From: a virus
Lineage: Duplodnaviria; Caudoviricetes
Virus record (IMG/VR): IMGVR_UViG_3300025697_000023
Span: 805 to 64,804 of that record
Reading direction: 5' to 3' (one strand)
Length of the DNA stretch: 64,000 nucleotides
In this document: piece after piece, positions 1 through 64,000 of the stretch
Layout of the letters: each line of letters starts with the position of its first letter
How positions within the stretch are numbered: position 1 is the first letter of the stretch
Position numbers and translations under genes: made by a program
The notes under the pieces: model-generated
Told to the model about the DNA's origin: nothing
The model's database searches: none
Seen by the model: the letters and a program-made list of their open reading frames with translations, nothing else

Positions 1-5
1 CCATC

Positions 6-224
6 TCAGTCCAGTGGGCCTGGGATATCAGCGACTTCAATCAGCTTGAAGGTGTCACTGTCTTTGCGTGAGACAATGAGCTTCAAGGCTTTGGAACGTC
101 CGATATGTTCCGAGCAGATGAATCCTACTTGTTCTCCCTTGTAGAAAACCTCGAGATCTTCAGGACCGTTTGTTCGTTTACAACCATCAACAATACAAGT
201 ATCCATAGAGCCTCCTATGAGCAT
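6..224 (-). CDS. small hypothetical protein with Cys/His motifs (CIVDGC...CSEH)
   Basis: ORF directly downstream of RNR. True start may be MDTC (~207), which follows a GGAGG SD. Confidence 0.5.
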   Translation of the reverse strand: MLIGGSMDTCIVDGCKRTNGPEDLEVFYKGEQVGFICSEHIGRSKALKLIVSRKDSDTFKLIEVADIPGPLD

Positions 225-3200
225 ACGCCGTCATTGTAACCACAAAAACGGCAGGCTGCGCAAGTTCCAGTTTTTTCTAGTAAGCCACCACAACGAGGAC
301 AGGGTTCTCCATCAATGGATGCTCCGGTATTAGCTACAGGAATCATCGGAGGAGAAACGCCTTCAATAAAGACGTCGTCAGTATCGATAAACTTAAGGCG
401 GAGGAAATGGTAGAGATACCCTAGCACAGAATTCACGGATCTGATTTTAGGATTGGATGTTAAGCCCTGGGGTGGGAATATTGGTCCCGCCATATGTTCT
501 AAGAGTTCTTCCAGGGGGATGTTGTACTGCAATGCAATAGAAAAGAGCGTAGCGTAACTATCCAGGAGACCTGATACTGTGGACCCTATCGAAGACATCC
601 TAAAGAATACTTCTATAGGACGAGTAGGATCGTCTGGGTCTACTCCAACGTGTATGTATCCCTTATGATCTCCAACCCTAAATTTATGCCGGGGTAGTCC
701 GTCGAGGTCATCGGGGAGGCTCATCCTTTGGGGAATATTTTTTACAATTTTCTTTGCTGCCAGTTCTTTAGCGCGGAGAGGCTCGCTTAATTTAGAACCC
801 CGGCGGTAAATGGATACACATTTGATGCGCTTTTCCCAGGCCTTTAAGAACGTGCGTTCGATGTCTTCGGGAGTTGCCGAGTGATCCATGTTGAAAGTCT
901 TGGAGACCGCTCCGGATAGGAAGGGCTGTACGGCTGCTACCATGTCAAGGTGAGCATCTACCGAGAGACTACGTTCTCCTTCCTTAGGACGAAAGGCACA
1001 ATCGAAGACAGGTAGATGTTCGGGTTTGAGAGTTGAACCTTCAAAATGTCCATTTTGGGCTACGTACTCTAGCAGGTCTTTTTGTTGCTCTACCGTATAT
1101 CCTAAATATTCTAATCCGGATTTTACGGCGTTACTTTGGTAAGCAATATTGCCGCCACCTACGATTGTTTTTAGTTTAGAAAGACTCGAGTCTGGTTCGA
1201 TTCCTGTTGTATCACAACCCATCATGAACGCGATAGTTCCCGTCGGGGCCAGAAGAGTAACTTGAGCATTCCTGAAACCGGGGCCGTCACCTTTAACATT
1301 CTTTTTGCGACCAAAGCCCAAGCCGGTAGCTTCTTGCCATGACTTTAATGCCTGTGCGGATATACCTGCGGTGTCTTTCGCAAGTTTTCGAGTATGTCCA
1401 AGGTGAAGATCAAGAACGTCTTCCATAGGATCTTTGTTAAATTCAAAACGCTCAAAGGCGCCGAGTAACTGGGCTATCTCCGCGCTGGTCAAATAAGCTT
1501 GGCCGGTCATTAGACTCGCTATTGATGCCGCTATTTCTTGGCCCTCTTGACTAGCGTAAGGTATTCCCCAGGACATCAATAGTCCTCCAAGGTTAGCAAA
1601 ACCTAAACCCAGGGGACGGTAACTATGACTAGTTTTTTCTATTTCCGGAGTTGGATAACCTCCGAGATTTACAATTATATCTTGAGCTAAAACTAGAAGG
1701 TAAACAACGTGTCTAAAAGTTCGGGTGTCAAAAGTATGGTTGCCTTTGTCGAATTTACGGAGGTTGATACTGGCTAGATTACAGGCTGAATTTTTTAACC
1801 AGACAAATTCTCCGCAATTATGTGCAATAAATCCGTTAACTATGCCCCAGTGAGTATCGGGTTCTATAAAGTCATATACTTTCTCAATACCCGCGGGTTT
1901 TACCGAGATAACAAAAGGAGCATGCTTAAGTATCAACTGTTCTAGTAATTCACGTTTATAAGTTTGAATAAATGATATTTTCTCAGCGAAGAGAAGAATA
2001 CTACTATATTTAGCAATATTAATATCATAGTTTTCTTTGCAGAGATAAACTCCATTTTTAAATTTTATTTTTTTTGCTTTATTGGTTGTATAATATGCGT
2101 AAATTTTTTGTTTAAGGAGAAGATCAATGACTTGGTCTCTTAAAGCTGCACAGGAAGTTTTAAGAGCTATTCGATTTTCACTTATAATACTACCATTAGC
2201 GGAATAAAGCCCAGACAAGAAATTACATTCATCTTTTTTAAGAAGAGAGGGAGGAAGTTCCCGTTCTGGAAGCCTCCGGGGATCAAGAGAATATTCGGTA
2301 GCTATATTATAGGCCAATTGTGAATAGAAAGCATAGGGTTTTGATTCAGTATAGCCTAGTGGGTTATGCTCAAAAAAGTCAGCTACTTCGTAATCGGTGG
2401 CTGAAAAATTAACTTCTAGTCCTTTGGGTGGTTCTGAACGTAGTCTCCCGGTACAACCATCCCCTTGAATAAATCCTGCAAGGATAGCCGGTGTTTTGGC
2501 AGGTATTCGTACTGTATAGGAAGGCATTAAGCGCTTTTTTCTGAGATCTTCTGCTCTGGCTGTTTCTCCGTTAGCTAATTTCCATACGTGATCGGGGGTA
2601 CATTTTATATCTGGTATCTTTAGTTTAGGATAAAATCGAATGCGTACTACGGGTTTTTCTCCTGTGCACCAAACTCTACCTTTGCTACTATTTCCCGAAG
2701 GAGTTGTTATATCTACGATTTTTTTCTTAGCAAGATTTCGAAAGGTTCTATATCCTTTTGGAGTCTTTAGTGTCATGTCCCCGGTCAGACAAGGATTGCT
2801 TCCTGTAATTTCCGCGTCATTAGCGCACGTATTATATGTATTTATAGTATCACCGAATTGTACCCCGGGATCTCCACATTTATGTGCTGCTTTAGCTACT
2901 TGTTTGAAAAGTTTTCGTGCTGAAATAGTGCGAGCAACTTCTTTATTGTCGCGGTTTATAAGGGGCCATTCAGCGTCTTCACGATATTGAATATACCGTT
3001 TGATGTACTCCATGAACGCGTCCGGAATGCGGATAGAGTTATTTCCCGACTGATGTTTGACGTAGGTGTATGCATTATTAGTTACGGCGTAATTTGTAGG
3101 GATATCTGCATCCGCTAATATTTCTACAATATCTTCCTGGTCAGCTTTGCACCAAATGAATTTCTCTACATCAGGATGATCGATGTCTAGTATGACCATA

Positions 3201-3850
3201 CGTGCAGCACGGCGAGTACGTCCTCCGCTCAAGATAACATTGGCTATCGCGTCATACGCAGACATGAAAGAAACAGGACCTGAGGCCGTGCCTCCTCCTC
3301 TAATATGCTCGGTGGACGCTCGTAAGTCTGAGAGGTTTACTCCGCTACCAGATCCACTCTTAAAAATAAGTCCCTCTTTGGTACCTAGCTCCAGAATACT
3401 ATCCATATTGTCTTTTACTTCATTAATAAAGCAGGCAGCACACTGAGGTTTTTCCTGACTACCGTCAATACCCATATTAAACCACACTGGACTATTAAAC
3501 GATGCCATTTGATGGAGTAAGACATATGTTAATTCGTCACTAAATATTTTGCTATTTTCTTTGTCGAAATACCCCTCGGTAACCCCGGCGTCAGTAATCG
3601 TAGTAACAACTCTGCGGATCATTTGTTGTACGCTGGATTCTCGTTCAGAGCTATTTTGAGATTCCCGGAAATACCGAGAGGCAGTTATATTGCGAGACAG
3701 TTCTGACCACTCAGCGGGAAATTCTCCGTCAGCTAACTCATACGTTACAGTACCTTCAAGATCGACCATTTTTACATTAGTATGCAGCCAAGTGATGTCG
3801 TCAAAAGGACTAGTTTCTTCCGTTGTGAAGGTTCGTTTGATCTTCAACAT
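215..3850 (-). CDS. nrdJ: class II (B12-dependent) ribonucleotide reductase with intein, C-terminal TSCPD-like domain and Zn ribbon
   Basis: Motifs FNSPVWFN, CAACFI, GSGSGVNLS, GGRTRRAARM, NP/CGE active-site Cys after intein removal, CNLASINL, APTGTI, GIEP, SKTFNM; C-terminal CPRC..CRFC. Confidence 0.93.
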   Translation of the reverse strand: MLKIKRTFTTEETSPFDDITWLHTNVKMVDLEGTVTYELADGEFPAEWSELSRNITASRYFRESQNSSERESSVQQMIRRVVTTITDAGVTEGYFDKENSKIFSDELTYVLLHQMASFNSPVWFNMGIDGSQEKPQCAACFINEVKDNMDSILELGTKEGLIFKSGSGSGVNLSDLRASTEHIRGGGTASGPVSFMSAYDAIANVILSGGRTRRAARMVILDIDHPDVEKFIWCKADQEDIVEILADADIPTNYAVTNNAYTYVKHQSGNNSIRIPDAFMEYIKRYIQYREDAEWPLINRDNKEVARTISARKLFKQVAKAAHKCGDPGVQFGDTINTYNTCANDAEITGSNPCLTGDMTLKTPKGYRTFRNLAKKKIVDITTPSGNSSKGRVWCTGEKPVVRIRFYPKLKIPDIKCTPDHVWKLANGETARAEDLRKKRLMPSYTVRIPAKTPAILAGFIQGDGCTGRLRSEPPKGLEVNFSATDYEVADFFEHNPLGYTESKPYAFYSQLAYNIATEYSLDPRRLPERELPPSLLKKDECNFLSGLYSANGSIISENRIALKTSCAALRDQVIDLLLKQKIYAYYTTNKAKKIKFKNGVYLCKENYDINIAKYSSILLFAEKISFIQTYKRELLEQLILKHAPFVISVKPAGIEKVYDFIEPDTHWGIVNGFIAHNCGEFVWLKNSACNLASINLRKFDKGNHTFDTRTFRHVVYLLVLAQDIIVNLGGYPTPEIEKTSHSYRPLGLGFANLGGLLMSWGIPYASQEGQEIAASIASLMTGQAYLTSAEIAQLLGAFERFEFNKDPMEDVLDLHLGHTRKLAKDTAGISAQALKSWQEATGLGFGRKKNVKGDGPGFRNAQVTLLAPTGTIAFMMGCDTTGIEPDSSLSKLKTIVGGGNIAYQSNAVKSGLEYLGYTVEQQKDLLEYVAQNGHFEGSTLKPEHLPVFDCAFRPKEGERSLSVDAHLDMVAAVQPFLSGAVSKTFNMDHSATPEDIERTFLKAWEKRIKCVSIYRRGSKLSEPLRAKELAAKKIVKNIPQRMSLPDDLDGLPRHKFRVGDHKGYIHVGVDPDDPTRPIEVFFRMSSIGSTVSGLLDSYATLFSIALQYNIPLEELLEHMAGPIFPPQGLTSNPKIRSVNSVLGYLYHFLRLKFIDTDDVFIEGVSPPMIPVANTGASIDGEPCPRCGGLLEKTGTCAACRFCGYNDGVCS
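1817..2791 (-). mobile_element. intein (~325 aa) with LAGLIDADG homing endonuclease in RNR
   Basis: Starts CLTGD after GSNP and ends IAHN before CGEF. Block B TPDH; LAGLIDADG-like ILAGFIQGDG and FLSGLYSANG; visibly more AT-rich than the flanks. Confidence 0.92.
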
Positions 3851-3860
3851 ATGCTTCCTG

Positions 3861-4418
3861 TTAGATGTTAGGGGTTTTGTTGCTAGCGTAAATCGTGCGT
3901 TTGTTTTTCATCATCCTTATACCCTTTATAGTCTCTAATTGTCTGCGAGTTAGTTTTGTATCTTCAGTAAGTGCCTGGGCGAGACGCGCAAGCCATAAGG
4001 CATCTGCGATGTCATCAGAAGTAACTTCGATGTTAAATTCTTTTTGTGCTGTGAGTACCATTTGAGTTTTAGATGCATCGCCCCGTATTGCAAATTTTTT
4101 AAGTACTGTAGGAGGTACAATCGTGACGGGAATTTTAGCATCGAAGAGTGCAAGCAAAAACATTCCCCTAACTTGTCCGAGATCATCAGCACGGTTTACG
4201 GACCCGTAGGAAGGCCCCTCAATGCAAGCATGAGATACATTTTTCGGTAGATGTATTCGGAAAAGATCCCGAATAGTAGCCAGGCGTTCCGCTCCTTTTT
4301 TCTTGGGAGCATTTAAAATATTGGCAGAAAGTACTCTATTTTTACTTATAGCAGCAAACCCGCTACTCCTGAGGGATGGGTCGATACCGAGGTAATTACT
4401 TGCTGTTTCTTGAGGCAT
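3861..4418 (-). CDS. ruvC: RuvC-like Holliday junction resolvase
   Basis: YLGIDPS, CIEG, PTVLKKF, DDIADAL catalytic pattern. Confidence 0.85.
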   Translation of the reverse strand: MPQETASNYLGIDPSLRSSGFAAISKNRVLSANILNAPKKKGAERLATIRDLFRIHLPKNVSHACIEGPSYGSVNRADDLGQVRGMFLLALFDAKIPVTIVPPTVLKKFAIRGDASKTQMVLTAQKEFNIEVTSDDIADALWLARLAQALTEDTKLTRRQLETIKGIRMMKNKRTIYASNKTPNI

Positions 4419-4431
4419 GACTTACTATTAT

Positions 4432-4449
4432 TTCAGTTAAATAACTGAA
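4432..4449. promoter_or_regulatory. palindrome TTCAGTTA-aa-TAACTGAA in a divergent intergenic region (candidate operator)
   Basis: Perfect 8-bp inverted repeat between ruvC and the plus-strand 4464 gene. On the minus strand it fills the spacer between TTGACC and an AT-rich -10-like element. Confidence 0.5.
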
Positions 4450-4463
4450 GGTCAATCAATCTT

Positions 4464-5402
4464 ATGGTTGCAAAATTAGTAATAGAATTCGATAAAATAG
4501 TATTAACAGGGACTCCTGATTTATACTATCTGCATACTACTGTCGAAGCGGAATCTACTCCGGATAATATCAGGCCCTGCTTAGTTGTAGAGGAGCAGGG
4601 AGTCACTGAGCCTGAGAAGATTTTGCGTATCGCTGACTTTACAGAGATCCCTCTTATCAACTCTATCTCTGTCCTTAGTAAAGCTGTCAGTAATCCTGCG
4701 GCACTCATTCCTGCGGCAGGAGACCGGTATTTGGTGAAGGCTGCTGGAGCAGGAGCTTGGGCGGGTGAGGATAATAATTTTGCTACCTGGAGTGCTGCCG
4801 GGGTCTGGACGTTCATTCAAGCATATACGGGGATGGCAGCATGGGCGGTAGACGAGCAACTCCGGTATGAGTTCAGTGGAACTGCTTGGGTGGCTACGCC
4901 GGGTACCGGACTTCCGGAATTGCCTTTAGACGTAAATTGTTTTGAAGATACGGTGTTACCTGGAGGTACTGTTCAGGTTGATTGGACCCTTAGAATAAAA
5001 GGTCCCTTCCCTCCTATTTGGACACAAGTCATGGGGCTAATTCCCACCGATATATTATATTATAAAGTTACGGCTGTATTGAACCCCCCTACTAATCAAG
5101 TTTTGGTTGTGCCTCTGGGAGTAACTACTGCTTTTCCTCCTACACCTGAACGAGGAGTAACTGTTGATTATTGGGGTATTCCTCCGGCGGGACTTATGAA
5201 TAGTAGTGTTACACTGGTTGCTAACCGAGATTTTACGCTAGTACCTGGGACAGTCTATAGAATAGCTGAGCACCACGACACTTTTACGGATGAGACCATA
5301 GCAAACAACAAGGTGAATTCTTTGCGAGTACAGGCCCATACTCTCGTGCAAGAAACAAACGAGGATACCTTCACGGGTACCCTGCTGGAAACCTTTGAAT
5401 AA
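4464..5402 (+). CDS. putative virion protein with DUF2793-like insert
   Basis: PAAGDRYLV..GAWAG....A.W....W.F...G..AW..DE....F.G.AW resembles DUF2793 of tail-associated proteins. Confidence 0.55.
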   Translation: MVAKLVIEFDKIVLTGTPDLYYLHTTVEAESTPDNIRPCLVVEEQGVTEPEKILRIADFTEIPLINSISVLSKAVSNPAALIPAAGDRYLVKAAGAGAWAGEDNNFATWSAAGVWTFIQAYTGMAAWAVDEQLRYEFSGTAWVATPGTGLPELPLDVNCFEDTVLPGGTVQVDWTLRIKGPFPPIWTQVMGLIPTDILYYKVTAVLNPPTNQVLVVPLGVTTAFPPTPERGVTVDYWGIPPAGLMNSSVTLVANRDFTLVPGTVYRIAEHHDTFTDETIANNKVNSLRVQAHTLVQETNEDTFTGTLLETFE

Positions 5403-5773
5403 TGGCACTTCAACTAGATCTTAAACAAACAAATACTATTGAGCCTGGGCCGGTCTATAAGGTCCTGAATGAAATTACATATGCGGAGGATATTGCTGCT
5501 GAAGTTTTTGTGTTTACAACAGTTGATCAGGAGTTTAGTCATGTAGCCTCTGTTTGGGACCTGATGAATCTTCCTGTAGGACATGCAGCAGCGGTTATTG
5601 CGGGAACTGACCGGTATCGTAAAGATACCGCAGAAGTGGGTTACGCATCGGTAGACACTGCCATTGAATTCGCAGAGTATGTTCGTGTACGCATACAGGC
5701 ATTATTGAATGCCTATAAATCAGCAACCGAGGACTTTGAGGGAATAACCGACTACGTGTTTACCCCGAGTTAA
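5402..5773 (+). CDS. hypothetical (probably structural) protein
   Basis: TAATG-coupled ORF; shares a VFVF...F.xVA...DF.G pattern with its neighbours. Confidence 0.6.
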   Translation: MALQLDLKQTNTIEPGPVYKVLNEITYAEDIAAEVFVFTTVDQEFSHVASVWDLMNLPVGHAAAVIAGTDRYRKDTAEVGYASVDTAIEFAEYVRVRIQALLNAYKSATEDFEGITDYVFTPS

Positions 5774-5776
5774 ACT

Positions 5777-6991
5777 ATGGACAAAACCAGAATTGAACAA
5801 GACTCGATAGAAGTAACGTTAGCCGACGGGAAGACTGCCTTCCGAGTTACCACTACGGTTACTGACCCCGGAATTTTACCGGATACAGGTCTATTCGTTT
5901 TTACAATTGTTGATCCGTTAGAACCCAAGTCAGACACATTTATTCGTGTAGCTCAGCCACATGATATTAATTTTATGCTTCGTGATCGGGATAATGCTGT
6001 CGCAGCGGGAGATACGGAATTCTTATATCTTCAGGTCGCTATAAGCTATGAGTCTATTGAAGTAGCAGTACAAGCAAAAACCGCGATTAAATCTAGAATA
6101 GATGCAGCTATTAGTCGTTGGTATGTCTACCAGACTGAGTTTGTGGGCGTAGAAAATACTCTGCATCCTGGAGTAGACCCCGAGTATGAACAAGCCTTGA
6201 AGGCTGTATATGTTACTGCCCGAGATGCTCGAGTATTGGCAGAAACCGCGGTCGAAGACGCTGATGATGCTGTAGCTGCTGCTCAAGTTTTGTTGGAACA
6301 TGTGCAAGAAATTTCCGAAATTAGGAAGACTGAAACGGAGTTCTGTGCTGAAGTTAATACTACCTTGTGGCCTCAAGTTAAACTGGGGTGGACGGCCTTC
6401 AATGCGGGATCCGGAGCACTATATACGGCAAGCAAATCCTTTTGGACTTCTGCAAAAGCGTTTGATGATATTGCGGATCCTTTCTACAGTACTTCGAGTA
6501 CTTTTTGGACTAATTTAATTGTAGCGTATAATGCGTTTCCTACGGATCCTCCTGTTCCTGTTTATAACGGTCCCCCGGCGGCTCCTACAACAGATTGGTT
6601 AACTTTTTACAATGAGTTAAAGGGGTACGATGGGGTACCTGCAGCGTTTAACGCACTACTGACTACGTACGGTACCGCGGTTTCAACTTACGGCCCGCAT
6701 ACTTCTGCGGGTACTTCGTTAGCAGCGTTCCAAACGGTTTTAGATGCCTATACGTCAACGGCTACATTAATATCGTCAATGACTACAGCAATGGATACTT
6801 TCTATACTGCGGCAACCGTAGCATACAGTGCTGCGGTGGCCCAGGTAACACAAAAAGAAGCGGGAGTTACCACCGCTGTCAATGCAAAAAATGAGGCAGA
6901 AGCTGAGTTAGCTTCTGCCCAGGAAACGGAAGACGCGGCGTTGGCTGCTGTCGAAGAAATTTGTCCAGACTTCGAAACTACATCAGTTTAA
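5777..6991 (+). CDS. hypothetical protein with Ala/Thr-rich helical/coiled-coil C-terminus
   Basis: Long ORF; N-terminal domain resembles 5402..5773. Confidence 0.6.
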   Translation: MDKTRIEQDSIEVTLADGKTAFRVTTTVTDPGILPDTGLFVFTIVDPLEPKSDTFIRVAQPHDINFMLRDRDNAVAAGDTEFLYLQVAISYESIEVAVQAKTAIKSRIDAAISRWYVYQTEFVGVENTLHPGVDPEYEQALKAVYVTARDARVLAETAVEDADDAVAAAQVLLEHVQEISEIRKTETEFCAEVNTTLWPQVKLGWTAFNAGSGALYTASKSFWTSAKAFDDIADPFYSTSSTFWTNLIVAYNAFPTDPPVPVYNGPPAAPTTDWLTFYNELKGYDGVPAAFNALLTTYGTAVSTYGPHTSAGTSLAAFQTVLDAYTSTATLISSMTTAMDTFYTAATVAYSAAVAQVTQKEAGVTTAVNAKNEAEAELASAQETEDAALAAVEEICPDFETTSV

Positions 6992-8376
6992 TATCTTCTT
7001 AAAACATGTGGGTCTTTTTCTAAGTAAGTAAAATGTCCAAAATTACTATAAATATCCTGGATTGAATTAAGTGTCATATTAAACCCACACGCACCTCTGC
7101 CGTGGTAGCTGTAATTAATACGAAAACCCTGGAGATATGGTTCGATGTATAGAACAGGGTAAGAAGTAGAGTGCCAGGTACCAACGTAAGTAGGGCTGTA
7201 AACGTGACTTGTAGCTTCATAAAGAATAGCTAAACGTTCTGGAGTAAGAGGTGCAATATACTTTCCGTTCATGTCATTCCCATGCTTTAAAATAAATTCA
7301 TGAGCCTTTTTAAAGTCAGAAAAAAGGTTAATGTCGTTATGAGCACCGGGTTGGGTATTACGCCTAAGAGTAAAGTGTAGAGTATTATCACGCATGATTA
7401 AGGCGGTAGTAACTATACACCGGTTATAGCGTTTAGAGAGTGTTCCGGAGTTAGCTAGTAGGTAGCGTAGTTGAAATGCCGTAAAGGGATTGATTACTCC
7501 GTCATTAATTTTGGACACTATTTCTTTCTGGTCTTTGGGATAGGCTCCCCTACAGCTGCGTCGCGTACCATCTCCAAAAGTAGTACCACAAGTTTTTTGA
7601 ACTCCGCAATCAGTACAAACTTCTTTCTGAAAAGCTACATAACGTTTGCGTTCCTGTTGCGCTTCTGCGCGACAATCCGCAGCTTCTTGTATAGCAGTAA
7701 AGAAGTGTTCAGTGATACCTCTGACTCTTTGGTGTACTCCCGCTCCGCCAGTCATTGCTGGGCTGATATATACGAAATCATCAATCTTAGTGATCCCGTG
7801 TTTGAGTTCAAAGTCTTCAGCTAAGGAGTCAGGGGATATTCCGTTATTGATTACCGGGTTATTATACATATTAGACTTAGAATATGAGATCATTTGTTTC
7901 AGAATACAATTGTGTTCTGAGTCGGCCTGCTCGGGAGTATGGTTTGCTGTCGTGCACTCTTTACAAGACATGCTGTACTTTTGTGGCAGGTAACATTCGT
8001 CAAAAATTTGTTTAGTAGATACTGAGCCTATGTCTTTATCCTCTAACTTGAGACATATTTTTTCATGGTTTCCTGCGTCCATATTTTCCAAGACGTTTTG
8101 TATGTCCAAGTGAAAAATCCATTTAGGAATATCCTCAGATAGGTTTGAATATTGTTTTTTGGTATATGACGTAAACCTTACAAAGTAAGTATCTCCCATT
8201 ATTTTTTTTACAAGCGGGTGTTCGGCTAGTTTGTAAACTGTAGAGATATCTTTAAATTCTTTGTGTTGGGATGCATCCATACAGGCAAATATGATAGCGG
8301 GTGATTGATAGGTACTCCAGCGATTACTCGAAGTTGCGTAAGTAAACATAAGGGGGGTGTTGGCGTAATCAAGCAT
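6988..8376 (-). CDS. Cys-rich hypothetical protein downstream of RT
   Basis: 462 aa; start overlaps the RT stop; CKEC and CTDCGVQKTC...C motifs. Confidence 0.7.
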   Translation of the reverse strand: MLDYANTPLMFTYATSSNRWSTYQSPAIIFACMDASQHKEFKDISTVYKLAEHPLVKKIMGDTYFVRFTSYTKKQYSNLSEDIPKWIFHLDIQNVLENMDAGNHEKICLKLEDKDIGSVSTKQIFDECYLPQKYSMSCKECTTANHTPEQADSEHNCILKQMISYSKSNMYNNPVINNGISPDSLAEDFELKHGITKIDDFVYISPAMTGGAGVHQRVRGITEHFFTAIQEAADCRAEAQQERKRYVAFQKEVCTDCGVQKTCGTTFGDGTRRSCRGAYPKDQKEIVSKINDGVINPFTAFQLRYLLANSGTLSKRYNRCIVTTALIMRDNTLHFTLRRNTQPGAHNDINLFSDFKKAHEFILKHGNDMNGKYIAPLTPERLAILYEATSHVYSPTYVGTWHSTSYPVLYIEPYLQGFRINYSYHGRGACGFNMTLNSIQDIYSNFGHFTYLEKDPHVLRRY

Positions 8377-9529
8377 GTTTAACCTCTTCTTGAGCCTTCT
8401 TGCAGACCATCTCGTAGTCGCTAATGGCTACATCCAATTCTATTTTAAGACGGTCAGCTCGTTCCGGATTTAACTTTCCGATAACCTGATTAATATAGTT
8501 TACGTTTCCTCGAAGGTAATCAATGTACTGTTCTACTGTCGGGTATCCTGCCCGAGCATATTGGGTTTCAATCCCATGGGTTAATGAGTTGTGAACCATA
8601 GCTCGGAACAGAAGATATTTTTCACGCGGTATATTAGGTTTTTGATTGAAGACCATTCCTAGTAAAGTTTTACGATAGAAAGAATGTCCAACTCGGGTCT
8701 TCAGGGGGTTAATTCTATACTCCGCGGTTTGAATAATATCTGTGATACACCCACAAATTTCTTGAGATTCTTCCTTACTTATATTTACACCACAAGTGAA
8801 ACATAGATCATCAGAGTAGCGAGTATAGCGCCAGCACCAGACGTCTTTTAGGTTCATTTTTTTATCCAGGGTTTTTAAGTAACTGAGGATCTGATGATCT
8901 ATTCTGTCATCTGCAATAAGGTTACAGATAGCACCGGAGGTAGGGGCTCCTTGAGGAACTCCCGCGGATACTTGCGGTAGGTCATCTACAGTAAGAAGGC
9001 CTGCCAAGAGGCTCGCTGTATAGTGATTATAACCAGCATCTTTAAAATAGTTTCGAATCCAAGAGCGGTGGGTACTCCCAAAGAAATCCCGGAGGTCCAT
9101 TTGGATTACGGCACCTCTCCGGGGACACTCGTGTTTCTTGGGGGACACTCCTTTGGGAGTACCATCACAGGTTTTACAGGCAGGAATATGTTGTGCAACT
9201 GCATGCCGGGTAGACAGTCCTTTTCTATACGCAGTAACATGATCCCCCAATTGGCTCTGAAGAGGAATCAAGAACTTAGCGTGTACCCTGCGTAGGAACG
9301 ATTTCATAAAGGGTGAAGGAGCGTGAATAATCCGAAAACCCTTTCGTTTTTTAGGGATTCGGTGAACGGTATAGTGTTCGTCTTTCTGATTAAGTACCCA
9401 CCAGAGTGTTTTGGTTGCATACCCTAACCGGAAAGAAAGGCTACAATCATCCACGGCATAGGGAGTAACTTCGGGAATATTTGGTAATTCAATTCTAACT
9501 ACTGAGGTTTTGGCAAAGCCTATGGACAT
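8369..9529 (-). CDS. retron-type reverse transcriptase
   Basis: IPKK.KGFRIIHAP, AYRKG..T.HAVAQH (region X-like), MDLRDFFGS, VPQGAPTSGAICN, YTRYSDDLCF, INPLKT, LLGMVFN (region Y-like). Confidence 0.92.
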   Translation of the reverse strand: MSIGFAKTSVVRIELPNIPEVTPYAVDDCSLSFRLGYATKTLWWVLNQKDEHYTVHRIPKKRKGFRIIHAPSPFMKSFLRRVHAKFLIPLQSQLGDHVTAYRKGLSTRHAVAQHIPACKTCDGTPKGVSPKKHECPRRGAVIQMDLRDFFGSTHRSWIRNYFKDAGYNHYTASLLAGLLTVDDLPQVSAGVPQGAPTSGAICNLIADDRIDHQILSYLKTLDKKMNLKDVWCWRYTRYSDDLCFTCGVNISKEESQEICGCITDIIQTAEYRINPLKTRVGHSFYRKTLLGMVFNQKPNIPREKYLLFRAMVHNSLTHGIETQYARAGYPTVEQYIDYLRGNVNYINQVIGKLNPERADRLKIELDVAISDYEMVCKKAQEEVKHA

Positions 9530-10161
9530 CAGGTAACCTCCACTTCTTGCACTGATTTATCGTAAGCCTGTTTTAGATCCTTATCGAGAGGAAGCCGAGT
9601 CTTAGAATCATTACGACAGGTACTTGTTCCAGGTAAACATTGTCCAGCATAGTACTTCGGAAGATTCGCACAAATAGAACAGAGGAGAGGAATCTTGTCG
9701 TCAGGAGTTTGAATAGAAATAGGAGGTAACTTAATACCTGCGTTGGCGTTTACACCAACTACCTCAGACATGATGTAGCCTATTTCAGATATGTCAGGAA
9801 CTTTGTGACCCTTACGTGTCCGGGCTTTTACGTGGGTAGGAACAATCAGGAGCCAATCCTCAGGCCTTGAAATATTAAAACGTTTCTTATGGAAGAGAGT
9901 TGTGCCTTCAAATGCTAAATCATCGCGGCGTACTCGTACTGTCTTCTCACGCTCAACGTGTAAACAATTGAGCATTTTTGCGATTATTTCTGTGTAGTCC
10001 ATCACAAGATAATAGCGAAACAACTGCTGGATACGGGGCTCATCATTCCGGTGTGCGATGTACACATTATCATACGGGAAGTAATCGATATGTGTGTCGC
10101 GACTCCGGATACTGTGTTGAGCAATCTTTACGTGGTAAATATTCCCGGGGTAGAATTTCAT
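9529..10161 (-). CDS. hypothetical protein with C-terminal CxxC-x10-C-x6-C motif
   Basis: Stop overlaps the RT start (TGATG); CSICANLPKYYAGQCLPGTSTC. Confidence 0.7.
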   Translation of the reverse strand: MKFYPGNIYHVKIAQHSIRSRDTHIDYFPYDNVYIAHRNDEPRIQQLFRYYLVMDYTEIIAKMLNCLHVEREKTVRVRRDDLAFEGTTLFHKKRFNISRPEDWLLIVPTHVKARTRKGHKVPDISEIGYIMSEVVGVNANAGIKLPPISIQTPDDKIPLLCSICANLPKYYAGQCLPGTSTCRNDSKTRLPLDKDLKQAYDKSVQEVEVT

Positions 10162-10164
10162 ATC

Positions 10165-11754
10165 TTAGCTTTCGTGGATTTTAATGACCCTACTTCCCAT
10201 AGAGGGATGATCAGTGCCATTGGGGGTAAGTGCCCATATGAGAGGACACGCGGGGAGTAAGTCTGGAATGGGTCCGTGAGGCGAGTCGATAGGAGCTTCC
10301 CCGTCAGTAAACATAACTACCAGGTCTGGTTTAGGGAGTCTTATATCCAGTCCTTCTACATTTTTTTCCCAATCTTCTTCTGTGTCAACACCACAGATAC
10401 GTCGAAGAGGGGGGCAGAAGTCGGTGCCTCCACAACAATAGCGTTCTAGTCCGTGTTGTCCTGGGGATTGAATTTCATCATCTTCTCCAAATTCTTGTTC
10501 ATACTGAATAGCGGCATCAAAGATAATCAGATAGGCTTTTGCCATAGTATCCGCTTGAAGAATCCCCTGTATTTCCGACATGAATTTAAGATACTCGTCG
10601 TTGCTAACCGAACCCGAAGAATCCACACATATGTATATGTGAATTCCTACCTCTTTTTGAAGTCCCGGGTAAGGCTCTAAACCCTCTTCGAGTGACGGGA
10701 AGAGCGCAATGTTAGGCATCACGGTACTCTCCGTAAGCTTCGAGGATATAGAGGAGCGTAGCATCCCGCGGAATAGATGCTCCCAGGGAACTGTGGGAGG
10801 TGTTAGAAATTCTTCTAAATAGTGTTCCAATGCTGACGGGATCAGGCCTCGTTGTTTCCGCGTCTGGTCTAACGCCTGCTGTACGAGTTTTTTACCTTCC
10901 CGTTGGGCGTTATCAAGTGCTCGTTCCATCTCTGCTTCTGTTAGATCATTCCAGACTTCTGAGATGTCCAGGGGTGCATGCTGGCGTGCTAGTAGCCCCT
11001 TGAACCAATCTGGTAGCTTAGGATCCTGCATAGGGTCGTAGGAGCCATAGCCTGACTGAGGAGTTCCCTCGTCTTTTGGGGGACCTTTCTGAGGGTCACC
11101 TGACGCCTGGGACTGCTGCTCCTCTCCAGACTGTCCCTCTCCAGACTGTCCTTGTTCTCCAGGATCCTGTGGCGGGGCTTGGAGTTGCTTCTTGATATTT
11201 TCAACTATATCTTCGATGTCGTCTGGAGCCCATCCGTGGTCTCCCAGGTCCTGAAATAAGCGATGAGCATACTGCTCAAAGGTCTCACCCTTGGGGTAAT
11301 TACGTTCTTCCGGCAGAATCATAGACTTCATTTCATCCTGAAATATCTGGGATTTCTGCTCTACGAAGACCCTGAGAGCTGTGTCATTGACTGCCATATC
11401 TGCGGCCACATTCAATACCATGTGACGACGCTCGTAACGGTAGTCGTTGTTGACGATCTTCTGGAGACGTAGGAAGCGCCCCAAGTGGTTCAATGCCAGG
11501 TGGGCTCCCTCGTGAAAGAATACTAGAATTTGCTTGGCGCGGGGGAGACTCAAGAGCCATTTGGGATCATAGATAAAGACATTCCGTCCTGTTTTGCCAA
11601 TCATAACCCCTGCGGTTCCCAGGCCTTTTTGAGGGATAAACCGGCAACCGTTTAAAACACGACCCAGAAAGTTGTTGCCACCACGGATGCTGACGGCCCA
11701 TTGTAAATTTTCGCTGATGATAGTCTCATCTGTTGTTTCGATTAACGCTTCCAC
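10165..11754 (-). CDS. DUF2201-like metallopeptidase plus VWA domain protein
   Basis: HEGAH (HExxH), NVAADMAVND, acidic/Gln linker, MIDAS VDSSGS, GGTDF, FTDGE. GTG start with GAAGGAGG SD. Confidence 0.88.
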   Translation of the reverse strand: MEALIETTDETIISENLQWAVSIRGGNNFLGRVLNGCRFIPQKGLGTAGVMIGKTGRNVFIYDPKWLLSLPRAKQILVFFHEGAHLALNHLGRFLRLQKIVNNDYRYERRHMVLNVAADMAVNDTALRVFVEQKSQIFQDEMKSMILPEERNYPKGETFEQYAHRLFQDLGDHGWAPDDIEDIVENIKKQLQAPPQDPGEQGQSGEGQSGEEQQSQASGDPQKGPPKDEGTPQSGYGSYDPMQDPKLPDWFKGLLARQHAPLDISEVWNDLTEAEMERALDNAQREGKKLVQQALDQTRKQRGLIPSALEHYLEEFLTPPTVPWEHLFRGMLRSSISSKLTESTVMPNIALFPSLEEGLEPYPGLQKEVGIHIYICVDSSGSVSNDEYLKFMSEIQGILQADTMAKAYLIIFDAAIQYEQEFGEDDEIQSPGQHGLERYCCGGTDFCPPLRRICGVDTEEDWEKNVEGLDIRLPKPDLVVMFTDGEAPIDSPHGPIPDLLPACPLIWALTPNGTDHPSMGSRVIKIHES

Positions 11755-11795
11755 TGTAGCCTCCTTCGGACTATAATTCTCTCGAGGAGAAAAAC

Positions 11796-12788
11796 ATGAT
11801 TAAAGATCAAACAAATGACCCGGGGTTTGGAACTTTGTGTGCTGTAACCAAGCGATTTCCTGCCTTGAAGGAAATGGCCAAGACGGCGGAATTAGATACC
11901 AATGAATTTACGGATCTTCCCAATACCGCGTTCGCGTGGGAAACTCGCCGAAAATTTCCGATTCATAACCGGGAACATACTGCGATTTCTTTAGGGTACC
12001 GGAAGATTGCGAGTGCTATCCCAGCTGAGGTAGATGAGAAGCTAAAGAAAGCTGCGGAAGTCTATGGGGTTGATACTACGGTGTTTGATACCCCTGAAAT
12101 AGTTAAGACAGCTTCTGAAGAGTTCTTCCTCTTAGGTGGACGCTTTCGAGTAACCTCTGCAGAGGAAGTACCCTATGCAGAAAAAGCGTTGCTTAGAAAA
12201 TATGCTAGTCTTTCCCCTCAAGACAGGGCTGAAGCATTTGTTAACTTGGGAAAAGTAGCACAACATTTTGAGGTTCCATTACAACCTTCTACCCAAAAAC
12301 TCGCAGGATTTACGATTACGAGTACGCGGGTAATGAAGGACTGGGTAGAAGCTCGGAAGGTAGCTGCTGAGAGCCTTAAGTCTTCTGTAGCAGGCGCTTA
12401 CGAAAAATTGGCGCGTTCGTATGACGGGGCTGATGCCTATATCACGGATAAATCCGTGCAGGTAAAACTGGCTTCATTGATTGATGAGCTAGACCAGCAG
12501 TCGGGGGTTCAGCAGTATTACGGAAAGTCCCTATTAGATCCAATTCAGACCGTATTCAATACCGACAAGGTAGCTACCGGACAAGTTATGATTGGTAGCC
12601 TGATGCTCGATAAAGATAAGGTAGCAGCTCTCCCCTTGTCCTTCTGGGAAAGTTTACTGGGAGACGATATCGCAAAGGAAATTTCAACAGATGGAGAACC
12701 TGATATCGATAAGCTGATGCCTATTCTTCCTACCCTTCCTAAGGATTTAACTATCGTAGCGCAGAAACAACTCGCGCATCTTGCCTGA
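11796..12788 (+). CDS. putative head-associated protein, rich in K-x-A motifs
   Basis: DLPNTAFAW..RKFPIHNREH resembles a DUF6582-like motif; GAGGAG SD; many KxA(S/A) sites. Confidence 0.6.
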   Translation: MIKDQTNDPGFGTLCAVTKRFPALKEMAKTAELDTNEFTDLPNTAFAWETRRKFPIHNREHTAISLGYRKIASAIPAEVDEKLKKAAEVYGVDTTVFDTPEIVKTASEEFFLLGGRFRVTSAEEVPYAEKALLRKYASLSPQDRAEAFVNLGKVAQHFEVPLQPSTQKLAGFTITSTRVMKDWVEARKVAAESLKSSVAGAYEKLARSYDGADAYITDKSVQVKLASLIDELDQQSGVQQYYGKSLLDPIQTVFNTDKVATGQVMIGSLMLDKDKVAALPLSFWESLLGDDIAKEISTDGEPDIDKLMPILPTLPKDLTIVAQKQLAHLA

Positions 12789-13555
12789 TGATGGAACTCG
12801 ACTCACTAATAGAACTTGCGCCCAGGCTATCGACTCGATTTCTTGAAAAAACCGCAGCCATGATTCCTTATGCCCGAAAGGTTCTTCAAGAACCTGATGC
12901 GTGTTGTGCGACTGTCCTTTATTTAGCTGTCAGAACTTTGTTTGGCGTTCAGGTTACAGCCTGGGAACCTGAAACTATTTGGTTAACTTTAGAACGGCAG
13001 GAAAATATTGAGTTGGACGAGCTAGCCCGGGACAAGATTCAGGCAGCTATTACGCTAGTTGTTAATCCTTCTTTCTACTGGGATAGCTATGTGTTCCAGA
13101 GGACCGCTCAGGCACTTAACGGGGAACCCTTCGATGCTTACGCGCTGCAAGAAATCCCCCCTCCAGTTCAATGTTGGGCTGTTTACGAAGCCGGTATTAT
13201 CCGGGGGTTAGACCTGGATGTTCCTGTTATCCCTGATTACGACGAAGACGTACAAAGCTATACCGCGGTATGTCTCCATAGAGACGGGATGGTACTTCCC
13301 CCAGATCAGCTCATGTATTCTAGAGCTGCTCTTAAGAACCTCTATCCTAAAAACACGCAAGAGTTTGCAGCCACTGTTATGAAGTCCTGGTCACAAGTAA
13401 AAAAAGAGGACCTCCAGAAACGTAAGTTTCCGGAAGATCCTCTGGGGGTCCAACTTTCATATTTGGCGGGCTGCAAACTCTACGTAGATGAGCGGGCAGA
13501 AGCACTAGCTAAGGACATTACCTTGGTTTCGGTACGGTCTTCCAGTCCTGCATAA
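12788..13555 (+). CDS. hypothetical protein
   Basis: TGATG-coupled 255-aa ORF; EKTAA near the N-terminus. Confidence 0.65.
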   Translation: MMELDSLIELAPRLSTRFLEKTAAMIPYARKVLQEPDACCATVLYLAVRTLFGVQVTAWEPETIWLTLERQENIELDELARDKIQAAITLVVNPSFYWDSYVFQRTAQALNGEPFDAYALQEIPPPVQCWAVYEAGIIRGLDLDVPVIPDYDEDVQSYTAVCLHRDGMVLPPDQLMYSRAALKNLYPKNTQEFAATVMKSWSQVKKEDLQKRKFPEDPLGVQLSYLAGCKLYVDERAEALAKDITLVSVRSSSPA

Positions 13556-14774
13556 GATCATTGTCGACATTCCGGGTATTTTTATCCAACTGTTTATGTA
13601 TTTCTCGCCAACCAGGAAAGTCGGCCATTTCATACATCAGTTCAGTCAGGTAGTCTCCCGCGTTATTGTCTTCGGCCATCTGGTTAAGACCCGTATGGAT
13701 CTGCATAAGAACTTCTGCAGGAAGGTCTCCCAGGAAGGTAACGAAGTTTTTGGCTACCTTGTCAACACTGGTTTTCTTCGCAAATAGAATTGTAAGAACA
13801 CCTTGACCAAGGTCCAGTAATTTGGTGCGGTCTTTCTTGATCAGTTTTTTCACTGCAGTTCGTGTCTTCCCCTTATATGCCCGTAATACTTCTTCCGGCT
13901 TTACTGTCAAAGTAGAGTCCGTGAGAAAATCTATAAGTTGTTTTGTTACAGTCATACCTACGGAAGCTGCGTAACGTGTTTCTGCGAAAGGACCAATGAT
14001 ACTTACATTATTCTTTTCCATTAAGTAAGTATCGAGAGAGATAGTCTGTATTGTTGCGGGACACATATACTGCTTGTTCACACGTTGTGCTGCCATGTCA
14101 TAGATGAGTTTGGGGAACGTTTCTATGAACGACAGGATACTCGGGTGGCAGGGCAGCGACTTACCTAGAGCATCCCTATCACTGAAGTGGAAGATATCGG
14201 ATTTGGCGTGAGGGTACCAGGATTGGAAAGACGGGATACAGTACAACCACTTGAGTCTACGGCGAAGTGCCGCGTTCGTTTCGATCTGTGTAACACTGTA
14301 TTTGTCCGTGGCGGGATTCATCATACCCACGACCATACAATCTTTCGGTAGTAGATAGTCGAACATTCTCCGGTCTTCGATCAGCGAAAAGAACATCGAG
14401 ATTGCGTGGGGTAGTCCCTGGTTTAGTTCGTCAAAAACCACCATGGCTTTTTCTCCGCCTTCGGGAAAGTTCTCTGGTAGCAGCGTTTTGAAAAATCCGA
14501 TTTTTGCTTCTTTTGTAGAAGGGATCCCCGCCCCCATCAACCCGTAGTGGGCCGTACGGATGTCACATACCCTGGCGCCCACCTCGTGCGCTACCTGATG
14601 AACTACTTGGCTCTTGCCCATTCCGGCTTCTCCGACAAGCATGAAAGCCCCCCGCCACTGCTTAGCATTCCAAGAAAGTAAGATCTGTTCTTTTGCGCCT
14701 GCCATAGTTACCTGCGGGATGTCATGTAGCTGAGCATACTTGAGTTCTTCTTCGTTCTTTTTTCCTTTTGTCAT
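13518..14774 (-). CDS. MoxR-like AAA+ ATPase (usual partner of DUF2201/VWA proteins)
   Basis: Walker A GEAGMGKS, Walker B VVFDELN, sensor MMNP, arginine finger AALRRR. Confidence 0.88.
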   Translation of the reverse strand: MTKGKKNEEELKYAQLHDIPQVTMAGAKEQILLSWNAKQWRGAFMLVGEAGMGKSQVVHQVAHEVGARVCDIRTAHYGLMGAGIPSTKEAKIGFFKTLLPENFPEGGEKAMVVFDELNQGLPHAISMFFSLIEDRRMFDYLLPKDCMVVGMMNPATDKYSVTQIETNAALRRRLKWLYCIPSFQSWYPHAKSDIFHFSDRDALGKSLPCHPSILSFIETFPKLIYDMAAQRVNKQYMCPATIQTISLDTYLMEKNNVSIIGPFAETRYAASVGMTVTKQLIDFLTDSTLTVKPEEVLRAYKGKTRTAVKKLIKKDRTKLLDLGQGVLTILFAKKTSVDKVAKNFVTFLGDLPAEVLMQIHTGLNQMAEDNNAGDYLTELMYEMADFPGWREIHKQLDKNTRNVDNDLMQDWKTVPKPR

Positions 14775-14803
14775 ACTGCTCCTCGTCTGTTACTGTTGGT
14801 TAG

Positions 14804-16423
14804 ATGTCTACAATACCTAAAAAACCATTATCAATCATTGCTGAAAGATGGTTGTTACTCGACGGTAAACCCTTTAGCTTACGTGATTGGCCTATGCACC
14901 GCGCTTTCTACGATGGGCGATACCCCCGTATGCTTATGAAAACTGCGCGACAAGTTGCTAAGAGTACCACCCTATCTAATTTTAGTATTATTGAATGTGC
15001 AGTTCTTCCTCATTTTCGTACAATGTTTGTTAGCCCTTCTAAAGAACAGACTGTGCGTTTTTCAAATGCTCGGGTCTCTAAAACTATGTCTTATTCTCCT
15101 ATTATTAAGGAGGGGTTTCTACACCCTGATTTATCGTATCGTATGGGACATAAGCAATTCCGTAACGGGGCTGAGATGTACTTTACGTACGCTTGTGACG
15201 ACCCCGACCGTTTGCGTGGAATTTCATCGGATAGAAATCTAATGGATGAGGTTCAGGACATGTTGTACGATCCTGTAATCATCGTAGGTAATGAGTGTAT
15301 GTCTGAATCCAATTATGGATACGAGACCTATGCTGGTACCCCAAAAACCATGGAAAATACGATTCAGTATCTGTGGGAAATGTCGACGCAGACTGAATGG
15401 GTAATGAAGTGTGAATCTTGTGGTTGCTCCCAGTATATCGATGACGAAAAATCTGTAGGAAAACTAGGTCCAATTTGTGTTAAGTGTGGCTCGTATCTCA
15501 ATCCTTTTAAGGGTCAGTGGATAGACCTTTCTCCCCCGGACCCCACTAAATATCCCGACCCTAAACAGAAGCTAAAAGGGTTTCATATCTCACAGCTTAT
15601 TATGCCGAAGAATGTGCCTGAGGCAATGAAGCACCGAGGAGGAGTTGACTACGAGAGAGCGGTTAAACGTTGGCATCGTATTCTACGGAAACATATAGAA
15701 AGTCCTCCCTCGTTATTCCGCAATGAAGTCCTGGGAGTTTCCGATGCTATTGGTACCCGTATGATTTCTCTGGAGGAACTCCAATCTCTTTGTGTGGGAG
15801 TTTCACTACAGGAAAAGCCTAAATCGGGACACTTTGTAGGAGTTAGAAGTGCTGTCGCGGGGGTTGACTGGTCTGGAGGAGGCGCGTCAGGACTCTCGAG
15901 AACAGTTCTTTGGATCTGGGGACACCGCGCAGACGACCAAAAACTCGTGTGTCTTTATTACAAGGTATACCCGGGAAAAAACCCTGTGCATGCCGTTGAT
16001 GAAGTTGCCGCTACATGTCAGGCGTATAACGTACGCATGGTAGTAGGGGACGCAGGAGAAGGTGCAGTAGCTAACGGACTTTTAAAGCGGGCCCTAGATG
16101 CTCACCGGGTACAACAAGTACAGTACGGAAGTCATGCGAGGGCTCTTAAGTGGAACGGGGAAGACCGGTACATAGGAGATAGAACAACGTTAATCGATAA
16201 TTATTTTATGGAACTTAAGCAAGGACACATGGAATTTGGGCCGGAAGAACAAATGAAAATGGCTATAGAAGATATCCTTAACGAGTATGAAGAAGTAACA
16301 CAGCACGGTAAAAAAGTATGGAGACACTCACCTCAAAAACCAGATGACTGCCTCCATGCTGGATTGTTTGGCTGGATTGCTTACAAGATCTCTATCGGAG
16401 ATCTTAAATTTTACCAGCATTAG
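14804..16423 (+). CDS. terL: terminase large subunit (lambda gpA-like)
   Basis: KTARQVAKST, LRGISSD..LMDEVQD, AGTPK, Zn motifs CESC/CVKC, nuclease GVDWSGG, VGDAGEG, PDDCLHA. Confidence 0.88.
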   Translation: MSTIPKKPLSIIAERWLLLDGKPFSLRDWPMHRAFYDGRYPRMLMKTARQVAKSTTLSNFSIIECAVLPHFRTMFVSPSKEQTVRFSNARVSKTMSYSPIIKEGFLHPDLSYRMGHKQFRNGAEMYFTYACDDPDRLRGISSDRNLMDEVQDMLYDPVIIVGNECMSESNYGYETYAGTPKTMENTIQYLWEMSTQTEWVMKCESCGCSQYIDDEKSVGKLGPICVKCGSYLNPFKGQWIDLSPPDPTKYPDPKQKLKGFHISQLIMPKNVPEAMKHRGGVDYERAVKRWHRILRKHIESPPSLFRNEVLGVSDAIGTRMISLEELQSLCVGVSLQEKPKSGHFVGVRSAVAGVDWSGGGASGLSRTVLWIWGHRADDQKLVCLYYKVYPGKNPVHAVDEVAATCQAYNVRMVVGDAGEGAVANGLLKRALDAHRVQQVQYGSHARALKWNGEDRYIGDRTTLIDNYFMELKQGHMEFGPEEQMKMAIEDILNEYEEVTQHGKKVWRHSPQKPDDCLHAGLFGWIAYKISIGDLKFYQH

Positions 16424-16441
16424 TATACCGCTTAGCGTATA

Positions 16442-16680
16442 GGACAAGAACCTCGCGGGACTGATGCACCCCAAGCGCTGTCAGCGCAGGGGATCATCAG
16501 ATTTCGGAGGGCTATGGCGCCCGGAGAAATTCTTGACCGGTAGCTGTATGCATAGTTAAGAGCATAAATCAGGATGTAACATCCTATTGCTTCTAGGGAC
16601 TAGAAACATTCCGGTATGTACCGCTATGTGTCGGTTTCTAAGAATGACATCTTAGAAACCAAACTACCGTGCTGTGTTGT
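16442..16680 (-). ncRNA. putative structured non-coding RNA of unknown family
   Basis: Largest intergenic gap in the window, with at least seven stems; several extend by G-U pairs only in the minus orientation; preceded by GGTATAAG. Confidence 0.6.
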
Positions 16681-16683
16681 AGA

Positions 16684-16701
16684 CTTATACCGCTAACTAG
16701 C
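16684..16701 (-). promoter_or_regulatory. candidate promoter GCTAGTTAgcGGTATAAG
   Basis: Near-identical to GCAAGCTAttGGTATAAG at 35307-35324; both lie directly upstream of small minus-strand units. Confidence 0.45.
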
Positions 16702-19700
16702 GGCTATTTCTTTTTCAAAATCGGCGCGTATAGCCTGTTCAAGGTACGCATCAGGATCTAATTTTTCAATGTTATTTTTGTTCATGTAGTCGTAGATATC
16801 AATTACTTCTCCGTAAGAGGGTCCTACTTCTACATCCCATTGAAACGGAACAGGTAGCCAGGGGTGGCGAGTTGCAACTCTAGTTTGTCCGTATTCCTTT
16901 ACGAAGTCCGGAATTTGAGAGACATACTTTTTAGGTATCTCAGCTACTATCGAATCATGTACCGTAATGAGCAGATGTCCTCCGAAGTCATGTCGGATAG
17001 GTTCAGCCATTTCACACAGTACCTCGAGTACTAGATCTGAGGATGTACTTTGAATCTTAAAGTTAATTGCCTGCCGGTTTGCTTTGCTGCGCCCATAGGG
17101 GGTTAATCCTAGCATTTCAAACCTACGACGACGTCCCAAGAAGGTCTCTACTACACCAATATTTCGTACCTGATCTTTTGTGATACGCACATACTCAGGT
17201 ATTGATGGAAACATTTTCTCGAGTGCATCAATAATCGTTTGTGCCTGTTCCAACGAGATCCCTACAATTTGCGCAATTTTGTATTTACTGGCGCCGTATA
17301 AAATTCCGAAGACCACGCGCTTAATTGTTTTCCGAAGTTTTTCTAACTGTCTCGCATACCAGGGATCCGTATCCTTGAAATTATTTCGGTTATTAAAGTC
17401 GTCGTAACTCCAACCGTGGTCTTCATCGATACCTATGAGGTTCATCACAGCTTTTCGTGATGCGTATTGTACCTCTGCCAGGATGGTCTCAGGTTTAAAG
17501 ATCATGCCCGCGAAGAATGAGTGGGGATCCATACCGTCATTCAGGGCTTTAATTAAGTTCTTATCCTTACTATAGGCCGCGTAGATTCTAACCTCTGCTG
17601 CCTTAGCGTCTGCGTTACAGATCACCTGACTCTCGGGGTCAGTAGGAATAAAACTCTTTTTGATGTTATGTTGCCCGATTTGATAGGGGACATTTTGCAT
17701 GTTTTCGTCTGATGATGAATTGTGGTTTACAAAACCTTGCGCAACGAAAGAATGATCATAAGCTACTTCGATATCCCAAACGCCTTTTATTCCGATACTT
17801 CGGATAGACTTGATTCGGCTAGTACCAAATTTATTTGAACGGTATTTATCGCGTATACGGCGCTGACGATTACAGGTAGTAACTTCAGAACCAATATCTA
17901 ATTCTTTAAGGCGGTGGATTACTAAAGGACCGTAAATTGATCCAGGTTCTGAAGGAGTGTAAAAACCATGGTTTTTTGTAACTTCAATTGAGGATCCGTT
18001 CTCAAGTGTAACACAATACATTTCTTCATCACCCTTGCAGAACAACTTAACGATATTACGTAATCTATTTTTGTGAGTCCTAATAGATACCGAAGGTATT
18101 AGATCCAAGGGTAGTTTTGAAATTACAAAAGATCCCTTGTCTGTGTCAAGAATAGTATTCTCGGAAACACAAAGACGAAAAGTAGCAGTGCCGTGTTGGT
18201 GGAAGTTCGTATGCATACGTCCGTCTTCTTCACTCAGGGCTTTGATATTGGCCACGAAGGTTGTCAGAGCCTTGTGTGTTGCTCGGTACCGCAGGATAGC
18301 ACGGGATAGGGGACAGTCATGCTGTGTAGCGAGTGAGCGTAAGAACTGAGCGTTAGTAGATGCTAAGCCTGTCTCCGTTCGAGGCGGTTCTATAACGCCG
18401 CTGTAGCATACTATTTTACCTGTTTCAGGATGTTTGAAACCTGTGCCATATAGGAGTTTACGTACGTCAGCAGCACTAGAAGGATTGAATTTAATGTTCT
18501 CTGGAACCATTGGCAGCATCTCAGCACGAGATTGCACGATAGATAGTTCCATCTTAACGGCTAATTCGTCTACGTAATCCCGGTCAACCTTTACACCGTA
18601 AAGCTCCATTTCCGCCAAGACACGAGTCGTAGGGATTACTCGTCCAAACATATTAGCTGAAGTAGGGTCTCGCATAGAACAGCCAGGCTGTGCTAGGTGC
18701 TTAAAGTAGGCGTTATGCGCCCACTGGCCTCTACGCTTTGCCAGCGCAGTGTTCTCTTGCTCAGCTCTTTCCCGCTGTAGACCTACTATCTGCCTTGTAA
18801 CATCGCCATCGATAGCTCCATACAGGTTAAGGTCGTCCAACGGTATTTTCAAAAAGCCCTCGGTAGCAGCATCTTTGGCTAACTTTTTGGCGGCTCCTTT
18901 AAGCTTTTTCTTTTTCTCGGCCGTTTGTTTTGCATCCGCGATCTGTGAATCGCCTTCGGTGGCTGTAAGAATAGCTTGGAGGGTATCTTCATACCCGGAG
19001 TAAGCCGGGAGCATAATATTTGTAAGATCTTTTAGGCCGTAAAAACCTTTCTTATCTTCAACTAAAAGATGTTCTCCAAGCATGGTATCCCAACCGATTC
19101 GTCTGATATCCCAACCCTTGCTTTTAAGAACTTTTAAATCAAATTTTGCATTCTGCAAAACCTTAGGCTTTGGACTAGAAAGTATCCGTTGTATCAGCGG
19201 AGCGACTTGTTCAAATGTCCAAGGAGTATCGGGGTGTTCAATTGGTATGGATGTGGAATAGCCTGTAGCCCAAGAAACTATCAGACTCAAGAGTTTCAAG
19301 TTTTTTCTGTGGGGATACTTAGTGTTCGTTTCAGTATCTAGAGAGATTATCCAGTTATCTGGATTCACATCATTTTCGGTATATGCGAGAATATGATCGA
19401 CTAATTTTTCTACCTCTTTAAGAGTCTTGGGAAAAACATAGTTCTTTGCAAGGACGTCAAGGGTAGGCGTCATCTGGATTGCTTTACCTTTGCCTACATC
19501 TACTACTCCGGAGAGGAACAAATCCATATGATTTTTAAACAAGTCAAAGTAACCTGTTTTGGCTGCAAGTTGTTGCTTTGACATGGACACATAGATATAT
19601 ACTTTACGCCCCTGGAGGGTAGTAGTTACAAAATGTTCTTGTGTTGCCGAGTATTTTCTAAATTTGATACCCAAGGATTTTAGAACACTATCGCCCATTG

Positions 19701-20148
19701 CAAAGATCATAATAGGACGGTCAGGACGTGAGTATGTTAATAGCTCCTGGTGAAAAAGTGGAGCACAACAATCTATATTATTTTTGAGAGGCTTTTTGCG
19801 CTCACAACGCACCGCATACGTAAACCTTCCTACGAACGGCTTAAACACCGTGTTTATATCTATTGTCCGTAGAAAGGCCGCACGTACTATTTTCTCAATG
19901 TCTTTAGTCCATCCTTGATGGTTAATTAGACTAGCAGACGGTCCCGATAAAAATGGAGAATTAGCTACGCAGAAAAAATCAACTTTATGAGGAGTCCCTC
20001 CTGCGCCGTCAGTATAGTGTGCTTTTTGGGAAAGCTTACAAGTCTTACACTTGGGGCCGCGCCATGCATTTTCACCGCAGAGTTGGCAGAAATCATTCGT
20101 CGCGGGTCCATCCGTATTCGCTGGCGTCTTTTGGTCGTTGTTTACCAT
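16693..20148 (-). CDS. polA: family A DNA polymerase with N-terminal UDG-like domain, 3'-5' exonuclease and mini-intein
   Basis: Exo I LDTET, Exo II QNAKFD, Exo III YGAIDGD; TATFRL/SSS..NMQN, motif A DAKAAEVR, motif B RKTIKRVVFGILYG, motif C VHDS. N-terminal Cys cluster and YAVRC...CC.P resemble family-4 UDG. Confidence 0.92.
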   Translation of the reverse strand: MVNNDQKTPANTDGPATNDFCQLCGENAWRGPKCKTCKLSQKAHYTDGAGGTPHKVDFFCVANSPFLSGPSASLINHQGWTKDIEKIVRAAFLRTIDINTVFKPFVGRFTYAVRCERKKPLKNNIDCCAPLFHQELLTYSRPDRPIMIFAMGDSVLKSLGIKFRKYSATQEHFVTTTLQGRKVYIYVSMSKQQLAAKTGYFDLFKNHMDLFLSGVVDVGKGKAIQMTPTLDVLAKNYVFPKTLKEVEKLVDHILAYTENDVNPDNWIISLDTETNTKYPHRKNLKLLSLIVSWATGYSTSIPIEHPDTPWTFEQVAPLIQRILSSPKPKVLQNAKFDLKVLKSKGWDIRRIGWDTMLGEHLLVEDKKGFYGLKDLTNIMLPAYSGYEDTLQAILTATEGDSQIADAKQTAEKKKKLKGAAKKLAKDAATEGFLKIPLDDLNLYGAIDGDVTRQIVGLQRERAEQENTALAKRRGQWAHNAYFKHLAQPGCSMRDPTSANMFGRVIPTTRVLAEMELYGVKVDRDYVDELAVKMELSIVQSRAEMLPMVPENIKFNPSSAADVRKLLYGTGFKHPETGKIVCYSGVIEPPRTETGLASTNAQFLRSLATQHDCPLSRAILRYRATHKALTTFVANIKALSEEDGRMHTNFHQHGTATFRLCVSENTILDTDKGSFVISKLPLDLIPSVSIRTHKNRLRNIVKLFCKGDEEMYCVTLENGSSIEVTKNHGFYTPSEPGSIYGPLVIHRLKELDIGSEVTTCNRQRRIRDKYRSNKFGTSRIKSIRSIGIKGVWDIEVAYDHSFVAQGFVNHNSSSDENMQNVPYQIGQHNIKKSFIPTDPESQVICNADAKAAEVRIYAAYSKDKNLIKALNDGMDPHSFFAGMIFKPETILAEVQYASRKAVMNLIGIDEDHGWSYDDFNNRNNFKDTDPWYARQLEKLRKTIKRVVFGILYGASKYKIAQIVGISLEQAQTIIDALEKMFPSIPEYVRITKDQVRNIGVVETFLGRRRRFEMLGLTPYGRSKANRQAINFKIQSTSSDLVLEVLCEMAEPIRHDFGGHLLITVHDSIVAEIPKKYVSQIPDFVKEYGQTRVATRHPWLPVPFQWDVEVGPSYGEVIDIYDYMNKNNIEKLDPDAYLEQAIRADFEKEIAAS
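17719..18171 (-). mobile_element. mini-intein (~151 aa, no endonuclease) in DNA polymerase
   Basis: CVSENT...VTKNH...VWDIEV..DHSFVAQGFVNHN, inserted between FRL and SSS. Confidence 0.9.
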
Positions 20149-23100
20149 CTACTTGGTCCTTTACAGCAGCAATTACTGGAGTTTTAATCGACTCATCGCT
20201 ACTTCTTTCTCTGGGGGAACTAATGTCATCGGTGACACTTATCGCTACAACATGCTTGGCTTCTATTCGGGGCCCAAAATAGGGAACAGTCTTACTAAGA
20301 ACGTTAGACCGCACAACTTCAGGATCACTTAGAGTCTGTGTGTATCGTCTCAAGGTCGCCTTTAATTGAACGGGGGCGTAATTACTGAATCGATCTGGGA
20401 GCATATGGTCAATCCCTGTTAGTAAGAAAACTAATATTTTCTTTTCTGGATCAAAGTAAACACCCTGCATACAGTCATTTATAAATGAAGCCTCGTTACC
20501 ACTGGAAAGAAGCGAGGCTAAAGAACGCTTAGCCTGGTCTCTATCATATTGAAAAACTCTACTATGGATGAGTGCATGGAACAGATCGTCAGACATAGAC
20601 ACGTCACTAAGCATGTTAACTTCGTGTTTATTCTGTTCTACAAACTCACGGAAAAAGGCTTCCCAATCGCGTCCAATAAGTTTCAAGAACGACAGGACAG
20701 GAAATAAGTGAGAAGCCCAACGTTCTTCAACTTTCTGAGGTAACGTTGAATTAATTCTTTTGTAGAAAGCTTCGGCCACGTGTTCGTAGTTAGCTATAAG
20801 CTCAGGAACATGTGGATACATACAAACAGCAATGTCTCGAGCGATTCCTCTAACCGCTGTTTTTCCAAAACGCTCTAGCAGAATATTATTGGGAGAAGGT
20901 CTATGCGCGACATGCTGCATTTCTACGTGAATTACACGGTTGATATCCTGCGCCTTTTGAGCTGTAACAATTGCTGAGAATATAACCGGGTGTCGAAGAG
21001 TTGCTTCGTAAAAGGATCCGTGCTGAGTACCTCGAGCCCTTACTACTTCCCCGTTAATCATCGGGCGATACAGCTCAAAAATATTCAGTACATGACTGCT
21101 CTTACGTGTTCCGTCTGCAGATTCAAATTCATCCAAAGCCATGAGACGTCGGTCGTTATTTGCAGCACCCGCGATGGACGCCTCCGTGTAACTACCGGCG
21201 TATTGTGAACAGTAAAAAAGCTGAAGATCTCGCATACTGGTATCCTGGCCCGTAAATGTAGATACGAGTTTAGACTTACCCGAAGAAGAGTCTCCAGAAA
21301 TAAACATCATTAGTGGATTTGGAAAAGCATCCATCACAGACATGATAAAAGGAAGCGCCGCGATAAAGGTTTTCATTGTTTTGTGGTTCTTAAACTGGAA
21401 ACCAATATCGTAATATTCTTCTACAAAATTAAATATATTTGCTACATCAATAGAGGCGCCTTGTTCTAGTGTATTTTCCGTAAGTCCTCCGGGAAACCAC
21501 GCAGGTCCTCGGTGGTTAGCCTCTAACCCTACGTCAAAAATAATGTCTCTGTCTGAGGGGCCTTTTAGTTTCCGGTATGTAGTCACATCATTTTCTCTAT
21601 CAATTGCGAATATAGACTGACCACAGACAAGGTACTCTACGTAAACTTCACTAGGTAACTTGGTACGATGATATCCCTGCCTAAGATGTTGACTAACATC
21701 ATAGTCAGGTGCGCCAGGGGTAAGTGCTGCAACGGCGTCTCGCAGATAGAATTTTAGGAGATTATCTAATAGAGGCATTACGTGTCCCGTAGGGCTAGGT
21801 TCTGGCAAAGTAAAGAACGCAGGAAAACCTACATGTTGCTCTACAAAGTCATAACAAGAACCCGAGATTGTAGCTAGCTCTGAGGATATAGAACGGTCAT
21901 CACCTATTCGAAATTGATGATACCGTCCTGTTTTTTTGTTATGGCATATTAGAAAAGTAGAATCCTTGCGGCGTTGAGTACCCACTACAGTCATGATGTC
22001 TTGTATTGCGTCAGTACAGCGAGCTATAAAACCTTGTTCGCTGTCTTCATTGGATACAATTTCACGTTTAACGATGTTGGTGTTAAGCGCGAATGCTTCT
22101 GCAATAGTATCTACATAAATATCACAGTCAGTTTTGTTGCGGATATACTTACCGTGCTCCGCGGCTTTTTCGTGGCGTTTACGTTTATCGTCTTGATCTA
22201 TATTTTCGAGATCTATAGTAGCACGTTCTACTGCCCACCGCCAAACAGGTACGAAATTCTTAGCAACTTTTTTATGAAGAGCATCAATAACTTTAGCTTC
22301 TCCATACTGGATTACTGCGTCATCTAAATCTTTAGCAGGTAGGAGTTCTTCCCATCCTACAAATACCCGGGCATGTACCTCCGGCATCTTCTCAATCCAG
22401 GATTGAACTACCGAATCGCCGCGGCTTATCGGGGCGTCTCCTACAAGAAATGCAGTATCAATTCCTGAGGCTCTCAGGATAGGTTCAATATGGGCGGACC
22501 CCCCTTTACCTCCTACAGAAAGAAGGGGAACTTCAATGTTTCCTGAACTTGCTACTCGAGCCATCAGAGACATCACATCCATCTCGCCTTCAGTTAGATA
22601 CGCGTGTGTGATTTTTCCCCTTACGTCGGTAAAGTCTTGATAACCACTCCACCCAAGACCGTATAGACCTAAAAGATTTTCAAATGCATCATCCGGGATT
22701 ACAATTTTTTTGGGAGAGTCATTAGAAGGAACTCGAAGTTTAAGTCTTCCGATGTCCCGAGGAGTAACATGTAGGGGCCAAACGATAGCTCCGCTGTATC
22801 GACTACTCTTCATAGTTTCGGCCAGGTATTCTGTAGCGGGTACTGTCAGATTAGTAGGTTCATTATCTTCTTTTCTTTTTAGTTTCCACTCATTGAGTTT
22901 CCGTAGATAATTATCTGAAAGGATCTCTTGGAGTTCTGCTAGTGGTGGAAGGATACCTACAGGGAGTGCGTGAAGAATATCTAACGGAACTTTTCTTTCG
23001 AGATATAACCAGTCAAGTGCTTGTTGTGCTGCCGGGTGTTTTCCCGGCGTTGCTACTGCGTCTAGCATATAGCTATGTGATGTCTGATATATTGCTTGTT

Positions 23101-23494
23101 TGGTTTCCTGGTTGGTTCGTTGTTCTTCTAACTCTTGTAATACTTTCTGAGATAGAAAAGGAAATTTGTATCCCTCTTGGAGATACTGCATGGCTTCCGA
23201 AGGTGATGAATCCATCAGGAGAGCAACAAACTCAACCGGATCCGTAATATATAGATCACACCCGTAACACTTACAGAATCCTCGGCTAACGTTAGCGTAA
23301 AAGGATGGGGAAGTGTCCGCGTGATCCGGGCTAGGACAGAGTCCTTTGAGTGTCCCTTGGGATACAAACATAAACCCAAGGTTGGGCTTAAATGTGCGGA
23401 TGATCTCGAGCCAATTTTGGGGACTAATTTGAGTCCATATTTTCCAGAGTTGTTCTCGAGTTATCCCTTTCCTTTTGTAGGTTTTCTTTGCCAT
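20093..23494 (-). CDS. primase-helicase (CHC2-type Zn finger, TOPRIM, P-loop NTPase)
   Basis: CPSPDH.DTSPSF...CKCYGC; YLTEGEMD; VGD..GD; KDLDD; GDSSSGKS; ALDEFE. Confidence 0.82.
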   Translation of the reverse strand: MAKKTYKRKGITREQLWKIWTQISPQNWLEIIRTFKPNLGFMFVSQGTLKGLCPSPDHADTSPSFYANVSRGFCKCYGCDLYITDPVEFVALLMDSSPSEAMQYLQEGYKFPFLSQKVLQELEEQRTNQETKQAIYQTSHSYMLDAVATPGKHPAAQQALDWLYLERKVPLDILHALPVGILPPLAELQEILSDNYLRKLNEWKLKRKEDNEPTNLTVPATEYLAETMKSSRYSGAIVWPLHVTPRDIGRLKLRVPSNDSPKKIVIPDDAFENLLGLYGLGWSGYQDFTDVRGKITHAYLTEGEMDVMSLMARVASSGNIEVPLLSVGGKGGSAHIEPILRASGIDTAFLVGDAPISRGDSVVQSWIEKMPEVHARVFVGWEELLPAKDLDDAVIQYGEAKVIDALHKKVAKNFVPVWRWAVERATIDLENIDQDDKRKRHEKAAEHGKYIRNKTDCDIYVDTIAEAFALNTNIVKREIVSNEDSEQGFIARCTDAIQDIMTVVGTQRRKDSTFLICHNKKTGRYHQFRIGDDRSISSELATISGSCYDFVEQHVGFPAFFTLPEPSPTGHVMPLLDNLLKFYLRDAVAALTPGAPDYDVSQHLRQGYHRTKLPSEVYVEYLVCGQSIFAIDRENDVTTYRKLKGPSDRDIIFDVGLEANHRGPAWFPGGLTENTLEQGASIDVANIFNFVEEYYDIGFQFKNHKTMKTFIAALPFIMSVMDAFPNPLMMFISGDSSSGKSKLVSTFTGQDTSMRDLQLFYCSQYAGSYTEASIAGAANNDRRLMALDEFESADGTRKSSHVLNIFELYRPMINGEVVRARGTQHGSFYEATLRHPVIFSAIVTAQKAQDINRVIHVEMQHVAHRPSPNNILLERFGKTAVRGIARDIAVCMYPHVPELIANYEHVAEAFYKRINSTLPQKVEERWASHLFPVLSFLKLIGRDWEAFFREFVEQNKHEVNMLSDVSMSDDLFHALIHSRVFQYDRDQAKRSLASLLSSGNEASFINDCMQGVYFDPEKKILVFLLTGIDHMLPDRFSNYAPVQLKATLRRYTQTLSDPEVVRSNVLSKTVPYFGPRIEAKHVVAISVTDDISSPRERSSDESIKTPVIAAVKDQVDGKQRPKDASEYGWTRDE

Positions 23495-24287
23495 TGCCGC
23501 TTTCCGTAGTGTGCGCAGGACAATATCCTTTGTGATCGCACCAATTGCAGAGTTTAGATACGCCGGTTCTTTCGAAGTCCGCTGTATCGTGAGTAGCCTG
23601 GTTCAAGTAGTTAATCATGCGATCCCGTATCGGGTCAGCTGAGGTAACATCATACATCTGCCCGAACCGCACAACATCTATTTTAAGGAAGTTAATACCT
23701 ACTTGAATTTTTGTTAGATCCGGATGAGAAGCCTTAAGTAACCATACATAGCTATCAAACTGATGCTTAAAATATTTTAAGTTATGTTCTTTCCCTGTCT
23801 TATGATCTATGACCAGGCCATGAGATGTTCCCTTAAAGAGGCAAGAAAGATCTAGAACTCCGCGTAGAAACCCGCGCTTATTGTCAAAAAATTTAACAGG
23901 ATTTCCGTCAAGGTCCACGGCTAACCGGAGTTCGATCAGCGGTTTATTAGCCCTATGGCGGACGCAGTACTTATCAAATTTTTCAATAAAGTTTTGTACT
24001 GCGGGTTGAAAAAATTGAACTCGATTAATCTCTTCAGTAGTAAGTTCATTCGAAGCCAGAACCGCATCAAACGCCTTTGCTGGAGGATATCCATTGAGAA
24101 CATACTCGACGGCCTTGTGAACTACTTGTCCTACCATTGCGTCTGCGTTAGTTCTTCCTCGTTTCTTTTTTAGTACATAAGAAAACCAAAATTTTTTCGG
24201 ACACTCAGCAGCAGTACTAGCTTTGCTTGCTGACCAGGGAGCGTGTTCAAGCACAAATTTGGTGGGTTGCGGATCTTTCGTAGACAT
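23424..24287 (-). CDS. PD-(D/E)XK nuclease, RecB/Cas4-like, with 4-Cys cluster
   Basis: WSAS....ECPKKF, VHKAVE, GVLD, IDHKTG, QFDSY, CNWC....C. Start chosen at MSTKD. Confidence 0.8.
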   Translation of the reverse strand: MSTKDPQPTKFVLEHAPWSASKASTAAECPKKFWFSYVLKKKRGRTNADAMVGQVVHKAVEYVLNGYPPAKAFDAVLASNELTTEEINRVQFFQPAVQNFIEKFDKYCVRHRANKPLIELRLAVDLDGNPVKFFDNKRGFLRGVLDLSCLFKGTSHGLVIDHKTGKEHNLKYFKHQFDSYVWLLKASHPDLTKIQVGINFLKIDVVRFGQMYDVTSADPIRDRMINYLNQATHDTADFERTGVSKLCNWCDHKGYCPAHTTESGNGKENLQKERDNSRTTLENMDSN

Positions 24288-24303
24288 GGAAACAGTCCTT
24301 TCT

Positions 24304-24347
24304 GAAAAAGTCCAGGAAAGAGGGCCCTTGCGAGCCCTCTCCCCAGA
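24304..24347 (-). terminator. intrinsic terminator
   Basis: Minus strand GAGAGGGCTC-GCAA-GGGCCCTCTT hairpin followed by T-rich sequence, just after the 24358 stop. Confidence 0.75.
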
Positions 24348-24357
24348 CAACTACCTG

Positions 24358-25410
24358 TTACATGTTATCCGGTGCTTTTTCCATGTCATCGTAATTGGGA
24401 GTATCTCCTGATTCCGTGGACTTTTGATCCCCGGCACCCTCGTCTCCCTGATTATTTTGTCGGGCTTCTTCTGCTTGACTATATATCCGCGCTAATCCTG
24501 GAAGAATATAAGCTACTTCAGCACTTGTACACATTGTTTCACAGAAATCATGAAGTTCCTCGGGAACATTTTCATCTGCGTTAACATTTGTTTCCTGCGT
24601 AAACCACCGGAAAGATCGTTCCGTATCTTTGTGCTCTTCGGAAGTTACCCGGTACCAGCGCTCCCAAGGAAGACCAAAGATACCACCCTTTTTAGCGAAA
24701 CGCATGAGTCGTCGTCCTGCAGGTTCACTCGTACGTGAGAAACGTACTAGGACAATATCCGAGAGATCGCGAGGAAGCATGAATGCAATAACATCATCGC
24801 TACAGAGTTGGTCTTTCTTTCCATCTCTCCAGGGCAAGTTAGGACAATCAGCACAGGTACCGAAACGGTTACCCATGCGGCGGTCCATGCTAGTACACAC
24901 GGGCATTTTAGAAGTACTCCCGGCGTCCCTATCCGGCCACATAGTACGACCTTCCCAGATAGCAACTACGGTTCCTTCAAAAACTTTTCCTACATTTTCT
25001 TTAGTCGTGAGATAGAACTGTCCCGGGATAGCAGTCTCAGGTCGATTAGCGTCTGCTCCTGTTCCCTGGTAGAGCCGTAACTCTGTGTAGTCAGGTCGGT
25101 CATTCGAAGAATAGATCCCCTTTTTATCCGTTGCCATACGTCGCATAATTGCTGCCACAGCTTCCTGCTGTTCTGTAGGTAGCGAAGTAATAATCGCACG
25201 CATGGTAGCTTTAGTAGGAATGTCTTTTTCAACAGCCTCTATACGAGTCAAATACCTGTCCAAGAATAAGTCAGATCCGTTAAGTGTTTTTGCGAGGGAT
25301 ACCGTAGTGGTATCTTCGGGCTTCGCAATAGCCTCTGTTTGCTCCTGGGGAGCTGCTTCTGCTGTGTCTTCTGACACAACAGCGTCGTTGGTCCTCTTCT
25401 TCTTTGTCAT
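24358..25410 (-). CDS. putative ssDNA-binding or recombination protein
   Basis: AGGAGA SD before MTKKK; acidic C-terminal tail; own terminator; replication context. Function inferred only. Confidence 0.45.
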   Translation of the reverse strand: MTKKKRTNDAVVSEDTAEAAPQEQTEAIAKPEDTTTVSLAKTLNGSDLFLDRYLTRIEAVEKDIPTKATMRAIITSLPTEQQEAVAAIMRRMATDKKGIYSSNDRPDYTELRLYQGTGADANRPETAIPGQFYLTTKENVGKVFEGTVVAIWEGRTMWPDRDAGSTSKMPVCTSMDRRMGNRFGTCADCPNLPWRDGKKDQLCSDDVIAFMLPRDLSDIVLVRFSRTSEPAGRRLMRFAKKGGIFGLPWERWYRVTSEEHKDTERSFRWFTQETNVNADENVPEELHDFCETMCTSAEVAYILPGLARIYSQAEEARQNNQGDEGAGDQKSTESGDTPNYDDMEKAPDNM

Positions 25411-25507
25411 TGTGATTTCTCCTGTTTGTTGAAGGACCCTCAGGGTAAGACAATTCAATTACATTGTCCATCGATATGTGTTAAAAAGAACTATAAGGAG
25501 GCTGAAA

Positions 25508-26530
25508 ATGTCCGATGATTTTTTTCTAGACCGGGTATTTACGGCGTATTACGATGATGTAGGTAAACATGAGGTATTAACACCGGAAAAAGAACGTAAA
25601 TTACTACTACAGTATCGTACCTGCTCCCACTGTGACACACCTATTCCGCAAAAAATACCGGAAACCAACTGTCCGTTTTGCGGTACAATGGTTCCGTCAA
25701 CGACTAGTGCTAAGGGGCGACAACATATTTGTAGCTCTTGTTCTGCCAAATTTGATATACAGATTACACCTAAAAGATGTCCTACCTGCGGTGCTGATAG
25801 AGATACAAAATCCCGGGAACAATTAATAATTTCTAATCTTCGTTTTGTTATGAAAACTGCTAAAAGTTTCTCCCGTAAACCTGCCCATATTCAGCGGCTG
25901 GTATCTGCTGGTAACGTTGGATTGATACTCGCAGTTGACAAATTTGAGTTGAGTAAAGAAACAAGATTTTTAACTTATGCTGCCTGGTGGATTCGAAAAG
26001 AAATGTTGGACGAGATTAACAGTCTGGGACTAATTCATATCCCTTCGCATAAACAGAAATCTATGCGTAAAGAAATGAAAGAAGGAACATACGTTTGTCG
26101 CCATTGTGAAATGCGAACACATACGCCTGACCACATAGCACATCTCCCTCCTTGCGTAGAAAAAACGCATGAGTTTATTTTACCAGATGTTCCTAGCCTC
26201 TTTCACTCAATTACCACTATAGAAAATCTTTCACTGTCGGATAATAAAGACGTAGAGTTTGACGCTATCGGTGATAACTCTGCACGTATTTTACGAGATG
26301 CTATCCGGTCCATGAATGTAAGTGAGCGGGATAAATTTATAGTTATTCAATACTATAATGTTCCCCAAGAAGAACGAAAAAGTGCACAACCTAAGAGTCT
26401 TCATCAGCTCGCGTCTGTCGCAAGAATTACGCCAGAACGAGTACGACAGATAAAAGAAAAATTACTAAAAGATTTGCGTGTAGAGATGAAGCGTCGATCT
26501 GTTGGTGATGCTCAGGATATTTGTTGGTAA
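25508..26530 (+). CDS. sigma-70 family factor with Zn-ribbon insertions
   Basis: Region 1.2 YYDDVGKHEVLTPEKE; region 2 LIISNLRFV, GNVGLILAVDKFE, RFLTYAAWWIRK; region 4 ITPERVRQIKEK; AAGGAGG SD. Confidence 0.9.
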   Translation: MSDDFFLDRVFTAYYDDVGKHEVLTPEKERKLLLQYRTCSHCDTPIPQKIPETNCPFCGTMVPSTTSAKGRQHICSSCSAKFDIQITPKRCPTCGADRDTKSREQLIISNLRFVMKTAKSFSRKPAHIQRLVSAGNVGLILAVDKFELSKETRFLTYAAWWIRKEMLDEINSLGLIHIPSHKQKSMRKEMKEGTYVCRHCEMRTHTPDHIAHLPPCVEKTHEFILPDVPSLFHSITTIENLSLSDNKDVEFDAIGDNSARILRDAIRSMNVSERDKFIVIQYYNVPQEERKSAQPKSLHQLASVARITPERVRQIKEKLLKDLRVEMKRRSVGDAQDICW

Positions 26531-26535
26531 TAAAC

Positions 26536-26565
26536 TTGTCGAGGGATGGCTGTCTCCCCCGACAA
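26536..26565. terminator. hairpin between convergent sigma and ParB-like genes
   Basis: TTGTCG-AGGGA...TCCC-CCGACAA inverted repeat. Confidence 0.5.
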
Positions 26566-26577
26566 TTATTCTTAAGG

Positions 26578-27552
26578 CTATTCTTCTATTCGTATTCCGT
26601 TAGAGATCTCGAGACCTTCTAGAATACCTTTAATACGTGCGCGGTTTACTTGACTCGAGGTACGCTTTAAGCGCTCCTCGAAATGTTGGCACCACTCTTG
26701 ACTGATTTTGGGTGTGATCATTTTCATTTCTTTTAAGACAGCAGGAGTGTACTCCGTAGTTATTTCTTCGACTTCTTTCCCTGCCTTTTTATCTGCTGCA
26801 GCTTTCTTGGAACCCTTGGCAACTTTGCCCTTGGGCTTTTCGTCCTTGGCAGCCGCTTTTGCTTCTTTCTTCGCAGTATACTTGTTGAGGCGTTCCTGCG
26901 CTTCTGAAGAATTCAGCTTGTCGTTCATGATAGACTCAAGCAGCTGATTTGCAATATTTGTGTCCCCCTCGTCTTCACTCGAGAAGTAGGGTGCAAACAT
27001 TCGAGCATGCGTAGGCGTGAGATTTTCTTTCTTGACTTCGTTTTGCCATTTAACCGGTAACTTGAAAATAGAAAGGCGATGACTAACGAAGGCTTCTTTT
27101 ACTCCAAAATCTTTGGCGATTTCAGTGCTCTTTGCCCCCTGTTCAACTAGCTTATTGTAGACCAGCCCTTTTTCGTAGTCCGTGTTGTCTTTACGTTGTG
27201 AGTTAATAATAGTGGAATCTCGAAGATCAGTAGTTGCATTCTTTTCTTCTTTACTGACGTCTACAAACACGTTTGCTTCTTTAGCTCCTAGATCCTTAAG
27301 TGCTGCATAACGGCGTCGTCCATCTTTTAAGATGTATTTTCCAGCCTTGGTAGGATGGGCACGAACGACGAGAGGAGCTAGCAGTCCCCGAGCTTTAATC
27401 GACTGTATAAGCTCACTAATATTTCCAATCTTTTCTCTGTTCCAGTCGTCTGAGAAAATAATATCCGAGAGTTTTACGACGGTAGGAACAACTGAAACTT
27501 TTTCAGCCTTGGACGAAGGCGTAGCCTTCTCTTTTTGGGTAGGTTCGGTCAT
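26578..27552 (-). CDS. ParB-like protein
   Basis: LIQSIKARGLLAPLVVR, DGRRRYAA, N.QRKD, HTH-like segment, Lys/Ala-rich linker. Confidence 0.85.
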   Translation of the reverse strand: MTEPTQKEKATPSSKAEKVSVVPTVVKLSDIIFSDDWNREKIGNISELIQSIKARGLLAPLVVRAHPTKAGKYILKDGRRRYAALKDLGAKEANVFVDVSKEEKNATTDLRDSTIINSQRKDNTDYEKGLVYNKLVEQGAKSTEIAKDFGVKEAFVSHRLSIFKLPVKWQNEVKKENLTPTHARMFAPYFSSEDEGDTNIANQLLESIMNDKLNSSEAQERLNKYTAKKEAKAAAKDEKPKGKVAKGSKKAAADKKAGKEVEEITTEYTPAVLKEMKMITPKISQEWCQHFEERLKRTSSQVNRARIKGILEGLEISNGIRIEE

Positions 27553-27570
27553 TGCGTTTTCTCCTGTAGG

Positions 27571-27789
27571 TTAGTTGTCTAGCGAAAGCTCGCGTAAAAA
27601 CGCGCTCTTGTTGACACGATGCATTTGCAGATTCTTAGGTAAGGTGTTGCCCAGTATTTCTCCCAGTAAGTGATACAACTCAAGAGAGAGAGGCACCAGG
27701 CTTTCTTCAGAATTAAAGACAAGCATATACAGCGCAGAGATAGACTCAAGTTTTGCTTCGTCTGAGGGTATTTTCCGTAGCTTAGTCAT
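27571..27789 (-). CDS. hypothetical protein
   Basis: Start MTKLRK overlaps the upstream stop (ATGACTAA). Confidence 0.5.
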   Translation of the reverse strand: MTKLRKIPSDEAKLESISALYMLVFNSEESLVPLSLELYHLLGEILGNTLPKNLQMHRVNKSAFLRELSLDN

Positions 27790-27946
27790 GTTTTTCAAAA
27801 GGTTCCGTCCCATGTACAGGACATTTGTCTACACCTGTTTTTGTTTGGTCCTCAAGAGGTGAGTCACAAACAGGACACGTGTCTTTACCTTTTTTATCTT
27901 TGGCTACTTTCTTACGACCCTGCTCCTCTACACCGTATTTTTCCAT
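27782..27946 (-). CDS. 54-aa Zn-ribbon protein (not in ORF track)
   Basis: MEKYGVEEQGRKKVAKDKKGKDTCPVCDSPLEDQTKTGVDKCPVHGTEPFEKHD; fills the gap between neighbouring genes. Confidence 0.65.
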   Translation of the reverse strand: MEKYGVEEQGRKKVAKDKKGKDTCPVCDSPLEDQTKTGVDKCPVHGTEPFEKHD

Positions 27947-27950
27947 CGAA

Positions 27951-28283
27951 CTAATCCTTTTTCTTGTCGAGATGAATTTCGTCTACAAGTTGTAATACTC
28001 GAGCTTCACATCCGTTGCCGCCCCTACTACGTTTTTCGTCGGGACCACAAAGAGAAATTTTGTCCTGAATAGTGAGTTGACCGTCTACAACTGAAATTGT
28101 AATCACTGCTGGGAAATGCTTGCTATCGGCATCCCAAATTTCTCTAACTATGCTGGTAATTTGTTCTACCGTTGCTTCCGTTGTTTTACGTTCTTCGATA
28201 CATTCCACGAGTTCATCGTGAGAAACATGAAGAGAATCCGAGCGACCGCATCGGTCACACTTGTTAGTAATTTCGACTGACAT
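27951..28283 (-). CDS. hypothetical protein with CxxC motif
   Basis: CDRC ... LC ... C; tightly packed with neighbours. Confidence 0.6.
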   Translation of the reverse strand: MSVEITNKCDRCGRSDSLHVSHDELVECIEERKTTEATVEQITSIVREIWDADSKHFPAVITISVVDGQLTIQDKISLCGPDEKRSRGGNGCEARVLQLVDEIHLDKKKD

Positions 28284-28285
28284 GC

Positions 28286-29464
28286 TTATTTCATTGCCTC
28301 CTTGAGTCGTTGCGTTGTTTCTGGTCCAGGAATTCCATCTTCCTTTATCTTATCATCTTCGTGTTCACTGTTCCACTTTGCTTGAAAAATTATGAGTGCC
28401 TGTTTAGTCTTGGATCCGAATTTACCGTCAGTTGCCAAACGTGTCCCTTGCATATTAAGAGCTTCTTGTACCTCTCTAATACCCCAAACTTCGGAATCAT
28501 CTTTATCAGGGTCGTCATCATGCGTAGGTGTCTCGTCCCCGTAGCTGGGGTTAACGCTCTCGTCCCACTCTAGACCACCCCAAAGGTCACCTACCTCATC
28601 TTCTAGGGTGTCCCAGTAACGGGTAATGAAGTCATGCTCTAATATTGGGATCGTGTTATAGGCGGCGTCATTAACATCGTCAAAGGGCCACAAGGGTCCC
28701 ATATCAGTTTTGTGTTTACGCCAATCAGTATGTTGACTCATTCGCGCACGATCCAGACGTCCAGGTAATGCCGCAATAATAATACGTTTGAGTTTAATAT
28801 TGTTAATTATCTGGGTAGTAGGGTATGGCTGCATAATTTTGACGCCCCGATAGGGGTCCCCCAATCGAACCGGAGGAAGTTTGTCTATTAATTCCCTGGG
28901 TATTTCTCGAGCCCAAAAATGCCAGGTTTCTTTTCCCCGCGCATTCTTCCTCATTTCAATCTTCCCGGCATTTACCATCTCGATAGAGATAGAATCGGAG
29001 TTACGACGGGGTTCATGCCACGCACCGTCCTCAAGAGGAATAATATAGAAAGGAAGTCCGCTATACCCGTGTACAAAATGAGTAGACGCTCCGTTATACT
29101 TAAGAGTGCCGTCTTTCTTTTTTTTGGTCTTGTTTGAGCTGAACCACGAGAGAGTAGACTGATGACTAATCCCCGCAGTAAAGTGGTCTACCCACCAGAG
29201 GTGTTCCTTGGAGGATAAGCGCCCTCTAGTTTTTTGTTTCGTAGGGTAATACTTAACAAGTCCGGGCATACGCTCTTTGATTCGTTTATGGGTATCCAGG
29301 AATAAACAATCTAAACAGTATACTGCTTCAGCTTGTGAAAGAACTGCGGTACCCGCTTTTTCCCAAAGCTTAAGGAACTCATCATGAGCTTTCTGTCCTT
29401 CTTTAGCTACTAAGGCCCAGAATTCTTTAGTCGACAATTCCGCCCAGCTTTTTGCGTTCATCAT
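28286..29464 (-). CDS. N-acetylmuramoyl-L-alanine amidase (endolysin-like) with C-terminal peptidoglycan-binding domain
   Basis: VDHFTAG, STHF, AWH...[14 protein letters not shown]...KTD; [15 protein letters not shown]...FQ...DGIPGPET. Confidence 0.85.
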
Positions 29465-30363
29465 TTTGGACCTTTGCATAGGTCGTAGTACCCGCACCAT
29501 TTTGGGGTACAGACCCAGTTAGTAAGGGTCGGGTCACAACGTGGAAAGTTTCCCTTTTTGATAAGATCAACCACTTGTTCCATATCCTCTACCAGGATGC
29601 GTTTATCGGTTAACGTTCGTGTTGTCTTTCTAGGTTTATAGTGGGTTCCACTTTTCTGGTCAAGTAAGAAGTCAAAACGCCCACGAGTTGTGCGCTCCAC
29701 GATAGTATAAAGTGTAATCTGAGATGATTCTCTGATTTTAGCTTCTGGCCACATACGTCCTGTAGTCTTTAAATCCGATACAACCTCTACCTCAGGAGGA
29801 GGCTGTTCCGGGTCATCATCTACTGTATATTCTCCAGGAACAGAATCTATAAGATCGATAACACCTATGACAGGAACCGTACCTATTTTTACTGCAAAAG
29901 TTTTTTCGGCTGCAATCGGTTTGATTTTGGGAACAGCATCAGTATAGTAGACTTGAAAATTAGAGATTGTTCTTACCTTAACAAAATCCGGTTTGACTTC
30001 TTCTCCATTGATAGTCCAGTCTTCAACCTTTTTTGCTTCTTTATCAAATATCTCGGACACATGTTGTGATGCCTCTCCGAGACTCATCAACTTTCCAGTT
30101 TCAATCGTATGTAAGTGAACAACTTCTGCTCCCGCGTGAATTGAACTTCCTTTTATTAACGCAATTCCCGGAGGTTTCTTTAACTCTTGAAGGTACGCGT
30201 ACATATATTGACGGGGACATTTACGGTAGGTATTAAACTGAGAATTAGAAAAAACTTTACGCGGTAATCCTTCATCTACAAACTGGTCTTCTGCTACAGG
30301 GTAAATAAATTGGCGCCCACTAGGGTGGGGTTTAGGCTTGTTCATAATAATGCCGTCCTCCAA
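29461..30363 (-). CDS. second PD-(D/E)XK nuclease, RecB/Cas4-like
   Basis: [46 protein letters not shown]. Confidence 0.8.
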
Positions 30364-30443
30364 GAGTTATAGGTTTTGAAAATTAGGTCTCCTTGTTTTG
30401 CGTTTTGACATAATCTTTTTCCGCGACTTTAGCCACGGGTAGT

Positions 30444-30860
30444 TTACCGGTTACGGCTTCGTATTTCATCTTGGCTCATTTCTCCTGGTTGGTCGTACGT
30501 TGCTCCGGCAGGAAGGAAATCCGCAGGTACTTCTGCAGGGTTCTCGGGCACAATACCTGCACCCCCACCCGTTTGTGTAAGTTCTTGACTTTGTCCCAGC
30601 ATGTTAGCTATTTCCTTAACTCCATTGACTTCAGACATAGGTTTTTCAGCCTCGGGTTCCAAGCTGGGAATAGACTCAGCAGGTACTACAGGCGATAGCT
30701 TACATCCTTTTTTTATTTGAATAATTTGGTCTAAATTCAGGTTGCAGATTTCTATACTAAACGGGTCTGCTGTAATGTTAAGATCTTCGGAGGAAATATC
30801 TTGGCCTAATTGTTGCTCCAGCATTTTAACGACTTCGTCATACTCCAATGTTAGCTTCAT
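30444..30860 (-). CDS. hypothetical protein
   Basis: GGAGG SD before MKLTLEY; start overlaps the helicase stop. Confidence 0.55.
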   Translation of the reverse strand: MKLTLEYDEVVKMLEQQLGQDISSEDLNITADPFSIEICNLNLDQIIQIKKGCKLSPVVPAESIPSLEPEAEKPMSEVNGVKEIANMLGQSQELTQTGGGAGIVPENPAEVPADFLPAGATYDQPGEMSQDEIRSRNR

Positions 30861-32893
30861 GATTCCTCCAGTTTTGGGTAAACACACGTTGCTTTAGATA
30901 CAACTCTCTTAACCGTTGTACTTAAAACACAGTGTTCTGTCCATGGAAGAGTCCCCTTTTCTAAACATTTTTTATATTTTTTACACAGTAAACAATTAAG
31001 TTTGTGGGTTAACGTGTGGGATATATCTTCTTTTTGCTCCAGGGCTATCAACTGTTGCCGCTCTACCGTGCCGCGAGCACAGAGGGAATAGACTACTGTC
31101 TTTTCTTTTTGCCCTATACGATAACTTCGACCTAAAGACTGAAGCCAGTCTTCAAGGGAAAACGTACGCCCATACGATATAACGTACTTGGCAGCTGTCA
31201 GCGTAATAACGATCCCCGTCGTAATTTGTCCAAGGTATACCTGTATTTCTGGATTTTCCTGAAACTGTTTCGCTAATGTTTTAATATTTTTTGTTGTTGT
31301 TCCGTCGACTCGAACGTACCGTATCTTCTTTTTAATCAGGAGCGCTTCGATGGTGTCCAGTTCTGCCGTAAAGTTGGCCCAGGTAATTATCTTATGTCCT
31401 CCTGAGAGTAGGTCTTCAAGAAGATCTCCGTAGACATTCAACTTGGGGTTTACGCCGTAATGTTGTTCCTGGCGTCCTGCAGCCTTCACCTGTTGGATGC
31501 ACTTCGGAGTACCTGGAAGAATACCCTCATCCACGCAGGCGCGTACGTGAGGACAGTCGTCACAAATTCTATCATCGATACTATAATAATAAAATCCGCT
31601 GCAAATCTGTAAAAGTTTTGATAACCGAATAGCTCCGTTTTGTAACTCTAGCGGATCTGCGTTAGGGATATCCAGCTTCATATCTTTTACGGCGTAGTTA
31701 TAATCTCGCATCTGAGTTTTTGTTAGGTCAAAGTAAACAGTCTCGAATCTTCGAGTAGGAAGATCTACACAATCATCGAGTTTTTTACGGTCGGTGATTT
31801 GATCAACACGTGCATTTAGTTCATGGAGGTTCTTATACCCGATAACTATGTGTTTATGCCAAGGTGCATAATCCACATGCTTAGTACAGAACTCCTCCCA
31901 AGTGTCCGTGAGCGTGTAGGGCGCAAGAAACTTGAGTTGAGGATAAAGGTCCCGGGGGTCTCCTAAACTAAGAGTACCGGTCAACTCGTAACGTCTGGCT
32001 GCATAGGCGGATAACCGTAAACATACTTTGGTACGTTGGCTATAAAGCTGTTTTATCCTGTGAGACTCATCAGCAACAATTACGTCATACGGGATTTCTG
32101 AGAGCCACTGAATATTATCGGTTCGAAGTTCGGAAACTTCCAGTCCGATATCGCGTACCTTGCGGCCCTTTACCCACTCCTCAGTCAAGCGTTTTTGTTC
32201 TATCGTACTGTTGAGCCGCATGAGGTATTTTTTGAGAGTATCTGTGGGGTATTGGTTAACTGCGTGACAAATTTTGCTAACAGCAGGGGAAAGATAGGGG
32301 ATACCGTAGAGACGTGCAGTGTCGTAGGAAGTAACAATTAAATCTGCGTCCGAGGTTTCAACAAGCTTTTCAAATTTGGCTTTCCTAGATTTTCCGAGGA
32401 TCGAAACTATCTTAAGTTGCCCTTCTGAGAAGGTGTTTACTTCCTCAACCCAGTTCTCGACGCCCACAAAAGGACAAAGAACAAGGGCACGCTGTCCTTT
32501 GAGCATCAGCATTAAGTCTATGATAATCTTAGTTTTTCCTGTCCCCATTTCCCAATTAAGAACATAGCGCCAGTTGTGAAGGAGTGTTTCGAGCCCGTGA
32601 GTCTGGTGCTCGTAACTAGAGACCGGGAACTTAGTAGAAGCAACTCGTTCCTTAATCTTCTCTACGTCGGTAATCTCTGCCGCCCAGACAGCGGCTTCTT
32701 CACTGTAAGTAATTTTAGGGTAGACCTTAAGTACGTCGTGCTGTACTTTTTGTATGAACGGTGGAAATGCAGGGAACAGCCAGCGCTTGTATTGCTTTTG
32801 GTAGGTCGCGCCGTACACCCGTTTCCACTCAGGAGATTCATCCTGGACAATAAACACAGGAGTTTTACCGAGGTGTTCTAATGTTACTTCCAT
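30857..32893 (-). CDS. SNF2-family helicase/ATPase
   Basis: EMGTGKT, ADESH.IK, LTGT, KLLQICSG, RVDG, QSLGRSYRIGQ. Confidence 0.9.
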   Translation of the reverse strand: MEVTLEHLGKTPVFIVQDESPEWKRVYGATYQKQYKRWLFPAFPPFIQKVQHDVLKVYPKITYSEEAAVWAAEITDVEKIKERVASTKFPVSSYEHQTHGLETLLHNWRYVLNWEMGTGKTKIIIDLMLMLKGQRALVLCPFVGVENWVEEVNTFSEGQLKIVSILGKSRKAKFEKLVETSDADLIVTSYDTARLYGIPYLSPAVSKICHAVNQYPTDTLKKYLMRLNSTIEQKRLTEEWVKGRKVRDIGLEVSELRTDNIQWLSEIPYDVIVADESHRIKQLYSQRTKVCLRLSAYAARRYELTGTLSLGDPRDLYPQLKFLAPYTLTDTWEEFCTKHVDYAPWHKHIVIGYKNLHELNARVDQITDRKKLDDCVDLPTRRFETVYFDLTKTQMRDYNYAVKDMKLDIPNADPLELQNGAIRLSKLLQICSGFYYYSIDDRICDDCPHVRACVDEGILPGTPKCIQQVKAAGRQEQHYGVNPKLNVYGDLLEDLLSGGHKIITWANFTAELDTIEALLIKKKIRYVRVDGTTTKNIKTLAKQFQENPEIQVYLGQITTGIVITLTAAKYVISYGRTFSLEDWLQSLGRSYRIGQKEKTVVYSLCARGTVERQQLIALEQKEDISHTLTHKLNCLLCKKYKKCLEKGTLPWTEHCVLSTTVKRVVSKATCVYPKLEES

Positions 32894-32951
32894 TTGCTTC
32901 CCTTTAGCAGTAATATTTGATAAGGTATAGAAGTTATTAAAGGATAAAAAT

Positions 32952-34685
32952 ATGTCAACGTTGTCAAATATGACCAGCGGATCTTCTACGGGTGGTGCAG
33001 GTATTCATGCAAACCCTCACAGGACGTTTCTACAGACGATAACACCGCGTAGACTCAAGGAACTTTTCCTCTGGACAGAGTACCTTTTTTATAACAGCGC
33101 CCATGTTTACGCCGCACTTAGAAAGTTCGGCGAATACCCCATCACAGAAGTTACTTATAGTACCACTAATAAATCACTAAGAAAAAAACATAAGCATTTG
33201 CTGGAAAATGTTATCCGTGTTCGCGAGCTGCTCATCATGACTACTCTGGATAAGTACGTCTACGGTAACGCCTTCATGAGTATGTACCAGCCGTTTATTC
33301 GTTACCTGAAGTGTGATCGCTGCAGTACTCTTACAAATATTCAGCACATAGAGTACACCTTCAATCTTTCCAAGCTGACGTTCAAATATAAGTGTGGAAA
33401 TTGTGACGCTAACGTAATTGTAGGAGAGGAAAATATTCAGGATCGCAAGGTTATGCTTGCTAAGCAGGTGAATTTCATCCGCTGGGATCCCAAGATGATG
33501 GATATTGATTACAACCCGATGACGGGTACTTCTATCTATTACTATAAGATTCCACCAGACGTAGTACAGCGGGTGCAGCAGGGACATAAAGCACTTATTG
33601 ATACGCTACCCCTCGGGTTTATTAAGGCTATCAAAGAAAATAAAAAGTTCAAATTTGCCAAGGATGCTATTTTTCATATTAAGACTGCGGGTCCTGCGGG
33701 AGTGAATCCTCAGTGGGGACTACCTCCTCTTATTTCGGCTATTCAGCTTTTCCATTTTACTGCTGTCTTACGTAAAAGTAATGAAGCCATCGCGCTTGAT
33801 CACCTTGTACCCTGGCGTATTTTATCCCCGGCACAGCAATCACAACAGGCGGATCCAGTTACTACTATCAGTCTTCAAAACTGGACAACCCGGATGGATT
33901 GGCACCTTAAACAGTACCGCCAAGACCCCTTACATATTATGTATGCGCCTATTCCTGTGAATGTTTCCCAGATTGGTGGCCAGGGTAAAATGCTACTTAC
34001 TCTGGGGGAAGTTCAGGAAGCAGAAAAAAATATTGTAGCAGCCCTCGGGGTTCCTATGGAATTCCTATATGGCGGGCTCACTCGTAGTGGGATGGAAATT
34101 ACTTTGCGCCTGATTGAGAACCAACTCGAAACCCATATCAACGATATTAAAGATCTCCTGCAGTGGGTGGATGATGGTTGTTCTAAGTTCCTTGGGTGGG
34201 AACGCATAGGCGTGGACATGAAGCCTTTCCGTATGGTTGATGACGTCTTGCAAAAACAAACGCTCATGCAAATGTGGATGCAGGGGCAACAGTCAGGAGC
34301 ACCTGTTATCTCTGACCAGACCATTGCGGAACTAAATCAAGTTGACCTTAACAAAGAAGAAAGCCGAATTAAGCAGGAAACCCTGGATCGTGTGCGCCAA
34401 CAGCAAGAGATTCAGCTTGAGATTAATAAAATTCAAAATAACATGGCTACACAGATCATGGTAGACGCGCAGCAAGCTTCCGGAGGTTCCGGGTACAATC
34501 CTCTGCAAGTTATTTCTGAGGCAGATGCTATAGTAGGGCGCCTTACACAGTTAGATGAAGGCACAAAAAAGAGCGAGCTACATACTCTTCAGATGGAAGA
34601 CTATGTGCTCTACGCCGTGGTAGTTCAGCGGCTTGAACATTTTAATAGTTCGCAACAGCGGCAGACAGCCGCGAGTCCGGCATAA
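32952..34685 (+). CDS. probable portal protein
   Basis: 577 aa at the head of the plus-strand module; YVYGNAF and WGLPP segments, Zn ribbon, helical Gln-rich tail. Family resemblance only. Confidence 0.55.
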   Translation: MSTLSNMTSGSSTGGAGIHANPHRTFLQTITPRRLKELFLWTEYLFYNSAHVYAALRKFGEYPITEVTYSTTNKSLRKKHKHLLENVIRVRELLIMTTLDKYVYGNAFMSMYQPFIRYLKCDRCSTLTNIQHIEYTFNLSKLTFKYKCGNCDANVIVGEENIQDRKVMLAKQVNFIRWDPKMMDIDYNPMTGTSIYYYKIPPDVVQRVQQGHKALIDTLPLGFIKAIKENKKFKFAKDAIFHIKTAGPAGVNPQWGLPPLISAIQLFHFTAVLRKSNEAIALDHLVPWRILSPAQQSQQADPVTTISLQNWTTRMDWHLKQYRQDPLHIMYAPIPVNVSQIGGQGKMLLTLGEVQEAEKNIVAALGVPMEFLYGGLTRSGMEITLRLIENQLETHINDIKDLLQWVDDGCSKFLGWERIGVDMKPFRMVDDVLQKQTLMQMWMQGQQSGAPVISDQTIAELNQVDLNKEESRIKQETLDRVRQQQEIQLEINKIQNNMATQIMVDAQQASGGSGYNPLQVISEADAIVGRLTQLDEGTKKSELHTLQMEDYVLYAVVVQRLEHFNSSQQRQTAASPA

Positions 34686-34686
34686 T

Positions 34687-35208
34687 ATGGCACAAGACGA
34701 ATCAACCAAAACGTACGCGGACCTTGCGCTTAAACAAGGACGCCCGTCCATGGCAGAACCTCCCGATGAGTTTGATCTCCCTACCAACAGCGTTTTTCGT
34801 AGCGCCCAAAAGGACATCATAGGGAAAAATGTTAAGCCGGGAAAATCCGGAATTGAGCTTAACTACTTATCTTTTTCCAAGGTTTTTGTTCTTTGGCGTC
34901 CCTGGGACGTATGCGCCCGTTGTGCCGCGGCTCTTAATGACGACAACATTGAGATACGTCTCCCTGATGTTGGTGACTATGTGTGCCCCCACGTACAGGA
35001 AGCGGAGTTTAAAGTCATAAGAGATAAGTGTCTTTCAGGAGATTTTCTGTTAGACCGTCAAGAATTTTTTAATCTCCGAGACGGCACACGTTGTGTACAT
35101 ATCTCATGGCTTGAAGTAGACGCTGAAAAACTTAAGCAACTGGATCAACTTAAAAGAGTTCGTGATAAAATGGATAACATCTTTCCGCATGACCCAACCA
35201 AAAAATAG
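34687..35208 (+). CDS. hypothetical protein (CxxC, CPH)
   Basis: ATG 1 nt after the portal stop; followed by a hairpin. Confidence 0.6.
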   Translation: MAQDESTKTYADLALKQGRPSMAEPPDEFDLPTNSVFRSAQKDIIGKNVKPGKSGIELNYLSFSKVFVLWRPWDVCARCAAALNDDNIEIRLPDVGDYVCPHVQEAEFKVIRDKCLSGDFLLDRQEFFNLRDGTRCVHISWLEVDAEKLKQLDQLKRVRDKMDNIFPHDPTKK

Positions 35209-35235
35209 AGGGCTGTGCGCCACAACCCTATTTTT
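35200..35235. terminator. intrinsic, likely bidirectional, terminator
   Basis: AAAAATAG-AGGGCTGTG-cgc-CACAACCC-TATTTTT; the core stem is perfect with a G-U pair on the minus strand. Confidence 0.75.
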
Positions 35236-35246
35236 AAAGCTTTCAG

Positions 35247-35285
35247 TTAAAACCCTATCAGAATTCGCAAGAAGACTATTACCAT
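35247..35285 (-). CDS. 12-aa hydrophobic micropeptide MVIVFLRILIGF
   Basis: GAAAGGAGG SD 6 nt upstream, TGGTATAAG upstream of that, terminator downstream. Confidence 0.5.
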   Translation of the reverse strand: MVIVFLRILIGF

Positions 35286-35357
35286 AAACAACCTCCTTTC
35301 TAGTTTCTTATACCAATAGCTTGCTCTATAATTGTCTTCGAACCCCAGGAGTAGCTC

Positions 35358-38300
35358 ATGCCAGACTTGACCCCCATTATGATGGACCCGGAACAAAAAC
35401 GGGCAGCTATAAAGCAGCGCGTTATGGAAGGACTTCGTGAATCTTTCCCTGTAAAATCGCGCAATAAAACATTAGAAGTCTTGGACCTGAAATTTGTAGA
35501 CAAAGATTTTTCTCCGTCAGACCAAAAGGCAGCGCTTCTCCGGGGGGATACCTTGCATGAGGCTGTGAAAGGAACACTCAGACTCAAAGATAAAGATGGC
35601 AAATTAATTGACGAACTCAAAGATTTTACCATGGCCAGGATTCCTTGGTTTACTCCTCGCCACACATTTATTGTAGGGGGCAACGAGTATTCTGTTTCTA
35701 ATATGGTACGGCCCAAGCCGGGAGTCTATGCGCGTAAACGTGCTAATGAAGTTCTCGAAGCTAACTTTAATATCGTTGGAGGCCACAACTTTAATATCAC
35801 TATGGACCCTGAGAAAGGAGAACCGCAACTTGAATACGGTTCTTCAAAAATACCCTTGTATACAATTCTCCGTAAAGCCGGAGTATCTCATGAGCGTATT
35901 GCTAAGATATGGGGTCGAAAACTTGCAGAACAAAATCATAAAAAACTAAGTAAAAATGCTGATAAACATGTAGATAAACTTTACAACAAAATAATCCCGG
36001 AATACCGCCAAAAAGCAGGTGCGGGTACCTCTGATAAAATAGATGAGATTTTTGCGCGTTACGCTGACACCCACATGGACCCGGATGTCAATGAAGCCAC
36101 GCTAGGTAAACGCTACTCTGGTGTTTCTCAGGACAGTCTCTTAGATGCTTCAGGTAAAGTACTCCAAATTTTTAAACAAGACGCGGAGGTCGACGACCGA
36201 GACAACCTGGATTTTAAAACTATTCATGGTGTCGAAGATTTCTTTAAAGAACGTATCAAGCTTGACGCCCGGGACGTGGCACGAAAAACTGCAATCAAAA
36301 TGGAAGTTGTACCGGAACTTAAGAAAGCTCTAGCGTCAGGCCCGTTTACTAAGGGGATTCTTAAGTTTATCAATAGCTCTCAGTTAGCATCTGTGCCTAC
36401 GCAAACTAATCCTATGGAGTTAATTGATGCTGCCATGCGGGTTACTTCTTTGGGTGAAGGAGGGATCTCGTCAGAGCGTGCTATTCCTATAGAAGCTCGG
36501 TACACACATCCTACTCAGATTGGTGCCCTGGATCCTATACGTACTCCCGAGTCTTTCCGAGCAGGTATAGACGTCCGTGCTGCTATGATGGTTAAGCGCG
36601 ATAATAACGGCAATATCTATGTCCCCGTTTACGACGTAAAGAAAAAGAAATCTAAATATATTCGTGCAGGAGAAATCCAGCGAAAGATATTGGCTTTTCC
36701 AGGTCAGAAAATGACAGGTAAAGTAGATGTCTTAGACCGGGGCCGAGTTAGAGTGCTTCCTGCATCTCAGGTAGATTATCAAATCCCACATGTATCCGCC
36801 ATGTATAGTCCCACGACTAATCTGGTTCCGTTTATAGAATCATCCCAGGGTAACCGAGCTATTATGGGTTCCAAGATGAGTACTCAAGCGCTTTCGCTAG
36901 TAGATCGCGAAGCTCCCCTGGTACAGGTTAAGTCCCAAACAGGAGACTCCTTCGAAAGTTTGATGGGGAGCATTATTAATCCAACGGCACCAATCAATGG
37001 AACAGTTACCCGAGTTACTGATGAGTATATCTATATACGTCCTGACGGTGAAAAGGTGGGTGCTGTAGGGGGTAAGACCGTTAAAGTTCCGTATGAGAAA
37101 GATTTTCCTTTAGCATCTAAGACGTACTTAGATCACAAAATATTAGTAAAAAGTGGGGACCGCGTAAAGCGTGGACAAACTTTAGGAGAGTCTAATTTTA
37201 CTCGAGGAGGCAAGCTGGCTTTGGGTAAGAACCTACGGGTAGCTTACATGCCTTACTACGGAGCAAACTCTAATGACGCCGTGGTTGTAAGTGAAGGTGG
37301 CGCCGGAAAACTAACATCAGAACGAATGTATAAGATTGTTGTTACCCGGGATAATGACCTCACGTTTAACCGGGAAAAACATAGAACATATTATGGACAC
37401 GGCTACACGAAAGACCAGTATGGTCCTCTGGACAATGAGGGAGTAGTCAAACCGGGAGCTAAAATTAAGAGTGGGGATCCTGTAATTCTGGGTCTTCGTA
37501 AATCTGAAATGACTGCTGACGACATCATTCTTGGAAAATTGCATAGGTCTCTCGCTCGACCTTACCGGGAGTTTAAGCAGGGGTGGGACCATGACTATGA
37601 GGGCGAAGTTATCGATGTTGTAAAAACTCCCAAGCGTATTGCGCTCACGATTAAAACTAGAGAAAGAGCCACGGTTGGTGATAAACTCTGTTACACAAAA
37701 GATACTGATGTACTTACTACCGGCGGGTGGTTGCCTATATCTGAAGTAGATTACAATACCGTACTCTATACGCTCAAACAAAATGGAAATATAGAGCTTC
37801 AGTTGCCTACAGAACTTTATCGGTATAACAGCGCGGACGAACTGTATGAACTAGAATCCCAACAAGTTAACCTGAGGGTCACACCTAATCATAATCTGTA
37901 TGTAAAAACTCGGAATGCGCAAGATTATGCACTAATAGAAGCTCAAAAAGTATTGGGTAAACGTGTAAGACATAAGAAAGATGGAATTTGGCAAGCAGAA
38001 ACCCCCCGGGCAGTTAGAATACCCACAGTTATACGAAAAACGGTAGGACGAAAATCTAAAAAATTACCTGAGATTGATACGCTAGCATGGTGTAGATTTT
38101 TGGGCGCGTATTTAGCGAACGGAAGTTTTTTAGTTCATATGCGGAAAGACCGTAAAGGAAGTATCGAATACAGGACTGCTATACACACCGTGGAAGGGCA
38201 AACACACAGTGTATCGGGAGACCAGCATACTTGGATCCAAAATATTATTAATGCTTGTGGGTTTGTAGGACAACAACGGAAAGATCGATATAACATTTCT

Positions 38301-40775
38301 TCTCGGCAGCTTACGGAATATGTATCTCAATTTGGTCATGCTCAAGATAAACATATTCCTCCTGAGGTTTTCACGTGGGGAATTGACGCTGCACAGGCTA
38401 TGTTGGAAGGATTAATGGGCTGTGACGGAAATGCTTCTCAGAGCGGTAGTTGGTCATATTCTACTGTTTCAAAACAACTAGCGGATGATGTTCAACGTCT
38501 TGTGCTCCACGCAGGATGGGCGGCGAATATAAAAGAAAAGATGCCAGATAATCCTAACTGGAGTTTATGTTATAGTGTTCGGATTGTTAAATCTAAGTTA
38601 GCACCCCAAATAAATCATGGGCATTCACGAACACAAAATGGTCAAGAAGAACGAATAATTAAATCAAAAGAACCGGTATGGGGGGTTACAGTTCCCAATC
38701 ATGTTCTTTATGTCCGCGTTAAAGGAACTACTGTCTGGTCAGGGAATTCAGGACGTTTCGGCAATAAAGGAGTTATCTCCCAAATTATTCCTGACGACCA
38801 AATGATTGCGGATGAAGCTGGAAAACCTATTGATCTCATCATGACTTCTGCCGGAGTAGTTTCTAGAGTAAACCCCAGTCAGATTATTGAATCTGCGGTA
38901 GGAAAAGTTGCGGAGAAGAGAGGTAAACCCCTGCTTGTTGAAAACTTTTCAGGCCAAGATAATGTTAAGTGGGCAAAAGAGTTACTCAAAAAACACGGGA
39001 TCAAAGATAAAGAAACTGTGTATGACCCCCGAACGGGCAAGAAGATTCCGGGAGTATTTGTAGGTCGTCAATTTATAATGAAATTGTTTAAGTCCACAGA
39101 TACTAACTACGGAGCCCGCGGTCTAGGAAGTTACGACGTAAACCTTCAACCCACCAAGGGCGGTGCCTTGAGCGCCAAGACTCTGGGGCGAATGGAGTTT
39201 GATGCACTGATAGGACACAATGCTAGAAACATGCTTCGTGAAGCCACCGCAATTAAAAGTCAAAAAAACGATGAATACTGGCGAGCACTGCAGCTAGGGT
39301 ATCCAACTCCACAACCAAAAACCACCTTTGCAGCTGATAAGTTTTTGAACATGCTTACTGGAGCTGGCATCAAGGTTAACCGCCATAAAAATATAATGTC
39401 TCTTGCACCTTTGACTGACGCTGATGTTACAAAATTATCTGCGGGGGAAATCAAAGATGCAAAATTAGTTAGAGCCCGGGACCTTCGACCGGAAGTAGGC
39501 GGACTCTTTGATCCAGCTATAACAGGAGGTTTGCAAGGGACTAAGTTCAGCCATGTGTCTTTGGCTGAGCCTGTTATTAGTCCCGTATTCCGTGACCCTG
39601 TTCGTAGGCTTTTAGGCATGACAGTAAGTCAACTCAATACTGCAGTTAATGAAAAGGGTGCTAAGCATATCCAAAAAGAATTAGCTAAAATTAATATAGA
39701 TCAGCGTCTTCGTGACTTGTATAAATCGATGAAAAAGAAATCAGGGACGCAACTTGATAATGATTTGAAACAGACTAAGTATCTACGGTCGTTGAAAAAA
39801 CTAGACCTTACTCCTGACAAAGCCTATATCGTTTCAAAGATACCCGTAGTGCCTCCAGTAGTGCGCCCCATCATCCCTGGTAAGGGTGGTCAGGAGATCA
39901 TGTACGGGGATATTAATCCACTCTACCGAGATCTTATCTACATTAATAATCAGTTCAAGGATGTTAAGAAAAACAAAGTTTTGCTGGATGAAGATAAAAA
40001 CTTACGGCCAGCCCTCCAAGAAGCTGTGGGAGCTATCTACGGAACCAATGACCCTGTTACTCAAAAATCTAGAGCACGAGGTCACAAAGGATTCCTGACT
40101 GCCATTGCGGGAACCACTCCTAAGCTTGGGTATTTTCAATCCAAGTTGATTTCAAAAACACAGGATGTTTCTGGCCGCGGAACTATTGTACCTGACGTTA
40201 CCCTGGGGATTGATGAAGTAGGAATTCCTGAAGATATGCTCTGGACAATGTATGAAAAATTCTTGGTTAAGCGGTTGGTACAGAATGGTTACAAGGCTCT
40301 TCAGGCACGCGAGATGGTTGAGGAGCGGCATCCTGGAGCACGCGACATGCTTATGCGAGAAATACAGGAGAGGCCTGTAGTAGTTAACCGGGCGCCTACG
40401 CTGCATCGATACAACATGCTTGGTGCCTTCCCCAAAGCTGTTCCCGGTAAAACGATTAGAATTAATCCCTTTATGGAACCGAGCTTGAATGCAGATTATG
40501 ATGGTGACAGCATGAATATCCATGTCCCCGTCAGTCCGGAAGCAGTTAATGATGCCAAGGATATCACATTATCTCACATGCTCTTCAGTGACAAAGCCCG
40601 GGACAGTCTCCTAGTCTTCCCTGAAATGGAGGCCATCATGGGTCTCGCTCATGCTACTGAAGTAGATGATAAAAATACCACTACAAAAGATTTTAAAAAC
40701 AAGGGAGATGCCCTGAAGGCATATTATGCGGGTAAGATTGGATTAGGAACTCGAGTGAAGGTAGGTAAAAAGTAA
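35358..40775 (+). CDS. rpoBC: RNA polymerase beta subunit fused to the N-terminal half of beta', with intein
   Basis: beta motifs TNPM..RVTSLGEGG, HPTQIG.LDPIRTPE, NRAIMGSKM.TQA, GDKL/SGRFGNKG, QPTKGG..LGRME; beta' motifs GGLFDPAITG, IPVVPPVVRP, NRAPTLHR, catalytic NADYDGD. Confidence 0.95.
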   Translation: MPDLTPIMMDPEQKRAAIKQRVMEGLRESFPVKSRNKTLEVLDLKFVDKDFSPSDQKAALLRGDTLHEAVKGTLRLKDKDGKLIDELKDFTMARIPWFTPRHTFIVGGNEYSVSNMVRPKPGVYARKRANEVLEANFNIVGGHNFNITMDPEKGEPQLEYGSSKIPLYTILRKAGVSHERIAKIWGRKLAEQNHKKLSKNADKHVDKLYNKIIPEYRQKAGAGTSDKIDEIFARYADTHMDPDVNEATLGKRYSGVSQDSLLDASGKVLQIFKQDAEVDDRDNLDFKTIHGVEDFFKERIKLDARDVARKTAIKMEVVPELKKALASGPFTKGILKFINSSQLASVPTQTNPMELIDAAMRVTSLGEGGISSERAIPIEARYTHPTQIGALDPIRTPESFRAGIDVRAAMMVKRDNNGNIYVPVYDVKKKKSKYIRAGEIQRKILAFPGQKMTGKVDVLDRGRVRVLPASQVDYQIPHVSAMYSPTTNLVPFIESSQGNRAIMGSKMSTQALSLVDREAPLVQVKSQTGDSFESLMGSIINPTAPINGTVTRVTDEYIYIRPDGEKVGAVGGKTVKVPYEKDFPLASKTYLDHKILVKSGDRVKRGQTLGESNFTRGGKLALGKNLRVAYMPYYGANSNDAVVVSEGGAGKLTSERMYKIVVTRDNDLTFNREKHRTYYGHGYTKDQYGPLDNEGVVKPGAKIKSGDPVILGLRKSEMTADDIILGKLHRSLARPYREFKQGWDHDYEGEVIDVVKTPKRIALTIKTRERATVGDKLCYTKDTDVLTTGGWLPISEVDYNTVLYTLKQNGNIELQLPTELYRYNSADELYELESQQVNLRVTPNHNLYVKTRNAQDYALIEAQKVLGKRVRHKKDGIWQAETPRAVRIPTVIRKTVGRKSKKLPEIDTLAWCRFLGAYLANGSFLVHMRKDRKGSIEYRTAIHTVEGQTHSVSGDQHTWIQNIINACGFVGQQRKDRYNISSRQLTEYVSQFGHAQDKHIPPEVFTWGIDAAQAMLEGLMGCDGNASQSGSWSYSTVSKQLADDVQRLVLHAGWAANIKEKMPDNPNWSLCYSVRIVKSKLAPQINHGHSRTQNGQEERIIKSKEPVWGVTVPNHVLYVRVKGTTVWSGNSGRFGNKGVISQIIPDDQMIADEAGKPIDLIMTSAGVVSRVNPSQIIESAVGKVAEKRGKPLLVENFSGQDNVKWAKELLKKHGIKDKETVYDPRTGKKIPGVFVGRQFIMKLFKSTDTNYGARGLGSYDVNLQPTKGGALSAKTLGRMEFDALIGHNARNMLREATAIKSQKNDEYWRALQLGYPTPQPKTTFAADKFLNMLTGAGIKVNRHKNIMSLAPLTDADVTKLSAGEIKDAKLVRARDLRPEVGGLFDPAITGGLQGTKFSHVSLAEPVISPVFRDPVRRLLGMTVSQLNTAVNEKGAKHIQKELAKINIDQRLRDLYKSMKKKSGTQLDNDLKQTKYLRSLKKLDLTPDKAYIVSKIPVVPPVVRPIIPGKGGQEIMYGDINPLYRDLIYINNQFKDVKKNKVLLDEDKNLRPALQEAVGAIYGTNDPVTQKSRARGHKGFLTAIAGTTPKLGYFQSKLISKTQDVSGRGTIVPDVTLGIDEVGIPEDMLWTMYEKFLVKRLVQNGYKALQAREMVEERHPGARDMLMREIQERPVVVNRAPTLHRYNMLGAFPKAVPGKTIRINPFMEPSLNADYDGDSMNIHVPVSPEAVNDAKDITLSHMLFSDKARDSLLVFPEMEAIMGLAHATEVDDKNTTTKDFKNKGDALKAYYAGKIGLGTRVKVGKK
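37689..38747 (+). mobile_element. intein (~353 aa) with LAGLIDADG endonuclease in RNAP beta
   Basis: CYTKDT...VTPNH...FLGAYLANGS...MLEGLMGCDG...VWSGN, between GDKL and SGRFGNKG. Confidence 0.92.
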
Positions 40776-42266
40776 GTGGCTACTTCCCCCAATTCCTGGA
40801 GCGCCCGCTTAACTGGCGGAAATCCTCTTACTAAGCAGGATGTCCACGACTACTATACTGACCCTGTCATCCAGCAACGTATGTTAGCAGCTCTGGCTGG
40901 ACGTAACTTACTCGCAGTTATGTCTAGGTCTCCAACACAGCAGATATTTAAACGCTATCTTGGGAAGAACAAACCCATCCGGATTGACTCGAAAGATGAT
41001 CTCGATTATTATACATCCCGTCGTTACACTGAGTTTCATCCTACCGTAGGAGACCAAACACAGGAGGTATGGGTTGATATCGATCCCGGTAAAGGCGTTT
41101 CTACCGCACAACTCAAACCAGCTGTCAGGGATGTTGCAAAAACTGTACGTTCCGTACCCAACGTCCGTGATGTCGCCATCTCTTTCTCCGGAGGGCGTGG
41201 CTTCCACGTTCGTGGCTTTTTGGATAAGCCCCGTAATACCGATAGAATGCGCAAACAGCTCGAGTCTGAACTGGGCGGAATTCTCAAAACTACCCCAGCA
41301 TATACTCTGACGCCCCCGGGTAAGGGTGAAATTCGCCTGGATGTGTCTACCCTGCATAACAAGGGATCCCTTCGGGCCCCGTACTCACTCCACAGCGAGA
41401 CCGGGCTCGTAGCTCTACCTCTAAAAAATAATGAACTAGATAAATTCGATCCTAAGAAAGATGCTACTCCTGAGGAAGTTCTTAAGCGTAAAGAATTTGC
41501 GCCCGGAATTTCTATGGAGCGAACTATTCAACCAATTCCTGAAGAGAGCGGGAAACATTGGACCCTTGCAGTTCAGGAACATAACGCAAAAAAAGCAGGT
41601 AAACATTTTGATCTTCGTCTGGTAGATCCTAGTACAGGCTTTGCGCATTCTTGGGCAATTCCTAAGACCAAGTTTCCGGCACAAAAGGATCGTCCTATTC
41701 TGGCTATCCAAACTCCTACACATACTGCTGAGTATGCTCTCCAGTTTGGTGCAGACAAGACACGTACAATCGGTAAAGGGTATGGTGCTGGAACCGTTCG
41801 TATTGTTGAAAAGAATCCTGTAAAAATTATTACGGCTAAACCAAACTCAATAAAGTTTGAAAAGGACACAGGGGAGACCTATCATTTGTTTAGGACAAAG
41901 GATACAACCTGGCTTTTGAGAAATATAACAAGTACAAAAGAGGGAGCCGATATGTCTGAGGCGTTTAATACGGGGTATAGGCTGACAATGGAAAAAATAG
42001 CAGCCCGTCGAACCATGGGTATGGAGGGCTCTCCACCTGTAAGTGAAACGAACCAGCCCCTGGAGAACGCTGATCAGGGGGGTGCAGCAGACTCCTTAGC
42101 AAAAATGCTCCAAGAAATTCCCGAACTACAGTCTAAAAACCAGAGTAAGAGTACTAACTTGGGAATACAGCAGAGACTCAACAGACGCACAGGATGGTCA
42201 GGTCCTCATAGTATGCAGGGAGAACGAATCGAGGGAGCTTCACCTATTATGGTGGGAAGGTGGTAA
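40776..42266 (+). CDS. LigD-like primase-polymerase plus 3'-phosphoesterase fusion (no ligase domain)
   Basis: AEP motifs TEFHP, VDIDPG, SGGRGFHV, RAPYSL; PE motifs VQEHNA..HFDLRL, SWAIPK, H..EY..F, GYGAGTV. Confidence 0.88.
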   Translation: MATSPNSWSARLTGGNPLTKQDVHDYYTDPVIQQRMLAALAGRNLLAVMSRSPTQQIFKRYLGKNKPIRIDSKDDLDYYTSRRYTEFHPTVGDQTQEVWVDIDPGKGVSTAQLKPAVRDVAKTVRSVPNVRDVAISFSGGRGFHVRGFLDKPRNTDRMRKQLESELGGILKTTPAYTLTPPGKGEIRLDVSTLHNKGSLRAPYSLHSETGLVALPLKNNELDKFDPKKDATPEEVLKRKEFAPGISMERTIQPIPEESGKHWTLAVQEHNAKKAGKHFDLRLVDPSTGFAHSWAIPKTKFPAQKDRPILAIQTPTHTAEYALQFGADKTRTIGKGYGAGTVRIVEKNPVKIITAKPNSIKFEKDTGETYHLFRTKDTTWLLRNITSTKEGADMSEAFNTGYRLTMEKIAARRTMGMEGSPPVSETNQPLENADQGGAADSLAKMLQEIPELQSKNQSKSTNLGIQQRLNRRTGWSGPHSMQGERIEGASPIMVGRW

Positions 42267-42268
42267 AG

Positions 42269-42535
42269 ATGAAGAAGACAGCAAACCAAATCGCAGACGA
42301 AGTTATTGAGAAAGTGGCAATGCCTTACAAAGGAATGATAAAGTCCACTAAACAGATGATTAAAACCTTGACAGGATTTAATGATGCTGCAAGCCGTAAA
42401 GCACTCAAAGAAAGTCAAAAATTCTTAAAAGAAATGGAAGCAGCACAGTCCACAGCAGCCCATGACTTGGGGAGCGTTGACATAGATAAAGGACTTAAAT
42501 CCGTAGGTATGAAACCGTTAAACTTAGGTAAATAA
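42269..42535 (+). CDS. small protein with MKKTANQIAD leader
   Basis: N-terminus nearly identical to that of 60917..61126. Confidence 0.65.
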   Translation: MKKTANQIADEVIEKVAMPYKGMIKSTKQMIKTLTGFNDAASRKALKESQKFLKEMEAAQSTAAHDLGSVDIDKGLKSVGMKPLNLGK

Positions 42536-44329
42536 ATGACTGAAACCTTCGGAAAATATCTAATTAACGATACCCTTCCACACGAACATCGTGTCACTGG
42601 GGCAGTGACTAAAAAAGATTTCTCTAAGCGTATGGTGATCTTGGCTAAGGAAGATCCTACTAAATACGCAAAACTCGTAACGCGGCTCAAAAAACTAGGA
42701 GATGAATTAGCAACACAAGCAGGACTTTCTGTAGGTCTTGACGATATTACTCCGGAGTATTCTATTCGTAATCAAACCTTGGCTCCGTATTTGAAAAGAT
42801 TTAGGGAAACTAAGTTAGCAGATAAACACCGGGCTATTGCTGAGGCCGCGCAGGAAAAAATGCAAAAAATGGTCATGCGCCATCCCGGGTCACTTACTCA
42901 GCAGGTTCGTTCTGGAGCCCGAGGAAAATCGTTTCAGCTCATGGGTATTGTCGCAGGCCCTGTTGCCTCCAATGAACCTACAGGACAAACAGCTCCCTGG
43001 ATCATTCAGAAATCCTACAGTGAAGGTCTATCTCCCGCGGACTATTGGGTGGCAGGTAACGAAGCAATCCTGAATACTATCAAATCAAGTACCTCTGTCT
43101 CCGAGCCTGGAGAATTGTCTAAAGTTCTAATTAACAATATGAATGATCTCATAATTACGGAAGATGACTGTGGAACCACTAATGGAATTCTCCTGAAAAC
43201 CACAAATCCTGATGTTATCGATAGATACTTAGCTCGAGATACCGGGCCTTTCCGACGTAACATGCTTATCACTTCGCTACTACAGCCTAAGCTGGCACGC
43301 ACAAGTACTAAGGTATTGGTACGTTCTCCTATGACTTGTGAAGCGGGAGACGGAGTTTGCCAGAAGTGCCAAGGCCTCGACGAAAAAGGGAATATTCAGG
43401 AGATGGGAACCAATGTAGGCGTCCGTGCTGCTCAGGCTATGGCCGAACCCCTAACACAATTTGCACTGGATGCTAAGCACGGTACGCGTACCGCGAAGGG
43501 TGAGCGTAAAAAAGTAGGAGGCATCGTAGGCTTCCGACAAATTATTGAGTCACCTAAAACGTTTATTAATAAAGCAACTCTGGCATCAATATCTGGAAAA
43601 ATTAAGAATATCGAGACTGCCCCCCAGGGAGGACATTTTGTTTTTGTTGATAACGAAAAACATTACGTCAGTCCTAATCTTGGTGTGATTGTTCAAAAAG
43701 GAGATGTCCTGGAGGCGGGGGATGTATTAAGTGAGGGTATTCCAAAACCTGATGAGGTGGTTAAATACAAAGGCCTCGGGGCGGGGCGTCTTTACATGGT
43801 GAATACCCTAAAAGATCTATACCGTAATCAAGGTCGTGATCTTGACCAGCGTCATTTTGAACTCTTGGCCCGAGGTGAACTAGACTTTGCGAGGATTGTA
43901 GATGATCCTGGAAATACATTTTTAAAGGGTGACATAGTAAGTTATAACCAAATTCAATCTACACTAGGGCGTGACACGCAGGAAGTACCAGTTAAGGATG
44001 CAATTGGACAAACACTCGGAAAAGATTATTTCCAATATTCTACAGGTCTTAGGGTTACTCCATCTGTTGCAAGATTTTTACAAAAAGAAAACGTAAAAAG
44101 TGTTCAGATTGCTCCGAGGGCTCCAGAGATAGAGTTTGTAATGAAACCTGCAACCCGTGCGCCCCTGCTTAATCCCGATTGGATGGCTCGACTATCCCAC
44201 CGTAATTTGAAAGTTACTCTTCAGCAAGCAGCTCACTTTGGAGAAAAGTCAGATCTCCACGGAGTTCACCCTGTTCCGGCGTATATTATGGGAGTGGACT
44301 TTGGTAAAGGAGAACAGGGACGTTATTAA
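42536..44329 (+). CDS. rpoC2: RNA polymerase beta' C-terminal half
   Basis: GLSVGLDDI, SGARG, SYSEGLS, ITEDDCGT, VRSPMTC...VCQKC.G, VGVRAAQAMAEPLTQ...H, RHFELL. Confidence 0.92.
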   Translation: MTETFGKYLINDTLPHEHRVTGAVTKKDFSKRMVILAKEDPTKYAKLVTRLKKLGDELATQAGLSVGLDDITPEYSIRNQTLAPYLKRFRETKLADKHRAIAEAAQEKMQKMVMRHPGSLTQQVRSGARGKSFQLMGIVAGPVASNEPTGQTAPWIIQKSYSEGLSPADYWVAGNEAILNTIKSSTSVSEPGELSKVLINNMNDLIITEDDCGTTNGILLKTTNPDVIDRYLARDTGPFRRNMLITSLLQPKLARTSTKVLVRSPMTCEAGDGVCQKCQGLDEKGNIQEMGTNVGVRAAQAMAEPLTQFALDAKHGTRTAKGERKKVGGIVGFRQIIESPKTFINKATLASISGKIKNIETAPQGGHFVFVDNEKHYVSPNLGVIVQKGDVLEAGDVLSEGIPKPDEVVKYKGLGAGRLYMVNTLKDLYRNQGRDLDQRHFELLARGELDFARIVDDPGNTFLKGDIVSYNQIQSTLGRDTQEVPVKDAIGQTLGKDYFQYSTGLRVTPSVARFLQKENVKSVQIAPRAPEIEFVMKPATRAPLLNPDWMARLSHRNLKVTLQQAAHFGEKSDLHGVHPVPAYIMGVDFGKGEQGRY

Positions 44330-44925
44330 TGTCTTTAGACGCTGCACAAGCTGGTCGTGATTCTGTTTTTCACCTTATGGGCATGGAGAAAGAAGCCAAG
44401 GTATTTTCTCCCGGGTGGCTCGGACGTCTTGGTCAGGGGGCCAAACGCTTTATGATAGGAGACCCTAAAAAATTTATGGGAGAAGTCCGGTCAGGAAAAG
44501 TAATGGCTCCTGGAAGTTCTATCCGTTCTATGTTTGCGTTGCCCAGTTTTAAAAAACACCCGATAAAAGCTACAGCAATGGGGGGACTTATTTACGGACT
44601 TCCAGCTTACGAGGGTTATCAGATTTCACAGGATCCTGAACCTAATAAGGCACAACGTATTGGAGGTATGCTCGGAGGAACAGCTCTGGGGTGGGCAGCT
44701 TTTGGGCCGGTTGGAATGCTTGGATCTATCCCAGCGGGGATGGCAGGTGAATGGGCTGGCGGTCAACTCGGAAAAGGTGTGGGGAAACTAACCGGAGAAG
44801 GAACTGCTACTCAAGCAGAACTTCCTCCGCCCTCACGACGATTAATGCCTCATCAATATTTCAAGCAAACATCTCAGAATCGACCTTTGACCGATGTTTC
44901 GAAATGGCAACAACAACAATATTAG
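44329..44925 (+). CDS. Gly-rich hydrophobic (glycine-zipper-like) protein
   Basis: GGMLGGTALGWAAFGPVGMLGSIPAGMAG; MEKEA motif. Confidence 0.6.
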   Translation: MSLDAAQAGRDSVFHLMGMEKEAKVFSPGWLGRLGQGAKRFMIGDPKKFMGEVRSGKVMAPGSSIRSMFALPSFKKHPIKATAMGGLIYGLPAYEGYQISQDPEPNKAQRIGGMLGGTALGWAAFGPVGMLGSIPAGMAGEWAGGQLGKGVGKLTGEGTATQAELPPPSRRLMPHQYFKQTSQNRPLTDVSKWQQQQY

Positions 44926-44967
44926 CTCTTGAGGATTATCTTAAAAGGACCTATATTTGGACACGTA

Positions 44968-45342
44968 ATGCACGAACTTTTAAAAGCAGCCTATGCTGAA
45001 GGGGCTAAAACTGCACTCATGGACGTAGGATATTCTCAAGATGATGCTTACCAAATGAGCGAGAAAGTTGCACAAGAACCTCGAGGCACTCTAGAGCGTG
45101 TAATGACTGGGGCCCCGGTAGGAGCATCCTTGGGAGTATTGGCAGGAGGCGCCCTAGGGTTAGGCCGTACTCCTATCATGCGTCGAGAATTAATGCGTCT
45201 CTTAAAACAAAAAGAAAGTGGGGGTCTTTGGAAGGCACTAACAGAAGTGGCTTCAAACCCTGCTAATAAAGATCAGATACGTAATTTGGCAATTCCCGGA
45301 GCCGTTGGTGGCGGAGCCATTGGCGCAATCAGCGGAACGTAA
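44968..45342 (+). CDS. small Gly-rich protein with ELLKAAYAEG leader
   Basis: Leader shared with 62197..62541; GASLGVLAGGALG segment. Confidence 0.6.
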   Translation: MHELLKAAYAEGAKTALMDVGYSQDDAYQMSEKVAQEPRGTLERVMTGAPVGASLGVLAGGALGLGRTPIMRRELMRLLKQKESGGLWKALTEVASNPANKDQIRNLAIPGAVGGGAIGAISGT

Positions 45343-45354
45343 ACGGAGGAAATC

Positions 45355-46488
45355 ATGGGAGTTTGTAAATGTGCATGTGTTCGCGGAATAACTCACGAAA
45401 TGATTCGTCAAGGTGTTGTTTCTTTTCCGACTGCTAAACATGCAGAAGAAGTAGCCGATGCTATTGCTGGCAATATGGAAATGGGCGGCGGCATGGAAGA
45501 GGAGGGATTACCCGAAGGCCTCGAAGAAGCCGGGGGAGGTCTCCCGGAAATCACCGGAGAGGAAGGTCTGTCTCCGGAAGAAGCCGCGGAAGTAATGGAT
45601 CAGATTGTCGAAGTAGCTGACAACATCGCAGAAAAGATCGGTTCCGATACTAGTAATACGGGACTTCAGAAAGCCGCGGCTACAGTGACCTACGAGACAA
45701 TGGCGCACGCCACTGCTCTCGATCTTATGGAAAAAGCTGCGGGACCCACCGACGTGACCGGAGATGGCCAACACCAGGAGCAGTTTGCGGATGGTGGAAT
45801 GGCTGAGCAGGATATTCAGGATAATCCTTCTGCTGCAATAGTGGTTCCACAGGGAACTACCCAGTTCAGTACTGCTGAAGGAGAAATAGGAGCGGTAAAA
45901 CCCCAGGATGAAATGCCTGGCGATGCTCCTCCCATTACTAATGAAGTTTCAAAGCTGTCTTCTATGACATCCCTATTGCGGAAGCTTTCTATGGAAGGGG
46001 ACACGGCTACTGGAGACGGTACCCCTGGTGCCGGAACCGGTAAAGGTGATGGTAGACTCGATCTTGGAACTAATGTTGATATGGCCAAAGAGAAAGTAGT
46101 TCGTGCCCAGGGCTCTACAGCACAGGTACCGGTAGTTCCCGTGCCTACTAAGCCGAATCCTGCTGCAGCTGGGGTAACTGAGGGGAACAAGCCCACGACG
46201 GATGTTCAGAAGGAAGGTTCAGCTGACGCTGCCGAGATAGCCAAGGTTGCTGCTGCTATTCTTGCCCATCCTGATAAGGACACAATCCTTGCCAAGCTCG
46301 GTAAGGAGCTGCCGCCCGAGTTCTTCGATAAGAAAGACGATAAGAAGGACGACAAGAAGGACGACAAGAAAGACGACAAAGCCGAGGCTAAGGCTGACGA
46401 TAAAAAAGAAGAGTCCAAGAAAGAAGAGACTGAGAAAGAAGCAGCCCTCTATGGTGCCCTTTCCAGGATTGCCGCAGCCAACCTCTAA
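45355..46488 (+). CDS. acidic low-complexity protein, possible scaffold or internal head protein
   Basis: Glu/Gly-rich, several KxA sites, KKDD repeats, GGAGG SD. Confidence 0.55.
   Translation: MGVCKCACVRGITHEMIRQGVVSFPTAKHAEEVADAIAGNMEMGGGMEEEGLPEGLEEAGGGLPEITGEEGLSPEEAAEVMDQIVEVADNIAEKIGSDTSNTGLQKAAATVTYETMAHATALDLMEKAAGPTDVTGDGQHQEQFADGGMAEQDIQDNPSAAIVVPQGTTQFSTAEGEIGAVKPQDEMPGDAPPITNEVSKLSSMTSLLRKLSMEGDTATGDGTPGAGTGKGDGRLDLGTNVDMAKEKVVRAQGSTAQVPVVPVPTKPNPAAAGVTEGNKPTTDVQKEGSADAAEIAKVAAAILAHPDKDTILAKLGKELPPEFFDKKDDKKDDKKDDKKDDKAEAKADDKKEESKKEETEKEAALYGALSRIAAANL
46327..46380 (+). repeat. 12-bp coding tandem repeat (DKKD units)
   Basis: gataagaaagac-gataagaaggac-gacaagaaggac-gacaagaaagac. 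Confidence 0.8.
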
Positions 46489-46558
46489 AATCCTTTCTTT
46501 AATCTAAATTCGTACGTATACTTGTTGGCAGTTACTTTACCATAAGGAAGGTACGATT

Positions 46559-49204
46559 ATGCCCCAGCAATTCGGCCAGTCACAGTCGCCAGAAGTACAG
46601 AGCTATGGACAGGCACCGCCCCAAGAGCAGGCGGAACAGATGTTCAAAGATCAATTTACTCAGTCGGCTTATTCTGTACTGTATGCAAAGTTCCCGGATA
46701 TGGTTCCGGTAGTAGTTACCTTTAAGATATTGAAGGCAGACGCCCAAGAAGGAGACGCTGTTGGCGCCTTTATTGTATTGCATGAAAATGAGCCCATCTA
46801 TATTCCAGTGATTATGACCTCCGGGGAATTGAAGCCCATGGACATAGTCTATTACAAGAAGCTGAATATTTTTCTTCCTCTTTCCAGTCAATGGCTAGAT
46901 GAGGTTTCAAAGATGAACCTTGATGAGATGGGAGAAGGAACGGAAGTACCTCCGGGGGTTTCATCTGACGTAGATCTATCCAAAATTATAATTCCTCCTG
47001 GATCTTCCACTGGACGTTATGGTTACGCGAGTGCTTCTGACGAATTGGATCATGGCGCAAAGGTGATGTTTAAAGAAGCTCTTGATTCCCATCAGGAAAT
47101 TCCTAACGACCAGTTTCTTACGCTCATCCGAACCGGCCCTAGAGTTATGCTGGATGGACTGAAGCTTGCTTTCGAAAAACGTCCTTCACTCTTACAGAAA
47201 TTGGCAGCACATTACGGCGTAAAGTCTCTCCAAGCTGCGTTTAAAGAAGGCTACCAACAGGTAAGTACGGAAAAGGTAGCTGCCGCAGGATTTATTAAGG
47301 TAGCAACAATAGATACCCCGGCAGCAGAGTTACAAGAACTATTCGGCGATAAGGCTGGTGCTGCTTTTTCAAGTATCACTAAGCAGGGGTATGCTGTACA
47401 TGATTCCCGCGTAGGTATTACAAAGATAGCCGTTAAAGTAGAAAATAATATTCGTCTGGATTCTCCAGGTAATGAACCAGGCTTTCATAAACTTTTCTTT
47501 CTTGATGGCCCCCAGAAGAACTACTTTGTAGTTCCTAACCCGGTGGGAGTTTCTAGCCGATACCATAATGGTCCCTACGCTCGTTCGTCAAGGTTTCAAG
47601 ACCACCGACAGTCTACTCCTTATATAGTGATTAGTACTGATGCTAAGGAAGCCTGGATTTGTGATGATGTTGCTGGTGAAAAAATCTTTGATAGCGCGGA
47701 AGTTACCGATAGTAAAATCGCCAAGATTTTAAAAGGAACCGGTGGCAGTACTCCCAAGGTTAACTCTTTCGGTTTTTTTATTCACCAAACTGACGGACAT
47801 ATCGGTGCTACCGAACCCTTCGTTGTCGGGGAAGTTGTTACTGACGGAGACCAGACAAAGATACGTAGGCGTCATGGGGACGTCACTCTCATTATTGATA
47901 GTGACCCTACGCGTAAAAAAATTGATAAGGCAGGAAAAACTGGACTTATTTTTCTTCCCAAAAATTCCCAGTGGGTTTCCATTGTGGCTAATGTGGATAA
48001 AGATTCTGAAAGTCCTGATAGTTCATGGGGTCCTAACTTTGAAAAGAACCGGAGAATTTCAGTAGTAAATGACCCCAAGCTTATTTCTCGTTGGATGAAT
48101 TCCAAGCTTCAAGAATCGGGGGCTCCTTCTGTGGTGGTTAAAAAGGCTGAGGCACACACCTGGTGGTTCTCGGATGTTCCTTCTCCTGTACCCGTGGAAG
48201 TCGCGCTTGATAAACTAGCCTCTGAAAATAATATTAGTGCTGCAGACGCTGCAGGTATCCTGCGGGATGCCCAGCGTAATGGGCAATCTTATTCCTTTAT
48301 TCTTGGGTACAATGAGATGGCAAAACTGGGAACAGAGCTTGCTAAAGTAGCGCAGCCTCCTGCCGTTTCTCCGCAGGCAGCACCGCAACCACAAGGACCG
48401 CCGCAGGGTCAACCGCAACCCCAAGACCCGGCCATGGCGGGACAGGATCCGGCAATGATGGGCCAAGACCCCGCTATGATGGGAATGGGGATGCCTCAGG
48501 AATCTCCAATCAATCCTGCGGAGTTAGCAATAGCTGAGATTACACAACAGCTGTCGCAGCAAAATGAAATGCAGCAACAGCAAACTCAGTCTCAAGTTGA
48601 ACAACTGACTCAGCAGATGCAGATGCAGCAACAAGCCAACGACATGGTTGTGTCCGTACTAGAAGGAATTCAGCAACGAACCTCGGAGATTTCGAATGCT
48701 AGTGGGGGTCAAATTCCTGCAGAAGCTATGGAGTCCCCCATGGCCGCGGGACAGTTACTTGCTCCTACTCCTGGGCCTAATGAAATGCCTCCTCCGACAC
48801 CCTTCATGGATACAGAGGAATCTTTTAACCCTGAAACTGTAGCGAATCAAATCAATCCCGAGATGGTTGATATGGTAGAGGATTTTCAGGGACAGGACAT
48901 CTTTGATGCGGGAGCAGTTGGTATGCTTTCTTCGGCGCCTGTTTTACAAGAAGTCATATCTTCTTATGTGCCTAATCTCGAGAAGAGCCTTGATAATCTT
49001 GGACGGATTCTCTTGACGCTATGGCTACAGGAAAAAGACTCAAAAGAACAGCTGGGAGATGAAGTGTTTGTAACTCTTGAAGATAAACTTCGGACAGTTT
49101 TCAAGAGTATGGGTGACGTTATTCTGAGTATTAATCAGAATGCAATTACTCCTCAGTCAGATGCAGAACAACAACTTGATATGGTAAGTGGCCCGCAGGC
49201 CTAG
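46559..49204 (+). CDS. large hypothetical head-module protein with Gln/Pro/Met-rich region
   Basis: 881-aa ORF; KxA motifs at apparent domain boundaries. Confidence 0.65.
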   Translation: MPQQFGQSQSPEVQSYGQAPPQEQAEQMFKDQFTQSAYSVLYAKFPDMVPVVVTFKILKADAQEGDAVGAFIVLHENEPIYIPVIMTSGELKPMDIVYYKKLNIFLPLSSQWLDEVSKMNLDEMGEGTEVPPGVSSDVDLSKIIIPPGSSTGRYGYASASDELDHGAKVMFKEALDSHQEIPNDQFLTLIRTGPRVMLDGLKLAFEKRPSLLQKLAAHYGVKSLQAAFKEGYQQVSTEKVAAAGFIKVATIDTPAAELQELFGDKAGAAFSSITKQGYAVHDSRVGITKIAVKVENNIRLDSPGNEPGFHKLFFLDGPQKNYFVVPNPVGVSSRYHNGPYARSSRFQDHRQSTPYIVISTDAKEAWICDDVAGEKIFDSAEVTDSKIAKILKGTGGSTPKVNSFGFFIHQTDGHIGATEPFVVGEVVTDGDQTKIRRRHGDVTLIIDSDPTRKKIDKAGKTGLIFLPKNSQWVSIVANVDKDSESPDSSWGPNFEKNRRISVVNDPKLISRWMNSKLQESGAPSVVVKKAEAHTWWFSDVPSPVPVEVALDKLASENNISAADAAGILRDAQRNGQSYSFILGYNEMAKLGTELAKVAQPPAVSPQAAPQPQGPPQGQPQPQDPAMAGQDPAMMGQDPAMMGMGMPQESPINPAELAIAEITQQLSQQNEMQQQQTQSQVEQLTQQMQMQQQANDMVVSVLEGIQQRTSEISNASGGQIPAEAMESPMAAGQLLAPTPGPNEMPPPTPFMDTEESFNPETVANQINPEMVDMVEDFQGQDIFDAGAVGMLSSAPVLQEVISSYVPNLEKSLDNLGRILLTLWLQEKDSKEQLGDEVFVTLEDKLRTVFKSMGDVILSINQNAITPQSDAEQQLDMVSGPQA

Positions 49205-49207
49205 GGT

Positions 49208-49930
49208 ATGGATGACTGCCGCCCAGATCGTCGTTGGAAACGCGTAGAGGAGGCACTAGGAACAAAAACTCCTCCTGCTTCGGACTCATTACGTCGTATC
49301 TATACCCTCTGCTTAAACCCCTTAGAAAAAGCACGAGAAGATTTGACCTATGAAGAAGAGACGATACAACAAGCCATCGATATTATCAGGATAACTGAGG
49401 ACCGCCATACTTTGATGCTTTTTTTTATGTGTGGAGCTACTAACGAGGAGATTTCCAAGAGTCTTTATATTTCTATGGATGCTGTTATACTTGTACAGCA
49501 ACTTATTTTTGATCGACAAGAATTTCGTAATAAATTGGAGCAACGACGTTACATTCGGGAATACGCGGAACAACTCTCTGAGGATGATAAAGATCTACTA
49601 GAAGCAGGGGTTGTATTAGGTCCGGGGTACCTCGTTGCTTTTTTTCGACAGGGACATGAGGACATTGACGTGGATGAAAAAAGATATGGTAAACTCCTGT
49701 TAGAGCAGGCAGCACATAAAGGACTTGTAGCCAGAGGTAATCCTATAACATCTCGAGCATCTCAGTTTTCAAAGTCCTGGTCTAAAGATGCAGTAGGAAT
49801 GCTTATGAATTCAGATAAACTTGGGTTTGAAAGCGGAGTTTCTGACCGTGCTCAGGCGCTCTTAGCTGAAGAAGATACTACACAAACCCTGGAAGAAGCC
49901 GGATTGACTATTGATGATATCCACCACTAA
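49208..49930 (+). CDS. hypothetical protein with possible HTH
   Basis: GATNEEISKSLYIS is HTH-like. Confidence 0.55.
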   Translation: MDDCRPDRRWKRVEEALGTKTPPASDSLRRIYTLCLNPLEKAREDLTYEEETIQQAIDIIRITEDRHTLMLFFMCGATNEEISKSLYISMDAVILVQQLIFDRQEFRNKLEQRRYIREYAEQLSEDDKDLLEAGVVLGPGYLVAFFRQGHEDIDVDEKRYGKLLLEQAAHKGLVARGNPITSRASQFSKSWSKDAVGMLMNSDKLGFESGVSDRAQALLAEEDTTQTLEEAGLTIDDIHH

Positions 49931-49940
49931 GAGGTAAGCC

Positions 49941-50744
49941 ATGTGGACACGAAAAGATTTTGAAAGAGAATCCCTGCAGATTGCTAAAGAATTTACAGAA
50001 TCTAAAGGCGTAGAGTCTATCAACAAGATAGCTACCGAGGTTGCTCGCAGTAACAACCTTGATCCTGAGGGTATCCGAATTCTTGTACGGCTTACTAATG
50101 TTGATGCAGTTAACGAACATTTTTCAAAGGCCGCGGGAGATGACCGGATCATTGAGTTTGAGACTGGAGATCCTGAAATAGTTATCCAAGCACTACACAA
50201 CGAAGCGGAAGAGAAGATAGCGGCGGTATCTCTCCCGCAGGGATATAACCAACTCGAAGATTACTGGCTTGATATTTCCACAGAAGCTATCCCTGAAATA
50301 GAAAAGGTTGCGGCTGCACCGGAGCCTGAAAAACTACCCCCACGACATGAAGTAATACTCCTGCTAAAACAAGCCGAAGAAAAATTCGGTATGGAATTAC
50401 TCCAGTCAGAGATGTCCTGGGTAGGTACGATGGAAGAGTGTGCACAGAGTACACGTACTTTGGGTACCGTAAAAATGGCAGAGGCGCTCGAAAAAGACGC
50501 GATTGCAACGGCTGGAACAGAAATTCTTCCTGAACTACATATGCTTGCGAAACTTACTGGGCGTGAGTTTAACTTAACAACGGAAAAAACAGCTTCAATT
50601 CTGGATAAACATCTTGCTGTTCCATCTGACAGACATCGTCCTATAATATATAAGCTAGCGAAAGCCAGTGTAGCTCGTGCAAAACGCAATGAAAATAAAA
50701 AGTGTCTGGAATTTGTTCGAGAGAAACTATCGAGTTTAAGCTGA
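49941..50744 (+). CDS. hypothetical head-module protein (KxA-rich)
   Basis: GAGG SD; EKIAA, EKVAA, EKTAS. Confidence 0.65.
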   Translation: MWTRKDFERESLQIAKEFTESKGVESINKIATEVARSNNLDPEGIRILVRLTNVDAVNEHFSKAAGDDRIIEFETGDPEIVIQALHNEAEEKIAAVSLPQGYNQLEDYWLDISTEAIPEIEKVAAAPEPEKLPPRHEVILLLKQAEEKFGMELLQSEMSWVGTMEECAQSTRTLGTVKMAEALEKDAIATAGTEILPELHMLAKLTGREFNLTTEKTASILDKHLAVPSDRHRPIIYKLAKASVARAKRNENKKCLEFVREKLSSLS

Positions 50745-51397
50745 TGGCCAAAGGAGCAATAGAGAAGCTGATAAAACTTATGGCTAAACACCCAGTAGCT
50801 ACGGCTGCTGCAGGAGGAACCGCGGTAGTTGCGTGGCCCGATGCAAAACGAAATGCGCAAAAGGTTGAGTACGAGATAAGGAGTAACCGAATGGGATCAC
50901 CGCATGGTAAATATGTATACGCTGAACTAGACGACTTCGAAGCTCGTAAACAGTTTGCAAATGAAAAATTGGCGTTTATAAAGTCCGCAGGAGGAGAATT
51001 TAGTGGCGCATATCCTACTGCTGCTGGGGGATTCTTCGGCGGAGTCGGGTCTGAGACTGCTAAGTCTGGTATTGGGGCTATAGGAAAACTTATTAAAGGT
51101 GTTGCAAGATCTATTCAAAATAAAATGGTTTTTGATAAAGAGCGTCAGGATCTCTTGGGTGAAATAATTAATAATGATCCTATCGTCTCCGTATTTGAAC
51201 AGGAAACTCCTGGGGTTACTTCAAAGGCATACGAAACTATGACCCGGTTTGCCCCGACTCTTAGTAGAGACCCTAATATTGCTACGTCATTTTTACGTGA
51301 GGCTGCCCAGACTGGTGGAGCCCTTAACTATCAGACTGTAAAACATTTGGCGGATGCTGAAGCAGCAGTGAATACTGCGCTGGACGGGAAAGGATAG
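50744..51397 (+). CDS. hypothetical protein with Gly/Ala-rich hydrophobic segments
   Basis: TGATG-coupled start MAKGA. Confidence 0.6.
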   Translation: MAKGAIEKLIKLMAKHPVATAAAGGTAVVAWPDAKRNAQKVEYEIRSNRMGSPHGKYVYAELDDFEARKQFANEKLAFIKSAGGEFSGAYPTAAGGFFGGVGSETAKSGIGAIGKLIKGVARSIQNKMVFDKERQDLLGEIINNDPIVSVFEQETPGVTSKAYETMTRFAPTLSRDPNIATSFLREAAQTGGALNYQTVKHLADAEAAVNTALDGKG

Positions 51398-51400
51398 ATC

Positions 51401-51616
51401 ATGGACTACAAGACACTTGATGCTTTAATTCCAGAGTCAGTAAAAACTGCAATCCGGTCACATCAAACACTGAAGGTTGCCAAAGTAGTTACGGGCATTG
51501 AAGACCCTAGCTTTGCCAGCATAGCTAACTATCTTGGAACCAAGATTGCAGCTCGGCACGCTAAGTGGGGATCTATTGCTGATGGACTGTTGGCGCTCAA
51601 TAAACTAAGGAAATAA
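51401..51616 (+). CDS. small hypothetical protein
   Basis: Packed ORF with SD; KxA motifs. Confidence 0.6.
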   Translation: MDYKTLDALIPESVKTAIRSHQTLKVAKVVTGIEDPSFASIANYLGTKIAARHAKWGSIADGLLALNKLRK

Positions 51617-51619
51617 GTC

Positions 51620-52030
51620 ATGATTCATTTAGCGTTGAATCTCTCGGAGACGATACATAACCTGAAGGGGCTTGATTACCTTTCTGTAAAGGTGGCCTCG
51701 GAACAAGATACTCATTTTTCGCAGGACCTTGTTCAGAAATCTGCGTATGAACTCTACAGTGTAATTCGTAAGGAAGCTTCGGAGCGCTTTGTACGAAATG
51801 GTCCGGGGTGTGATCGAGTAGTGGCTTTTCTAAAAGAGGCTGCGCGACTACTTAATAAAGATGCAATTACAGGCGAAATGCAGATTAAATTAGCAGCCGC
51901 AGTCGTGTTAGATGAGAGCTACGGGCGCCTTATTAAGAACGCCAGGGATGAAAAGACTCGGCAAAACTTTACGGAACAGCAAGCTTATGGTCGTGAGTTT
52001 TTTCTTGAACTGGTCAGTGAGGTAATTTAG
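51620..52030 (+). CDS. hypothetical protein
   Basis: Packed ORF; KVAS, KEAS, KLAA. Confidence 0.6.
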   Translation: MIHLALNLSETIHNLKGLDYLSVKVASEQDTHFSQDLVQKSAYELYSVIRKEASERFVRNGPGCDRVVAFLKEAARLLNKDAITGEMQIKLAAAVVLDESYGRLIKNARDEKTRQNFTEQQAYGREFFLELVSEVI

Positions 52031-54100
52031 TTGCTCAAGATTGTACATCTTGATCCCTATTTTCCTACTGGAGAACTTACAGTACAGCCAGTACTTCTCT
52101 GGGCAAATGGTCGACCTTGTTATGAAGACATTACTAAGACTGCTAGTGTAGGCCGTGAATTTTTTAAGAGTATTACACCTGTTCCCGGTCATTCTTTTGT
52201 ATATGTTCTGGCGGTAAGTTCCTGGGAAAGGTATGGAGAAAATCGTAACGGAGATGGTTTCCCAGAATTTCCATACAAAGAAGACAATAATCCCCCGGGA
52301 ATTCTGCCCGGGGATGTACTTACTCAGCATTACAAATCTTTTGAAAAATACGGAAAGAACTACAGACACCACGTTAATTCTGATCCCAAGAAGGCCATTG
52401 GCGATGTTGTAAAAGCTTTCTGGAATCCTGTAATGCACCGTGTTGAACTTCTTGTTGACCTGATTAATGAGAAAGCTCCGGACTTGGCAGAACGTATAGG
52501 CGCCGGAGAATTCCCTCCGGTTTCTATGGGAACCAAGGTTCCGTATGATGTTTGTAATATATGCCTGAACCGCGCTCCCACTCGTGCACATTACTGTACT
52601 CATCTCAAATTCCAGATGCGAGAAATCGTTGAGGGTAAAAAAGTAGCGGCACTTAATCCTCGTCCCAGGTTCTTTGACCTCAGTTGGGTTTTTAGAGGCG
52701 CTGACCCTAATGCAGTCATGATGAAGAAGGTTGCTAACGAGCTACCGTATGAACTTATCAGTGGATTAGAAGCTGGTGAGTACCTCACAGAAATGGAATC
52801 AAATAAGCTCGCAGCCCATAAGCTCGCGGTAATCGATAAGATTGTACAGGGACTCCCAATTGATGCAAAAACTGAAGGTATTGACCCGCAAGAGTTAGCG
52901 ACCTTACGTCAGATGCGGGACTTGATCTTGGCGGCAGGAAGTAGAGCCCCAACTATCCCGGATGATACTCTGGATACGTTGTCAGATTTTCCTCTTAAGA
53001 ATGTGCTCTCTACTTCAGCAGCTTCAGGTATGTCTCTAAGTACTCCTGAACTTACAAAAATTCTGACGCGTAAGACTGACCCCGGTATCCGTCCTACAGA
53101 AGAAGAGCTGGATAAGACGGTACTTATGCAGCGCCCAATCACAGAACTCTTTGAAGACATGCCTCAACTTTTGAAACAGATTGAGGACTCAGGGACCTTT
53201 GATGTAGATGCTTCTAATGTAGACATGAAAGTTGCCTCTCTTCTTAAGCCCTATATGGAAAAACGTTCGGGGATAAGTGAGTATCTCAAGCGGCAGTTGG
53301 TTCCTGAAAAATATAGAACAGAAGCTCCGCTTACAACCCCGTTTACAATGACGGATCCTGCAACAGGACAAGGGTACAGTACTACTCGAGGAGCTGCTGT
53401 CCGTGCTCATGATGAGATAGCTAAACGTAATCTTTATAAAGTACTTGGCGGCGCTGCGCTTTTAGGTGGAGCATACGGTCTCATAGGTAAAGGACTTACC
53501 GCTCGGGGTATGGGAAAACTCAAACCCCTTGCAGCACTTACTCTCGGGGGGCTCGGGATGAGTCAATGGCCTGACATGGGTCCGCATTATATGACAGACC
53601 AGGGAGTACCTGTTCCTACTCTTACAGAGATTGCACCTTCTAAATACGCTTCTGCTAAATCTCTAGCTTTACCTTTACTAGGAACTTTGGGAGCAATGAC
53701 CGCAATGGGACATGATTATATGTCTCGTGTTGATAGGGGTATACCCATAGGACATCCAGCACTACCCGCTTCTCGTCGTGCATTGGATAACATAGAAGAA
53801 TCAGTACATGAACATCCTATTATTTCTGCAGTACTAGGCACCCTTTTATTACGGCGCCTGGGAGGAACCAGGATGGCTCAAGGATTAAAAAAACATATTG
53901 GTGGCCCGGTACAGCGAGGCGCAATGGACGTACAACGTAGAGCAAGTGAGGCGCTTAAAGCTTTTTCAGGAGGAGAAGCAAAAATTTCTTCCTTGTTAGG
54001 ATCAGATATAATTTTAAAGCCGACTGATACTGTCTTGCTTCCTACGGTTAATATGGATAAACTCGCAGAATACATCGGAGAAATAATAGTTGAAGGTTGA
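52031..54100 (+). CDS. probable prohead maturation protease with long C-terminal extension
   Basis: N.NGDGF, HH.N.DP..AIG.V, VSMG (candidate catalytic Ser), CNIC..CTH, FFDLSWV..GAD resemble HK97/herpes-type capsid proteases; located upstream of the capsid genes. Confidence 0.65.
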   Translation: MLKIVHLDPYFPTGELTVQPVLLWANGRPCYEDITKTASVGREFFKSITPVPGHSFVYVLAVSSWERYGENRNGDGFPEFPYKEDNNPPGILPGDVLTQHYKSFEKYGKNYRHHVNSDPKKAIGDVVKAFWNPVMHRVELLVDLINEKAPDLAERIGAGEFPPVSMGTKVPYDVCNICLNRAPTRAHYCTHLKFQMREIVEGKKVAALNPRPRFFDLSWVFRGADPNAVMMKKVANELPYELISGLEAGEYLTEMESNKLAAHKLAVIDKIVQGLPIDAKTEGIDPQELATLRQMRDLILAAGSRAPTIPDDTLDTLSDFPLKNVLSTSAASGMSLSTPELTKILTRKTDPGIRPTEEELDKTVLMQRPITELFEDMPQLLKQIEDSGTFDVDASNVDMKVASLLKPYMEKRSGISEYLKRQLVPEKYRTEAPLTTPFTMTDPATGQGYSTTRGAAVRAHDEIAKRNLYKVLGGAALLGGAYGLIGKGLTARGMGKLKPLAALTLGGLGMSQWPDMGPHYMTDQGVPVPTLTEIAPSKYASAKSLALPLLGTLGAMTAMGHDYMSRVDRGIPIGHPALPASRRALDNIEESVHEHPIISAVLGTLLLRRLGGTRMAQGLKKHIGGPVQRGAMDVQRRASEALKAFSGGEAKISSLLGSDIILKPTDTVLLPTVNMDKLAEYIGEIIVEG

Positions 54101-54173
54101 AACAAACGTTACTTGTGAAATAGGAAATCGCGTCCTATTATTGGAAGCGAAACTTACTCGGAAGAGGTGAGTA

Positions 54174-54812
54174 ATGGAATTCGGAAAATTGATCGAGTCC
54201 CTGGAAGTAAACGAAACCGAAAAAACCGCGGCAGCTGCTCCAGCTGAAGAGATTGATGCTGGAAAAGCTTTGGAAGCTGCGCTTGAGAAAGTAGCTGCTT
54301 CTGCGCCTTCGCAATTTACTGAAAGCGGAGACCCTCTTACCGACCTTATGAAGATAGCTTCAGATCTGGCCGGTACCGAGAAAGAAGGAGAAATCAAACA
54401 CGCGGCTCTTCTGGGACATACTTTTGCGGATGCTGCCCTGGGTACCTGGGCTGCTTATGATGCTGAATTACGTAAGCAAGCATCGGAATCAGCAGCCGGA
54501 GTTAATGAGCAGGTCAAGGAAGCTGCTATCCAGGGTTACCAGGATACCGTAGCTGCTTTGAATACCCCTCAGCCCCAAGAAAAAGTAGCTGATACTCAGG
54601 AGATTGAAACGCTTGTGAAGCAAGCTGAGACTCAGGGGTATTCTCGAGAAGATGTGTACACAGCTCTTAACGAGTTGAGTACTAAGACTGCATCTGAACA
54701 GTTTGCCATGGGGCAACAGACTGCGGTAGATGAAGTTTACACGGCAACATATAATGAATTCATGAAGGGTGCTGCCGTAGCTGCAAAAGTTCTCGAGGTA
54801 GCAAGACAGTAA
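54174..54812 (+). CDS. putative scaffold-like protein
   Basis: Ala/Glu-rich helical protein with about nine KxA motifs, between protease and capsid. Confidence 0.5.
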   Translation: MEFGKLIESLEVNETEKTAAAAPAEEIDAGKALEAALEKVAASAPSQFTESGDPLTDLMKIASDLAGTEKEGEIKHAALLGHTFADAALGTWAAYDAELRKQASESAAGVNEQVKEAAIQGYQDTVAALNTPQPQEKVADTQEIETLVKQAETQGYSREDVYTALNELSTKTASEQFAMGQQTAVDEVYTATYNEFMKGAAVAAKVLEVARQ

Positions 54813-54922
54813 TGGTTTACTCCTCCAAAATTCGACAGGAATACCGAAAGCTTTTTCAAAAGGCTGCGGAATATCTTGCCGAATCAAAGGGAATAGTACT
54901 GGAGAAAAAAGAAGAAAAATGA
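54812..54922 (+). CDS. 36-aa protein (not in ORF track)
   Basis: MVYSSKIRQEYRKLFQKAAEYLAESKGIVLEKKEEK; coupled at both ends (TAATG, ATGA). Confidence 0.55.
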   Translation: MVYSSKIRQEYRKLFQKAAEYLAESKGIVLEKKEEK

Positions 54923-55140
54923 GTCGCTTACCGCACATTTCAGACGTAATTTCCCAGGTACGCGCCGAGGTATCTTCTTTGGAAAAGACCGCAAGTCCAA
55001 AAGAAGTGGTGCCAGTACACCATAGTCGTTTGAGTGCTGAGTTGATGAAGTGTTCTGATATACTACGCAAGCGGGGAAATAAAACTGTTACTTACACTGA
55101 CGTTTTTGAGTTAAATAATAAACTGCAGGATCAAAACTGA
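54919..55140 (+). CDS. small hypothetical protein
   Basis: Coupled ORF; LEKTAS. Confidence 0.6.
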   Translation: MSRLPHISDVISQVRAEVSSLEKTASPKEVVPVHHSRLSAELMKCSDILRKRGNKTVTYTDVFELNNKLQDQN

Positions 55141-55141
55141 G

Positions 55142-55312
55142 ATGGATGCAAAAGTTACAGCTAAGAATCTCCGTAAGATCGCAACAGAACTCCGCGAACG
55201 TTCTGGGCAGAGAGACCGAAGCGTAATGTATAAGAGTGCCCAGGTTATGCTCGCTGCGCGAGGACTTCAAAAGTTGCAGCAAGTTTTAAAGGGAGATAAT
55301 ACCCATGAGTAA
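55142..55312 (+). CDS. 56-aa protein (not in ORF track)
   Basis: MDAKVTAKNLRKIATELRERSGQ...YKSAQ...; fills the gap exactly. Confidence 0.55.
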   Translation: MDAKVTAKNLRKIATELRERSGQRDRSVMYKSAQVMLAARGLQKLQQVLKGDNTHE

Positions 55313-55652
55313 CTTTGATCTCCAGATGGCTGATGTTTTTGAGAAACTAGCGGACTATCTTGAAGCTTCTGAAAATGTGAAAGAAGCCGATGCTACCGCA
55401 ATACGTACAAAGATAGCTTCTCAAGTAGCACAAAGGCTATCGGAAGCCACTGGAGAAGAGCTGGATTCTGGTGCAGTAGAAAAGCTGGCGGCAGCTGACC
55501 CTGAGATCATGGAACTTTTAACGAAAATTTCTGGTGGAAGTAGTGCCCCCGATGAGATGGGAGGCCCGGACGATAAGCGTATGAACAAGACAGCAAGTGC
55601 TGGGGCAGTAGGTCCCGGGGAAGCTGCTTTAATTGATTTTTGTACTAGCTAG
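55305..55652 (+). CDS. small acidic head-module protein
   Basis: EKLAD, TKIAS, EKLAA, NKTAS. Confidence 0.6.
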   Translation: MSNFDLQMADVFEKLADYLEASENVKEADATAIRTKIASQVAQRLSEATGEELDSGAVEKLAAADPEIMELLTKISGGSSAPDEMGGPDDKRMNKTASAGAVGPGEAALIDFCTS

Positions 55653-55670
55653 TAAACGGAGGAAAGTAAG

Positions 55671-56207
55671 ATGACGAAATTCGCAAGCAAATTTGATGTG
55701 GTGACCCACGACCCGCATCCCAACGCTCTTGCGGGTCTCATGGTCGTGCTCGATCCTGACCCGACAACGATTCCAAGCCCCCCGTTCAATACGGAAGGGA
55801 CTCTGTTGCCAGGTATTTTCGAGCCGGGTCAGATCGTAATGATGGATGCTAACGGGAATGCAGTTCTCGGAGTGGCTCCGGATACTACGACAACGTTACC
55901 CGTACTGCCGTTTATTACGGTAGATGGCGACTGGGACCTCGATGGCGCTGCGGTGCATCGCCTCACCTGTATTCAGGGTGGGCTCGAAGTTCAGACGGAG
56001 CAGTATACTCCTGATGTAGCAGGCTTCGTCCCTGGTGCTCCCTTAACCTTCGGGATTACAGCTCCTGGGTTGTTTGAGAACAAATCTGGTGGAGCTATTA
56101 ACATGCAGATTTATGGCTATGTAGGTCCCCGCGGTGAATACGCAGTCGACGGTGTTGATGTTCTAGACGTAATCATTCCCCAGGGCGTAAACGGGTATTG
56201 TATCTAA
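55671..56207 (+). CDS. putative capsid decoration/cement protein
   Basis: 178 aa, beta/Gly/Pro-rich, directly upstream of the capsid candidate; strong SD. Confidence 0.5.
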   Translation: MTKFASKFDVVTHDPHPNALAGLMVVLDPDPTTIPSPPFNTEGTLLPGIFEPGQIVMMDANGNAVLGVAPDTTTTLPVLPFITVDGDWDLDGAAVHRLTCIQGGLEVQTEQYTPDVAGFVPGAPLTFGITAPGLFENKSGGAINMQIYGYVGPRGEYAVDGVDVLDVIIPQGVNGYCI

Positions 56208-56221
56208 AAGGAGAGTGAGTC

Positions 56222-57136
56222 ATGGATTATATGGTTGAAACTCCGGAAGTGACTGCACGCTTCGTGAATACTAACTTCGTGAAGAAGATCGAAGGTGGTA
56301 TGAAAAAGGAAGCGGAGGACACAGGCACTGCGTTCATCCGTGAAAAACTGCGCCAGGAGGCTGCGGTTCGTGAGATCTTGATTCCCCAGGGATTGAGTGA
56401 GGAAGACATCGACCGCGATGAGTACACGGATCAGCCCAAGAAGATCATCGACAAGGAGCCTGACAGTTACGCGACCTACGTACAGTTCCAGGGCACCGGT
56501 CGGCGTACCTGGTTCAAGGGCAAACGGTATGCGATCTTCTTCGGAAAGATTGAAACCCAGCGCTTCACGAAGTCGAAGTTTGAGTTGATGACTTATACAG
56601 GTGATATCCGGCAGATTCTGTCTGATAACTCTGTAAAAGACATGGCGGACAAAGAAGACGAGTATTGGTATAATCTCGTGTCCGACATTATCAACCTGAA
56701 CGCTGCTGAACAGCGTACTTCGGGAGCATTCCAGTCTTCAACATTCAAGCAGGCAATGCAGAAAATGTTGAACAGACGTCGCCCTATCGGCAAGATGCTG
56801 ATGACGAAGTCTCGGTACATGGATGCACTTGATCTTCCAGCTACTACTGTTGGTGATAACATCGCGCAGCGTCACTTCGATGAGGGCATCGAGTCCAGTG
56901 AAAAGCTGTGGGGTATCCCGGTAGTAACGACTATCAAGTCGGACATCTACCCCTGGGATAATGCCTGGGTATTCGCACCTCAATCTCCAAATAACTTCCT
57001 TGGAAACTTCTTCCTGCTGCAGGATGCCACGCTCTACATCGAACAAAAAGCGGACATGATTTCCTTCTGGTCTTACGAAGCACTCGGAATGGGTGTTGGT
57101 AACCGGTTGTCCATGCAGGAAATAAAGTTCGTCTAA
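56222..57136 (+). CDS. probable major capsid protein
   Basis: 304 aa, strong SD, strongly C/G-ending codons; follows protease/scaffold/decoration genes; LWGIPVV resembles the HK97-fold G.PV motif. Confidence 0.65.
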   Translation: MDYMVETPEVTARFVNTNFVKKIEGGMKKEAEDTGTAFIREKLRQEAAVREILIPQGLSEEDIDRDEYTDQPKKIIDKEPDSYATYVQFQGTGRRTWFKGKRYAIFFGKIETQRFTKSKFELMTYTGDIRQILSDNSVKDMADKEDEYWYNLVSDIINLNAAEQRTSGAFQSSTFKQAMQKMLNRRRPIGKMLMTKSRYMDALDLPATTVGDNIAQRHFDEGIESSEKLWGIPVVTTIKSDIYPWDNAWVFAPQSPNNFLGNFFLLQDATLYIEQKADMISFWSYEALGMGVGNRLSMQEIKFV

Positions 57137-57159
57137 GGTCCCCTGAGGAGGATAAAGCG

Positions 57160-57801
57160 ATGAAGTTTATTCCTGTCGAAAATGTTACTAAAGCTAGAGT
57201 AGTAATCCGTACAATCCTTATGGAAGACGGGTTGCCTCTTACTTTTGCTCCTGGAGAAACCAAAGAGGTTCTTGAGTCGGTTGCCAGACACCCGGCACTA
57301 CAGCGGTATGTTGGACGAGCATTAAAAGTTCCTCCGATGGCACCTCCCAAACCTGTAGCTCCCAAACCTGTAGCTCCCAAACCTGTAGCTCCCAAACCAG
57401 TGGTACCTCCTAAAGTAATCGCTCCCCCGATTATAGAAGAGCCCGAGGTGGAAGAGCCTCCAGTAGTAGAAGAGCCTCCAGTAGTAGAAGAGCCTCCGGT
57501 AGTAGAAGAGCCTCCGGTAGTAGAAGAGCCTCCGGTAGTAGAAGAGCCTCCGGTAGTAGAAGAGCCTCCGGTAGTAGAAGAGCCTCCGGTGGAAAAAACT
57601 GCTTTAGAGGATAATAAGAATACAGACAACCGCGAACTCTATCTCGAGGCCCCGGGTGTTACTGAAAATAATGTTGATGCTGTTCTCGAACAGTATCCTG
57701 CCATCGAAGATCTTGTGGACGCAGATGACGATGTACTTCTTGATTGTGGAGTTTCCAGGAGTTACATCAATCGCGTTCTCGAGTGGGCTTCCTCTAAATA
57801 A
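57160..57801 (+). CDS. Pro/Glu-repeat protein with C-terminal HhH-like domain
   Basis: PKPVA and EEPPVV repeats; C-terminal APGV...L.DCGVS segment. Confidence 0.7.
   Translation: MKFIPVENVTKARVVIRTILMEDGLPLTFAPGETKEVLESVARHPALQRYVGRALKVPPMAPPKPVAPKPVAPKPVAPKPVVPPKVIAPPIIEEPEVEEPPVVEEPPVVEEPPVVEEPPVVEEPPVVEEPPVVEEPPVVEEPPVEKTALEDNKNTDNRELYLEAPGVTENNVDAVLEQYPAIEDLVDADDDVLLDCGVSRSYINRVLEWASSK
57346..57591 (+). repeat. coding tandem repeats: 15-bp x3 (cccaaacctgtagct) and 18-bp x8 (gaagagcctccRgtagta)
   Basis: Directly visible; the 18-bp array spans 57451-57591. Confidence 0.9.
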
Positions 57802-57849
57802 TTTTCATTTCTAGAAGACGACTCCCTGATATTTTTCTAAAATAATGGC

Positions 57850-57878
57850 TTGTTAGGTCCCCTAATAGTCCCTATATT
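57850..57878 (+). promoter_or_regulatory. sigma70-like promoter TTGTTA-17-TATATT with GTCCC(C)TA direct repeats
   Basis: 17-nt spacer; ATG of the RHH gene lies 7 nt after the -10 element. Confidence 0.5.
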
Positions 57879-57884
57879 AGTAGT

Positions 57885-58052
57885 ATGGGAAAAAAACAAA
57901 CCAAGTTATATTTTGATACCGACATCTGGAAATGGCTCAAAAAAGAATCCGCACTACGCCGTTGTTCTGTTTCTGAATTAGTACGTCGTCTTGCTTTGGC
58001 TGAAATGGCCAAACAAGTTACTACTATTCAGAAGAAAACAATCTACTCTTAA
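57885..58052 (+). CDS. ribbon-helix-helix (CopG-like) protein, 55 aa (not in ORF track)
   Basis: KQTKLYFDTDIWKWLKKESALRRCSVSELVRRL fits the RHH pattern. Confidence 0.7.
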   Translation: MGKKQTKLYFDTDIWKWLKKESALRRCSVSELVRRLALAEMAKQVTTIQKKTIYS

Positions 58053-58127
58053 GACCTATATTAAAAACTTACTTTTAGTATCGAAACTACACCCTATAAT
58101 TCTTATTGAAAGAACCACGGGTGTATC

Positions 58128-58400
58128 TTGACTACGAGAATTGATCAGAATTATCCTACCCCCAACTTCCTTCTTGCTGAGGACGAAGACAGTAATCCTC
58201 TGCAGGCTGTTCGTATAAAAATCTTCGATAAAACCGAATTTGATGACGGTAACATCCATACCTGGGAAGCGGAAACTATAACAAATATCGATGGAAAATG
58301 GATCGATCCAGTATACTTGAGTGAGGGGTATGAGTGGGTAGTAGAGTTTTCACGCACGACTACACACGAGACTGTTTATGTTAATATTAGCACGGTGTAA
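58128..58400 (+). CDS. small beta-sandwich-like protein (paralog of the next gene)
   Basis: YPT....D....PL..V.I..F..TEF.....AETIT...G.W shared with 58403. Confidence 0.6.
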   Translation: MTTRIDQNYPTPNFLLAEDEDSNPLQAVRIKIFDKTEFDDGNIHTWEAETITNIDGKWIDPVYLSEGYEWVVEFSRTTTHETVYVNISTV

Positions 58401-58402
58401 AT

Positions 58403-58666
58403 ATGACTGTTGCAGTAAATCATGACTACCCTACCTCAGGGGCTCTCAAGGCGGTCGACGCCCAGAATGAGCCGTTGGGAGATGTAGTTATCCGTGTTTT
58501 TAACATGACAGAATTTGAAGCGGCGGAGGGAACTTCTATAGCAGAAACTATTACAGACAGTAACGGTGAGTGGGTTGATACTTTAACTCTGGCAGATAGT
58601 CGTACTTGGATTATTCATTTTCAAAAAACAGGGTATGGTCCCGTACACGAAGAAATCACAACATGA
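58403..58666 (+). CDS. small beta-sandwich-like protein
   Basis: Paralog of 58128..58400. Confidence 0.6.
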   Translation: MTVAVNHDYPTSGALKAVDAQNEPLGDVVIRVFNMTEFEAAEGTSIAETITDSNGEWVDTLTLADSRTWIIHFQKTGYGPVHEEITT

Positions 58667-58674
58667 GGTAACCT

Positions 58675-59067
58675 ATGGACTTAATTACAGCTACAGATGC
58701 TCCAGTTCTTGTCGGACTTATTGTACTCTCAATCACGTTAGTTCGGATAGTAGAAACGTTAATCACGAAAAAAATGAGTAAGCGTAATGGGACTTCTATG
58801 AACCCCGGGCCGAGTGGGCTTACTGCGGAAGAACATGACGCCCTAGTCCGTTTAGACATATCTCACGCAAAATATGATTCAGACGGTACCCCTCTCTGGT
58901 ATGTCCCGCGTTCCTGGGCTGATACACAAGAGAAGATAACAGTAATGTTACTTAAGATGGCTGAAACCCTTAATACAATCTCAGGTACGCAAAAGGCAAT
59001 TGTCAGAACCCTTGACCGGATGGATGATGTCTCCCGGCGAGTTGATCTTACGGCTGAAAGACACTAA
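58675..59067 (+). CDS. single-TM membrane protein (possible holin)
   Basis: N-terminal hydrophobic helix PVLVGLIVLSITLVRIV, then a coiled region. Confidence 0.45.
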   Translation: MDLITATDAPVLVGLIVLSITLVRIVETLITKKMSKRNGTSMNPGPSGLTAEEHDALVRLDISHAKYDSDGTPLWYVPRSWADTQEKITVMLLKMAETLNTISGTQKAIVRTLDRMDDVSRRVDLTAERH

Positions 59068-59103
59068 TATTAGGTCGTATCCTTTGTTTAGGAGAAACAC
59101 AGT

Positions 59104-59901
59104 ATGAAAACCATACCTATTGGAACTAGTCCCGCCGGGGTTAGACAGGAAATTCTTTTAGCCTCTCAGGTAGGAGGTACGCTGCCGGTAAGAACTATCG
59201 CAGGTCCTATTATATACGCAGAACCGGAACCTCTATCTTATAGTGGCGGGATTTATGAATACGGGGAAGTAAGAAAGTATCTTGTTCTCGGGGATCCCGC
59301 TGTTCCCGGAGGATTTATTACTCTCAGGTATTTGCCTCAGTCTATCGTTACGGGGCCCGCGGATGATTGGAAGTGCTCCATAATTGTTTTAGACGGCGCC
59401 GCAGAAGGCGTGGAAGTCCGAAATGCTCAAGTAATTATTACTCTTAATACTGGAGTATCTACCTACGCTTCGGTATACGCCACCTTAGTTGGAGACGCGT
59501 TGTTTGCTAGTAAAATTATAGCAATTTTAGACGGCGCCGGGGGTGTTGCTGCTATCGCCCAGACAGAACAAACATTCTATAACCCCTCAGATACTCCCGT
59601 AGTTTTATCTGACGGCGGTCTTTTTAGGTTCGGAGAGCTATACCCGGAGTTAATGGCAATACACCTCGAGTTAGGAGCCGCCAGCGTCGTTACAATTAGT
59701 GTGACTGATGCAGACGGAGTATCTCATCCTCGTAATCTCAATACAGGCGTAAGTGGCGCTGCTGATTATTATGTTTACCCCGCGGCTACTGTACCTATAC
59801 TCCCGAATCAATGTGTAGTTATCACGGAAACTGTGAACGGTGTTCCTGTTCTCATTAATAAGTTTATCACTCTTTACGCCGTAACGGGTCGCCGAAGATG
59901 A
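59104..59901 (+). CDS. hypothetical structural protein
   Basis: Beta-rich ORF with AGGAG SD in the neck region. Confidence 0.55.
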   Translation: MKTIPIGTSPAGVRQEILLASQVGGTLPVRTIAGPIIYAEPEPLSYSGGIYEYGEVRKYLVLGDPAVPGGFITLRYLPQSIVTGPADDWKCSIIVLDGAAEGVEVRNAQVIITLNTGVSTYASVYATLVGDALFASKIIAILDGAGGVAAIAQTEQTFYNPSDTPVVLSDGGLFRFGELYPELMAIHLELGAASVVTISVTDADGVSHPRNLNTGVSGAADYYVYPAATVPILPNQCVVITETVNGVPVLINKFITLYAVTGRRR

Positions 59902-60368
59902 CACAACTTCCAGCAGGGGCCACTCCATTAACTGTTGATGAGATCCGGATGTTTCTCCGGGATCAACCAGGTCAAAATATTCTGACAGATGATATAGAAT
60001 TTAGTAATGAGGATATAAATCTGGCGATAAAATTCGTTCTTATGAAATACAATGCGATGACCCCGCAGACATACCACGCATCACCTGTTAATCTTAACGG
60101 ATATCTATTACTAATAGGGGTATGTGGGATACTGTTCCGCTCTGAGGGTGCTCGACAATTACGTAATCAAGTACTCTCTAAAGATGGTAATATTGCTCCC
60201 ATAGGCCTGGATGAAAAACAAGAGCTATATTCTTCCTGGGCAGAACGTTTTGATAAAGAATGGCATGAAATGGCTAGAGCTATCAAAACGCAGAATAATA
60301 TGGAAGCCGCGTACGGCGGAACTAGTTCCGGATATGCTTACCTAGGACGATTTGGTTACAGTTTTTAA
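59898..60368 (+). CDS. putative head-tail connector (neck) protein
   Basis: IRMFLRD...FSNEDI..AI pattern; size and position fit. Confidence 0.5.
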   Translation: MTQLPAGATPLTVDEIRMFLRDQPGQNILTDDIEFSNEDINLAIKFVLMKYNAMTPQTYHASPVNLNGYLLLIGVCGILFRSEGARQLRNQVLSKDGNIAPIGLDEKQELYSSWAERFDKEWHEMARAIKTQNNMEAAYGGTSSGYAYLGRFGYSF

Positions 60369-60901
60369 TGGAGGAAGATATGAACAAAGAACTTCGTGAA
60401 AAAGTAGCAGCATTTATAGAACATACGGGAGTGCTTAAGGAAGCTAGGCTGGGACAGCTCGCAAGCCGAGCAGGCGCCATGGCATCAAGAGCCCGTGGAC
60501 CCATGGCGGGAGTTGCTGCTGGGGCTGGTGGTGTTCTCGGATTAAGTGCAATGGGACAGCAAGATCAGCAGACACAGCAGGCTGCGGCGGAAATGCGTCA
60601 GCTTCTGGAAGCTTATCCGGAACTTATTTATGAAATTCCAGGGATAGGTGGAGGTCAAGAACAGGGTATGGAAATGATGCCGCCGGGAATGGGGGGAGGT
60701 CCGGGACAGGGTATGGGAATGGGTCAACCTGGAATGGGCCCGGGCGCAGGACCTGGCGGTGGTGAAATGGACGGAGGCGGTATTCCTCCTGAACTTCTGA
60801 TGATACTGCAACAGCAGGCGGCACAGCAACAGCAACAGCAACAGCAGATGCCCCAGCAGCAACAGGATAGTGGCCAAGGCGGGTACCCGGGAGGCTACTA
60901 A
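60368..60901 (+). CDS. low-complexity Gly/Met/Gln-rich protein with a hydrophobic segment
   Basis: EKVAA, AGVAAGAGGVLGL, poly-Gln tract. Confidence 0.6.
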   Translation: MEEDMNKELREKVAAFIEHTGVLKEARLGQLASRAGAMASRARGPMAGVAAGAGGVLGLSAMGQQDQQTQQAAAEMRQLLEAYPELIYEIPGIGGGQEQGMEMMPPGMGGGPGQGMGMGQPGMGPGAGPGGGEMDGGGIPPELLMILQQQAAQQQQQQQQMPQQQQDSGQGGYPGGY

Positions 60902-60916
60902 GCTAGGAGAAATACG

Positions 60917-61126
60917 ATGAAAAAGACAGCAAATCAGATAGCCGATTATGTTCTTCAGAAGGTTGCTAAAGATATTACCACTATGCCTATGAAGCACGTA
61001 ACAGGTACTCCGCCTCCAGTCACCAAGATGCCTCTAAAAAATGTAAAGGGCACACCGCCACGTAAGGGTAGCCCCAACAATCCTGTTAAAATGCCAGGAA
61101 TTACTACGATACGTGGCGGTCAGTAA
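60917..61126 (+). CDS. small basic protein with MKKTANQIAD leader
   Basis: AGGAGA SD; repeated (T/K)MP..V.GTPP units. Confidence 0.65.
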   Translation: MKKTANQIADYVLQKVAKDITTMPMKHVTGTPPPVTKMPLKNVKGTPPRKGSPNNPVKMPGITTIRGGQ

Positions 61127-61151
61127 CAGTAGCGAGGGGCCTTGAACTATA

Positions 61152-62033
61152 ATGGGAAAACCAACTTCACTCACCTACGGGAAGGAAGCAACCCCACCTT
61201 CGAAGGTTCTTGCTGCGAATCTTAGTGTTACAATCACTCGAGTAGTCGCTTCTTCCCCCAGAAAAGTATATATTCAGTGGTTAATACGTCATGTAGGACA
61301 AGCTTCAGGTTTTACTTTTCAAGTATATTGTTCGGGTTCTTCCGAGGGTCCTTGGGAACACATCGGAGTAGACCTCGTTGATACTTATTTTTTTGTTGAT
61401 GAAGCATTTCCGGCGACTAATGACCGGTCGAATGCAGGACTCTTTTCTCTCCATAGGATTGTTTATTATAAAGTTACTGTTGACGACGGGGTTGTGTCTA
61501 CCGCTGAAACAGTTAAAAAACTTGAAGGAGGTTTAGACCGTCGTCGCCGTGGAATCCACAGAAAGTTAGTACGAGACGCGGAGATATATCTTCGAAAAGT
61601 GGGGGGGACACAGGTTGCAATATTCAAACGTCGTAGATGGGGAACTCCTTGTCCGGATTGCCAGGCTAAAACAGGACAAACAACGTTATCTCATTGTTCC
61701 ACGTGTCTAGGGACCGGTATTCAATACGGCTATTGGAATCCCGTGTATGGGTATGCCCAGCGAAAAGTGGCACCAATTACTATACATACTAGTGTTCAGG
61801 GGGACGTAGAATCTCATCGTATCGAAGTGTACATGATGAACATTCCGCAGGTAGAGCCTAAGGATGTCCTTGCATTTTTACGTGATGGTAAATACTTTAG
61901 TGTCGAGCAGGTAGTTCCTACTCAGATACAAGTTAACGACGTACATCAAGAATTAATCGTTTCTGAACTTTCACCGGGCTCCGTGGAGTATAATTTAGTA
62001 GCTGACCCGTGGCATGATCCGCCATGGTTCTAG
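61152..62033 (+). CDS. putative neck/head-completion protein (FN3-like N-terminus, Zn motif)
   Basis: YIQW...FQVY.S....GPW...YYKV; CPDC...CSTCLGTG. Confidence 0.5.
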   Translation: MGKPTSLTYGKEATPPSKVLAANLSVTITRVVASSPRKVYIQWLIRHVGQASGFTFQVYCSGSSEGPWEHIGVDLVDTYFFVDEAFPATNDRSNAGLFSLHRIVYYKVTVDDGVVSTAETVKKLEGGLDRRRRGIHRKLVRDAEIYLRKVGGTQVAIFKRRRWGTPCPDCQAKTGQTTLSHCSTCLGTGIQYGYWNPVYGYAQRKVAPITIHTSVQGDVESHRIEVYMMNIPQVEPKDVLAFLRDGKYFSVEQVVPTQIQVNDVHQELIVSELSPGSVEYNLVADPWHDPPWF

Positions 62034-62042
62034 GAGGATAAT

Positions 62043-62207
62043 ATGAAGAAAATAGTAGAGCAAGATCGGGAATTAAAAGCCCTGGATGTCTTTGAGTCTA
62101 AAGACTGTGAGACTAAAAAAGTAGCTTATAATATCTTTGAACTCTACCGACCTATGGTCAACGGAGACGTTATCAGAATAAGAAGTGCGGTAACTCATGG
62201 AAAATGA
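62043..62207 (+). CDS. 54-aa protein (not in ORF track)
   Basis: AGGAGG SD; MKKIVEQDRELKALDVFESKDCETKKVAY... Confidence 0.55.
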   Translation: MKKIVEQDRELKALDVFESKDCETKKVAYNIFELYRPMVNGDVIRIRSAVTHGK

Positions 62208-62541
62208 AATTCTAAAAGTAGCGTATGCTGAGGGCTGCCGTCTTGCACTTTTGGATGCAGGTTACGACGTAAAGACAGCCGAGAACATGAGCGAGGACAT
62301 CACTGAAAAGATGACTCCTACAGTGCCCAACCAATTTAATCCCGTGATTGGCTTGGGGAAGAAGCCAACGAAGAAGTTGGAGAAAAAAGCAAAGGCCGAG
62401 CAGGCGCTTCTCAAGAAGTGGCTTGCGAGTATTGCCAAGAAGGGTGGTCCTAGTGCTGCCAAGGATTCCAAGATAGTGAAGGATATGCTAGCCATGGAAA
62501 AAGATGTTGCTTCCAAGATTCCTAAGATACCCAAGAAATAA
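62197..62541 (+). CDS. Lys-rich small protein with EILKVAYAEG leader
   Basis: Leader shared with 44968..45342. Confidence 0.65.
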   Translation: MENEILKVAYAEGCRLALLDAGYDVKTAENMSEDITEKMTPTVPNQFNPVIGLGKKPTKKLEKKAKAEQALLKKWLASIAKKGGPSAAKDSKIVKDMLAMEKDVASKIPKIPKK

Positions 62542-63273
62542 ATGGCAGGCATTATCCAAACTGACGAGGGCCTTCGCGGTAAGCTTCCTCGATTAGCGGG
62601 AGAGAGTCCTAATGTGGCTCCCGGAACTCCTCTTGCACTAATTGGTCTTTGGATTGTAGCGCTTCGACACAGGTTTTCCTCTGATCCTAATGAGCCTCTT
62701 CCTTGGATTTGGAGCCCGGATTTAAAATCAGAAGCAGCCGAAGATGGCTTTCCCCTTCCAGATGGAAGTCCCCGTAAACTTTTTATCGGCGCAGCTTATG
62801 ACGTAGAAAAATCAGTACGAAATTACCGTCCTGCAATCTACGTAGACCGTGGGGATATAACGGTCCCTAAACTTATAATCGATGACCATGTAGGACAGCA
62901 ACTTTCAACCTCTCTCAAAGGTTTTTGGGCTCTTGCCAATATTCCTATTACTTTTTATTGTGAGTCTGAGAACGCGGGGGAATCAAGCCTTATAGCAGAC
63001 ACCGTTTGGTTCTATATTTTAGCCACAAGGGACATTTTTCGTGAGAGCTTTGGGTTGTATGATATCTCGCATCCTGTAATGGGAGCTACAAAGCCTACGG
63101 AAGAAGATAAAGAGGTTTGGATAACACCGGTTAGCTTCGAGGTGCAATTAGACTTAAGATGGTCGACGAGGCCTATCGCGCCTTTAGTACGTGAAATCAC
63201 ACAACATATCCAAGAGAAAAAAAACCCTGACGAGTTCTACCATGAGATCGTACTTCGGGATTTGGAAAAGTAG
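62542..63273 (+). CDS. putative tail terminator/completion protein
   Basis: RPAIYVDRG; lies immediately before the sheath candidate. Confidence 0.45.
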   Translation: MAGIIQTDEGLRGKLPRLAGESPNVAPGTPLALIGLWIVALRHRFSSDPNEPLPWIWSPDLKSEAAEDGFPLPDGSPRKLFIGAAYDVEKSVRNYRPAIYVDRGDITVPKLIIDDHVGQQLSTSLKGFWALANIPITFYCESENAGESSLIADTVWFYILATRDIFRESFGLYDISHPVMGATKPTEEDKEVWITPVSFEVQLDLRWSTRPIAPLVREITQHIQEKKNPDEFYHEIVLRDLEK

Positions 63274-63334
63274 CCGTATAATTGGACGAATGTAGAACGT
63301 GATTGTGCGTGATGGTATCTAAGGAGAATTTATT

Positions 63335-64000
63335 ATGACAGCTCAGAGGCCAAATGTTGTCGTTTCCCAGGATTTTGCGGAACTAACAGTTACTCCTGAC
63401 ACTCCCGACCTGGATGTCCTCATTGTTGGCCCCTGCTATCAAATCCTTGATTATCTGGATGATAAGGATGACTGCTACGGAGCAGAGTATGGTGCTGAGG
63501 ACCAAAATTGGATTGACTGGATTGCTACGCCTCCTCCTGCTGTTGTTATGTCTGATCCTCCGAATGTAGAGCCCGGGGCGGTATTGGATGCTACCAGCGT
63601 CAGTATTTTCTTGGATGAAGTACGCGCAGTTTTAGTCCAGTGGTCAGCAATAGCTGAAGACTGTACTTACTGGGTATCCGACAACCTTTTTGTTGGTGGT
63701 GCTGCTGGGGCCTATGCCGGAACACACTTCGGAGGCGCTAACGTACAAGCCGGAGATATTCTTATAGCACAGGCTACAGCTACCGCTGATTATAAGAAAA
63801 CCGTAAAAGAACTTGCCTACACGTTTACAGCTAGTGCTGGAGGAACCACTATTAACGGATTTGACGTCTCCGGTGTAATTGCTGGGGATATCATCGAAAT
63901 AATGGATGATGCCGCAGGTACAGTCCGTAATGGTTTCTACACTGTTAAACAGGCTTATGTTCTTGGTGGCGCTGTACAGCCTATGGTTATTGAGATTGAA
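63335..64000 (+). CDS. probable tail sheath protein, N-terminal part (runs off the window)
   Basis: AAGGAG SD; MTAQRPNVVVSQDF...LIVGPCYQ resembles sheath N-termini; frame appears open to the window end. Confidence 0.5.
   Translation, partial: MTAQRPNVVVSQDFAELTVTPDTPDLDVLIVGPCYQILDYLDDKDDCYGAEYGAEDQNWIDWIATPPPAVVMSDPPNVEPGAVLDATSVSIFLDEVRAVLVQWSAIAEDCTYWVSDNLFVGGAAGAYAGTHFGGANVQAGDILIAQATATADYKKTVKELAYTFTASAGGTTINGFDVSGVIAGDIIEIMDDAAGTVRNGFYTVKQAYVLGGAVQPMVIEIE

What the first reader, a model, noticed from the sequence alone, without database searches (positions are those of the whole stretch)
6988..16701. Candidate new phage RT system: structured ncRNA, MoxR AAA, VWA-peptidase and Cys-rich proteins around a retron-like RT
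Seen: ignoring the interleaved plus-strand genes (terL and 11796-13555), the minus strand reads promoter-like motif, ~240-nt structured element, AAA ATPase, HExxH-VWA protein, 210-aa Cys protein, RT, 462-aa Cys protein. The last four genes abut or overlap (3-nt gap, TGATG, 8-nt overlap), so there is no room for a msr-msd RNA next to the RT. Known: retron RTs need a cognate ncRNA and usually sit beside it and an effector; MoxR/VWA pairs act as chaperones or remodelers. Inference: a phage-encoded retron-like complex whose RNA is displaced by ~7 kb, with novel partners instead of known effectors. It could serve anti-defence, phage-phage competition or cDNA production. Caveat: AAA/DUF2201 pairs are common in phages without RT.
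Basis: partly seen in the sequence, partly recalled or inferred. Interest (0 to 1): 0.85.

Follow-up and report, generated by a model that had tools for sequence, protein, structure and literature searches.

The report
Phage retron-like RT three-gene cassette
A large group of uncultured ~180-kb phages carries a retron-type reverse transcriptase locked between two zinc-binding proteins of unknown fold, while the neighbouring ATPase/VWA genes and the folded RNA 7 kb away do not travel with it.

Summary
The system boundaries are different.

**The unit.** It is a three-gene cassette on the minus strand:
- a 210-aa Cys4 protein (9529-10161)
- a retron-clade RT (8369-9529)
- a 462-aa protein with two Cys4 clusters (6988-8376)

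All 51 viral loci with RT at 32% identity or more keep the 210-aa gene directly upstream of the RT. The 462-aa gene follows in 43 of 51; 5 of the 8 misses are contig ends.

**ATPase/VWA.** One sister lineage (4 distinct loci) keeps the AAA, VWA, terL and all other neighbours but lacks all three cassette genes. The MoxR-like AAA and DUF2201-VWA pair is therefore not RT-specific.

**Intergenic element (16424-16692).**
- It is strongly structured (z -6).
- It holds a two-hairpin core with covariation.
- 7 of 35 RT-positive loci have 10 nt or less at that site.
- Six near-complete RT-positive genomes lack the core.

A retron msr-msd role is unsupported.

**Novelty.** Both partner proteins give confident models with no structural or family match. 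The RT active site is invariant. This is a new variant of retron-like systems; its template and function are unknown.

The parts
9529..10161 (-). Cassette gene 1. A 210-aa protein with an invariant C-terminal Cys4 motif (C161, C164, C175, C182) and an acidic tail. Its stop overlaps the RT start (TGATG).
   Evidence: ORF. (26-sequence alignment, invariant Cys). (found directly upstream of the RT in 51 of 51 loci). (AF2 pLDDT 87.0, pTM 0.83). (0 PDB matches at E<=0.001). (no Pfam, PHROG, PADLOC or NCBIfam family).
8369..9529 (-). Cassette gene 2. A 386-aa retron-clade reverse transcriptase with YSDD, a conserved N-terminal extension (DD at 27-28) and a CxxC...HxC insert (C118, C121, H133, C135) before motif A.
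   Evidence: RVT_1. (PADLOC RT_XIII 162 bits, RT_other 155, RT_outgroup 154.8). (retron St85/Ec67 models, below their cut-offs). (PDB profile: retron Ec67 9e-26, Ec86 9e-23, group II intron RT 2e-8). (D145, Y238 and D240 in 43 of 43 RTs, D241 in 42 of 43; insert in 28 of 43).
6988..8376 (-). Cassette gene 3. A 462-aa protein with two Cys4 clusters (C128/C138/C141/C157 and C254/C257/C263/C275). It overlaps the RT stop by 8 nt.
   Evidence: (27-sequence alignment). (downstream of the RT in 43 of 51 loci). (AF2 pLDDT 86.2, pTM 0.74). (0 PDB and 0 BFVD matches at E<=0.001). (no shared PADLOC family in 27 members). (368 representative clusters, all stand-alone).
6894..6920 (-). Terminator-like hairpin (11-bp stem plus T-run) about 70 nt after the stop of the 462-aa gene. 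Likely end of the VWA-to-462-aa transcript.
   Evidence: consensus scan only; function not shown.
10165..11754 (-). Context, not RT-specific. A 529-aa DUF2201_N (HEGAH) plus DUF2201 VWA-like protein. It heads the run of four minus-strand genes.
   Evidence: Kept in RT-less relatives. Homologues occur in many RT-less cultured phages.
13518..14774 (-). Context, not RT-specific. A 418-aa AAA_5 (MoxR-like) ATPase, in a separate transcription unit.
   Evidence: Kept in RT-less relatives.
11796..13555 (+). Context. Two conserved plus-strand genes (330 aa and 255 aa) of no known family, lying between the VWA and AAA genes.
   Evidence: Present in 51 of 51 RT-positive loci and in the RT-less loci.
14804..16423 (+). 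Context. Large terminase subunit (GpA type).
16424..16692 (-). Structured intergenic element between the convergent stops of polA and terL. It has a terminal stem (16686-16696 with 16432-16441), a 13-bp hairpin (16633-16660), the conserved two-hairpin core (16566-16622) and a 97-nt composite hairpin (16442-16538). It is real but is not shown to belong to the RT cassette.
   Evidence: No Rfam family.
16566..16622 (-). Conserved core of the element: UGYYGGA, then a variable hairpin A, then hairpin B (a 5-7-bp stem closed by G-C around a UUA loop; here AGGAUG-UUA-CAUCCU).
   Evidence: 34 covariance-model matches, all in the terL-polA gap and all on the polA/RT strand. (94.2% of cells paired, 9 of 11 pairs changed on both sides, 0 of 500 shuffles as high). 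(alignment view).
16693..20148 (-). Context. Family A DNA polymerase with an intein. The structured element lies in its 3' flank on the same strand.

Best explanation
What is there is a self-contained three-gene module, 210-aa Zn protein / retron-clade RT / 462-aa two-Zn-cluster protein. It is translationally coupled and appended to the 3' end of the DUF2201-VWA operon of a large tailed phage.

Shown:
- The three genes are gained or lost as one block.
- They have been inherited vertically across a deep phage clade: terL identity falls to 46% and RT identity to 32%, and complete genomes are 170-188 kb.
- The polymerase active site is invariant.
- Both partners are confident, compact folds with no known relative, and they evolve faster than the RT.
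- The AAA/VWA pair and the folded polA-terL spacer are distributed independently of the module.

Inferred:
- The three proteins form a zinc-dependent complex in which the RT is an active polymerase.
- As in retrons, it copies a dedicated RNA into cDNA, but that RNA is not encoded beside it and is not yet identified.
- The two partners take the place of retron effector or sensor proteins.
- One lineage dropped the module cleanly while keeping every neighbour, and other genes occupy the same slot there. The module is therefore most likely a long-retained accessory for phage-host or phage-phage conflict (counter-defence or exclusion), not part of the replication or packaging machinery.
For: Unit and co-occurrence.
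- tblastn shows the same gene order in 51 of 51 viral loci with RT >=32% identity. None of the block is present in the 29 loci with RT at 24-27%.
- A profile search finds the 210-aa gene directly upstream of the RT in 51 of 51 loci and the 462-aa gene directly downstream in 43 of 51. Of the 8 misses, 5 are contig ends and 3 gave no hit.
- RT-less relatives L144, L150, L151/L153 and L152/L155 keep AAA, p255, p330, VWA and p404 but lack all three cassette genes. In L144 the p404 and VWA genes are 50 nt apart.
- RT and 462-aa profiles find nothing in 0 of 5 RT-less records (13-85% complete). They find one adjacent copy of each in 5 of 5 near-complete RT-positive genomes.
- On a quick terL tree the 4 RT-less rows, with one row of unknown status, form one clade with support 100.

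RT identity and activity.
- Retron models and retron structures are by far the best matches.
- D145, Y238 and D240 are present in 43 of 43 distinct RTs and D241 in 42 of 43.

Partners.
- AF2 pLDDT is 86-87 for both.
- There are 0 Foldseek matches at E<=0.001 and no family hits.
- Median pairwise identity is 0.20 and 0.18 for the partners, against 0.37 for the RT and 0.28 for the VWA protein.

Restriction to this clade.
- Among 185,579 species genomes, only two contigs exceed 30% RT identity. One of them is the same phage contig as L014.
- The 462-aa family has 368 representative clusters, and every listed one is stand-alone.
Against: - No cDNA, template or protein contact has been seen.
- Retention over such deep divergence is unusual for accessory conflict genes and would also fit a life-cycle role.
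- The RT-less records are incomplete (the best is 85%), so relocation of the RT cannot be fully excluded.
- 3 of 51 loci (L033, L045, L047) have room after the RT but gave no hit to the 462-aa profile.
- The CxxC...HxC insert is missing from 15 of 43 RTs, so the zinc sites are not all essential to the module.
- Rooting of the terL tree is by midpoint only and the careful tree search did not finish. Loss versus gain of the cassette is not decided.
Confidence: 0.6

Rival explanations
1. The structured polA-terL spacer (16424-16692) is the RT's cognate msr-msd-like RNA, displaced by 7 kb, and the RT makes msDNA from it.
For: - The element is strongly structured.
- It has a terminal stem enclosing short hairpins followed by one long hairpin, which resembles the a2-msr-msd-a1 layout (retron layout recalled, not from a call).
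- All 34 covariance-model matches lie on the RT/polA strand, and the core has covariation.
- No match was found in the RT-less loci or records.
Against: - 7 of 35 RT-positive loci have <=10 nt between polA and terL.
- L111 and L113 are 97% identical in their flanks but differ by a 315-nt indel at this site.
- The core is absent, or scores no better than E 0.57 and then elsewhere, in 6 near-complete RT-positive genomes.
- Only 9 of those 35 RT-positive loci, plus the window, have a model match.
- Spacer length runs from -4 to 2651 nt with unrelated content.
- No Rfam family, including retron msr, matches.
- The closest relative's spacer is not significantly structured overall (z -1.95).
Confidence: 0.12
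2. The whole minus-strand set (AAA, VWA-peptidase, 210-aa protein, RT, 462-aa protein) is one functional system.
For: - The gene order is conserved in 51 of 51 RT-positive loci.
- The VWA gene heads the same run of genes as the cassette, with a 3-nt gap.
Against: - The RT-less clade keeps AAA, VWA, p255 and p330 intact.
- DUF2201-VWA homologues occur in 45 cultured phage records.
- The AAA gene is separated from the rest by two plus-strand genes.
- The synteny extends equally to terL, polA and p404, so it reflects a conserved phage backbone.
Confidence: 0.05
3. The cassette serves the phage life cycle itself, for example primer or end synthesis for replication, or a step coupled to packaging, and is not a conflict accessory.
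For: - Vertical inheritance across the clade, with a single copy per genome.
- Position between the replication genes (polA, primase) and terL.
- An invariant active site.
Against: - It was lost or never gained as a clean block in one lineage that keeps all replication and packaging neighbours.
- The partner proteins evolve faster than the backbone genes.
- The nearest cultured terL relatives (Salmonella phage Arash, Vibrio phage D181) gave no RT match.
Confidence: 0.12
4. The RT does not use a dedicated ncRNA at all. It polymerises DNA without a template or by protein priming, as AbiK-type enzymes do (recalled), or it copies an mRNA.
For: - No intergenic room for an RNA gene anywhere around the cassette.
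- L020 has no gap of >=120 nt in 16 kb by a greedy ORF cover.
- No strongly structured stretch lies inside the cassette; the lowest z there is -3.1 to -3.3.
Against: - By sequence the RT belongs with retron RTs, all of which studied so far copy an ncRNA (the biochemistry is recalled).
- Matches to UG/DRT models are weak: Drt2 8.5e-07, DRT1 structure 2.5e-4.
- An RNA gene could overlap coding sequence or lie elsewhere in the ~180-kb genome.
Confidence: 0.1

Closest known systems
Type XIII retrons (RT clade 10 of Mestre et al. 2020, PMC7736814; passages read)
   Same: - Best-scoring PADLOC RT model.
- The nearest cellular RTs (27-28% identity) are genuine type XIII RTs.
- A multi-gene system that includes a zinc-finger partner.
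- A vertical mode of inheritance is reported for type XIII in that paper.
   Different: - The window RT scores 162 bits on RT_XIII against 470-520 bits for genuine members, and it nearly ties with RT_other and RT_outgroup.
- The partners are not HEAT-ARM, SWIM or WGR proteins.
- There is no contiguous ncRNA.
- It is encoded by a phage, not a bacterial chromosome.
Classical retrons (Ec86, Ec67; solved structures)
   Same: - The RT fold family gives the best PDB matches, 9e-26 and 9e-23.
- YxDD catalytic motif.
- RT plus accessory-protein organisation.
   Different: - No adjacent msr-msd.
- Extra N-terminal extension, and a CxxC...HxC insert in 28 of 43 RTs.
- Partners of unknown fold.
- No msDNA evidence.
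UG27 RT systems of gut phage families (Mestre et al. 2022, PMC9226505; passages read)
   Same: An RT conserved across whole phage families together with two associated protein clusters. This is the clearest precedent found for a phage-lineage RT module.
   Different: - UG27 belongs to the UG/Abi lineage and has a predicted ncRNA in the intergenic space next to the RT.
- This RT is retron-clade and has no such space.
- No UG27 model was available, so the comparison was not tested.
Diversity-generating retroelements of phages
   Same: A phage-encoded RT of similar size.
   Different: - No template/variable repeat pair in the 64-kb window.
- No Avd-like gene.
- The RT matches retron models, not DGR models.
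Phage MoxR-like AAA plus DUF2201 zincin-VWA pairs (phrog_1297 / phrog_1314)
   Same: The window's AAA and VWA proteins are members of these families.
   Different: They are widespread in phages without an RT and persist in RT-less relatives. They are neighbours of the module, not components of it.

Membership tests
Retron | RT belongs to the retron RT lineage | tested here: met
   - The 25 PADLOC families shown, of 57 matched, are all retron RT models, the best at 5.5e-48.
- PDB profile search: 12 retron RT sequences rank above the first non-retron hit.
- The NCBIfam retron models score below their curated cut-offs.
Retron | Contiguous msr-msd ncRNA gene with flanking inverted repeats beside the RT | tested here: not met
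   - The genes abut or overlap on both sides of the RT.
- There is no Rfam match in the window.
- The only structured spacer lies 7 kb away and does not co-occur with the RT.
Retron | Production of msDNA primed from a 2'-OH of a conserved G | not testable with these tools
   Needs biochemistry. No RNA run holds the stretch.
Retron | Associated effector protein(s) co-evolving with the RT | tested here: inconclusive
   - The two partner genes are constant.
- Identity correlations with the RT are 0.40 and 0.67. The backbone genes VWA (0.74) and p404 (0.70) correlate as well or better, so this reflects shared descent.
- An effector activity is unknown.
Type XIII retron | RT scores as RT_XIII at family level | tested here: not met
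   162 bits against 470.8 and 520.7 bits for RTs with type XIII neighbours.
Type XIII retron | WH-SWIM and HEAT/ARM partner proteins | tested here: not met
   0 PADLOC families for either partner. No shared family among the 27 members of the 462-aa family.
Diversity-generating retroelement | Template repeat / variable repeat pair and a target gene | tested here: not met
   No direct repeat of >=30 nt involves the RT region, other than chance-level 31-nt pairs at 71-74% identity.
Group II intron | Maturase-type RT inside a ribozyme | tested here: not met
   TIGR04416 scores 49.8 bits against a cut-off of 300. No intron RNA family is found in the window.
UG27 phage RT system | UG27 RT with clusters 337/346 and an adjacent ncRNA | not tested
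   No UG27 model is on hand. The Drt2 and Drt3a models match only weakly.
MoxR AAA / VWA pair | AAA_5-type ATPase with a VWA-domain partner | tested here: met
   AAA_5 6.4e-07; DUF2201_N plus DUF2201. The pair is independent of the RT.

The most novel reading that the evidence does not exclude
A retron-derived RT has been kept for a very long time by a clade of ~180-kb environmental phages. There it works with two zinc proteins of new fold and without an adjacent msr-msd.

In the boldest form, the hairpin-plus-motif units in the polA 3' flank are its templates. These units are variable hairpins, each followed by a short conserved AGC-containing tail, and number up to 9 in tandem in L102. The phage would then make a set of small hairpin cDNAs during infection, for example as decoys against host nucleic-acid-sensing defences.
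Probability: 0.1. Interest if true: 0.9.

Novelty: new variant of a known kind. Interest (0 to 1): 0.6.

Why it matters
Retrons are known as bacterial anti-phage systems built from an RT, an adjacent ncRNA and an effector. Here the same RT lineage sits on the phage side. It is inherited vertically as a near-core module, has lost the adjacent RNA gene, and is bound to two proteins that match nothing known.

If the module makes cDNA, it would be a new way for a virulent dsDNA phage to use reverse transcription. It would also be a source of compact RT/partner sets with unexplored template rules.

The work redraws the system boundary to three genes, not five genes plus an RNA. That makes a clean expression experiment possible.

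Separately, the polA-terL spacer holds a conserved small structured motif and hairpin arrays. These matched no Rfam family in the two Rfam searches that covered them.

Tried and rejected
- **DGR reading.** No TR/VR repeats.
- **Known RNA families and tRNAs.** None at Rfam gathering thresholds, none by ARAGORN, and only chance-level microRNA and snoRNA hits at E 0.9-6.5 in 16300-16800. None in L102.
- **Nucleotide search of the region against cultured phages.** No match.
- **Sequence search of the window spacer against 80 loci.** Only short chance-level hits.
- **Structured RNA hidden inside the cassette's coding sequence.** The sliding z-score scan found nothing below -3.3 there.
- **ESM Atlas for both partners.** No usable hit.
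- **Foldseek (PDB, BFVD) for the partners.** Nothing at E<=0.001.
- **PADLOC on 27 members of the 462-aa family.** Five different families, each matched by one member only.
- **Pfam on the ORFs that occupy the slot in RT-less loci.** Nothing above cut-offs.
- **terL neighbours in Salmonella phage Arash and Vibrio phage D181.** No homologue of the block in the stretches fetched.
- **Regex scan for the GUUAC hairpin.** It gave hits on the terL strand in some lineages (L014, L009, L046). Background was high, 31 hits against 16 in shuffles, and the covariance model did not confirm them, so I do not rely on them.
- **RNAalifold on the model-fitted alignment A10.** It predicted no pairs because of the gappy hairpin A columns. 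The pair counts rest on a model-fitted alignment and lean towards the structure.
- **Sequencing runs.** No RNA holder is listed. Laid contigs of four DNA runs showed no indel in 6900-16800 and add nothing on expression or cDNA.
- **Tree.** The careful tree search did not finish, so the quick tree was used.
- **Literature.** Searches for phage retron RT with terminase, DUF2201 with phage RT, retron-like RT in viral genomes, and 'phage-encoded reverse transcriptase' with retron found no description of this module. Supplements are closed, so the clade tables in Mestre et al. 2020 and 2022 could not be checked for these RTs.

Full report
**Observation**

On the minus strand lie:
- a 529-aa gene (10165-11754)
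- a 210-aa gene (9529-10161)
- a 386-aa gene (8369-9529)
- a 462-aa gene (6988-8376)

They are separated by a 3-nt gap, a one-base stop/start overlap (TGATG) and an 8-nt overlap. Two plus-strand genes (11796-12788, 12788-13555), a minus-strand 418-aa gene (13518-14774) and plus-strand terL (14804-16423) follow.

Family matches:
- Pfam gives RVT_1 for the 386-aa protein, DUF2201_N plus DUF2201 for the 529-aa protein, AAA_5 for the 418-aa protein and GpA terminase for terL. PHROGs agrees.
- The 529-aa protein contains HEGAH. The RT contains YSDD.
- The 210-aa and 462-aa proteins match nothing in Pfam, PHROGs, PADLOC or NCBIfam.

The 269-nt spacer 16424-16692 lies between the convergent stop codons of terL and a family A DNA polymerase (16693-20148). 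It folds with z -6.0 on the minus strand and -5.0 on the plus strand. It is the most structured stretch of 5600-17100. Promoter-like sites in the region are at chance level, 16 against 16.8 expected.

**What the RT is**

Retron models dominate:
- PADLOC: RT_XIII 5.5e-48 (162 bits), RT_other 155 bits, RT_outgroup 154.8 bits, RT_III-A 151.8 bits.
- NCBIfam: retron St85, Ec67 and TIR models at 1e-31 to 5e-37, all below their cut-offs. Group II intron maturase reaches only 2.6e-13.
- A 23-sequence profile against PDB chains ranks retron Ec67 (9e-26) and Ec86 (9e-23) first. Group II RT scores 2e-8 and DRT1 scores 2.5e-4.

There are no DGR-type repeats.

The nearest cellular RTs, found in a scan of one genome for each of 185,579 species, are at most 30% identical. 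The two I examined (L204, L198) are genuine type XIII retron RTs, scoring 470.8 and 520.7 bits on RT_XIII. L204 has a HEAT-ARM_XIII neighbour and L198 a SWIM_XIII neighbour.

The window RT scores a third of that and has different partners. It is therefore a separate lineage of the retron clade, not a type XIII member.

Only two 'cellular' contigs exceed 30% identity. One (L191, 44%) has the same length and coordinates as viral contig L014 and was binned into an archaeal MAG. The other is a 2-kb contig.

**The real unit**

An RT profile found 99 relatives in IMG/VR and the best 80 were kept.
- All 51 loci with RT identity >=32% show the same order: polA, terL, AAA, p255, p330, VWA, 210-aa gene, RT, 462-aa gene, p404.
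- The 29 loci at 24-27% identity show none of these genes.

Because the two partners diverge fast, I used iterative profiles over all ORFs of the loci.
- The 210-aa family lies directly upstream of the RT in 51 of 51 loci.
- The 462-aa family lies directly downstream in 43 of 51. Of the 8 misses, 5 loci end at a contig edge just after the RT. L033, L045 and L047 have room but gave no hit.

Anchoring on terL instead (295 relatives, best 80 kept) brought in relatives without the RT. L144, L150, L151/L153 and L152/L155 keep AAA, p255, p330, VWA and p404 but lack all three cassette genes. In L144 the p404 and VWA genes are 50 nt apart. Other unannotatable ORFs occupy the slot in L150-L152.

Whole-record searches confirm the pattern:
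- RT and 462-aa profiles hit 0 of 5 RT-less records (13-85% complete).
- They hit exactly one adjacent copy of each in 5 of 5 near-complete RT-positive genomes.

On a quick terL tree of 65 distinct rows (32 RT-positive, 4 RT-negative, 29 undetermined because the contigs are short), the RT-negative rows form a single clade with support 100. One event therefore explains the pattern. The midpoint root does not decide between loss and gain.

The near-complete genomes I searched (95-100% by CheckV) are 170-188 kb, and one has direct terminal repeats.

The AAA/VWA pair stays when the RT cassette is absent. DUF2201-VWA homologues are found in 45 cultured phage records, whereas the RT matches only 8 records.

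**The cassette proteins**

- The RT active site is invariant: D145, Y238 and D240 in 43 of 43 distinct RTs, and D241 in 42 of 43.
- The RT has a conserved N-terminal extension. In 28 of 43 RTs it also has a CxxC...HxC insert before motif A.
- The 210-aa family has four invariant cysteines near its C-terminus, followed by an acidic tail.
- The 462-aa family has two four-cysteine clusters.
- AlphaFold2 with these alignments gives confident models: pLDDT 87.0 / pTM 0.83 and pLDDT 86.2 / pTM 0.74.
- Foldseek finds no match at E<=0.001 in the PDB for either protein, nor in BFVD for the larger one.
- A profile of the 462-aa family finds 368 representative clusters among 1.84 billion. All 150 listed are stand-alone proteins of 237-562 aa.
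- The partners evolve fastest in the block. Median pairwise identity is 0.20 and 0.18, against 0.37 for the RT, 0.28 for VWA and 0.27 for p404.
- A terminator-like hairpin follows the 462-aa gene (6894-6920).

**The structured spacer**

It is real, but it is not tied to the RT.
- The polA-terL distance ranges from -4 to 2651 nt.
- Among the 35 RT-positive terL-anchored loci where both genes were found (duplicates included), 7 have 10 nt or less.
- L111 and L113 are 97% identical in their flanks but differ by a 315-nt insertion at this site. That insertion is not found elsewhere in the 97%-complete L113 genome.
- Spacer sequences are mostly unrelated between lineages.

Within the window's own lineage (W, L083, L163, L084) the flanking genes are about 80% identical but the spacer barely aligns. 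The exception is a core: UGYYGGA, a variable hairpin, and a hairpin closed by G-C around a UUA loop.

A covariance model of this core found 34 matches in 100 sources (1.6 Mb). All lie in the polA-terL spacer and all are on the polA/RT strand. 94% of cells are paired, 9 of 11 pairs changed on both sides, and 0 of 500 shuffles reach this. The alignment is model-fitted, which favours the structure.

The refined model finds no match in G001, G009, G010 and G011. In G008 and G012 it finds only matches at E 0.57-0.83. The three full-length ones lie more than 20 kb from the RT and so outside the polA-terL spacer; the fourth covers only model positions 36-52 of 57. The model finds nothing in the RT-less records (RT positions).

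Only 9 of the 35 RT-positive loci, plus the window, carry the core. It is a subclade feature of the polA 3' flank.

Its function is open. Candidates are an RNA stability or termination element, a small RNA, or a strand-specific DNA signal next to the packaging gene. A retron-like template role remains possible only for that subclade, and I give it about 0.12.

**Mechanism**

Shown:
- a three-gene unit that is present or absent as a block
- vertical descent
- an intact polymerase site
- two compact zinc-type partners of unknown fold
- independence from the AAA/VWA pair and from the spacer

Inferred:
- The three proteins act together. The evidence is overlapping stops and starts and constant adjacency. 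The binding test was not possible.
- The RT copies an RNA that is not encoded beside it.
- The module is a long-retained accessory for conflict with hosts or rival phages. It is dispensable in one lineage, its slot is reused there, and its partners evolve fast.
- A life-cycle role (about 0.12) and template-independent synthesis (about 0.1) are not excluded.

**Known systems and literature**

The closest families are type XIII retrons (Mestre et al. 2020, PMC7736814; passages read) and classical retrons. The closest precedent in organisation is the UG27 RT of gut phage families, which has two associated clusters and a predicted adjacent ncRNA (PMC9226505; passages read).

Four literature searches found no description of this module. 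Supplementary tables that might list these RTs were closed.

**Habitat**

Near-identical DNA is held by runs labelled salt lake metagenome from several studies. Two of those samples may be the source of this DNA. Contigs of four other such runs (X3, X4, X5, X7) were laid and cover the stretch, most of the laid pieces at 99% identity or more. No RNA holder is listed.

**Verdict**

What remains is a well-delimited, conserved, phage-borne retron-like RT cassette with two novel partners and an unknown template. It is a new variant of a known kind.

Noticed in passing
L102:11590-12745 (polA-terL spacer); also spacers of L092-L096, L099, L118/L119/L122, L142, L143/L147, L160: Tandem arrays of units. 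Each unit is a different imperfect hairpin of about 50-75 nt followed by a short conserved single-stranded tail. In L102 there are 9 units ending in AAGACAGCAGUGCC. In the window's lineage there are 2-4 units ending in (C)ACnnAGCGGYAU. The motif differs by lineage but shares AGC(A/G)G. No Rfam match in L102.
   Followed up: partly
L111:11606-11920 versus L113:11605-11607: Two phages are 97% identical in the flanks but differ by a 315-nt insertion between terL and polA. The insertion looks like it carries small ORFs. The polA-terL junction is an indel hotspot (-4 to 2651 nt across relatives).
   Followed up: partly
window 16686-16696 with 16432-16441, and the same ends in L083, L163, L084: The terminal stem of the spacer pairs the stop-codon region of polA with that of terL. 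In 3 of 4 relatives both genes use the same stop codon (TAG/TAG, TAA/TAA, TGA/TGA), and in the fourth (TGA/TAA) the pairing is kept by a wobble. Four sequences only, so this may be chance.
   Followed up: no
window 16693-20148 and 215-3850: The DNA polymerase A carries an intein (Intein_splicing, residues 688-810). The class II ribonucleotide reductase carries a LAGLIDADG insert (residues 543-625).
   Followed up: no
window 57412-57627: Nine or more tandem copies of an 18-nt unit (GTAGAAGAGCCTCCGGTA) inside a plus-strand ORF, that is a six-residue peptide repeat.
   Followed up: no
L191 (same 78,677-nt contig as L014) and L192: Phage contigs of this clade are filed in public genome bins labelled Archaeoglobales and Bathyarchaeia. 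The window phage encodes a sigma-70-type factor (25478-26530), RuvC and ParB, which points to a bacterial host, so the bins are probably contaminated. The host is unknown.
   Followed up: no
L151:4228-5379 and L152:3961-5139 (minus strand of those loci): In the RT-less lineage, the slot after the VWA gene holds a conserved 383-392-aa ORF of no known family, plus a small Cys-containing ORF.
   Followed up: partly
window 13360-13519: Second most structured spot of the region (z -4.5), with a terminator-like hairpin at 13411-13436 on the minus strand. It lies about 80 nt downstream of the AAA gene's stop (13518), inside the 3' part of the plus-strand p255 gene.
   Followed up: no
window 14804-16423 (terL): Four cysteines (C203, C206, C225, C228) are invariant in 22 terL sequences of the clade, suggesting a zinc ribbon inside the terminase. 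Cys4 sites recur in many proteins of these phages.
   Followed up: no
G001:C1:156106-156124 (L113 lineage): An 8-bp hairpin with the same G-UUA-C loop lies in the divergent region upstream of the VWA operon in a genome that has no polA-terL spacer. No equivalent is seen at window 11755-11795.
   Followed up: partly

Follow-up and report, generated by a model that had tools for sequence, protein, structure and literature searches.

The gap between the convergent genes for the large terminase (terL) and a family-A DNA polymerase (polA) in this phage DNA holds the smallest member of a lineage-specific element that occurs at the same junction in related phages of ~170-190 kb, and with a probability of about one-half we read it as a structured RNA on the polA strand, with a co-varying closing helix and surplus copies of a short motif serving as repeated sites. 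After GC correction it ranks first in folding stability among the 269-nt stretches of the window, by which we mean the whole 64,000-nt stretch of DNA analyzed, and it is undescribed in the libraries and open-access papers that we searched.

The window covers most of its source virus record, a 64.8-kb fragment estimated to be ~36% complete. The ORF map and gene family assignments place a lambda gpA-type terL at 14804-16423 on the plus strand and a polA with an intein at 16693-20148 on the minus strand, and the 269-nt gap left between the two convergent genes (16424-16692) is, from the ORFs, folds, and structure rank, occupied in its entirety by the element on the minus strand. The polA side is a replication gene block, with polA, a primase-like gene, nucleases, and a helicase. 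Besides terL and polA, the products encoded in the window include the primase-like protein, nucleases, and helicases, together with a ribonucleotide reductase, a sigma factor, the split and intein-bearing subunits of a multisubunit RNA polymerase, a reverse transcriptase-like protein, and many unknowns. The initial annotation had this genome almost free of other spacers, which proved wrong, the map of ORFs of at least 100 aa leaving eight other gaps of 149-873 nt. Window DNA was found again in salt-lake metagenome runs. All 24 runs listed as containing it are recorded as DNA, and contigs from 4 DNA runs across 16200-16900 are identical to the window, so they offer no variants for covariation in that region.

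On the minus strand the element folds at -98 kcal/mol compared with -69.5 ± 4.9 kcal/mol for shuffled sequences (z -5.86), and on the plus strand at -93.8 kcal/mol (z -4.70), with none of 200 shuffles as good on either strand. Among 709 sliding 269-nt windows of the 64 kb, its GC-corrected energy is the lowest on the plus strand, and on the minus strand a single window is lower, which overlaps the element itself. The initial annotation, which had proposed a highly structured intergenic element and comparison with shuffled controls, was right on this point; the stems that it listed are all readable in the sequence, and most of them form in the minus-strand minimum-energy fold. Its boundaries (16442-16680) fared less well, as the structure is real but fills the whole of 16424-16692. 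It had also noted that stems extend through G-U pairs only in the minus orientation, which holds for the window, where the four named stems have five G-U pairs in that sense, but the plus fold also has four. The minus fold of the element is 5.7 kcal/mol better than the plus fold.

Three exact copies of a 9-nt motif, AGCGGTAYA, lie on the minus strand, one at each edge of the gap and one in the middle, and a pattern search found no further exact copy in the 64-kb window. Copy 1 (AGCGGTATA, 16686..16694) shares its first two letters with the last two of the polA stop codon. Across that stop codon, a terminator scan and a three-phage alignment identified a small hairpin (16690..16703), which in the alignment shows paired changes (G-C / A-T / G-T and C-G / T-A) and on the plus strand is backed by a T-rich run, giving a terminator-like site; this run may only reflect the coding of the conserved polA C terminus. 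The 5' domain contains a 13-bp hairpin (16631..16662, minus strand; 11 perfect pairs plus two, one of them G-U) seen as an inverted repeat and in the fold, in whose place two relatives (L002 and L031) carry a hairpin of other sequence. Copy 2 (AGCGGTACA, 16617..16625) overlaps by one base the anti-motif ATACCG, which runs into a conserved GGA (16610..16617, minus strand) and was found by partner search as the 5' strand of the closing helix; a short local hairpin is formed between the two.

Downstream of the anti-motif on the same strand are two hairpins. The first, hp1 (16588..16608), has 9 bp with one G-U pair and a 3-nt loop, as seen from the inverted repeat and the fold. The second, hp2 (16571..16585), came from a hairpin scan. 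Its purine-rich stem of 6 bp ends in a G-C closing pair beneath a TTA triloop, and the 64 kb contain no other hairpin of this kind. The 3' arm of the helix closing the 5' domain (16538..16545, minus strand, paired with 16662-16669 in sequence and fold) also looks like a degenerate motif copy ahead of a long hairpin, a reading that comes from our comparison with the array linkers of relatives. The 3' domain is that long imperfect hairpin (16445..16535, minus strand), recognized from the fold and its inverted repeats and corresponding to the single "array unit" of the window. Copy 3 of the motif (AGCGGTATA, 16424..16432) abuts the terL stop codon and contains, at 16425-16430, the 3' strand of the closing helix identified by partner search. 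A consensus scan found no promoter-like sites inside the window element.

A search of viral and metagenome contigs with the terminase gave at least 57 loci for comparison. Both gene ends could be placed in 48 of these, and terL and polA are convergent in every one, with a gap between them that ranges from -20 to 2138 nt and is 10 nt or less in twelve loci; after removal of duplicates, 23 distinct gaps are at least 100 nt long. The primary sequence of the gap is unconserved. In blastn and nhmmer comparisons with related loci only hp2 was shared, with L002 and L003, and distant-mode blastn of 16300-16800 against 50,697 GenBank phage records gave no match. Stable folding nevertheless recurs in the relatives' gaps, with z values of -6.9 (L003), -5.6 (L007), and -2.9 (L002).

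What these gaps share is a core module with a fixed order of parts, namely the 6-nt anti-motif, GGA, a variable hp1, usually 1-3 unpaired bases, and hp2, whose consensus is a purine-rich stem of 6-7 bp topped by a G-C closing pair and a triloop of the UUA type. In an alignment of the polA strand from 11 phages, anchored on sequence alone, the leader reads GGTAWAAG, 5-6 nt, GTACTGG(A), and then the two hairpins. RNAalifold recovers hp2 from this alignment without being given a structure, with two-sided changes in six of its seven pairs; 96% of hp2 cells are paired, a figure that becomes 86% once hp1 is added, and four of five hp1 pairs show compensatory changes. The covariation score of the leader is 0.656, whereas shuffles give 0.318 ± 0.046 (none of 500 as high) and slid partners at most 0.30. 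The loop letters and the GGA are invariant across the aligned phages. Covariation across related phages, which had been suggested as a check, is seen here as compensatory changes both in the hairpins and in the long-range closing helix.

We built a covariance model, R1, from the leader of the 11 phages with the window left out and searched it against 31 sources. It gave 26 matches at E<0.1, of which 15 are outside the training set, and all of them lie on the polA strand and inside gaps. The window match spans the core module at 16568..16625 on the minus strand (15.3 bits, E ~0.05). In one complete genome, G004, three further hp2-type hairpins lie in two tRNA loci.

Beyond the core module, the elements of the relatives grow by repetition of a unit. 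Their arrays consist of tandem repeats of the motif followed by a long imperfect hairpin, with 58-139 nt per unit, a conserved linker of 12-13 nt, hairpin sequences that are unrelated to one another, and no ORFs between units. The window has one such unit, bounded by motif copy 3, other phages have from zero to about ten (the latter in L015), and in this way element length varies from 165 to 1154 nt. The array motif differs by lineage, being AGCAGTAC(C) in most phages, AGCAGTGCC in L015 and L051, and AGCGGCAT in L002 and L031, and it is homogeneous within one phage and different between phages. In the 107-kb record of L015, the motif is clustered solely at the terL/polA junction. A possible second array in G001 was discarded, since the two matches to the motif, with 85 nt between them, fall within coding sequence and are thus put down to chance.

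That the element folds as one nucleic acid whose domain is closed by a helix, rather than as a set of independent hairpins, is in our view best supported by the co-variation of the motif with the anti-motif, defined as the six letters ending in the first G of the conserved GGA. In the window the anti-motif has two partners, one 180 nt downstream (16425-16430) and one 82 nt upstream (16687-16692, in motif copy 1), where 0.007 are expected from shuffles. We extended the partner test to 21 modules found by R1 in 14 elements, counting perfect matches to "AG + 6-nt complement" within the module's own element. At least one such partner exists for 17 of the 21 modules, and in total 32 perfect partners were observed against 0.27 expected from shuffles. 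The anti-motif occurs in eight sequence versions, each with its own complement, and the two co-vary between phages and also between modules within one phage. The partners lie downstream on the polA strand in 30 of the 32 cases, usually at a distance of ~100-900 nt. Partners with one wobble, read in the polA sense, comprise 15 G-U and 3 A-C (8 of the 15 from L015). The consensus fold of the window and its two closest relatives likewise pairs the leader motif with the anti-motif.

The initial annotation had proposed a noncoding RNA of the minus strand, and the evidence on this point divides between the parts of the element. For the core module, the R1 matches (26 of 26 on the polA strand), the downstream position of the partners, and the excess of G-U over A-C wobbles all agree with that polarity, as does hp2 itself, with 14 G-U and 3 A-C pairs when the model-fitted alignment is read in the polA sense. 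The advantage of 5.7 kcal/mol for the minus fold of the window points the same way, as do the canonical terminators that L007 and L019 carry on the polA strand. The core module and closing helix are thus best read on the polA strand, insofar as base-pairing patterns can tell. The array hairpins give the opposite signal. For 28 array units from 8 relatives, the summed folding energy is -1307 kcal/mol in the terL sense versus -1201 kcal/mol in the polA sense, with the terL sense better in 20 of the 28; G-U pairs number 70 in the terL sense versus 41 in the polA sense in these units and 210 versus 133 over whole elements. The look-alike hairpins of G004 have their UUA loop on the strand opposite the tRNAs and adjacent genes, so these too count against the proposed polarity, and the terminator-like hairpin with its T-run on the plus strand of the window is a further point for the terL sense. 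Stable RNA tetraloops are rare (GNRA in 4 of 43 in the plus sense, UNCG in 1 of 56 in the minus sense) and too few to indicate a strand. The strand signals are in conflict, the array hairpins may belong to either polarity, and convergent transcription of both strands is possible.

A second possibility is that the element is a transcript-end module of the convergent terL and polA units, in which the hairpins stop or insulate polymerases and protect 3' ends, and the arrays are mainly a 3' extension of terL. The G-U bias of the arrays toward the terL sense fits this explanation, as do the position of the element between convergent genes in all 48 loci with both genes placed, hairpin sequences that vary freely with the structure kept, and its dispensability. 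There are also terminator-like features at the far ends, namely the hairpin with a T-run on the plus strand of the window and, in L007 and L019, canonical terminators on the polA strand. However, these two are the only canonical polA-strand terminators in the 19 elements scanned, the terL strand has two that are incidental, and the one candidate in the window, at the polA edge on the plus strand, does not account for the other hairpins. Terminators or stabilizers need neither conserved loop letters, nor a GGA, nor a co-varying long-range helix; up to ten consecutive units go far beyond the needs of termination, and in twelve loci no more than 10 nt of gap suffices. We consider a role confined to transcript ends possible but rather unlikely.

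Phylogeny and genome position bear on whether the element acts instead as DNA. In a quick tree of terL, the element-bearing phages form one group (19 rows, support 81) in which the element-less L045 and L048 are nested, and there is a separate element-less clade (support 100), a pattern that suggests one gain followed by losses. Five partial element-bearing genomes have significant R1 matches at the junction only, and there is no R1 match anywhere in near-complete G005 (97%), G007 (95%), or G008 (100%, with terminal repeats). The element is hence, as far as genome comparison can tell, accessory rather than essential, and not an origin or packaging site. No extremum of cumulative GC skew falls at the junction in 6 records, and in G008, with its terminal repeats, the terL/polA locus is at ~77 kb of 189 kb, in mid-genome. 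A replication origin and a pac or cos site were accordingly rejected as candidates, the alternative of a single-stranded DNA origin or packaging structure raised in the initial annotation is weakened, and a function as origin, terminus, or packaging site is unlikely. Since close relatives do without the element, it probably serves the phage against certain hosts or competitors and has no part in core replication.

Other DNA-level functions fare somewhat differently, as hairpins extruded in single-stranded or supercoiled DNA, with a repeated motif, could act as priming or loading signals, as hairpin-type promoters, or as recombination cassettes. The hairpins are predominantly near-perfect palindromes with minimal loops of 3-4 nt, mostly triloops, which also fits DNA hairpins, as does the scarcity of RNA tetraloops. 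A motif that is uniform within a phage and differs between phages is what a protein-binding site would show, and inverted copies of one such DNA site would also give perfect motif/anti-motif matches. The conflicting strand signals look as if neither RNA strand alone were selected. The element adjoins the replication gene block, and its junction is hyperplastic, an outgroup carrying there an RNase T-type exonuclease gene and small ORFs and L022 differing from L020 by a 315-nt insert; in these phages the terL/polA junction is a place where DNA is gained and lost with particular frequency.

A precedent for such cassettes exists in T4-type phages, where, according to the accessible parts of the sources, PeSLs combine a stem-loop with an early promoter and mediate gene shuffling (PMC2839356; PMC4122927). 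As described there, PeSLs are scattered, flank ORFans, and carry full sigma-70 promoters (PMC2839356; PMC4122927). Insofar as these descriptions reach, the element resembles them in its repeated stem-loop with a short conserved sequence and in its place in a hyperplastic region of a large phage with gain and loss of DNA, and differs in having tandem units with no genes between them, a 12-13-nt linker, and a motif at one locus. A PeSL cassette was rejected on the confinement of the motif to the gap, the lack of a promoter-like site inside it, and the lack of ORFs between units. A general promoter can be dismissed because the motif occurs nowhere else in the window and the promoter-like GGTAWAAG box, with 101 matches against 114 expected, is not enriched; linkers of 12-13 nt are also too short for a two-box promoter. 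Complementary partners 100-890 nt apart are implausible for cruciforms, the junction lacks a GC-skew extremum, and the near-complete relatives without a copy argue against an essential origin. A function of the element as DNA thus seems to us doubtful, though with some chance of being right.

The element matches no known RNA family. Rfam 15 gave no match at gathering score in the 64-kb window or in 19 related loci (129,713 bases), and at E ≤10 the interval 16300-16800 gave four chance-level matches (three miRNA and one snoRNA) far below the cut-offs. ARAGORN found no tRNA or tmRNA in the window, nor in the elements of 21 related loci. These results agree with the initial annotation, which had recognized no tRNA, tmRNA, 6S RNA, or riboswitch. 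A search of the open-access literature, covering main texts without supplementary files, found no description of such an element.

Several known systems are similar in part. CsrB/RsmZ sponge RNAs display a short motif many times in a hairpin-rich RNA; the element also has a short motif repeated many-fold, in variable copy number, in hairpin-rich sequence, but the motif lies in linkers and not in hairpin loops, and there is no Rfam match. REP/BIME elements are imperfect palindromes that share sequence and are dispersed genome-wide, and the element resembles them in that its palindromes are imperfect, have a short conserved sequence beside them, and cluster where genes converge, whereas its hairpins are each unique and confined to one locus (three in G004). 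The ToxI RNAs of type III toxin-antitoxin systems are made of near-identical tandem repeats of ~34-36 nt followed by the toxin gene, and a ToxI-like RNA was rejected, the units here differing in sequence and length with no toxin gene adjacent. A retron was also rejected: the RVT_1 gene (8369-9529) is 7 kb away and is present in five of five genomes tested, element-less ones included, so that the reverse transcriptase-like gene is, by this gene comparison, a core gene that occurs whether or not the element does. No repeat resembling a template/variable pair was found in the window, which disposes of a diversity-generating retroelement (DGR) template. A search for antisense targets in the window gave a single 14-nt inverted match that is unconserved in 18 relatives, and this role was likewise set aside.

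GOLLD and ROOL RNAs are linked with tRNA genes, and in one relative (G004) the look-alike hairpins adjoin tRNA genes. In the accessible part of a recent account they appear as large, ornate, phage-associated RNAs (PMC12286853), and to that extent the element is like them as a long, multi-hairpin, noncoding phage element; it differs in that neither the window nor 19 relatives have an Rfam match to either family and in that its length varies by units. TIGR arrays, in the part of their description available, have 36-nt units with edge and loop repeats of 8-12 nt and 9-nt spacers beside a Nop-domain Tas gene, and in one form the units are separated by palindromic stem-loops of variable sequence; a Salicola phage carries one such system (PMC12045711). 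The likeness, within the scope of that description, is one of phage-borne arrays in which short conserved repeats alternate with variable parts, and the Salicola phage system has a parallel in the salt-lake metagenomes in which the window DNA recurs. A TIGR-Tas array was nevertheless rejected on unit size, 58-139 nt and not ~36 nt; the flanking genes are terL and polA. No Pfam Nop domain was found in 51 window ORFs, a search that divergent Tas proteins may escape.

We compared 50 window ORFs with five whole records, and few are confined to element-bearing genomes. Among these is a 210-aa cysteine-rich, zinc finger-like protein (9529-10161, minus strand), identified by this genome comparison, which has four invariant cysteines near its C terminus and is not known outside this group of phages. 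It is present in nine of nine element-bearing records (the window, G001, G003, G004, and G009-G013) and absent from six of six records that lack the module (G005, G006, G007, and G014-G016), and G008 has a weak 45-bit match; the co-occurrence is confounded by phylogeny, as most of the element-less records belong to a single clade and a number of them have a completeness of just 23-56%. No Pfam or PHROG family includes the protein. A structural model from 7 sequences (pLDDT 62, pTM 0.66) gave no Foldseek match at E ≤0.001, and the best VIA-align Z score was 2.9. From its distribution, we regard this protein as a candidate partner of the element.

A more elaborate possibility is that the element belongs to an undescribed repeat/anti-repeat RNA system, in which the anti-motif leader with its two hairpins would pair with up to ten motif copies and the 210-aa protein would recognize the module, leading to processing or assembly of the array. 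The leader could pair in cis or between molecules with each motif copy, and the array could then be cut into individual hairpin RNAs, or copies of the RNA knit into a higher-order assembly. The parallel is with type II CRISPR, where the anti-repeat of the tracrRNA pairs with the repeats of the array. Here too a single anti-motif, followed by hairpins, complements a short array repeat, and both co-vary between lineages; however, no more than 6-7 nt are complementary, what stands in place of spacers is a hairpin of 58-139 nt that pairs with itself, and there is no cas gene. CRISPR arrays have direct repeats of ~23-40 nt and unique spacers of similar size, and such an array was rejected, given a repeat of 8-13 nt and self-complementary intervening parts. 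We rate a system of this kind as unlikely. Very unlikely is that the element is functionless, a decaying accumulation of palindromes and tandem copies in a gap that tolerates them, for although copy number is widely variable, unit sequences are unrelated, the element is dispensable, and nested lineages have lost it, hp1, hp2, and the closing helix are maintained by compensatory changes across phages whose terL proteins share only 58-71% identity with that of the window, the loop letters and GGA are invariant, and z values of -5 to -7 in several relatives are not expected of neutral sequence.

Our best guess is a protein-bound structured RNA. From the architecture and its covariation we infer transcription, pairing in vivo, and a partner, as follows. 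The window would carry the minimal copy of a lineage-specific, accessory structured RNA of one clade of large phages that have their own RNA polymerase, located at their variable, convergent terL/polA junction. The element would be read on the minus strand, where it would make up the 3' portion of polA mRNA or else be transcribed separately. The anti-motif would pair with a motif copy and so close a multi-hairpin domain, leaving the surplus motif copies single-stranded between stable hairpins. These free copies may then act as repeated binding or pairing sites for a phage factor or for other copies of the RNA, with the cysteine-rich protein encoded at 9529-10161 on the minus strand as the candidate factor.

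If it is a functional RNA, the element would represent a new family of structured noncoding elements, found in large phages that are uncultured. It has an unusual design, in which a single 5' closing strand is matched by many 3' strands that can replace one another and that each precede a hairpin of free sequence. If this reading is true, it could reveal a new use of RNA by phages, for example, as a decoy or scaffold or as an array that is processed.

We examined the gap between terL and polA, which in the window holds the folded non-coding element, in related phages. At the outgroup loci L025 and L052 the junction region (about 4600-6750) encodes an exonuclease of the RNase T type as well as small ORFs rich in cysteine, and it also has three non-coding repeats, each about 270 nt long and with small hairpins of its own; a search of this junction with R1, the covariance model of the element's core module built from 11 related phages, gave no match. 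For the loci L022 and L020, whose terminases are nearly identical (tree distance 0.002), the gap is 1 nt in one phage and holds a 315-nt insert in the other; this insert is weakly structured and contains an ORF without family, and the difference has the appearance of a recent indel at the junction.

Hairpins of the hp2 type, that is, like the purine-rich hairpin with a UUA triloop in the core module, are also found outside the junction. Two long non-coding stretches in tRNA gene clusters (13090-13822 and 22139-22515 in related genome G004, the genome of L003; locus L065, 1201-1577) fold strongly as well (z -5.8 and -4.6). Between them they hold three hairpins of this type, which share the triloop of hp2 and lie antisense to the tRNAs.

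The window itself contains a perfect 14-nt inverted repeat, with one arm inside the terL coding region (16297-16310) and the other in the polA-proximal part of the element (16665-16678). This length was reached in none of 200 shuffles; because none of 18 relatives shows a comparable match, the repeat is either a lineage-specific feature or a coincidence. The window's second most structured stretch after GC correction (13231-13500, minus strand, -97 kcal/mol) is where ORFs 12788-13555 (plus) and 13518-14774 (minus) meet and overlap. Nine tandem 18-nt repeats (57412-57627) within ORF 57160-57801 encode a proline/glutamate/valine-rich repeat. Three core genes (215-3850, 16693-20148 and 35358-40775) carry intein or homing-endonuclease domains: the ribonucleotide reductase and the RNA polymerase beta-like protein have LAGLIDADG domains, and the DNA polymerase has an intein splicing domain.

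A 210-aa protein (9529-10161, minus strand) with four invariant C-terminal cysteines, for which Pfam and PHROG searches returned no family and fold comparison no match, occurs in 9/9 element-bearing records but in 0/6 without the module, a co-occurrence that phylogeny confounds. At 8369-9529 on the same strand lies a reverse-transcriptase-like gene (RVT_1, E 3.8e-11); no DGR-type repeat pair was found within the 64-kb window. The gene is kept in all five related genomes tested, element-less ones among them, and is therefore a core gene of the phage group.

Follow-up and report, generated by a model that had tools for sequence, protein, structure and literature searches.

The window, by which we mean the whole 64,000-nucleotide stretch of tailed-phage DNA that was analysed, carries in its head module two genes that, judged from their sequences, are the catalytic core of a bacterial-type RNA polymerase (RNAP) in which beta is fused to the N-terminal half of beta' and the C-terminal half of beta' is encoded separately. 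On the same grounds the polymerase is a member of a large monophyletic phage family and not a one-off capture, since the same architecture and portal-side position recur across IMG/VR loci and in phages of Salmonella and Vibrio. We consider it likely that this is a sigma-dependent core of two polypeptides that contains an intein, is packaged in the virion and has a single fission in its history. The relevant features are listed here, with Salmonella phage Arash as the reference for the structural genes.

25478..26530, + strand: sigma-70 family factor (350 aa), double zinc ribbon at the N-terminus (Pfam Sigma70_r2, DZR; PHROG 351)
32952..34685, + strand: portal protein, ahead of the polymerase genes (28% identity over 544 aa to the Arash portal, gp204)
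35358..40775, + strand: RNAP beta::beta'N precursor gene with intein (1805 codons plus stop; Pfam Rpb2_3, Rpb2_6, LAGLIDADG_3, Rpb1_1, Rpb1_2)
35358..37688, + strand: N-extein, beta residues 1-777, last residues GDKL, with the fork region (E. coli beta 54-156 and 420-932 covered in the family-profile alignment)
36375-36464, + strand: rifampicin-pocket region in the N-extein (motif coordinates)
37512-37553, + strand: flap-tip-like segment in the N-extein (alignable to E. coli beta via the family profile)
37689..38747, + strand: intein of 353 aa, residues 778-1130 (C1, block B TPNH, two LAGLIDADG motifs, C-terminal GN, +1 Ser)
38748..40772, + strand: C-extein, the remaining beta from SGRFGNKG and then the beta' N-half past NADYDGD (end at about E. 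coli beta' 551-553)
39378..39404, + strand: beta/beta' fusion junction (profile-to-E. coli alignment)
40776..42266, + strand: LigD-like primase-polymerase and 3'-phosphoesterase cargo gene, 496 aa (Pfam LigD_Prim-Pol, LigD_N; NCBIfam)
42260..42535, + strand: ORF of 91 codons that runs up to the beta'C start (no conservation; perhaps no gene)
42536..44329, + strand: beta' C-terminal half, 597 aa (Pfam Rpb1_5; begins near E. coli beta' 571; holds the second Zn site, with four Cys, and the bridge-helix/trigger-loop region)
56222..57136, + strand: major capsid protein, closing the head module in which the polymerase genes lie (41% identical to its Arash counterpart, gp226)

Pfam domains of beta (Rpb2_3 and Rpb2_6, the latter with E 2e-39) and beta' (Rpb1_1 and Rpb1_2, the latter with E 1e-25) lie in one 1805-aa chain, and the initial annotation's single reading frame running from beta into beta' beyond the catalytic NADYDGD is borne out, with this motif at residues 1711-1717 (nt 40488-40508). 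Both double-psi barrel motifs are intact, the first reading GDKL^SGRFGNKG after intein removal and the second NADYDGD. Matches to PDB sequences support the identity of both parts. In profile alignments the beta match runs up to residue ~1339-1340, equivalent to position 1336 of the 1342 in E. coli beta, and the beta' match begins with residue 1350, equivalent to E. coli beta' 23. The flap-tip region, too, can be aligned with E. coli, in agreement with the flap-tip-like helix proposed earlier. E. coli beta' 66-177, including the N-terminal Zn ribbon, has no aligned counterpart, with 38 profile positions replacing 112 residues, and all five Cys of the ORF are within the intein with none in the exteins; the N-terminal Zn-binding domain of beta' thus appears to be absent. 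Identity to bacterial chains is only about 25-30%.

The rest of beta' had been placed in a separate gene 1.76 kb downstream, and the spacer is indeed 1,760 nt. The 597-aa product (P0002) matches bacterial beta' chains with E 7e-38, the trigger-loop region falling within the alignment; the stretches matched are 925-1132 and 1183-1397 of Thermus beta' and 721-936 of the E. coli chain. Four cysteines (C212, C268, C275 and C278) are invariant or nearly so among relatives, and together with the beta' alignment they agree with the assignment of bridge helix, trigger loop and Zn site to this gene. The LigD-like gene in the spacer is 74% identical end to end with the gene at the same place in a related locus (L010) and occurs between the two polymerase genes in 33 of the 80 related loci; spacer length across the 80 split loci is 503-5731 nt. 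The 91-codon ORF has no family match and no tblastn match in the 80 loci, and it is no shifted tail of the LigD-like gene; one contig of another public run (X3) departs from the window sequence just upstream of 42534.

The intein interrupts the beta active-site motif (GDKL^SGRFGNKG) in the double-psi barrel. Alignment of gene 1 with the intein-free Arash gp206 breaks at 778/1131 into two blocks, 35% identical, Pfam LAGLIDADG_3 is matched at residues 1013-1080, and tblastn matches the element to inteins in other phage genes. Class 1 features are present (C778, block B TPNH, N1130 followed by S1131, two LAGLIDADG motifs and a conserved host motif); in block G the penultimate His is absent, the intein ending in GN and not the usual HN, and the first LAGLIDADG motif, read by eye, has Asn at the expected acidic position. 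The GN ending looks like a conserved lineage trait and not decay, since all 40 resolved allelic inteins share it (39 of the 40 also have TxxH). Among the homologues listed as matches, 52 of 120 have an insertion at this site and 63 have an empty site; relatives closer in the exteins, P0012 (82% identity) and P0009 (90%), have no intein. The intein had been overlooked in the initial annotation and accounts for 353 of the 1805 residues. By its sequence it would excise itself from the precursor to give an active chain of about 1452 aa, the length of gene 1 product minus intein.

As claimed earlier for the window, no alpha or omega gene is recognised: Pfam profiles PF01000, PF01193 and PF01192 have no match in the window's record or in any of five complete relatives, the controls for these profiles being positive in 14/14, a result that concerns recognisable genes, as diverged analogues could escape Pfam. 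All five complete relatives have one RNAP set and a sigma gene. NCBIfam RpoD_Cterm covers the window sigma over profile positions 2-233 of 238, with regions 2-4 covered. This factor is probably the partner of the polymerase, judging by sequence, and is the orthologue of Arash gp196 and not of the sigma-like gp10 from Arash virions, which has no counterpart within the window.

Searches of IMG/VR matched 193 and 441 relatives. All 120 homologues of the large ORF among the matches listed are fused beta::beta'N with both halves covered, and Rpb1_5 is present in none of these. A portal-side fusion gene, a spacer and then beta'C are found in 80/80 related IMG/VR loci, and the same layout is seen in phage Arash (gp206, gp216) and Vibrio phages D69/D181. 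More distant relatives have the whole of beta and beta' in one ORF of about 1,990-2,894 aa (75/79 IMG/VR loci) with Pfam Rpb2_3, Rpb2_6 and Rpb1_1 to Rpb1_5; these single-chain forms make up 27 of 147 representatives, and in one, P0185, the join is seamless, with beta'N ending at 1434 and beta'C starting at 1435. A portal match lies upstream in 66/80 split and 59/79 single-chain loci.

The earlier suggestion of virion packaging is strengthened by mass spectrometry of Arash virions, in which both orthologues are among the five proteins with most spectra; gp206 ranks first of all with 3516, ahead even of the major capsid protein, gp216 is fifth with 1210, and the sigma-like gp10 is also found in particles (PMC10585845). 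These proteomic data support packaging of the window polymerase through its orthologues. From its orthology with gp206 and gp216, the enzyme would be loaded into the capsid and would probably be delivered to the cell along with the DNA, there to begin transcription. Later genes may also be transcribed by it, since this is the only RNAP set in the complete relatives. We think it rather unlikely that the polymerase is instead no virion component, being made late, contaminating particle preparations and acting only in the cell as a middle or late enzyme. The location of the genes in the head module would account for late expression, the Arash authors state that abundant enzymes may merely co-purify with virions, ribonucleotide reductases and ligases are also 'detected in virions', and the module-adjacent sigma gp196 does not appear in the examined part of the virion table (PMC10585845). 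However, the spectral ranks of gp206 and gp216 and the presence of gp10 argue for packaging, as does the fixed place of the genes between portal and capsid genes across the family.

As reconstructed from the phylogenies, the split forms are one derived fission of an ancestral complete single-chain beta::beta', since the split clade is nested among single-chain forms. With IQ-TREE (LG+C20) the family has SH-aLRT 100 and the split clade 97, nested with four single-chain sequences at 92, and the single-chain label needs two changes on the tree. FastTree recovers the split clade (n=120) with support 0.843, and one of 114 split-labelled sequences, the N-terminally short 550-aa protein P0166, is placed among single-chain forms. 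The outgroup was seven bacterial beta' sequences, all unsplit and taken from outside the cyanobacteria, Campylobacterota and Wolbachia, and backbone support is moderate (FastTree 0.34-0.94, IQ-TREE 92). An ancestral two-gene form, with the single-chain ~2,050-aa genes arising by later fusion, possibly more than once, is improbable. Long branches make deep rooting unreliable, two FastTree backbone nodes are weak (0.34 and 0.61) and adjacent genes fuse easily in mechanistic terms; but the split clade lies inside a single-chain grade, the bacterial outgroups and nearer phage outliers are all unsplit at the beta' break point, and the spacer contains unrelated cargo of 0.5-5.7 kb, as expected if DNA had been inserted into a gene that was once continuous. 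With a single fission, the family would have started from a complete beta::beta' in one chain of about 2,050 aa, and one break, marked by variable inserted DNA (here the LigD-like gene), would have given the two-gene form seen in the window.

The initial annotation proposed an independently captured, streamlined bacterial-type polymerase. The bacterial type of the core stands, whereas the split is a later, single fission of a single-chain state, and independent capture is contradicted by the large monophyletic family to which the genes belong. A recent acquisition of a host rpoB-rpoC by the window phage, followed by streamlining and rearrangement, is accordingly very unlikely: the motifs are readily alignable to bacterial RNAP and a bacterial-type sigma is present, but architecture and portal-side position are shared by 80/80 and 75/79 IMG/VR loci and by the Salmonella and Vibrio phages, the family is one clade (SH-aLRT 100) apart from the seven bacterial beta' sequences, identity to bacterial chains is low, and the published analysis of related phages argues for an old origin (PMC7481178).

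Alignment to single-chain relatives reveals no leftover split-intein residues at the end of gene 1 or the start of gene 2. Rejoining of the beta' halves after translation by a split intein, to give a single-chain working enzyme, is hardly credible even with inteins abundant in the family and split inteins known in cyanobacterial DnaE, as the two gene ends align residue for residue with continuous single-chain relatives. Contigs of four other public runs (X3-X6) match the stretch with no indel and no joint, those of X3, X5 and X6 bridging the beta/beta' junction without gaps; no stop or frameshift, which would have undermined the fusion, is seen in these runs. The window comes from a metagenomic contig whose record is estimated at ~36% of a genome, but the idea that the long fused ORF reflects faulty assembly or annotation, or a pseudogene in decay, can be dismissed almost entirely, given 1805 codons open in frame, the contigs of the other runs, the fusion in 120/120 homologues among the matches listed and in 80/80 loci, and peptide coverage of 100% for Arash gp206 (PMC10585845).

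Gene 1 would thus encode beta, a junction of ~10 residues and the beta' N-half through the Mg-binding NADYDGD, and gene 2 the beta' C-half (597 aa), where the bridge helix, the trigger loop and the second Zn site lie; this piece may join non-covalently, as cyanobacterial gamma and beta' do. Alpha and omega would not be used, there being no recognisable genes for either, and the phage sigma would supply promoter recognition, perhaps by binding the alignable flap-tip segment of beta as bacterial sigma-70 factors do. For the window phage, we infer splicing, assembly, sigma use and packaging alike. A broader joint reading seems to us evenly balanced: that the founding enzyme was a single ~2,050-aa beta plus beta' with no alpha, omega or beta' Zn ribbon, served by a phage sigma and capsid-borne, that the two-gene form arose once by a break almost at the cyanobacterial/plastid site, and that, across the family, inteins entered at least four sites of the enzyme, including GDKx^S (beta) and DGDS^ (beta'), along with a group I intron. 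If so, the founding enzyme would surpass in compactness every known sigma-dependent RNA polymerase of cellular type, the near-coincident break would mark the beta' linker as a naturally permissive cut site, and active polymerase would depend on both protein and RNA splicing.

The lineage is probably the published clade of multimeric-RNAP-encoding Caudovirales (mReC; 97 contigs, Weinheimer and Aylward 2020, PMC7481178). Like the window, these are uncultured tailed phages from IMG/VR and metagenomes with phage hallmark genes flanking the RNAP, and their beta and beta' are recognisable by cellular profiles, carry NADxDGD and form a clade apart from cellular RNAPs (PMC7481178). The fused ORF fits the length (at least 800 aa) and motif criteria as read, and its family is a clade apart from the seven bacterial beta' sequences. 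In the text of PMC7481178 the terms 'split', 'intein', 'sigma' and 'virion' are absent and 'fused' and 'fusion' occur only for crAssphage, so fusion, fission, inteins, missing alpha and omega, and packaging appear undescribed there. Arash has the two-gene layout after the portal, with a 1525-aa fused gene and a 606-aa beta'C (gp206 and gp216, 35% and 30% identical to the window's genes), but no intein, and its spacer of about 4.8 kb holds ten small genes, some on the opposite strand. Both genes are labelled 'subunit beta' in the Arash record, whereas the paper calls gp206 beta and gp216 beta', and the fusion in gp206 goes unremarked in its available text (PMC10585845). No description of this architecture, two-piece or single-chain, was found in the published papers searched. 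The initial annotation had named a match to an already characterised phage RNAP family as grounds against it; the lineage is on record (probably as mReC, and in Arash), but its architecture is not characterised in the literature searched.

Goodwin et al. [quoted passage not shown] Their hosts are eukaryotic and NCLDV genes with six sites, whereas the host gene here is from a phage, and no phage RNAP intein was found in the available text of PMC1635734. The phiKZ/AR9-type enzymes are also phage two-barrel RNAPs of cellular type without alpha or omega, one form being virion-borne, but they are highly diverged and comprise 4-5 polypeptides, with beta and beta' each divided into 2-3, in two paralogous sets with no sigma (reviews PMC7598289, PMC7824862). 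One set, 1-2 polypeptides and sigma genes in the window family rule out membership of that type, as defined in those reviews.

As in the window, cyanobacterial and plastid rpoC1/rpoC2 cut beta' between the catalytic barrel and the bridge-helix module, and HMMER coordinates agree with the earlier placing of the cyanobacterial split slightly downstream. In these coordinates, which are local only, the phage beta'N end falls at ~gamma 561 of 626, about 65 residues before the gamma C-terminus, and residue 39 of phage beta'C is paired with residue 30-31 of cyanobacterial beta', which puts the phage start some 9 aligned residues ahead of the cyanobacterial beta' N-terminus; taking the cyanobacterial break as gamma 624-626 to beta' 1, the phage break is in the same variable linker but offset. 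Unlike the cyanobacterial form, the phage form has beta fused upstream, and its C-terminal piece has only 597 aa against 1318-1323 aa for cyanobacterial beta' in solved chains. A separate origin of the two splits is suggested by the nesting of the phage split within single-chain phage forms, in trees built without cyanobacterial sequence. The rpoBC fusions of Helicobacter and Wolbachia, like the one here, run from the end of beta into the start of beta' in a single frame, but as cellular subunits of full size with alpha and omega as partners. By comparison the phage fusion is compact, with about 18 residues trimmed at the junction and beta' 66-177 missing. The crAss-like virion RNAP, a single chain, has both barrels in one polypeptide encoded among structural genes, as has the window polymerase. 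Cellular beta/beta' profiles are reported not to detect the crAss enzyme (PMC7481178), whereas the window polymerase is readily recognised by Pfam (Rpb2_6, E 2e-39; Rpb1_2, E 1e-25).

The window encodes a genuine two-gene, intein-bearing version of a phage RNA polymerase (RNAP) family. The genes concerned are as follows.

25478-26530, + strand: sigma factor, spanning RpoD regions 2-4 and with an N-terminal double zinc ribbon
35358-40775, + strand: precursor gene of the fused beta::beta'N, with 1805 open codons and Pfam domains Rpb2_3 and Rpb2_6 (beta) and Rpb1_1 and Rpb1_2 (beta')
40776-42266, + strand: LigD-like primase-polymerase and 3'-phosphoesterase gene, exactly in the beta' break and abutting both neighbours
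42260-42535, + strand: 91-codon ORF preceding beta'C, not conserved
42536-44329, + strand: beta'C gene, 597 aa, with Pfam domain Rpb1_5
44329-44925, + strand: ORF overlapping the beta'C stop (ATGA), glycine-rich and hydrophobic, with no family match

The fused gene and the beta'C gene are 1,760 nt apart, and the beta'C product matches solved bacterial beta' chains (E 7e-38) across the region containing the bridge helix, trigger loop and Zn site. The Pfam domains, the open codons and the gap between the genes bear out the claim of the initial annotation that beta and beta'N are fused and beta'C is separate. The source record is 64.8 kb in length, with nearly all of it inside the window, and is estimated to represent 36% of a genome. 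Searching phage records by megablast with the 9-kb stretch gave no matches, and PHROGs left the head-module ORFs unnamed except for one weak protease match, so gene context was taken from tblastn comparisons with Salmonella phage Arash and Vibrio phage D181. Contigs, rather than raw reads, from four other public runs (X3-X6, labelled as salt lake metagenomes) overlay the 8,972 nt without a single indel or joint, and bridge the following points.

Beta/beta' junction: contigs X3-4, X5-21 and X6-29
Intein N-boundary: contig X3-1
Intein C-boundary: contigs X3-2 and X5-20
Beta'C start: contigs X4-15 and X6-31

At the contig level, none of the three sequences bridging the beta/beta' junction contains a stop or frameshift of the kind initially raised against the fusion.

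The initial annotation recognized the continuous fused ORF correctly, but overlooked a 353-aa intein within it, which is evident from a gap in the BLASTP alignment with Arash gp206 and from a Pfam LAGLIDADG_3 domain at residues 1013-1080. Relative to gp206, an intein-free orthologue of 1525 aa, the fused protein aligns in two blocks (residues 3-778 and 1131-1803) with the insertion between them. The intein begins with Cys778, immediately following GDKL, contains a block-B TPNH and two LAGLIDADG motifs, and ends with GN ahead of Ser1131 of SGRFGNKG; in a tblastn search with the whole ORF, residues 778-1131 match inteins in phage thymidylate synthase, terminase and nucleotidyltransferase genes. 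Because the intein interrupts the beta-barrel lysine motif, we infer that protein splicing would be required for an active polymerase. Among same-site inteins of relatives that were resolved by pattern search, 40 of 40 have the GN end and 39 of 40 have TxxH, so the unusual Gly in the penultimate position is characteristic of the family. The first LAGLIDADG motif, read by eye, has Asn where an acidic residue is usual, and the endonuclease may be weakened.

Intein identity is 30-33% versus 63% for the extein in relatives P0026-P0031, and 51-57% versus 45-49% for the N-extein in P0074, P0083 and P0090; the closest extein relatives, P0009 (90% identity) and P0012 (82%), have no intein at this site. 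The mismatch between intein and extein identities, together with the patchy presence, is compatible with a mobile element. In all four runs X3-X6, other contigs match a stretch of ~32 nt (38457-38489) in the endonuclease region and diverge on either side of it, which suggests that the same samples contain related intein copies, carried by other genes or other phages. We also note that a class II ribonucleotide reductase gene (215-3850, - strand), with LAGLIDADG_3 inside its barrel domain, and a family A DNA polymerase gene (16693-20148, - strand), in whose product residues 688-810 match Intein_splicing, look intein-bearing, so that with the fused RNAP gene there are three apparent intein hosts in 64 kb.

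The fused gene is widely conserved. Of 7,998 proteins scored in a word-indexed search with the large ORF, 838 reached E 1e-10 or lower, and each of the 120 listed homologues has both Rpb2_6 and Rpb1_2, and none has Rpb1_5, in the precomputed Pfam column. All 120 reach the end of the intein-free reference and 118 begin within its first 18 residues, the late starters being P0024 (at 291) and P0061 (at 76). Lengths vary considerably: one of the 120 is under 1400 aa, 47 are 1400-1499 aa, two are 1500-1699 aa, 31 are 1700-1899 aa, 22 are 1900-2099 aa, 11 are 2100-2399 aa, and six are 2400 aa or more. Insertions of at least 100 aa, counted from the alignment table, cluster at five positions.

Insertions of at least 100 aa in the 120 listed homologues, by reference position
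~412: 4 of 120
565-601: 16 of 120; variable, 104-409 aa, in relatives P0096-P0121, often with PF18823 (precomputed Pfam column)
~777: 52 of 120; the intein site of the window
1044: 2 of 120
~1363-1397: 29 of 120; directly after DYDGDS

Rather than an intein, the insertion at 565-601 may represent a domain particular to a lineage.

The layout of the locus is conserved as well. The window's beta'C protein as a single query (P0002) recovered only one IMG/VR locus (L009), and a 12-row beta'C alignment was used instead, matching 193 IMG/VR relatives. Among the best 80 of these 193 loci, the fused gene precedes beta'C on the same strand in every case, with a spacer of 503-5731 nt, and 66 have a portal match farther upstream; a scan of MAGs gave only five loci and no bacterial rpoC. 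The gene order in Arash (180.8 kb) is portal gp204, gp205, fused gp206, ten small genes, and beta'C gp216. A group I intron, with a homing-endonuclease ORF after it, breaks up the fused gene of Vibrio phages D181 and D148 (in the D181 locus L001 they occupy 5182-5462 and 5476-6093, respectively; the intron scores 100.7 bits to Rfam RF00028, for which the gathering score is 50). The match in Vibrio phage D69 comprises two pieces instead of three and is ~930 nt shorter.

Other members of the family encode the polymerase as a single chain. With beta'C as the query, a full-library phmmer search gave 5,032 proteins when the limit was E 0.001 and 1,149 when it was E 1e-30, totals that probably include cellular beta'. 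Among the best 150 cluster representatives, 147 have coverage of 430 or more of the 611 profile positions (three were dropped), and these comprise 113 split forms, in which no more than 35 residues precede beta'C, 27 single-chain forms, in which beta::beta'N immediately precedes beta'C in the same protein, and seven others. Intact single-chain proteins are 1,985-2,090 aa long (inteins extend this to as much as 2,876 aa), contain Rpb2_3, Rpb2_6 and Rpb1_1 to Rpb1_5 together, and have a seamless join between beta'N and beta'C. A ten-protein single-chain alignment matched 441 IMG/VR relatives, of which 79 loci were kept; 75 of these 79 have one spanning ORF of ~1,990-2,894 aa, and 59 have a portal match upstream. 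Two of the remaining four are cut by contig ends, and two (L151 and L157) have homology in several frames under table 11.

Phylogenies of the beta'C region provide a context for ordering these forms. In a FastTree (LG+G) reconstruction of 161 rows and 596 columns, rooted with seven bacterial beta' (from MAGs, E. coli, and bacterial DNA filed among phage records), the split forms fall in one clade of 120 (support 0.843), whose sister is a group of three single-chain rows (0.94) within a grade of single-chain rows; P0166, a short row labelled split, is placed among the single-chain forms. A quick IQ-TREE search (LG+C20+F+G4 PMSF) used 67 rows: 26 of 27 single-chain, 28 of 114 split (every fourth with under 10% gaps, plus seven hand-picked) and 13 references. 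The family is recovered at 100, a branch at 97 sets the split forms apart, these forms and four single-chain rows make up a clade at 92, and the single-chain label needs two changes, on trees with a small outgroup and long branches. Ralstonia phage RP13 and Rhizobium phage TM30, considered as relatives, have other layouts and are placed outside the family. As the bacterial outgroups are unsplit here, the simplest history would be a single beta::beta' fusion at the base of the family followed by a later, single fission of beta' to give the two-gene form of the window, the single chain being the older form.

The position of the proposed fission is similar to that in cyanobacteria. The last 116 residues of the fused protein align with Synechocystis gamma 446-556 (of 626) and with E. 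coli 439-550, and beta'C residues 39-113 align with cyanobacterial beta' 30-101, so the phage break is within the same variable linker as the cyanobacterial split. The phage beta'C begins ~9 aligned residues ahead of the cyanobacterial beta' N-terminus, and ~56 residues of the cyanobacterial gamma tail have no phage counterpart; these are approximate, local HMMER coordinates, and agree with the initial placing of the cyanobacterial split slightly downstream. An independent break adjoining the cyanobacterial and plastid site suggests that the linker is a structurally tolerated place to cut beta'. Rejoining of the two halves by a split intein was ruled out, as there are no extra residues at either terminus.

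Of the best 80 of 193 split loci, 33 have the LigD-like gene in the spacer; in a few single-chain loci it is elsewhere (downstream). Sequence comparison ruled out the 91-codon ORF as a frameshifted tail of this gene. One X3 contig diverges immediately upstream of nt 42534, at the beta'C start, which suggests spacer variation between co-occurring strains. A segment matching the ORF at 44329-44925 is contained within a 340-500 aa C-terminal extension of beta'C in P0127, P0129, P0130 and P0132; the composition of this ORF and its want of a family match led us to set it aside as a possible extra polymerase subunit. Elsewhere in the window, a reverse-transcriptase gene (8369-9529, - strand; RVT_1, E 4e-11) adjoins a DUF2201 metallopeptidase/VWA-like gene and an AAA_5 ATPase.

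A profile of 44 intein-free relatives aligns with E. coli beta residues 54-156, 420-932, 1051-1139 and 1178-1336 (of 1342) and with beta' residues 23-65 and 178-551, and the beta'C profile starts at about beta' 571. Only ~10 profile positions (window 39378-39404) join beta 1336 to beta' 23. Beta 933-1050 has no aligned counterpart, and the flap-tip region is alignable, consistent with the flap-tip-like helix reported initially. Just 38 profile positions stand in place of beta' 66-177, which contains the N-terminal Zn ribbon, and all five Cys of the 1805-aa ORF are within the intein, such that the mature chain would be unable to bind the zinc of this ribbon. At beta positions 516, 526 and 531, three classic rifampicin resistance hot spots, the window has D516 to T, H526 to A and S531 to T, and the polymerase is possibly rifampicin-insensitive, judging from these residues.

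Subunit content was compared in three IMG/VR relatives rated 100% complete, Arash and D181. Pfam searches for alpha (PF01000, PF01193) and for omega (PF01192) found neither in any of the five genomes (controls positive 14 of 14 for each), nor in the window's own record, in agreement with their initially reported absence. Each of the five has exactly one beta' barrel gene (PF00623) and at least one Sigma70_r2 match, above the cut-off in four. By position and sequence the sigma factor of the window is the orthologue of Arash gp196, and has no orthology to gp10, a divergent second sigma-like gene of Arash that is the one found in virions. The Arash virion proteomics data record 3,516 spectra for gp206, the most of any protein, 1,210 for gp216 and 467 for gp10, with gp196 missing from the available part of the table; the authors caution there that abundant enzymes might merely co-purify (PMC10585845). 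The window sigma has a double zinc ribbon, whereas the polymerase is without the beta' Zn ribbon; that one compensates for the loss of the other is pure speculation.

The paper on multimeric-RNAP-encoding Caudovirales (mReC) describes uncultured tailed phages that form a clade and whose beta and beta' resemble those of cells, and argues for an ancient origin; in its text 'split', 'intein', 'sigma' and 'virion' are absent, and 'fused' or 'fusion' is used for crAssphage only (PMC7481178). Two jumbo-phage RNAP reviews are concerned with the phiKZ/AR9 type, with mReC mentioned in passing in one (PMC7598289, PMC7824862), and the available part of a 2026 review has nothing further on this family. 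The window sequence is thus a further member of a lineage already sighted. Its architecture, polarity and selfish-element load appear undescribed, in that the literature searched has no description of the fused-then-split layout, inteins or subunit content, although subscription papers and closed supplements may contain more; these features make the family a good target for biochemistry. Inteins are dense in both catalytic motifs, so that the gene is naturally suited to work on the burden of selfish elements carried by an essential enzyme. An RNAP folding from one or two chains without an alpha dimer or omega bears on large-subunit assembly, and would provide structural and synthetic biology with a small, sigma-dependent enzyme that may be insensitive to rifampicin. 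Packaging of the polymerase with a sigma factor would represent a third route to host-independent early transcription, besides the N4-type single-subunit and the phiKZ-type fragmented enzymes.
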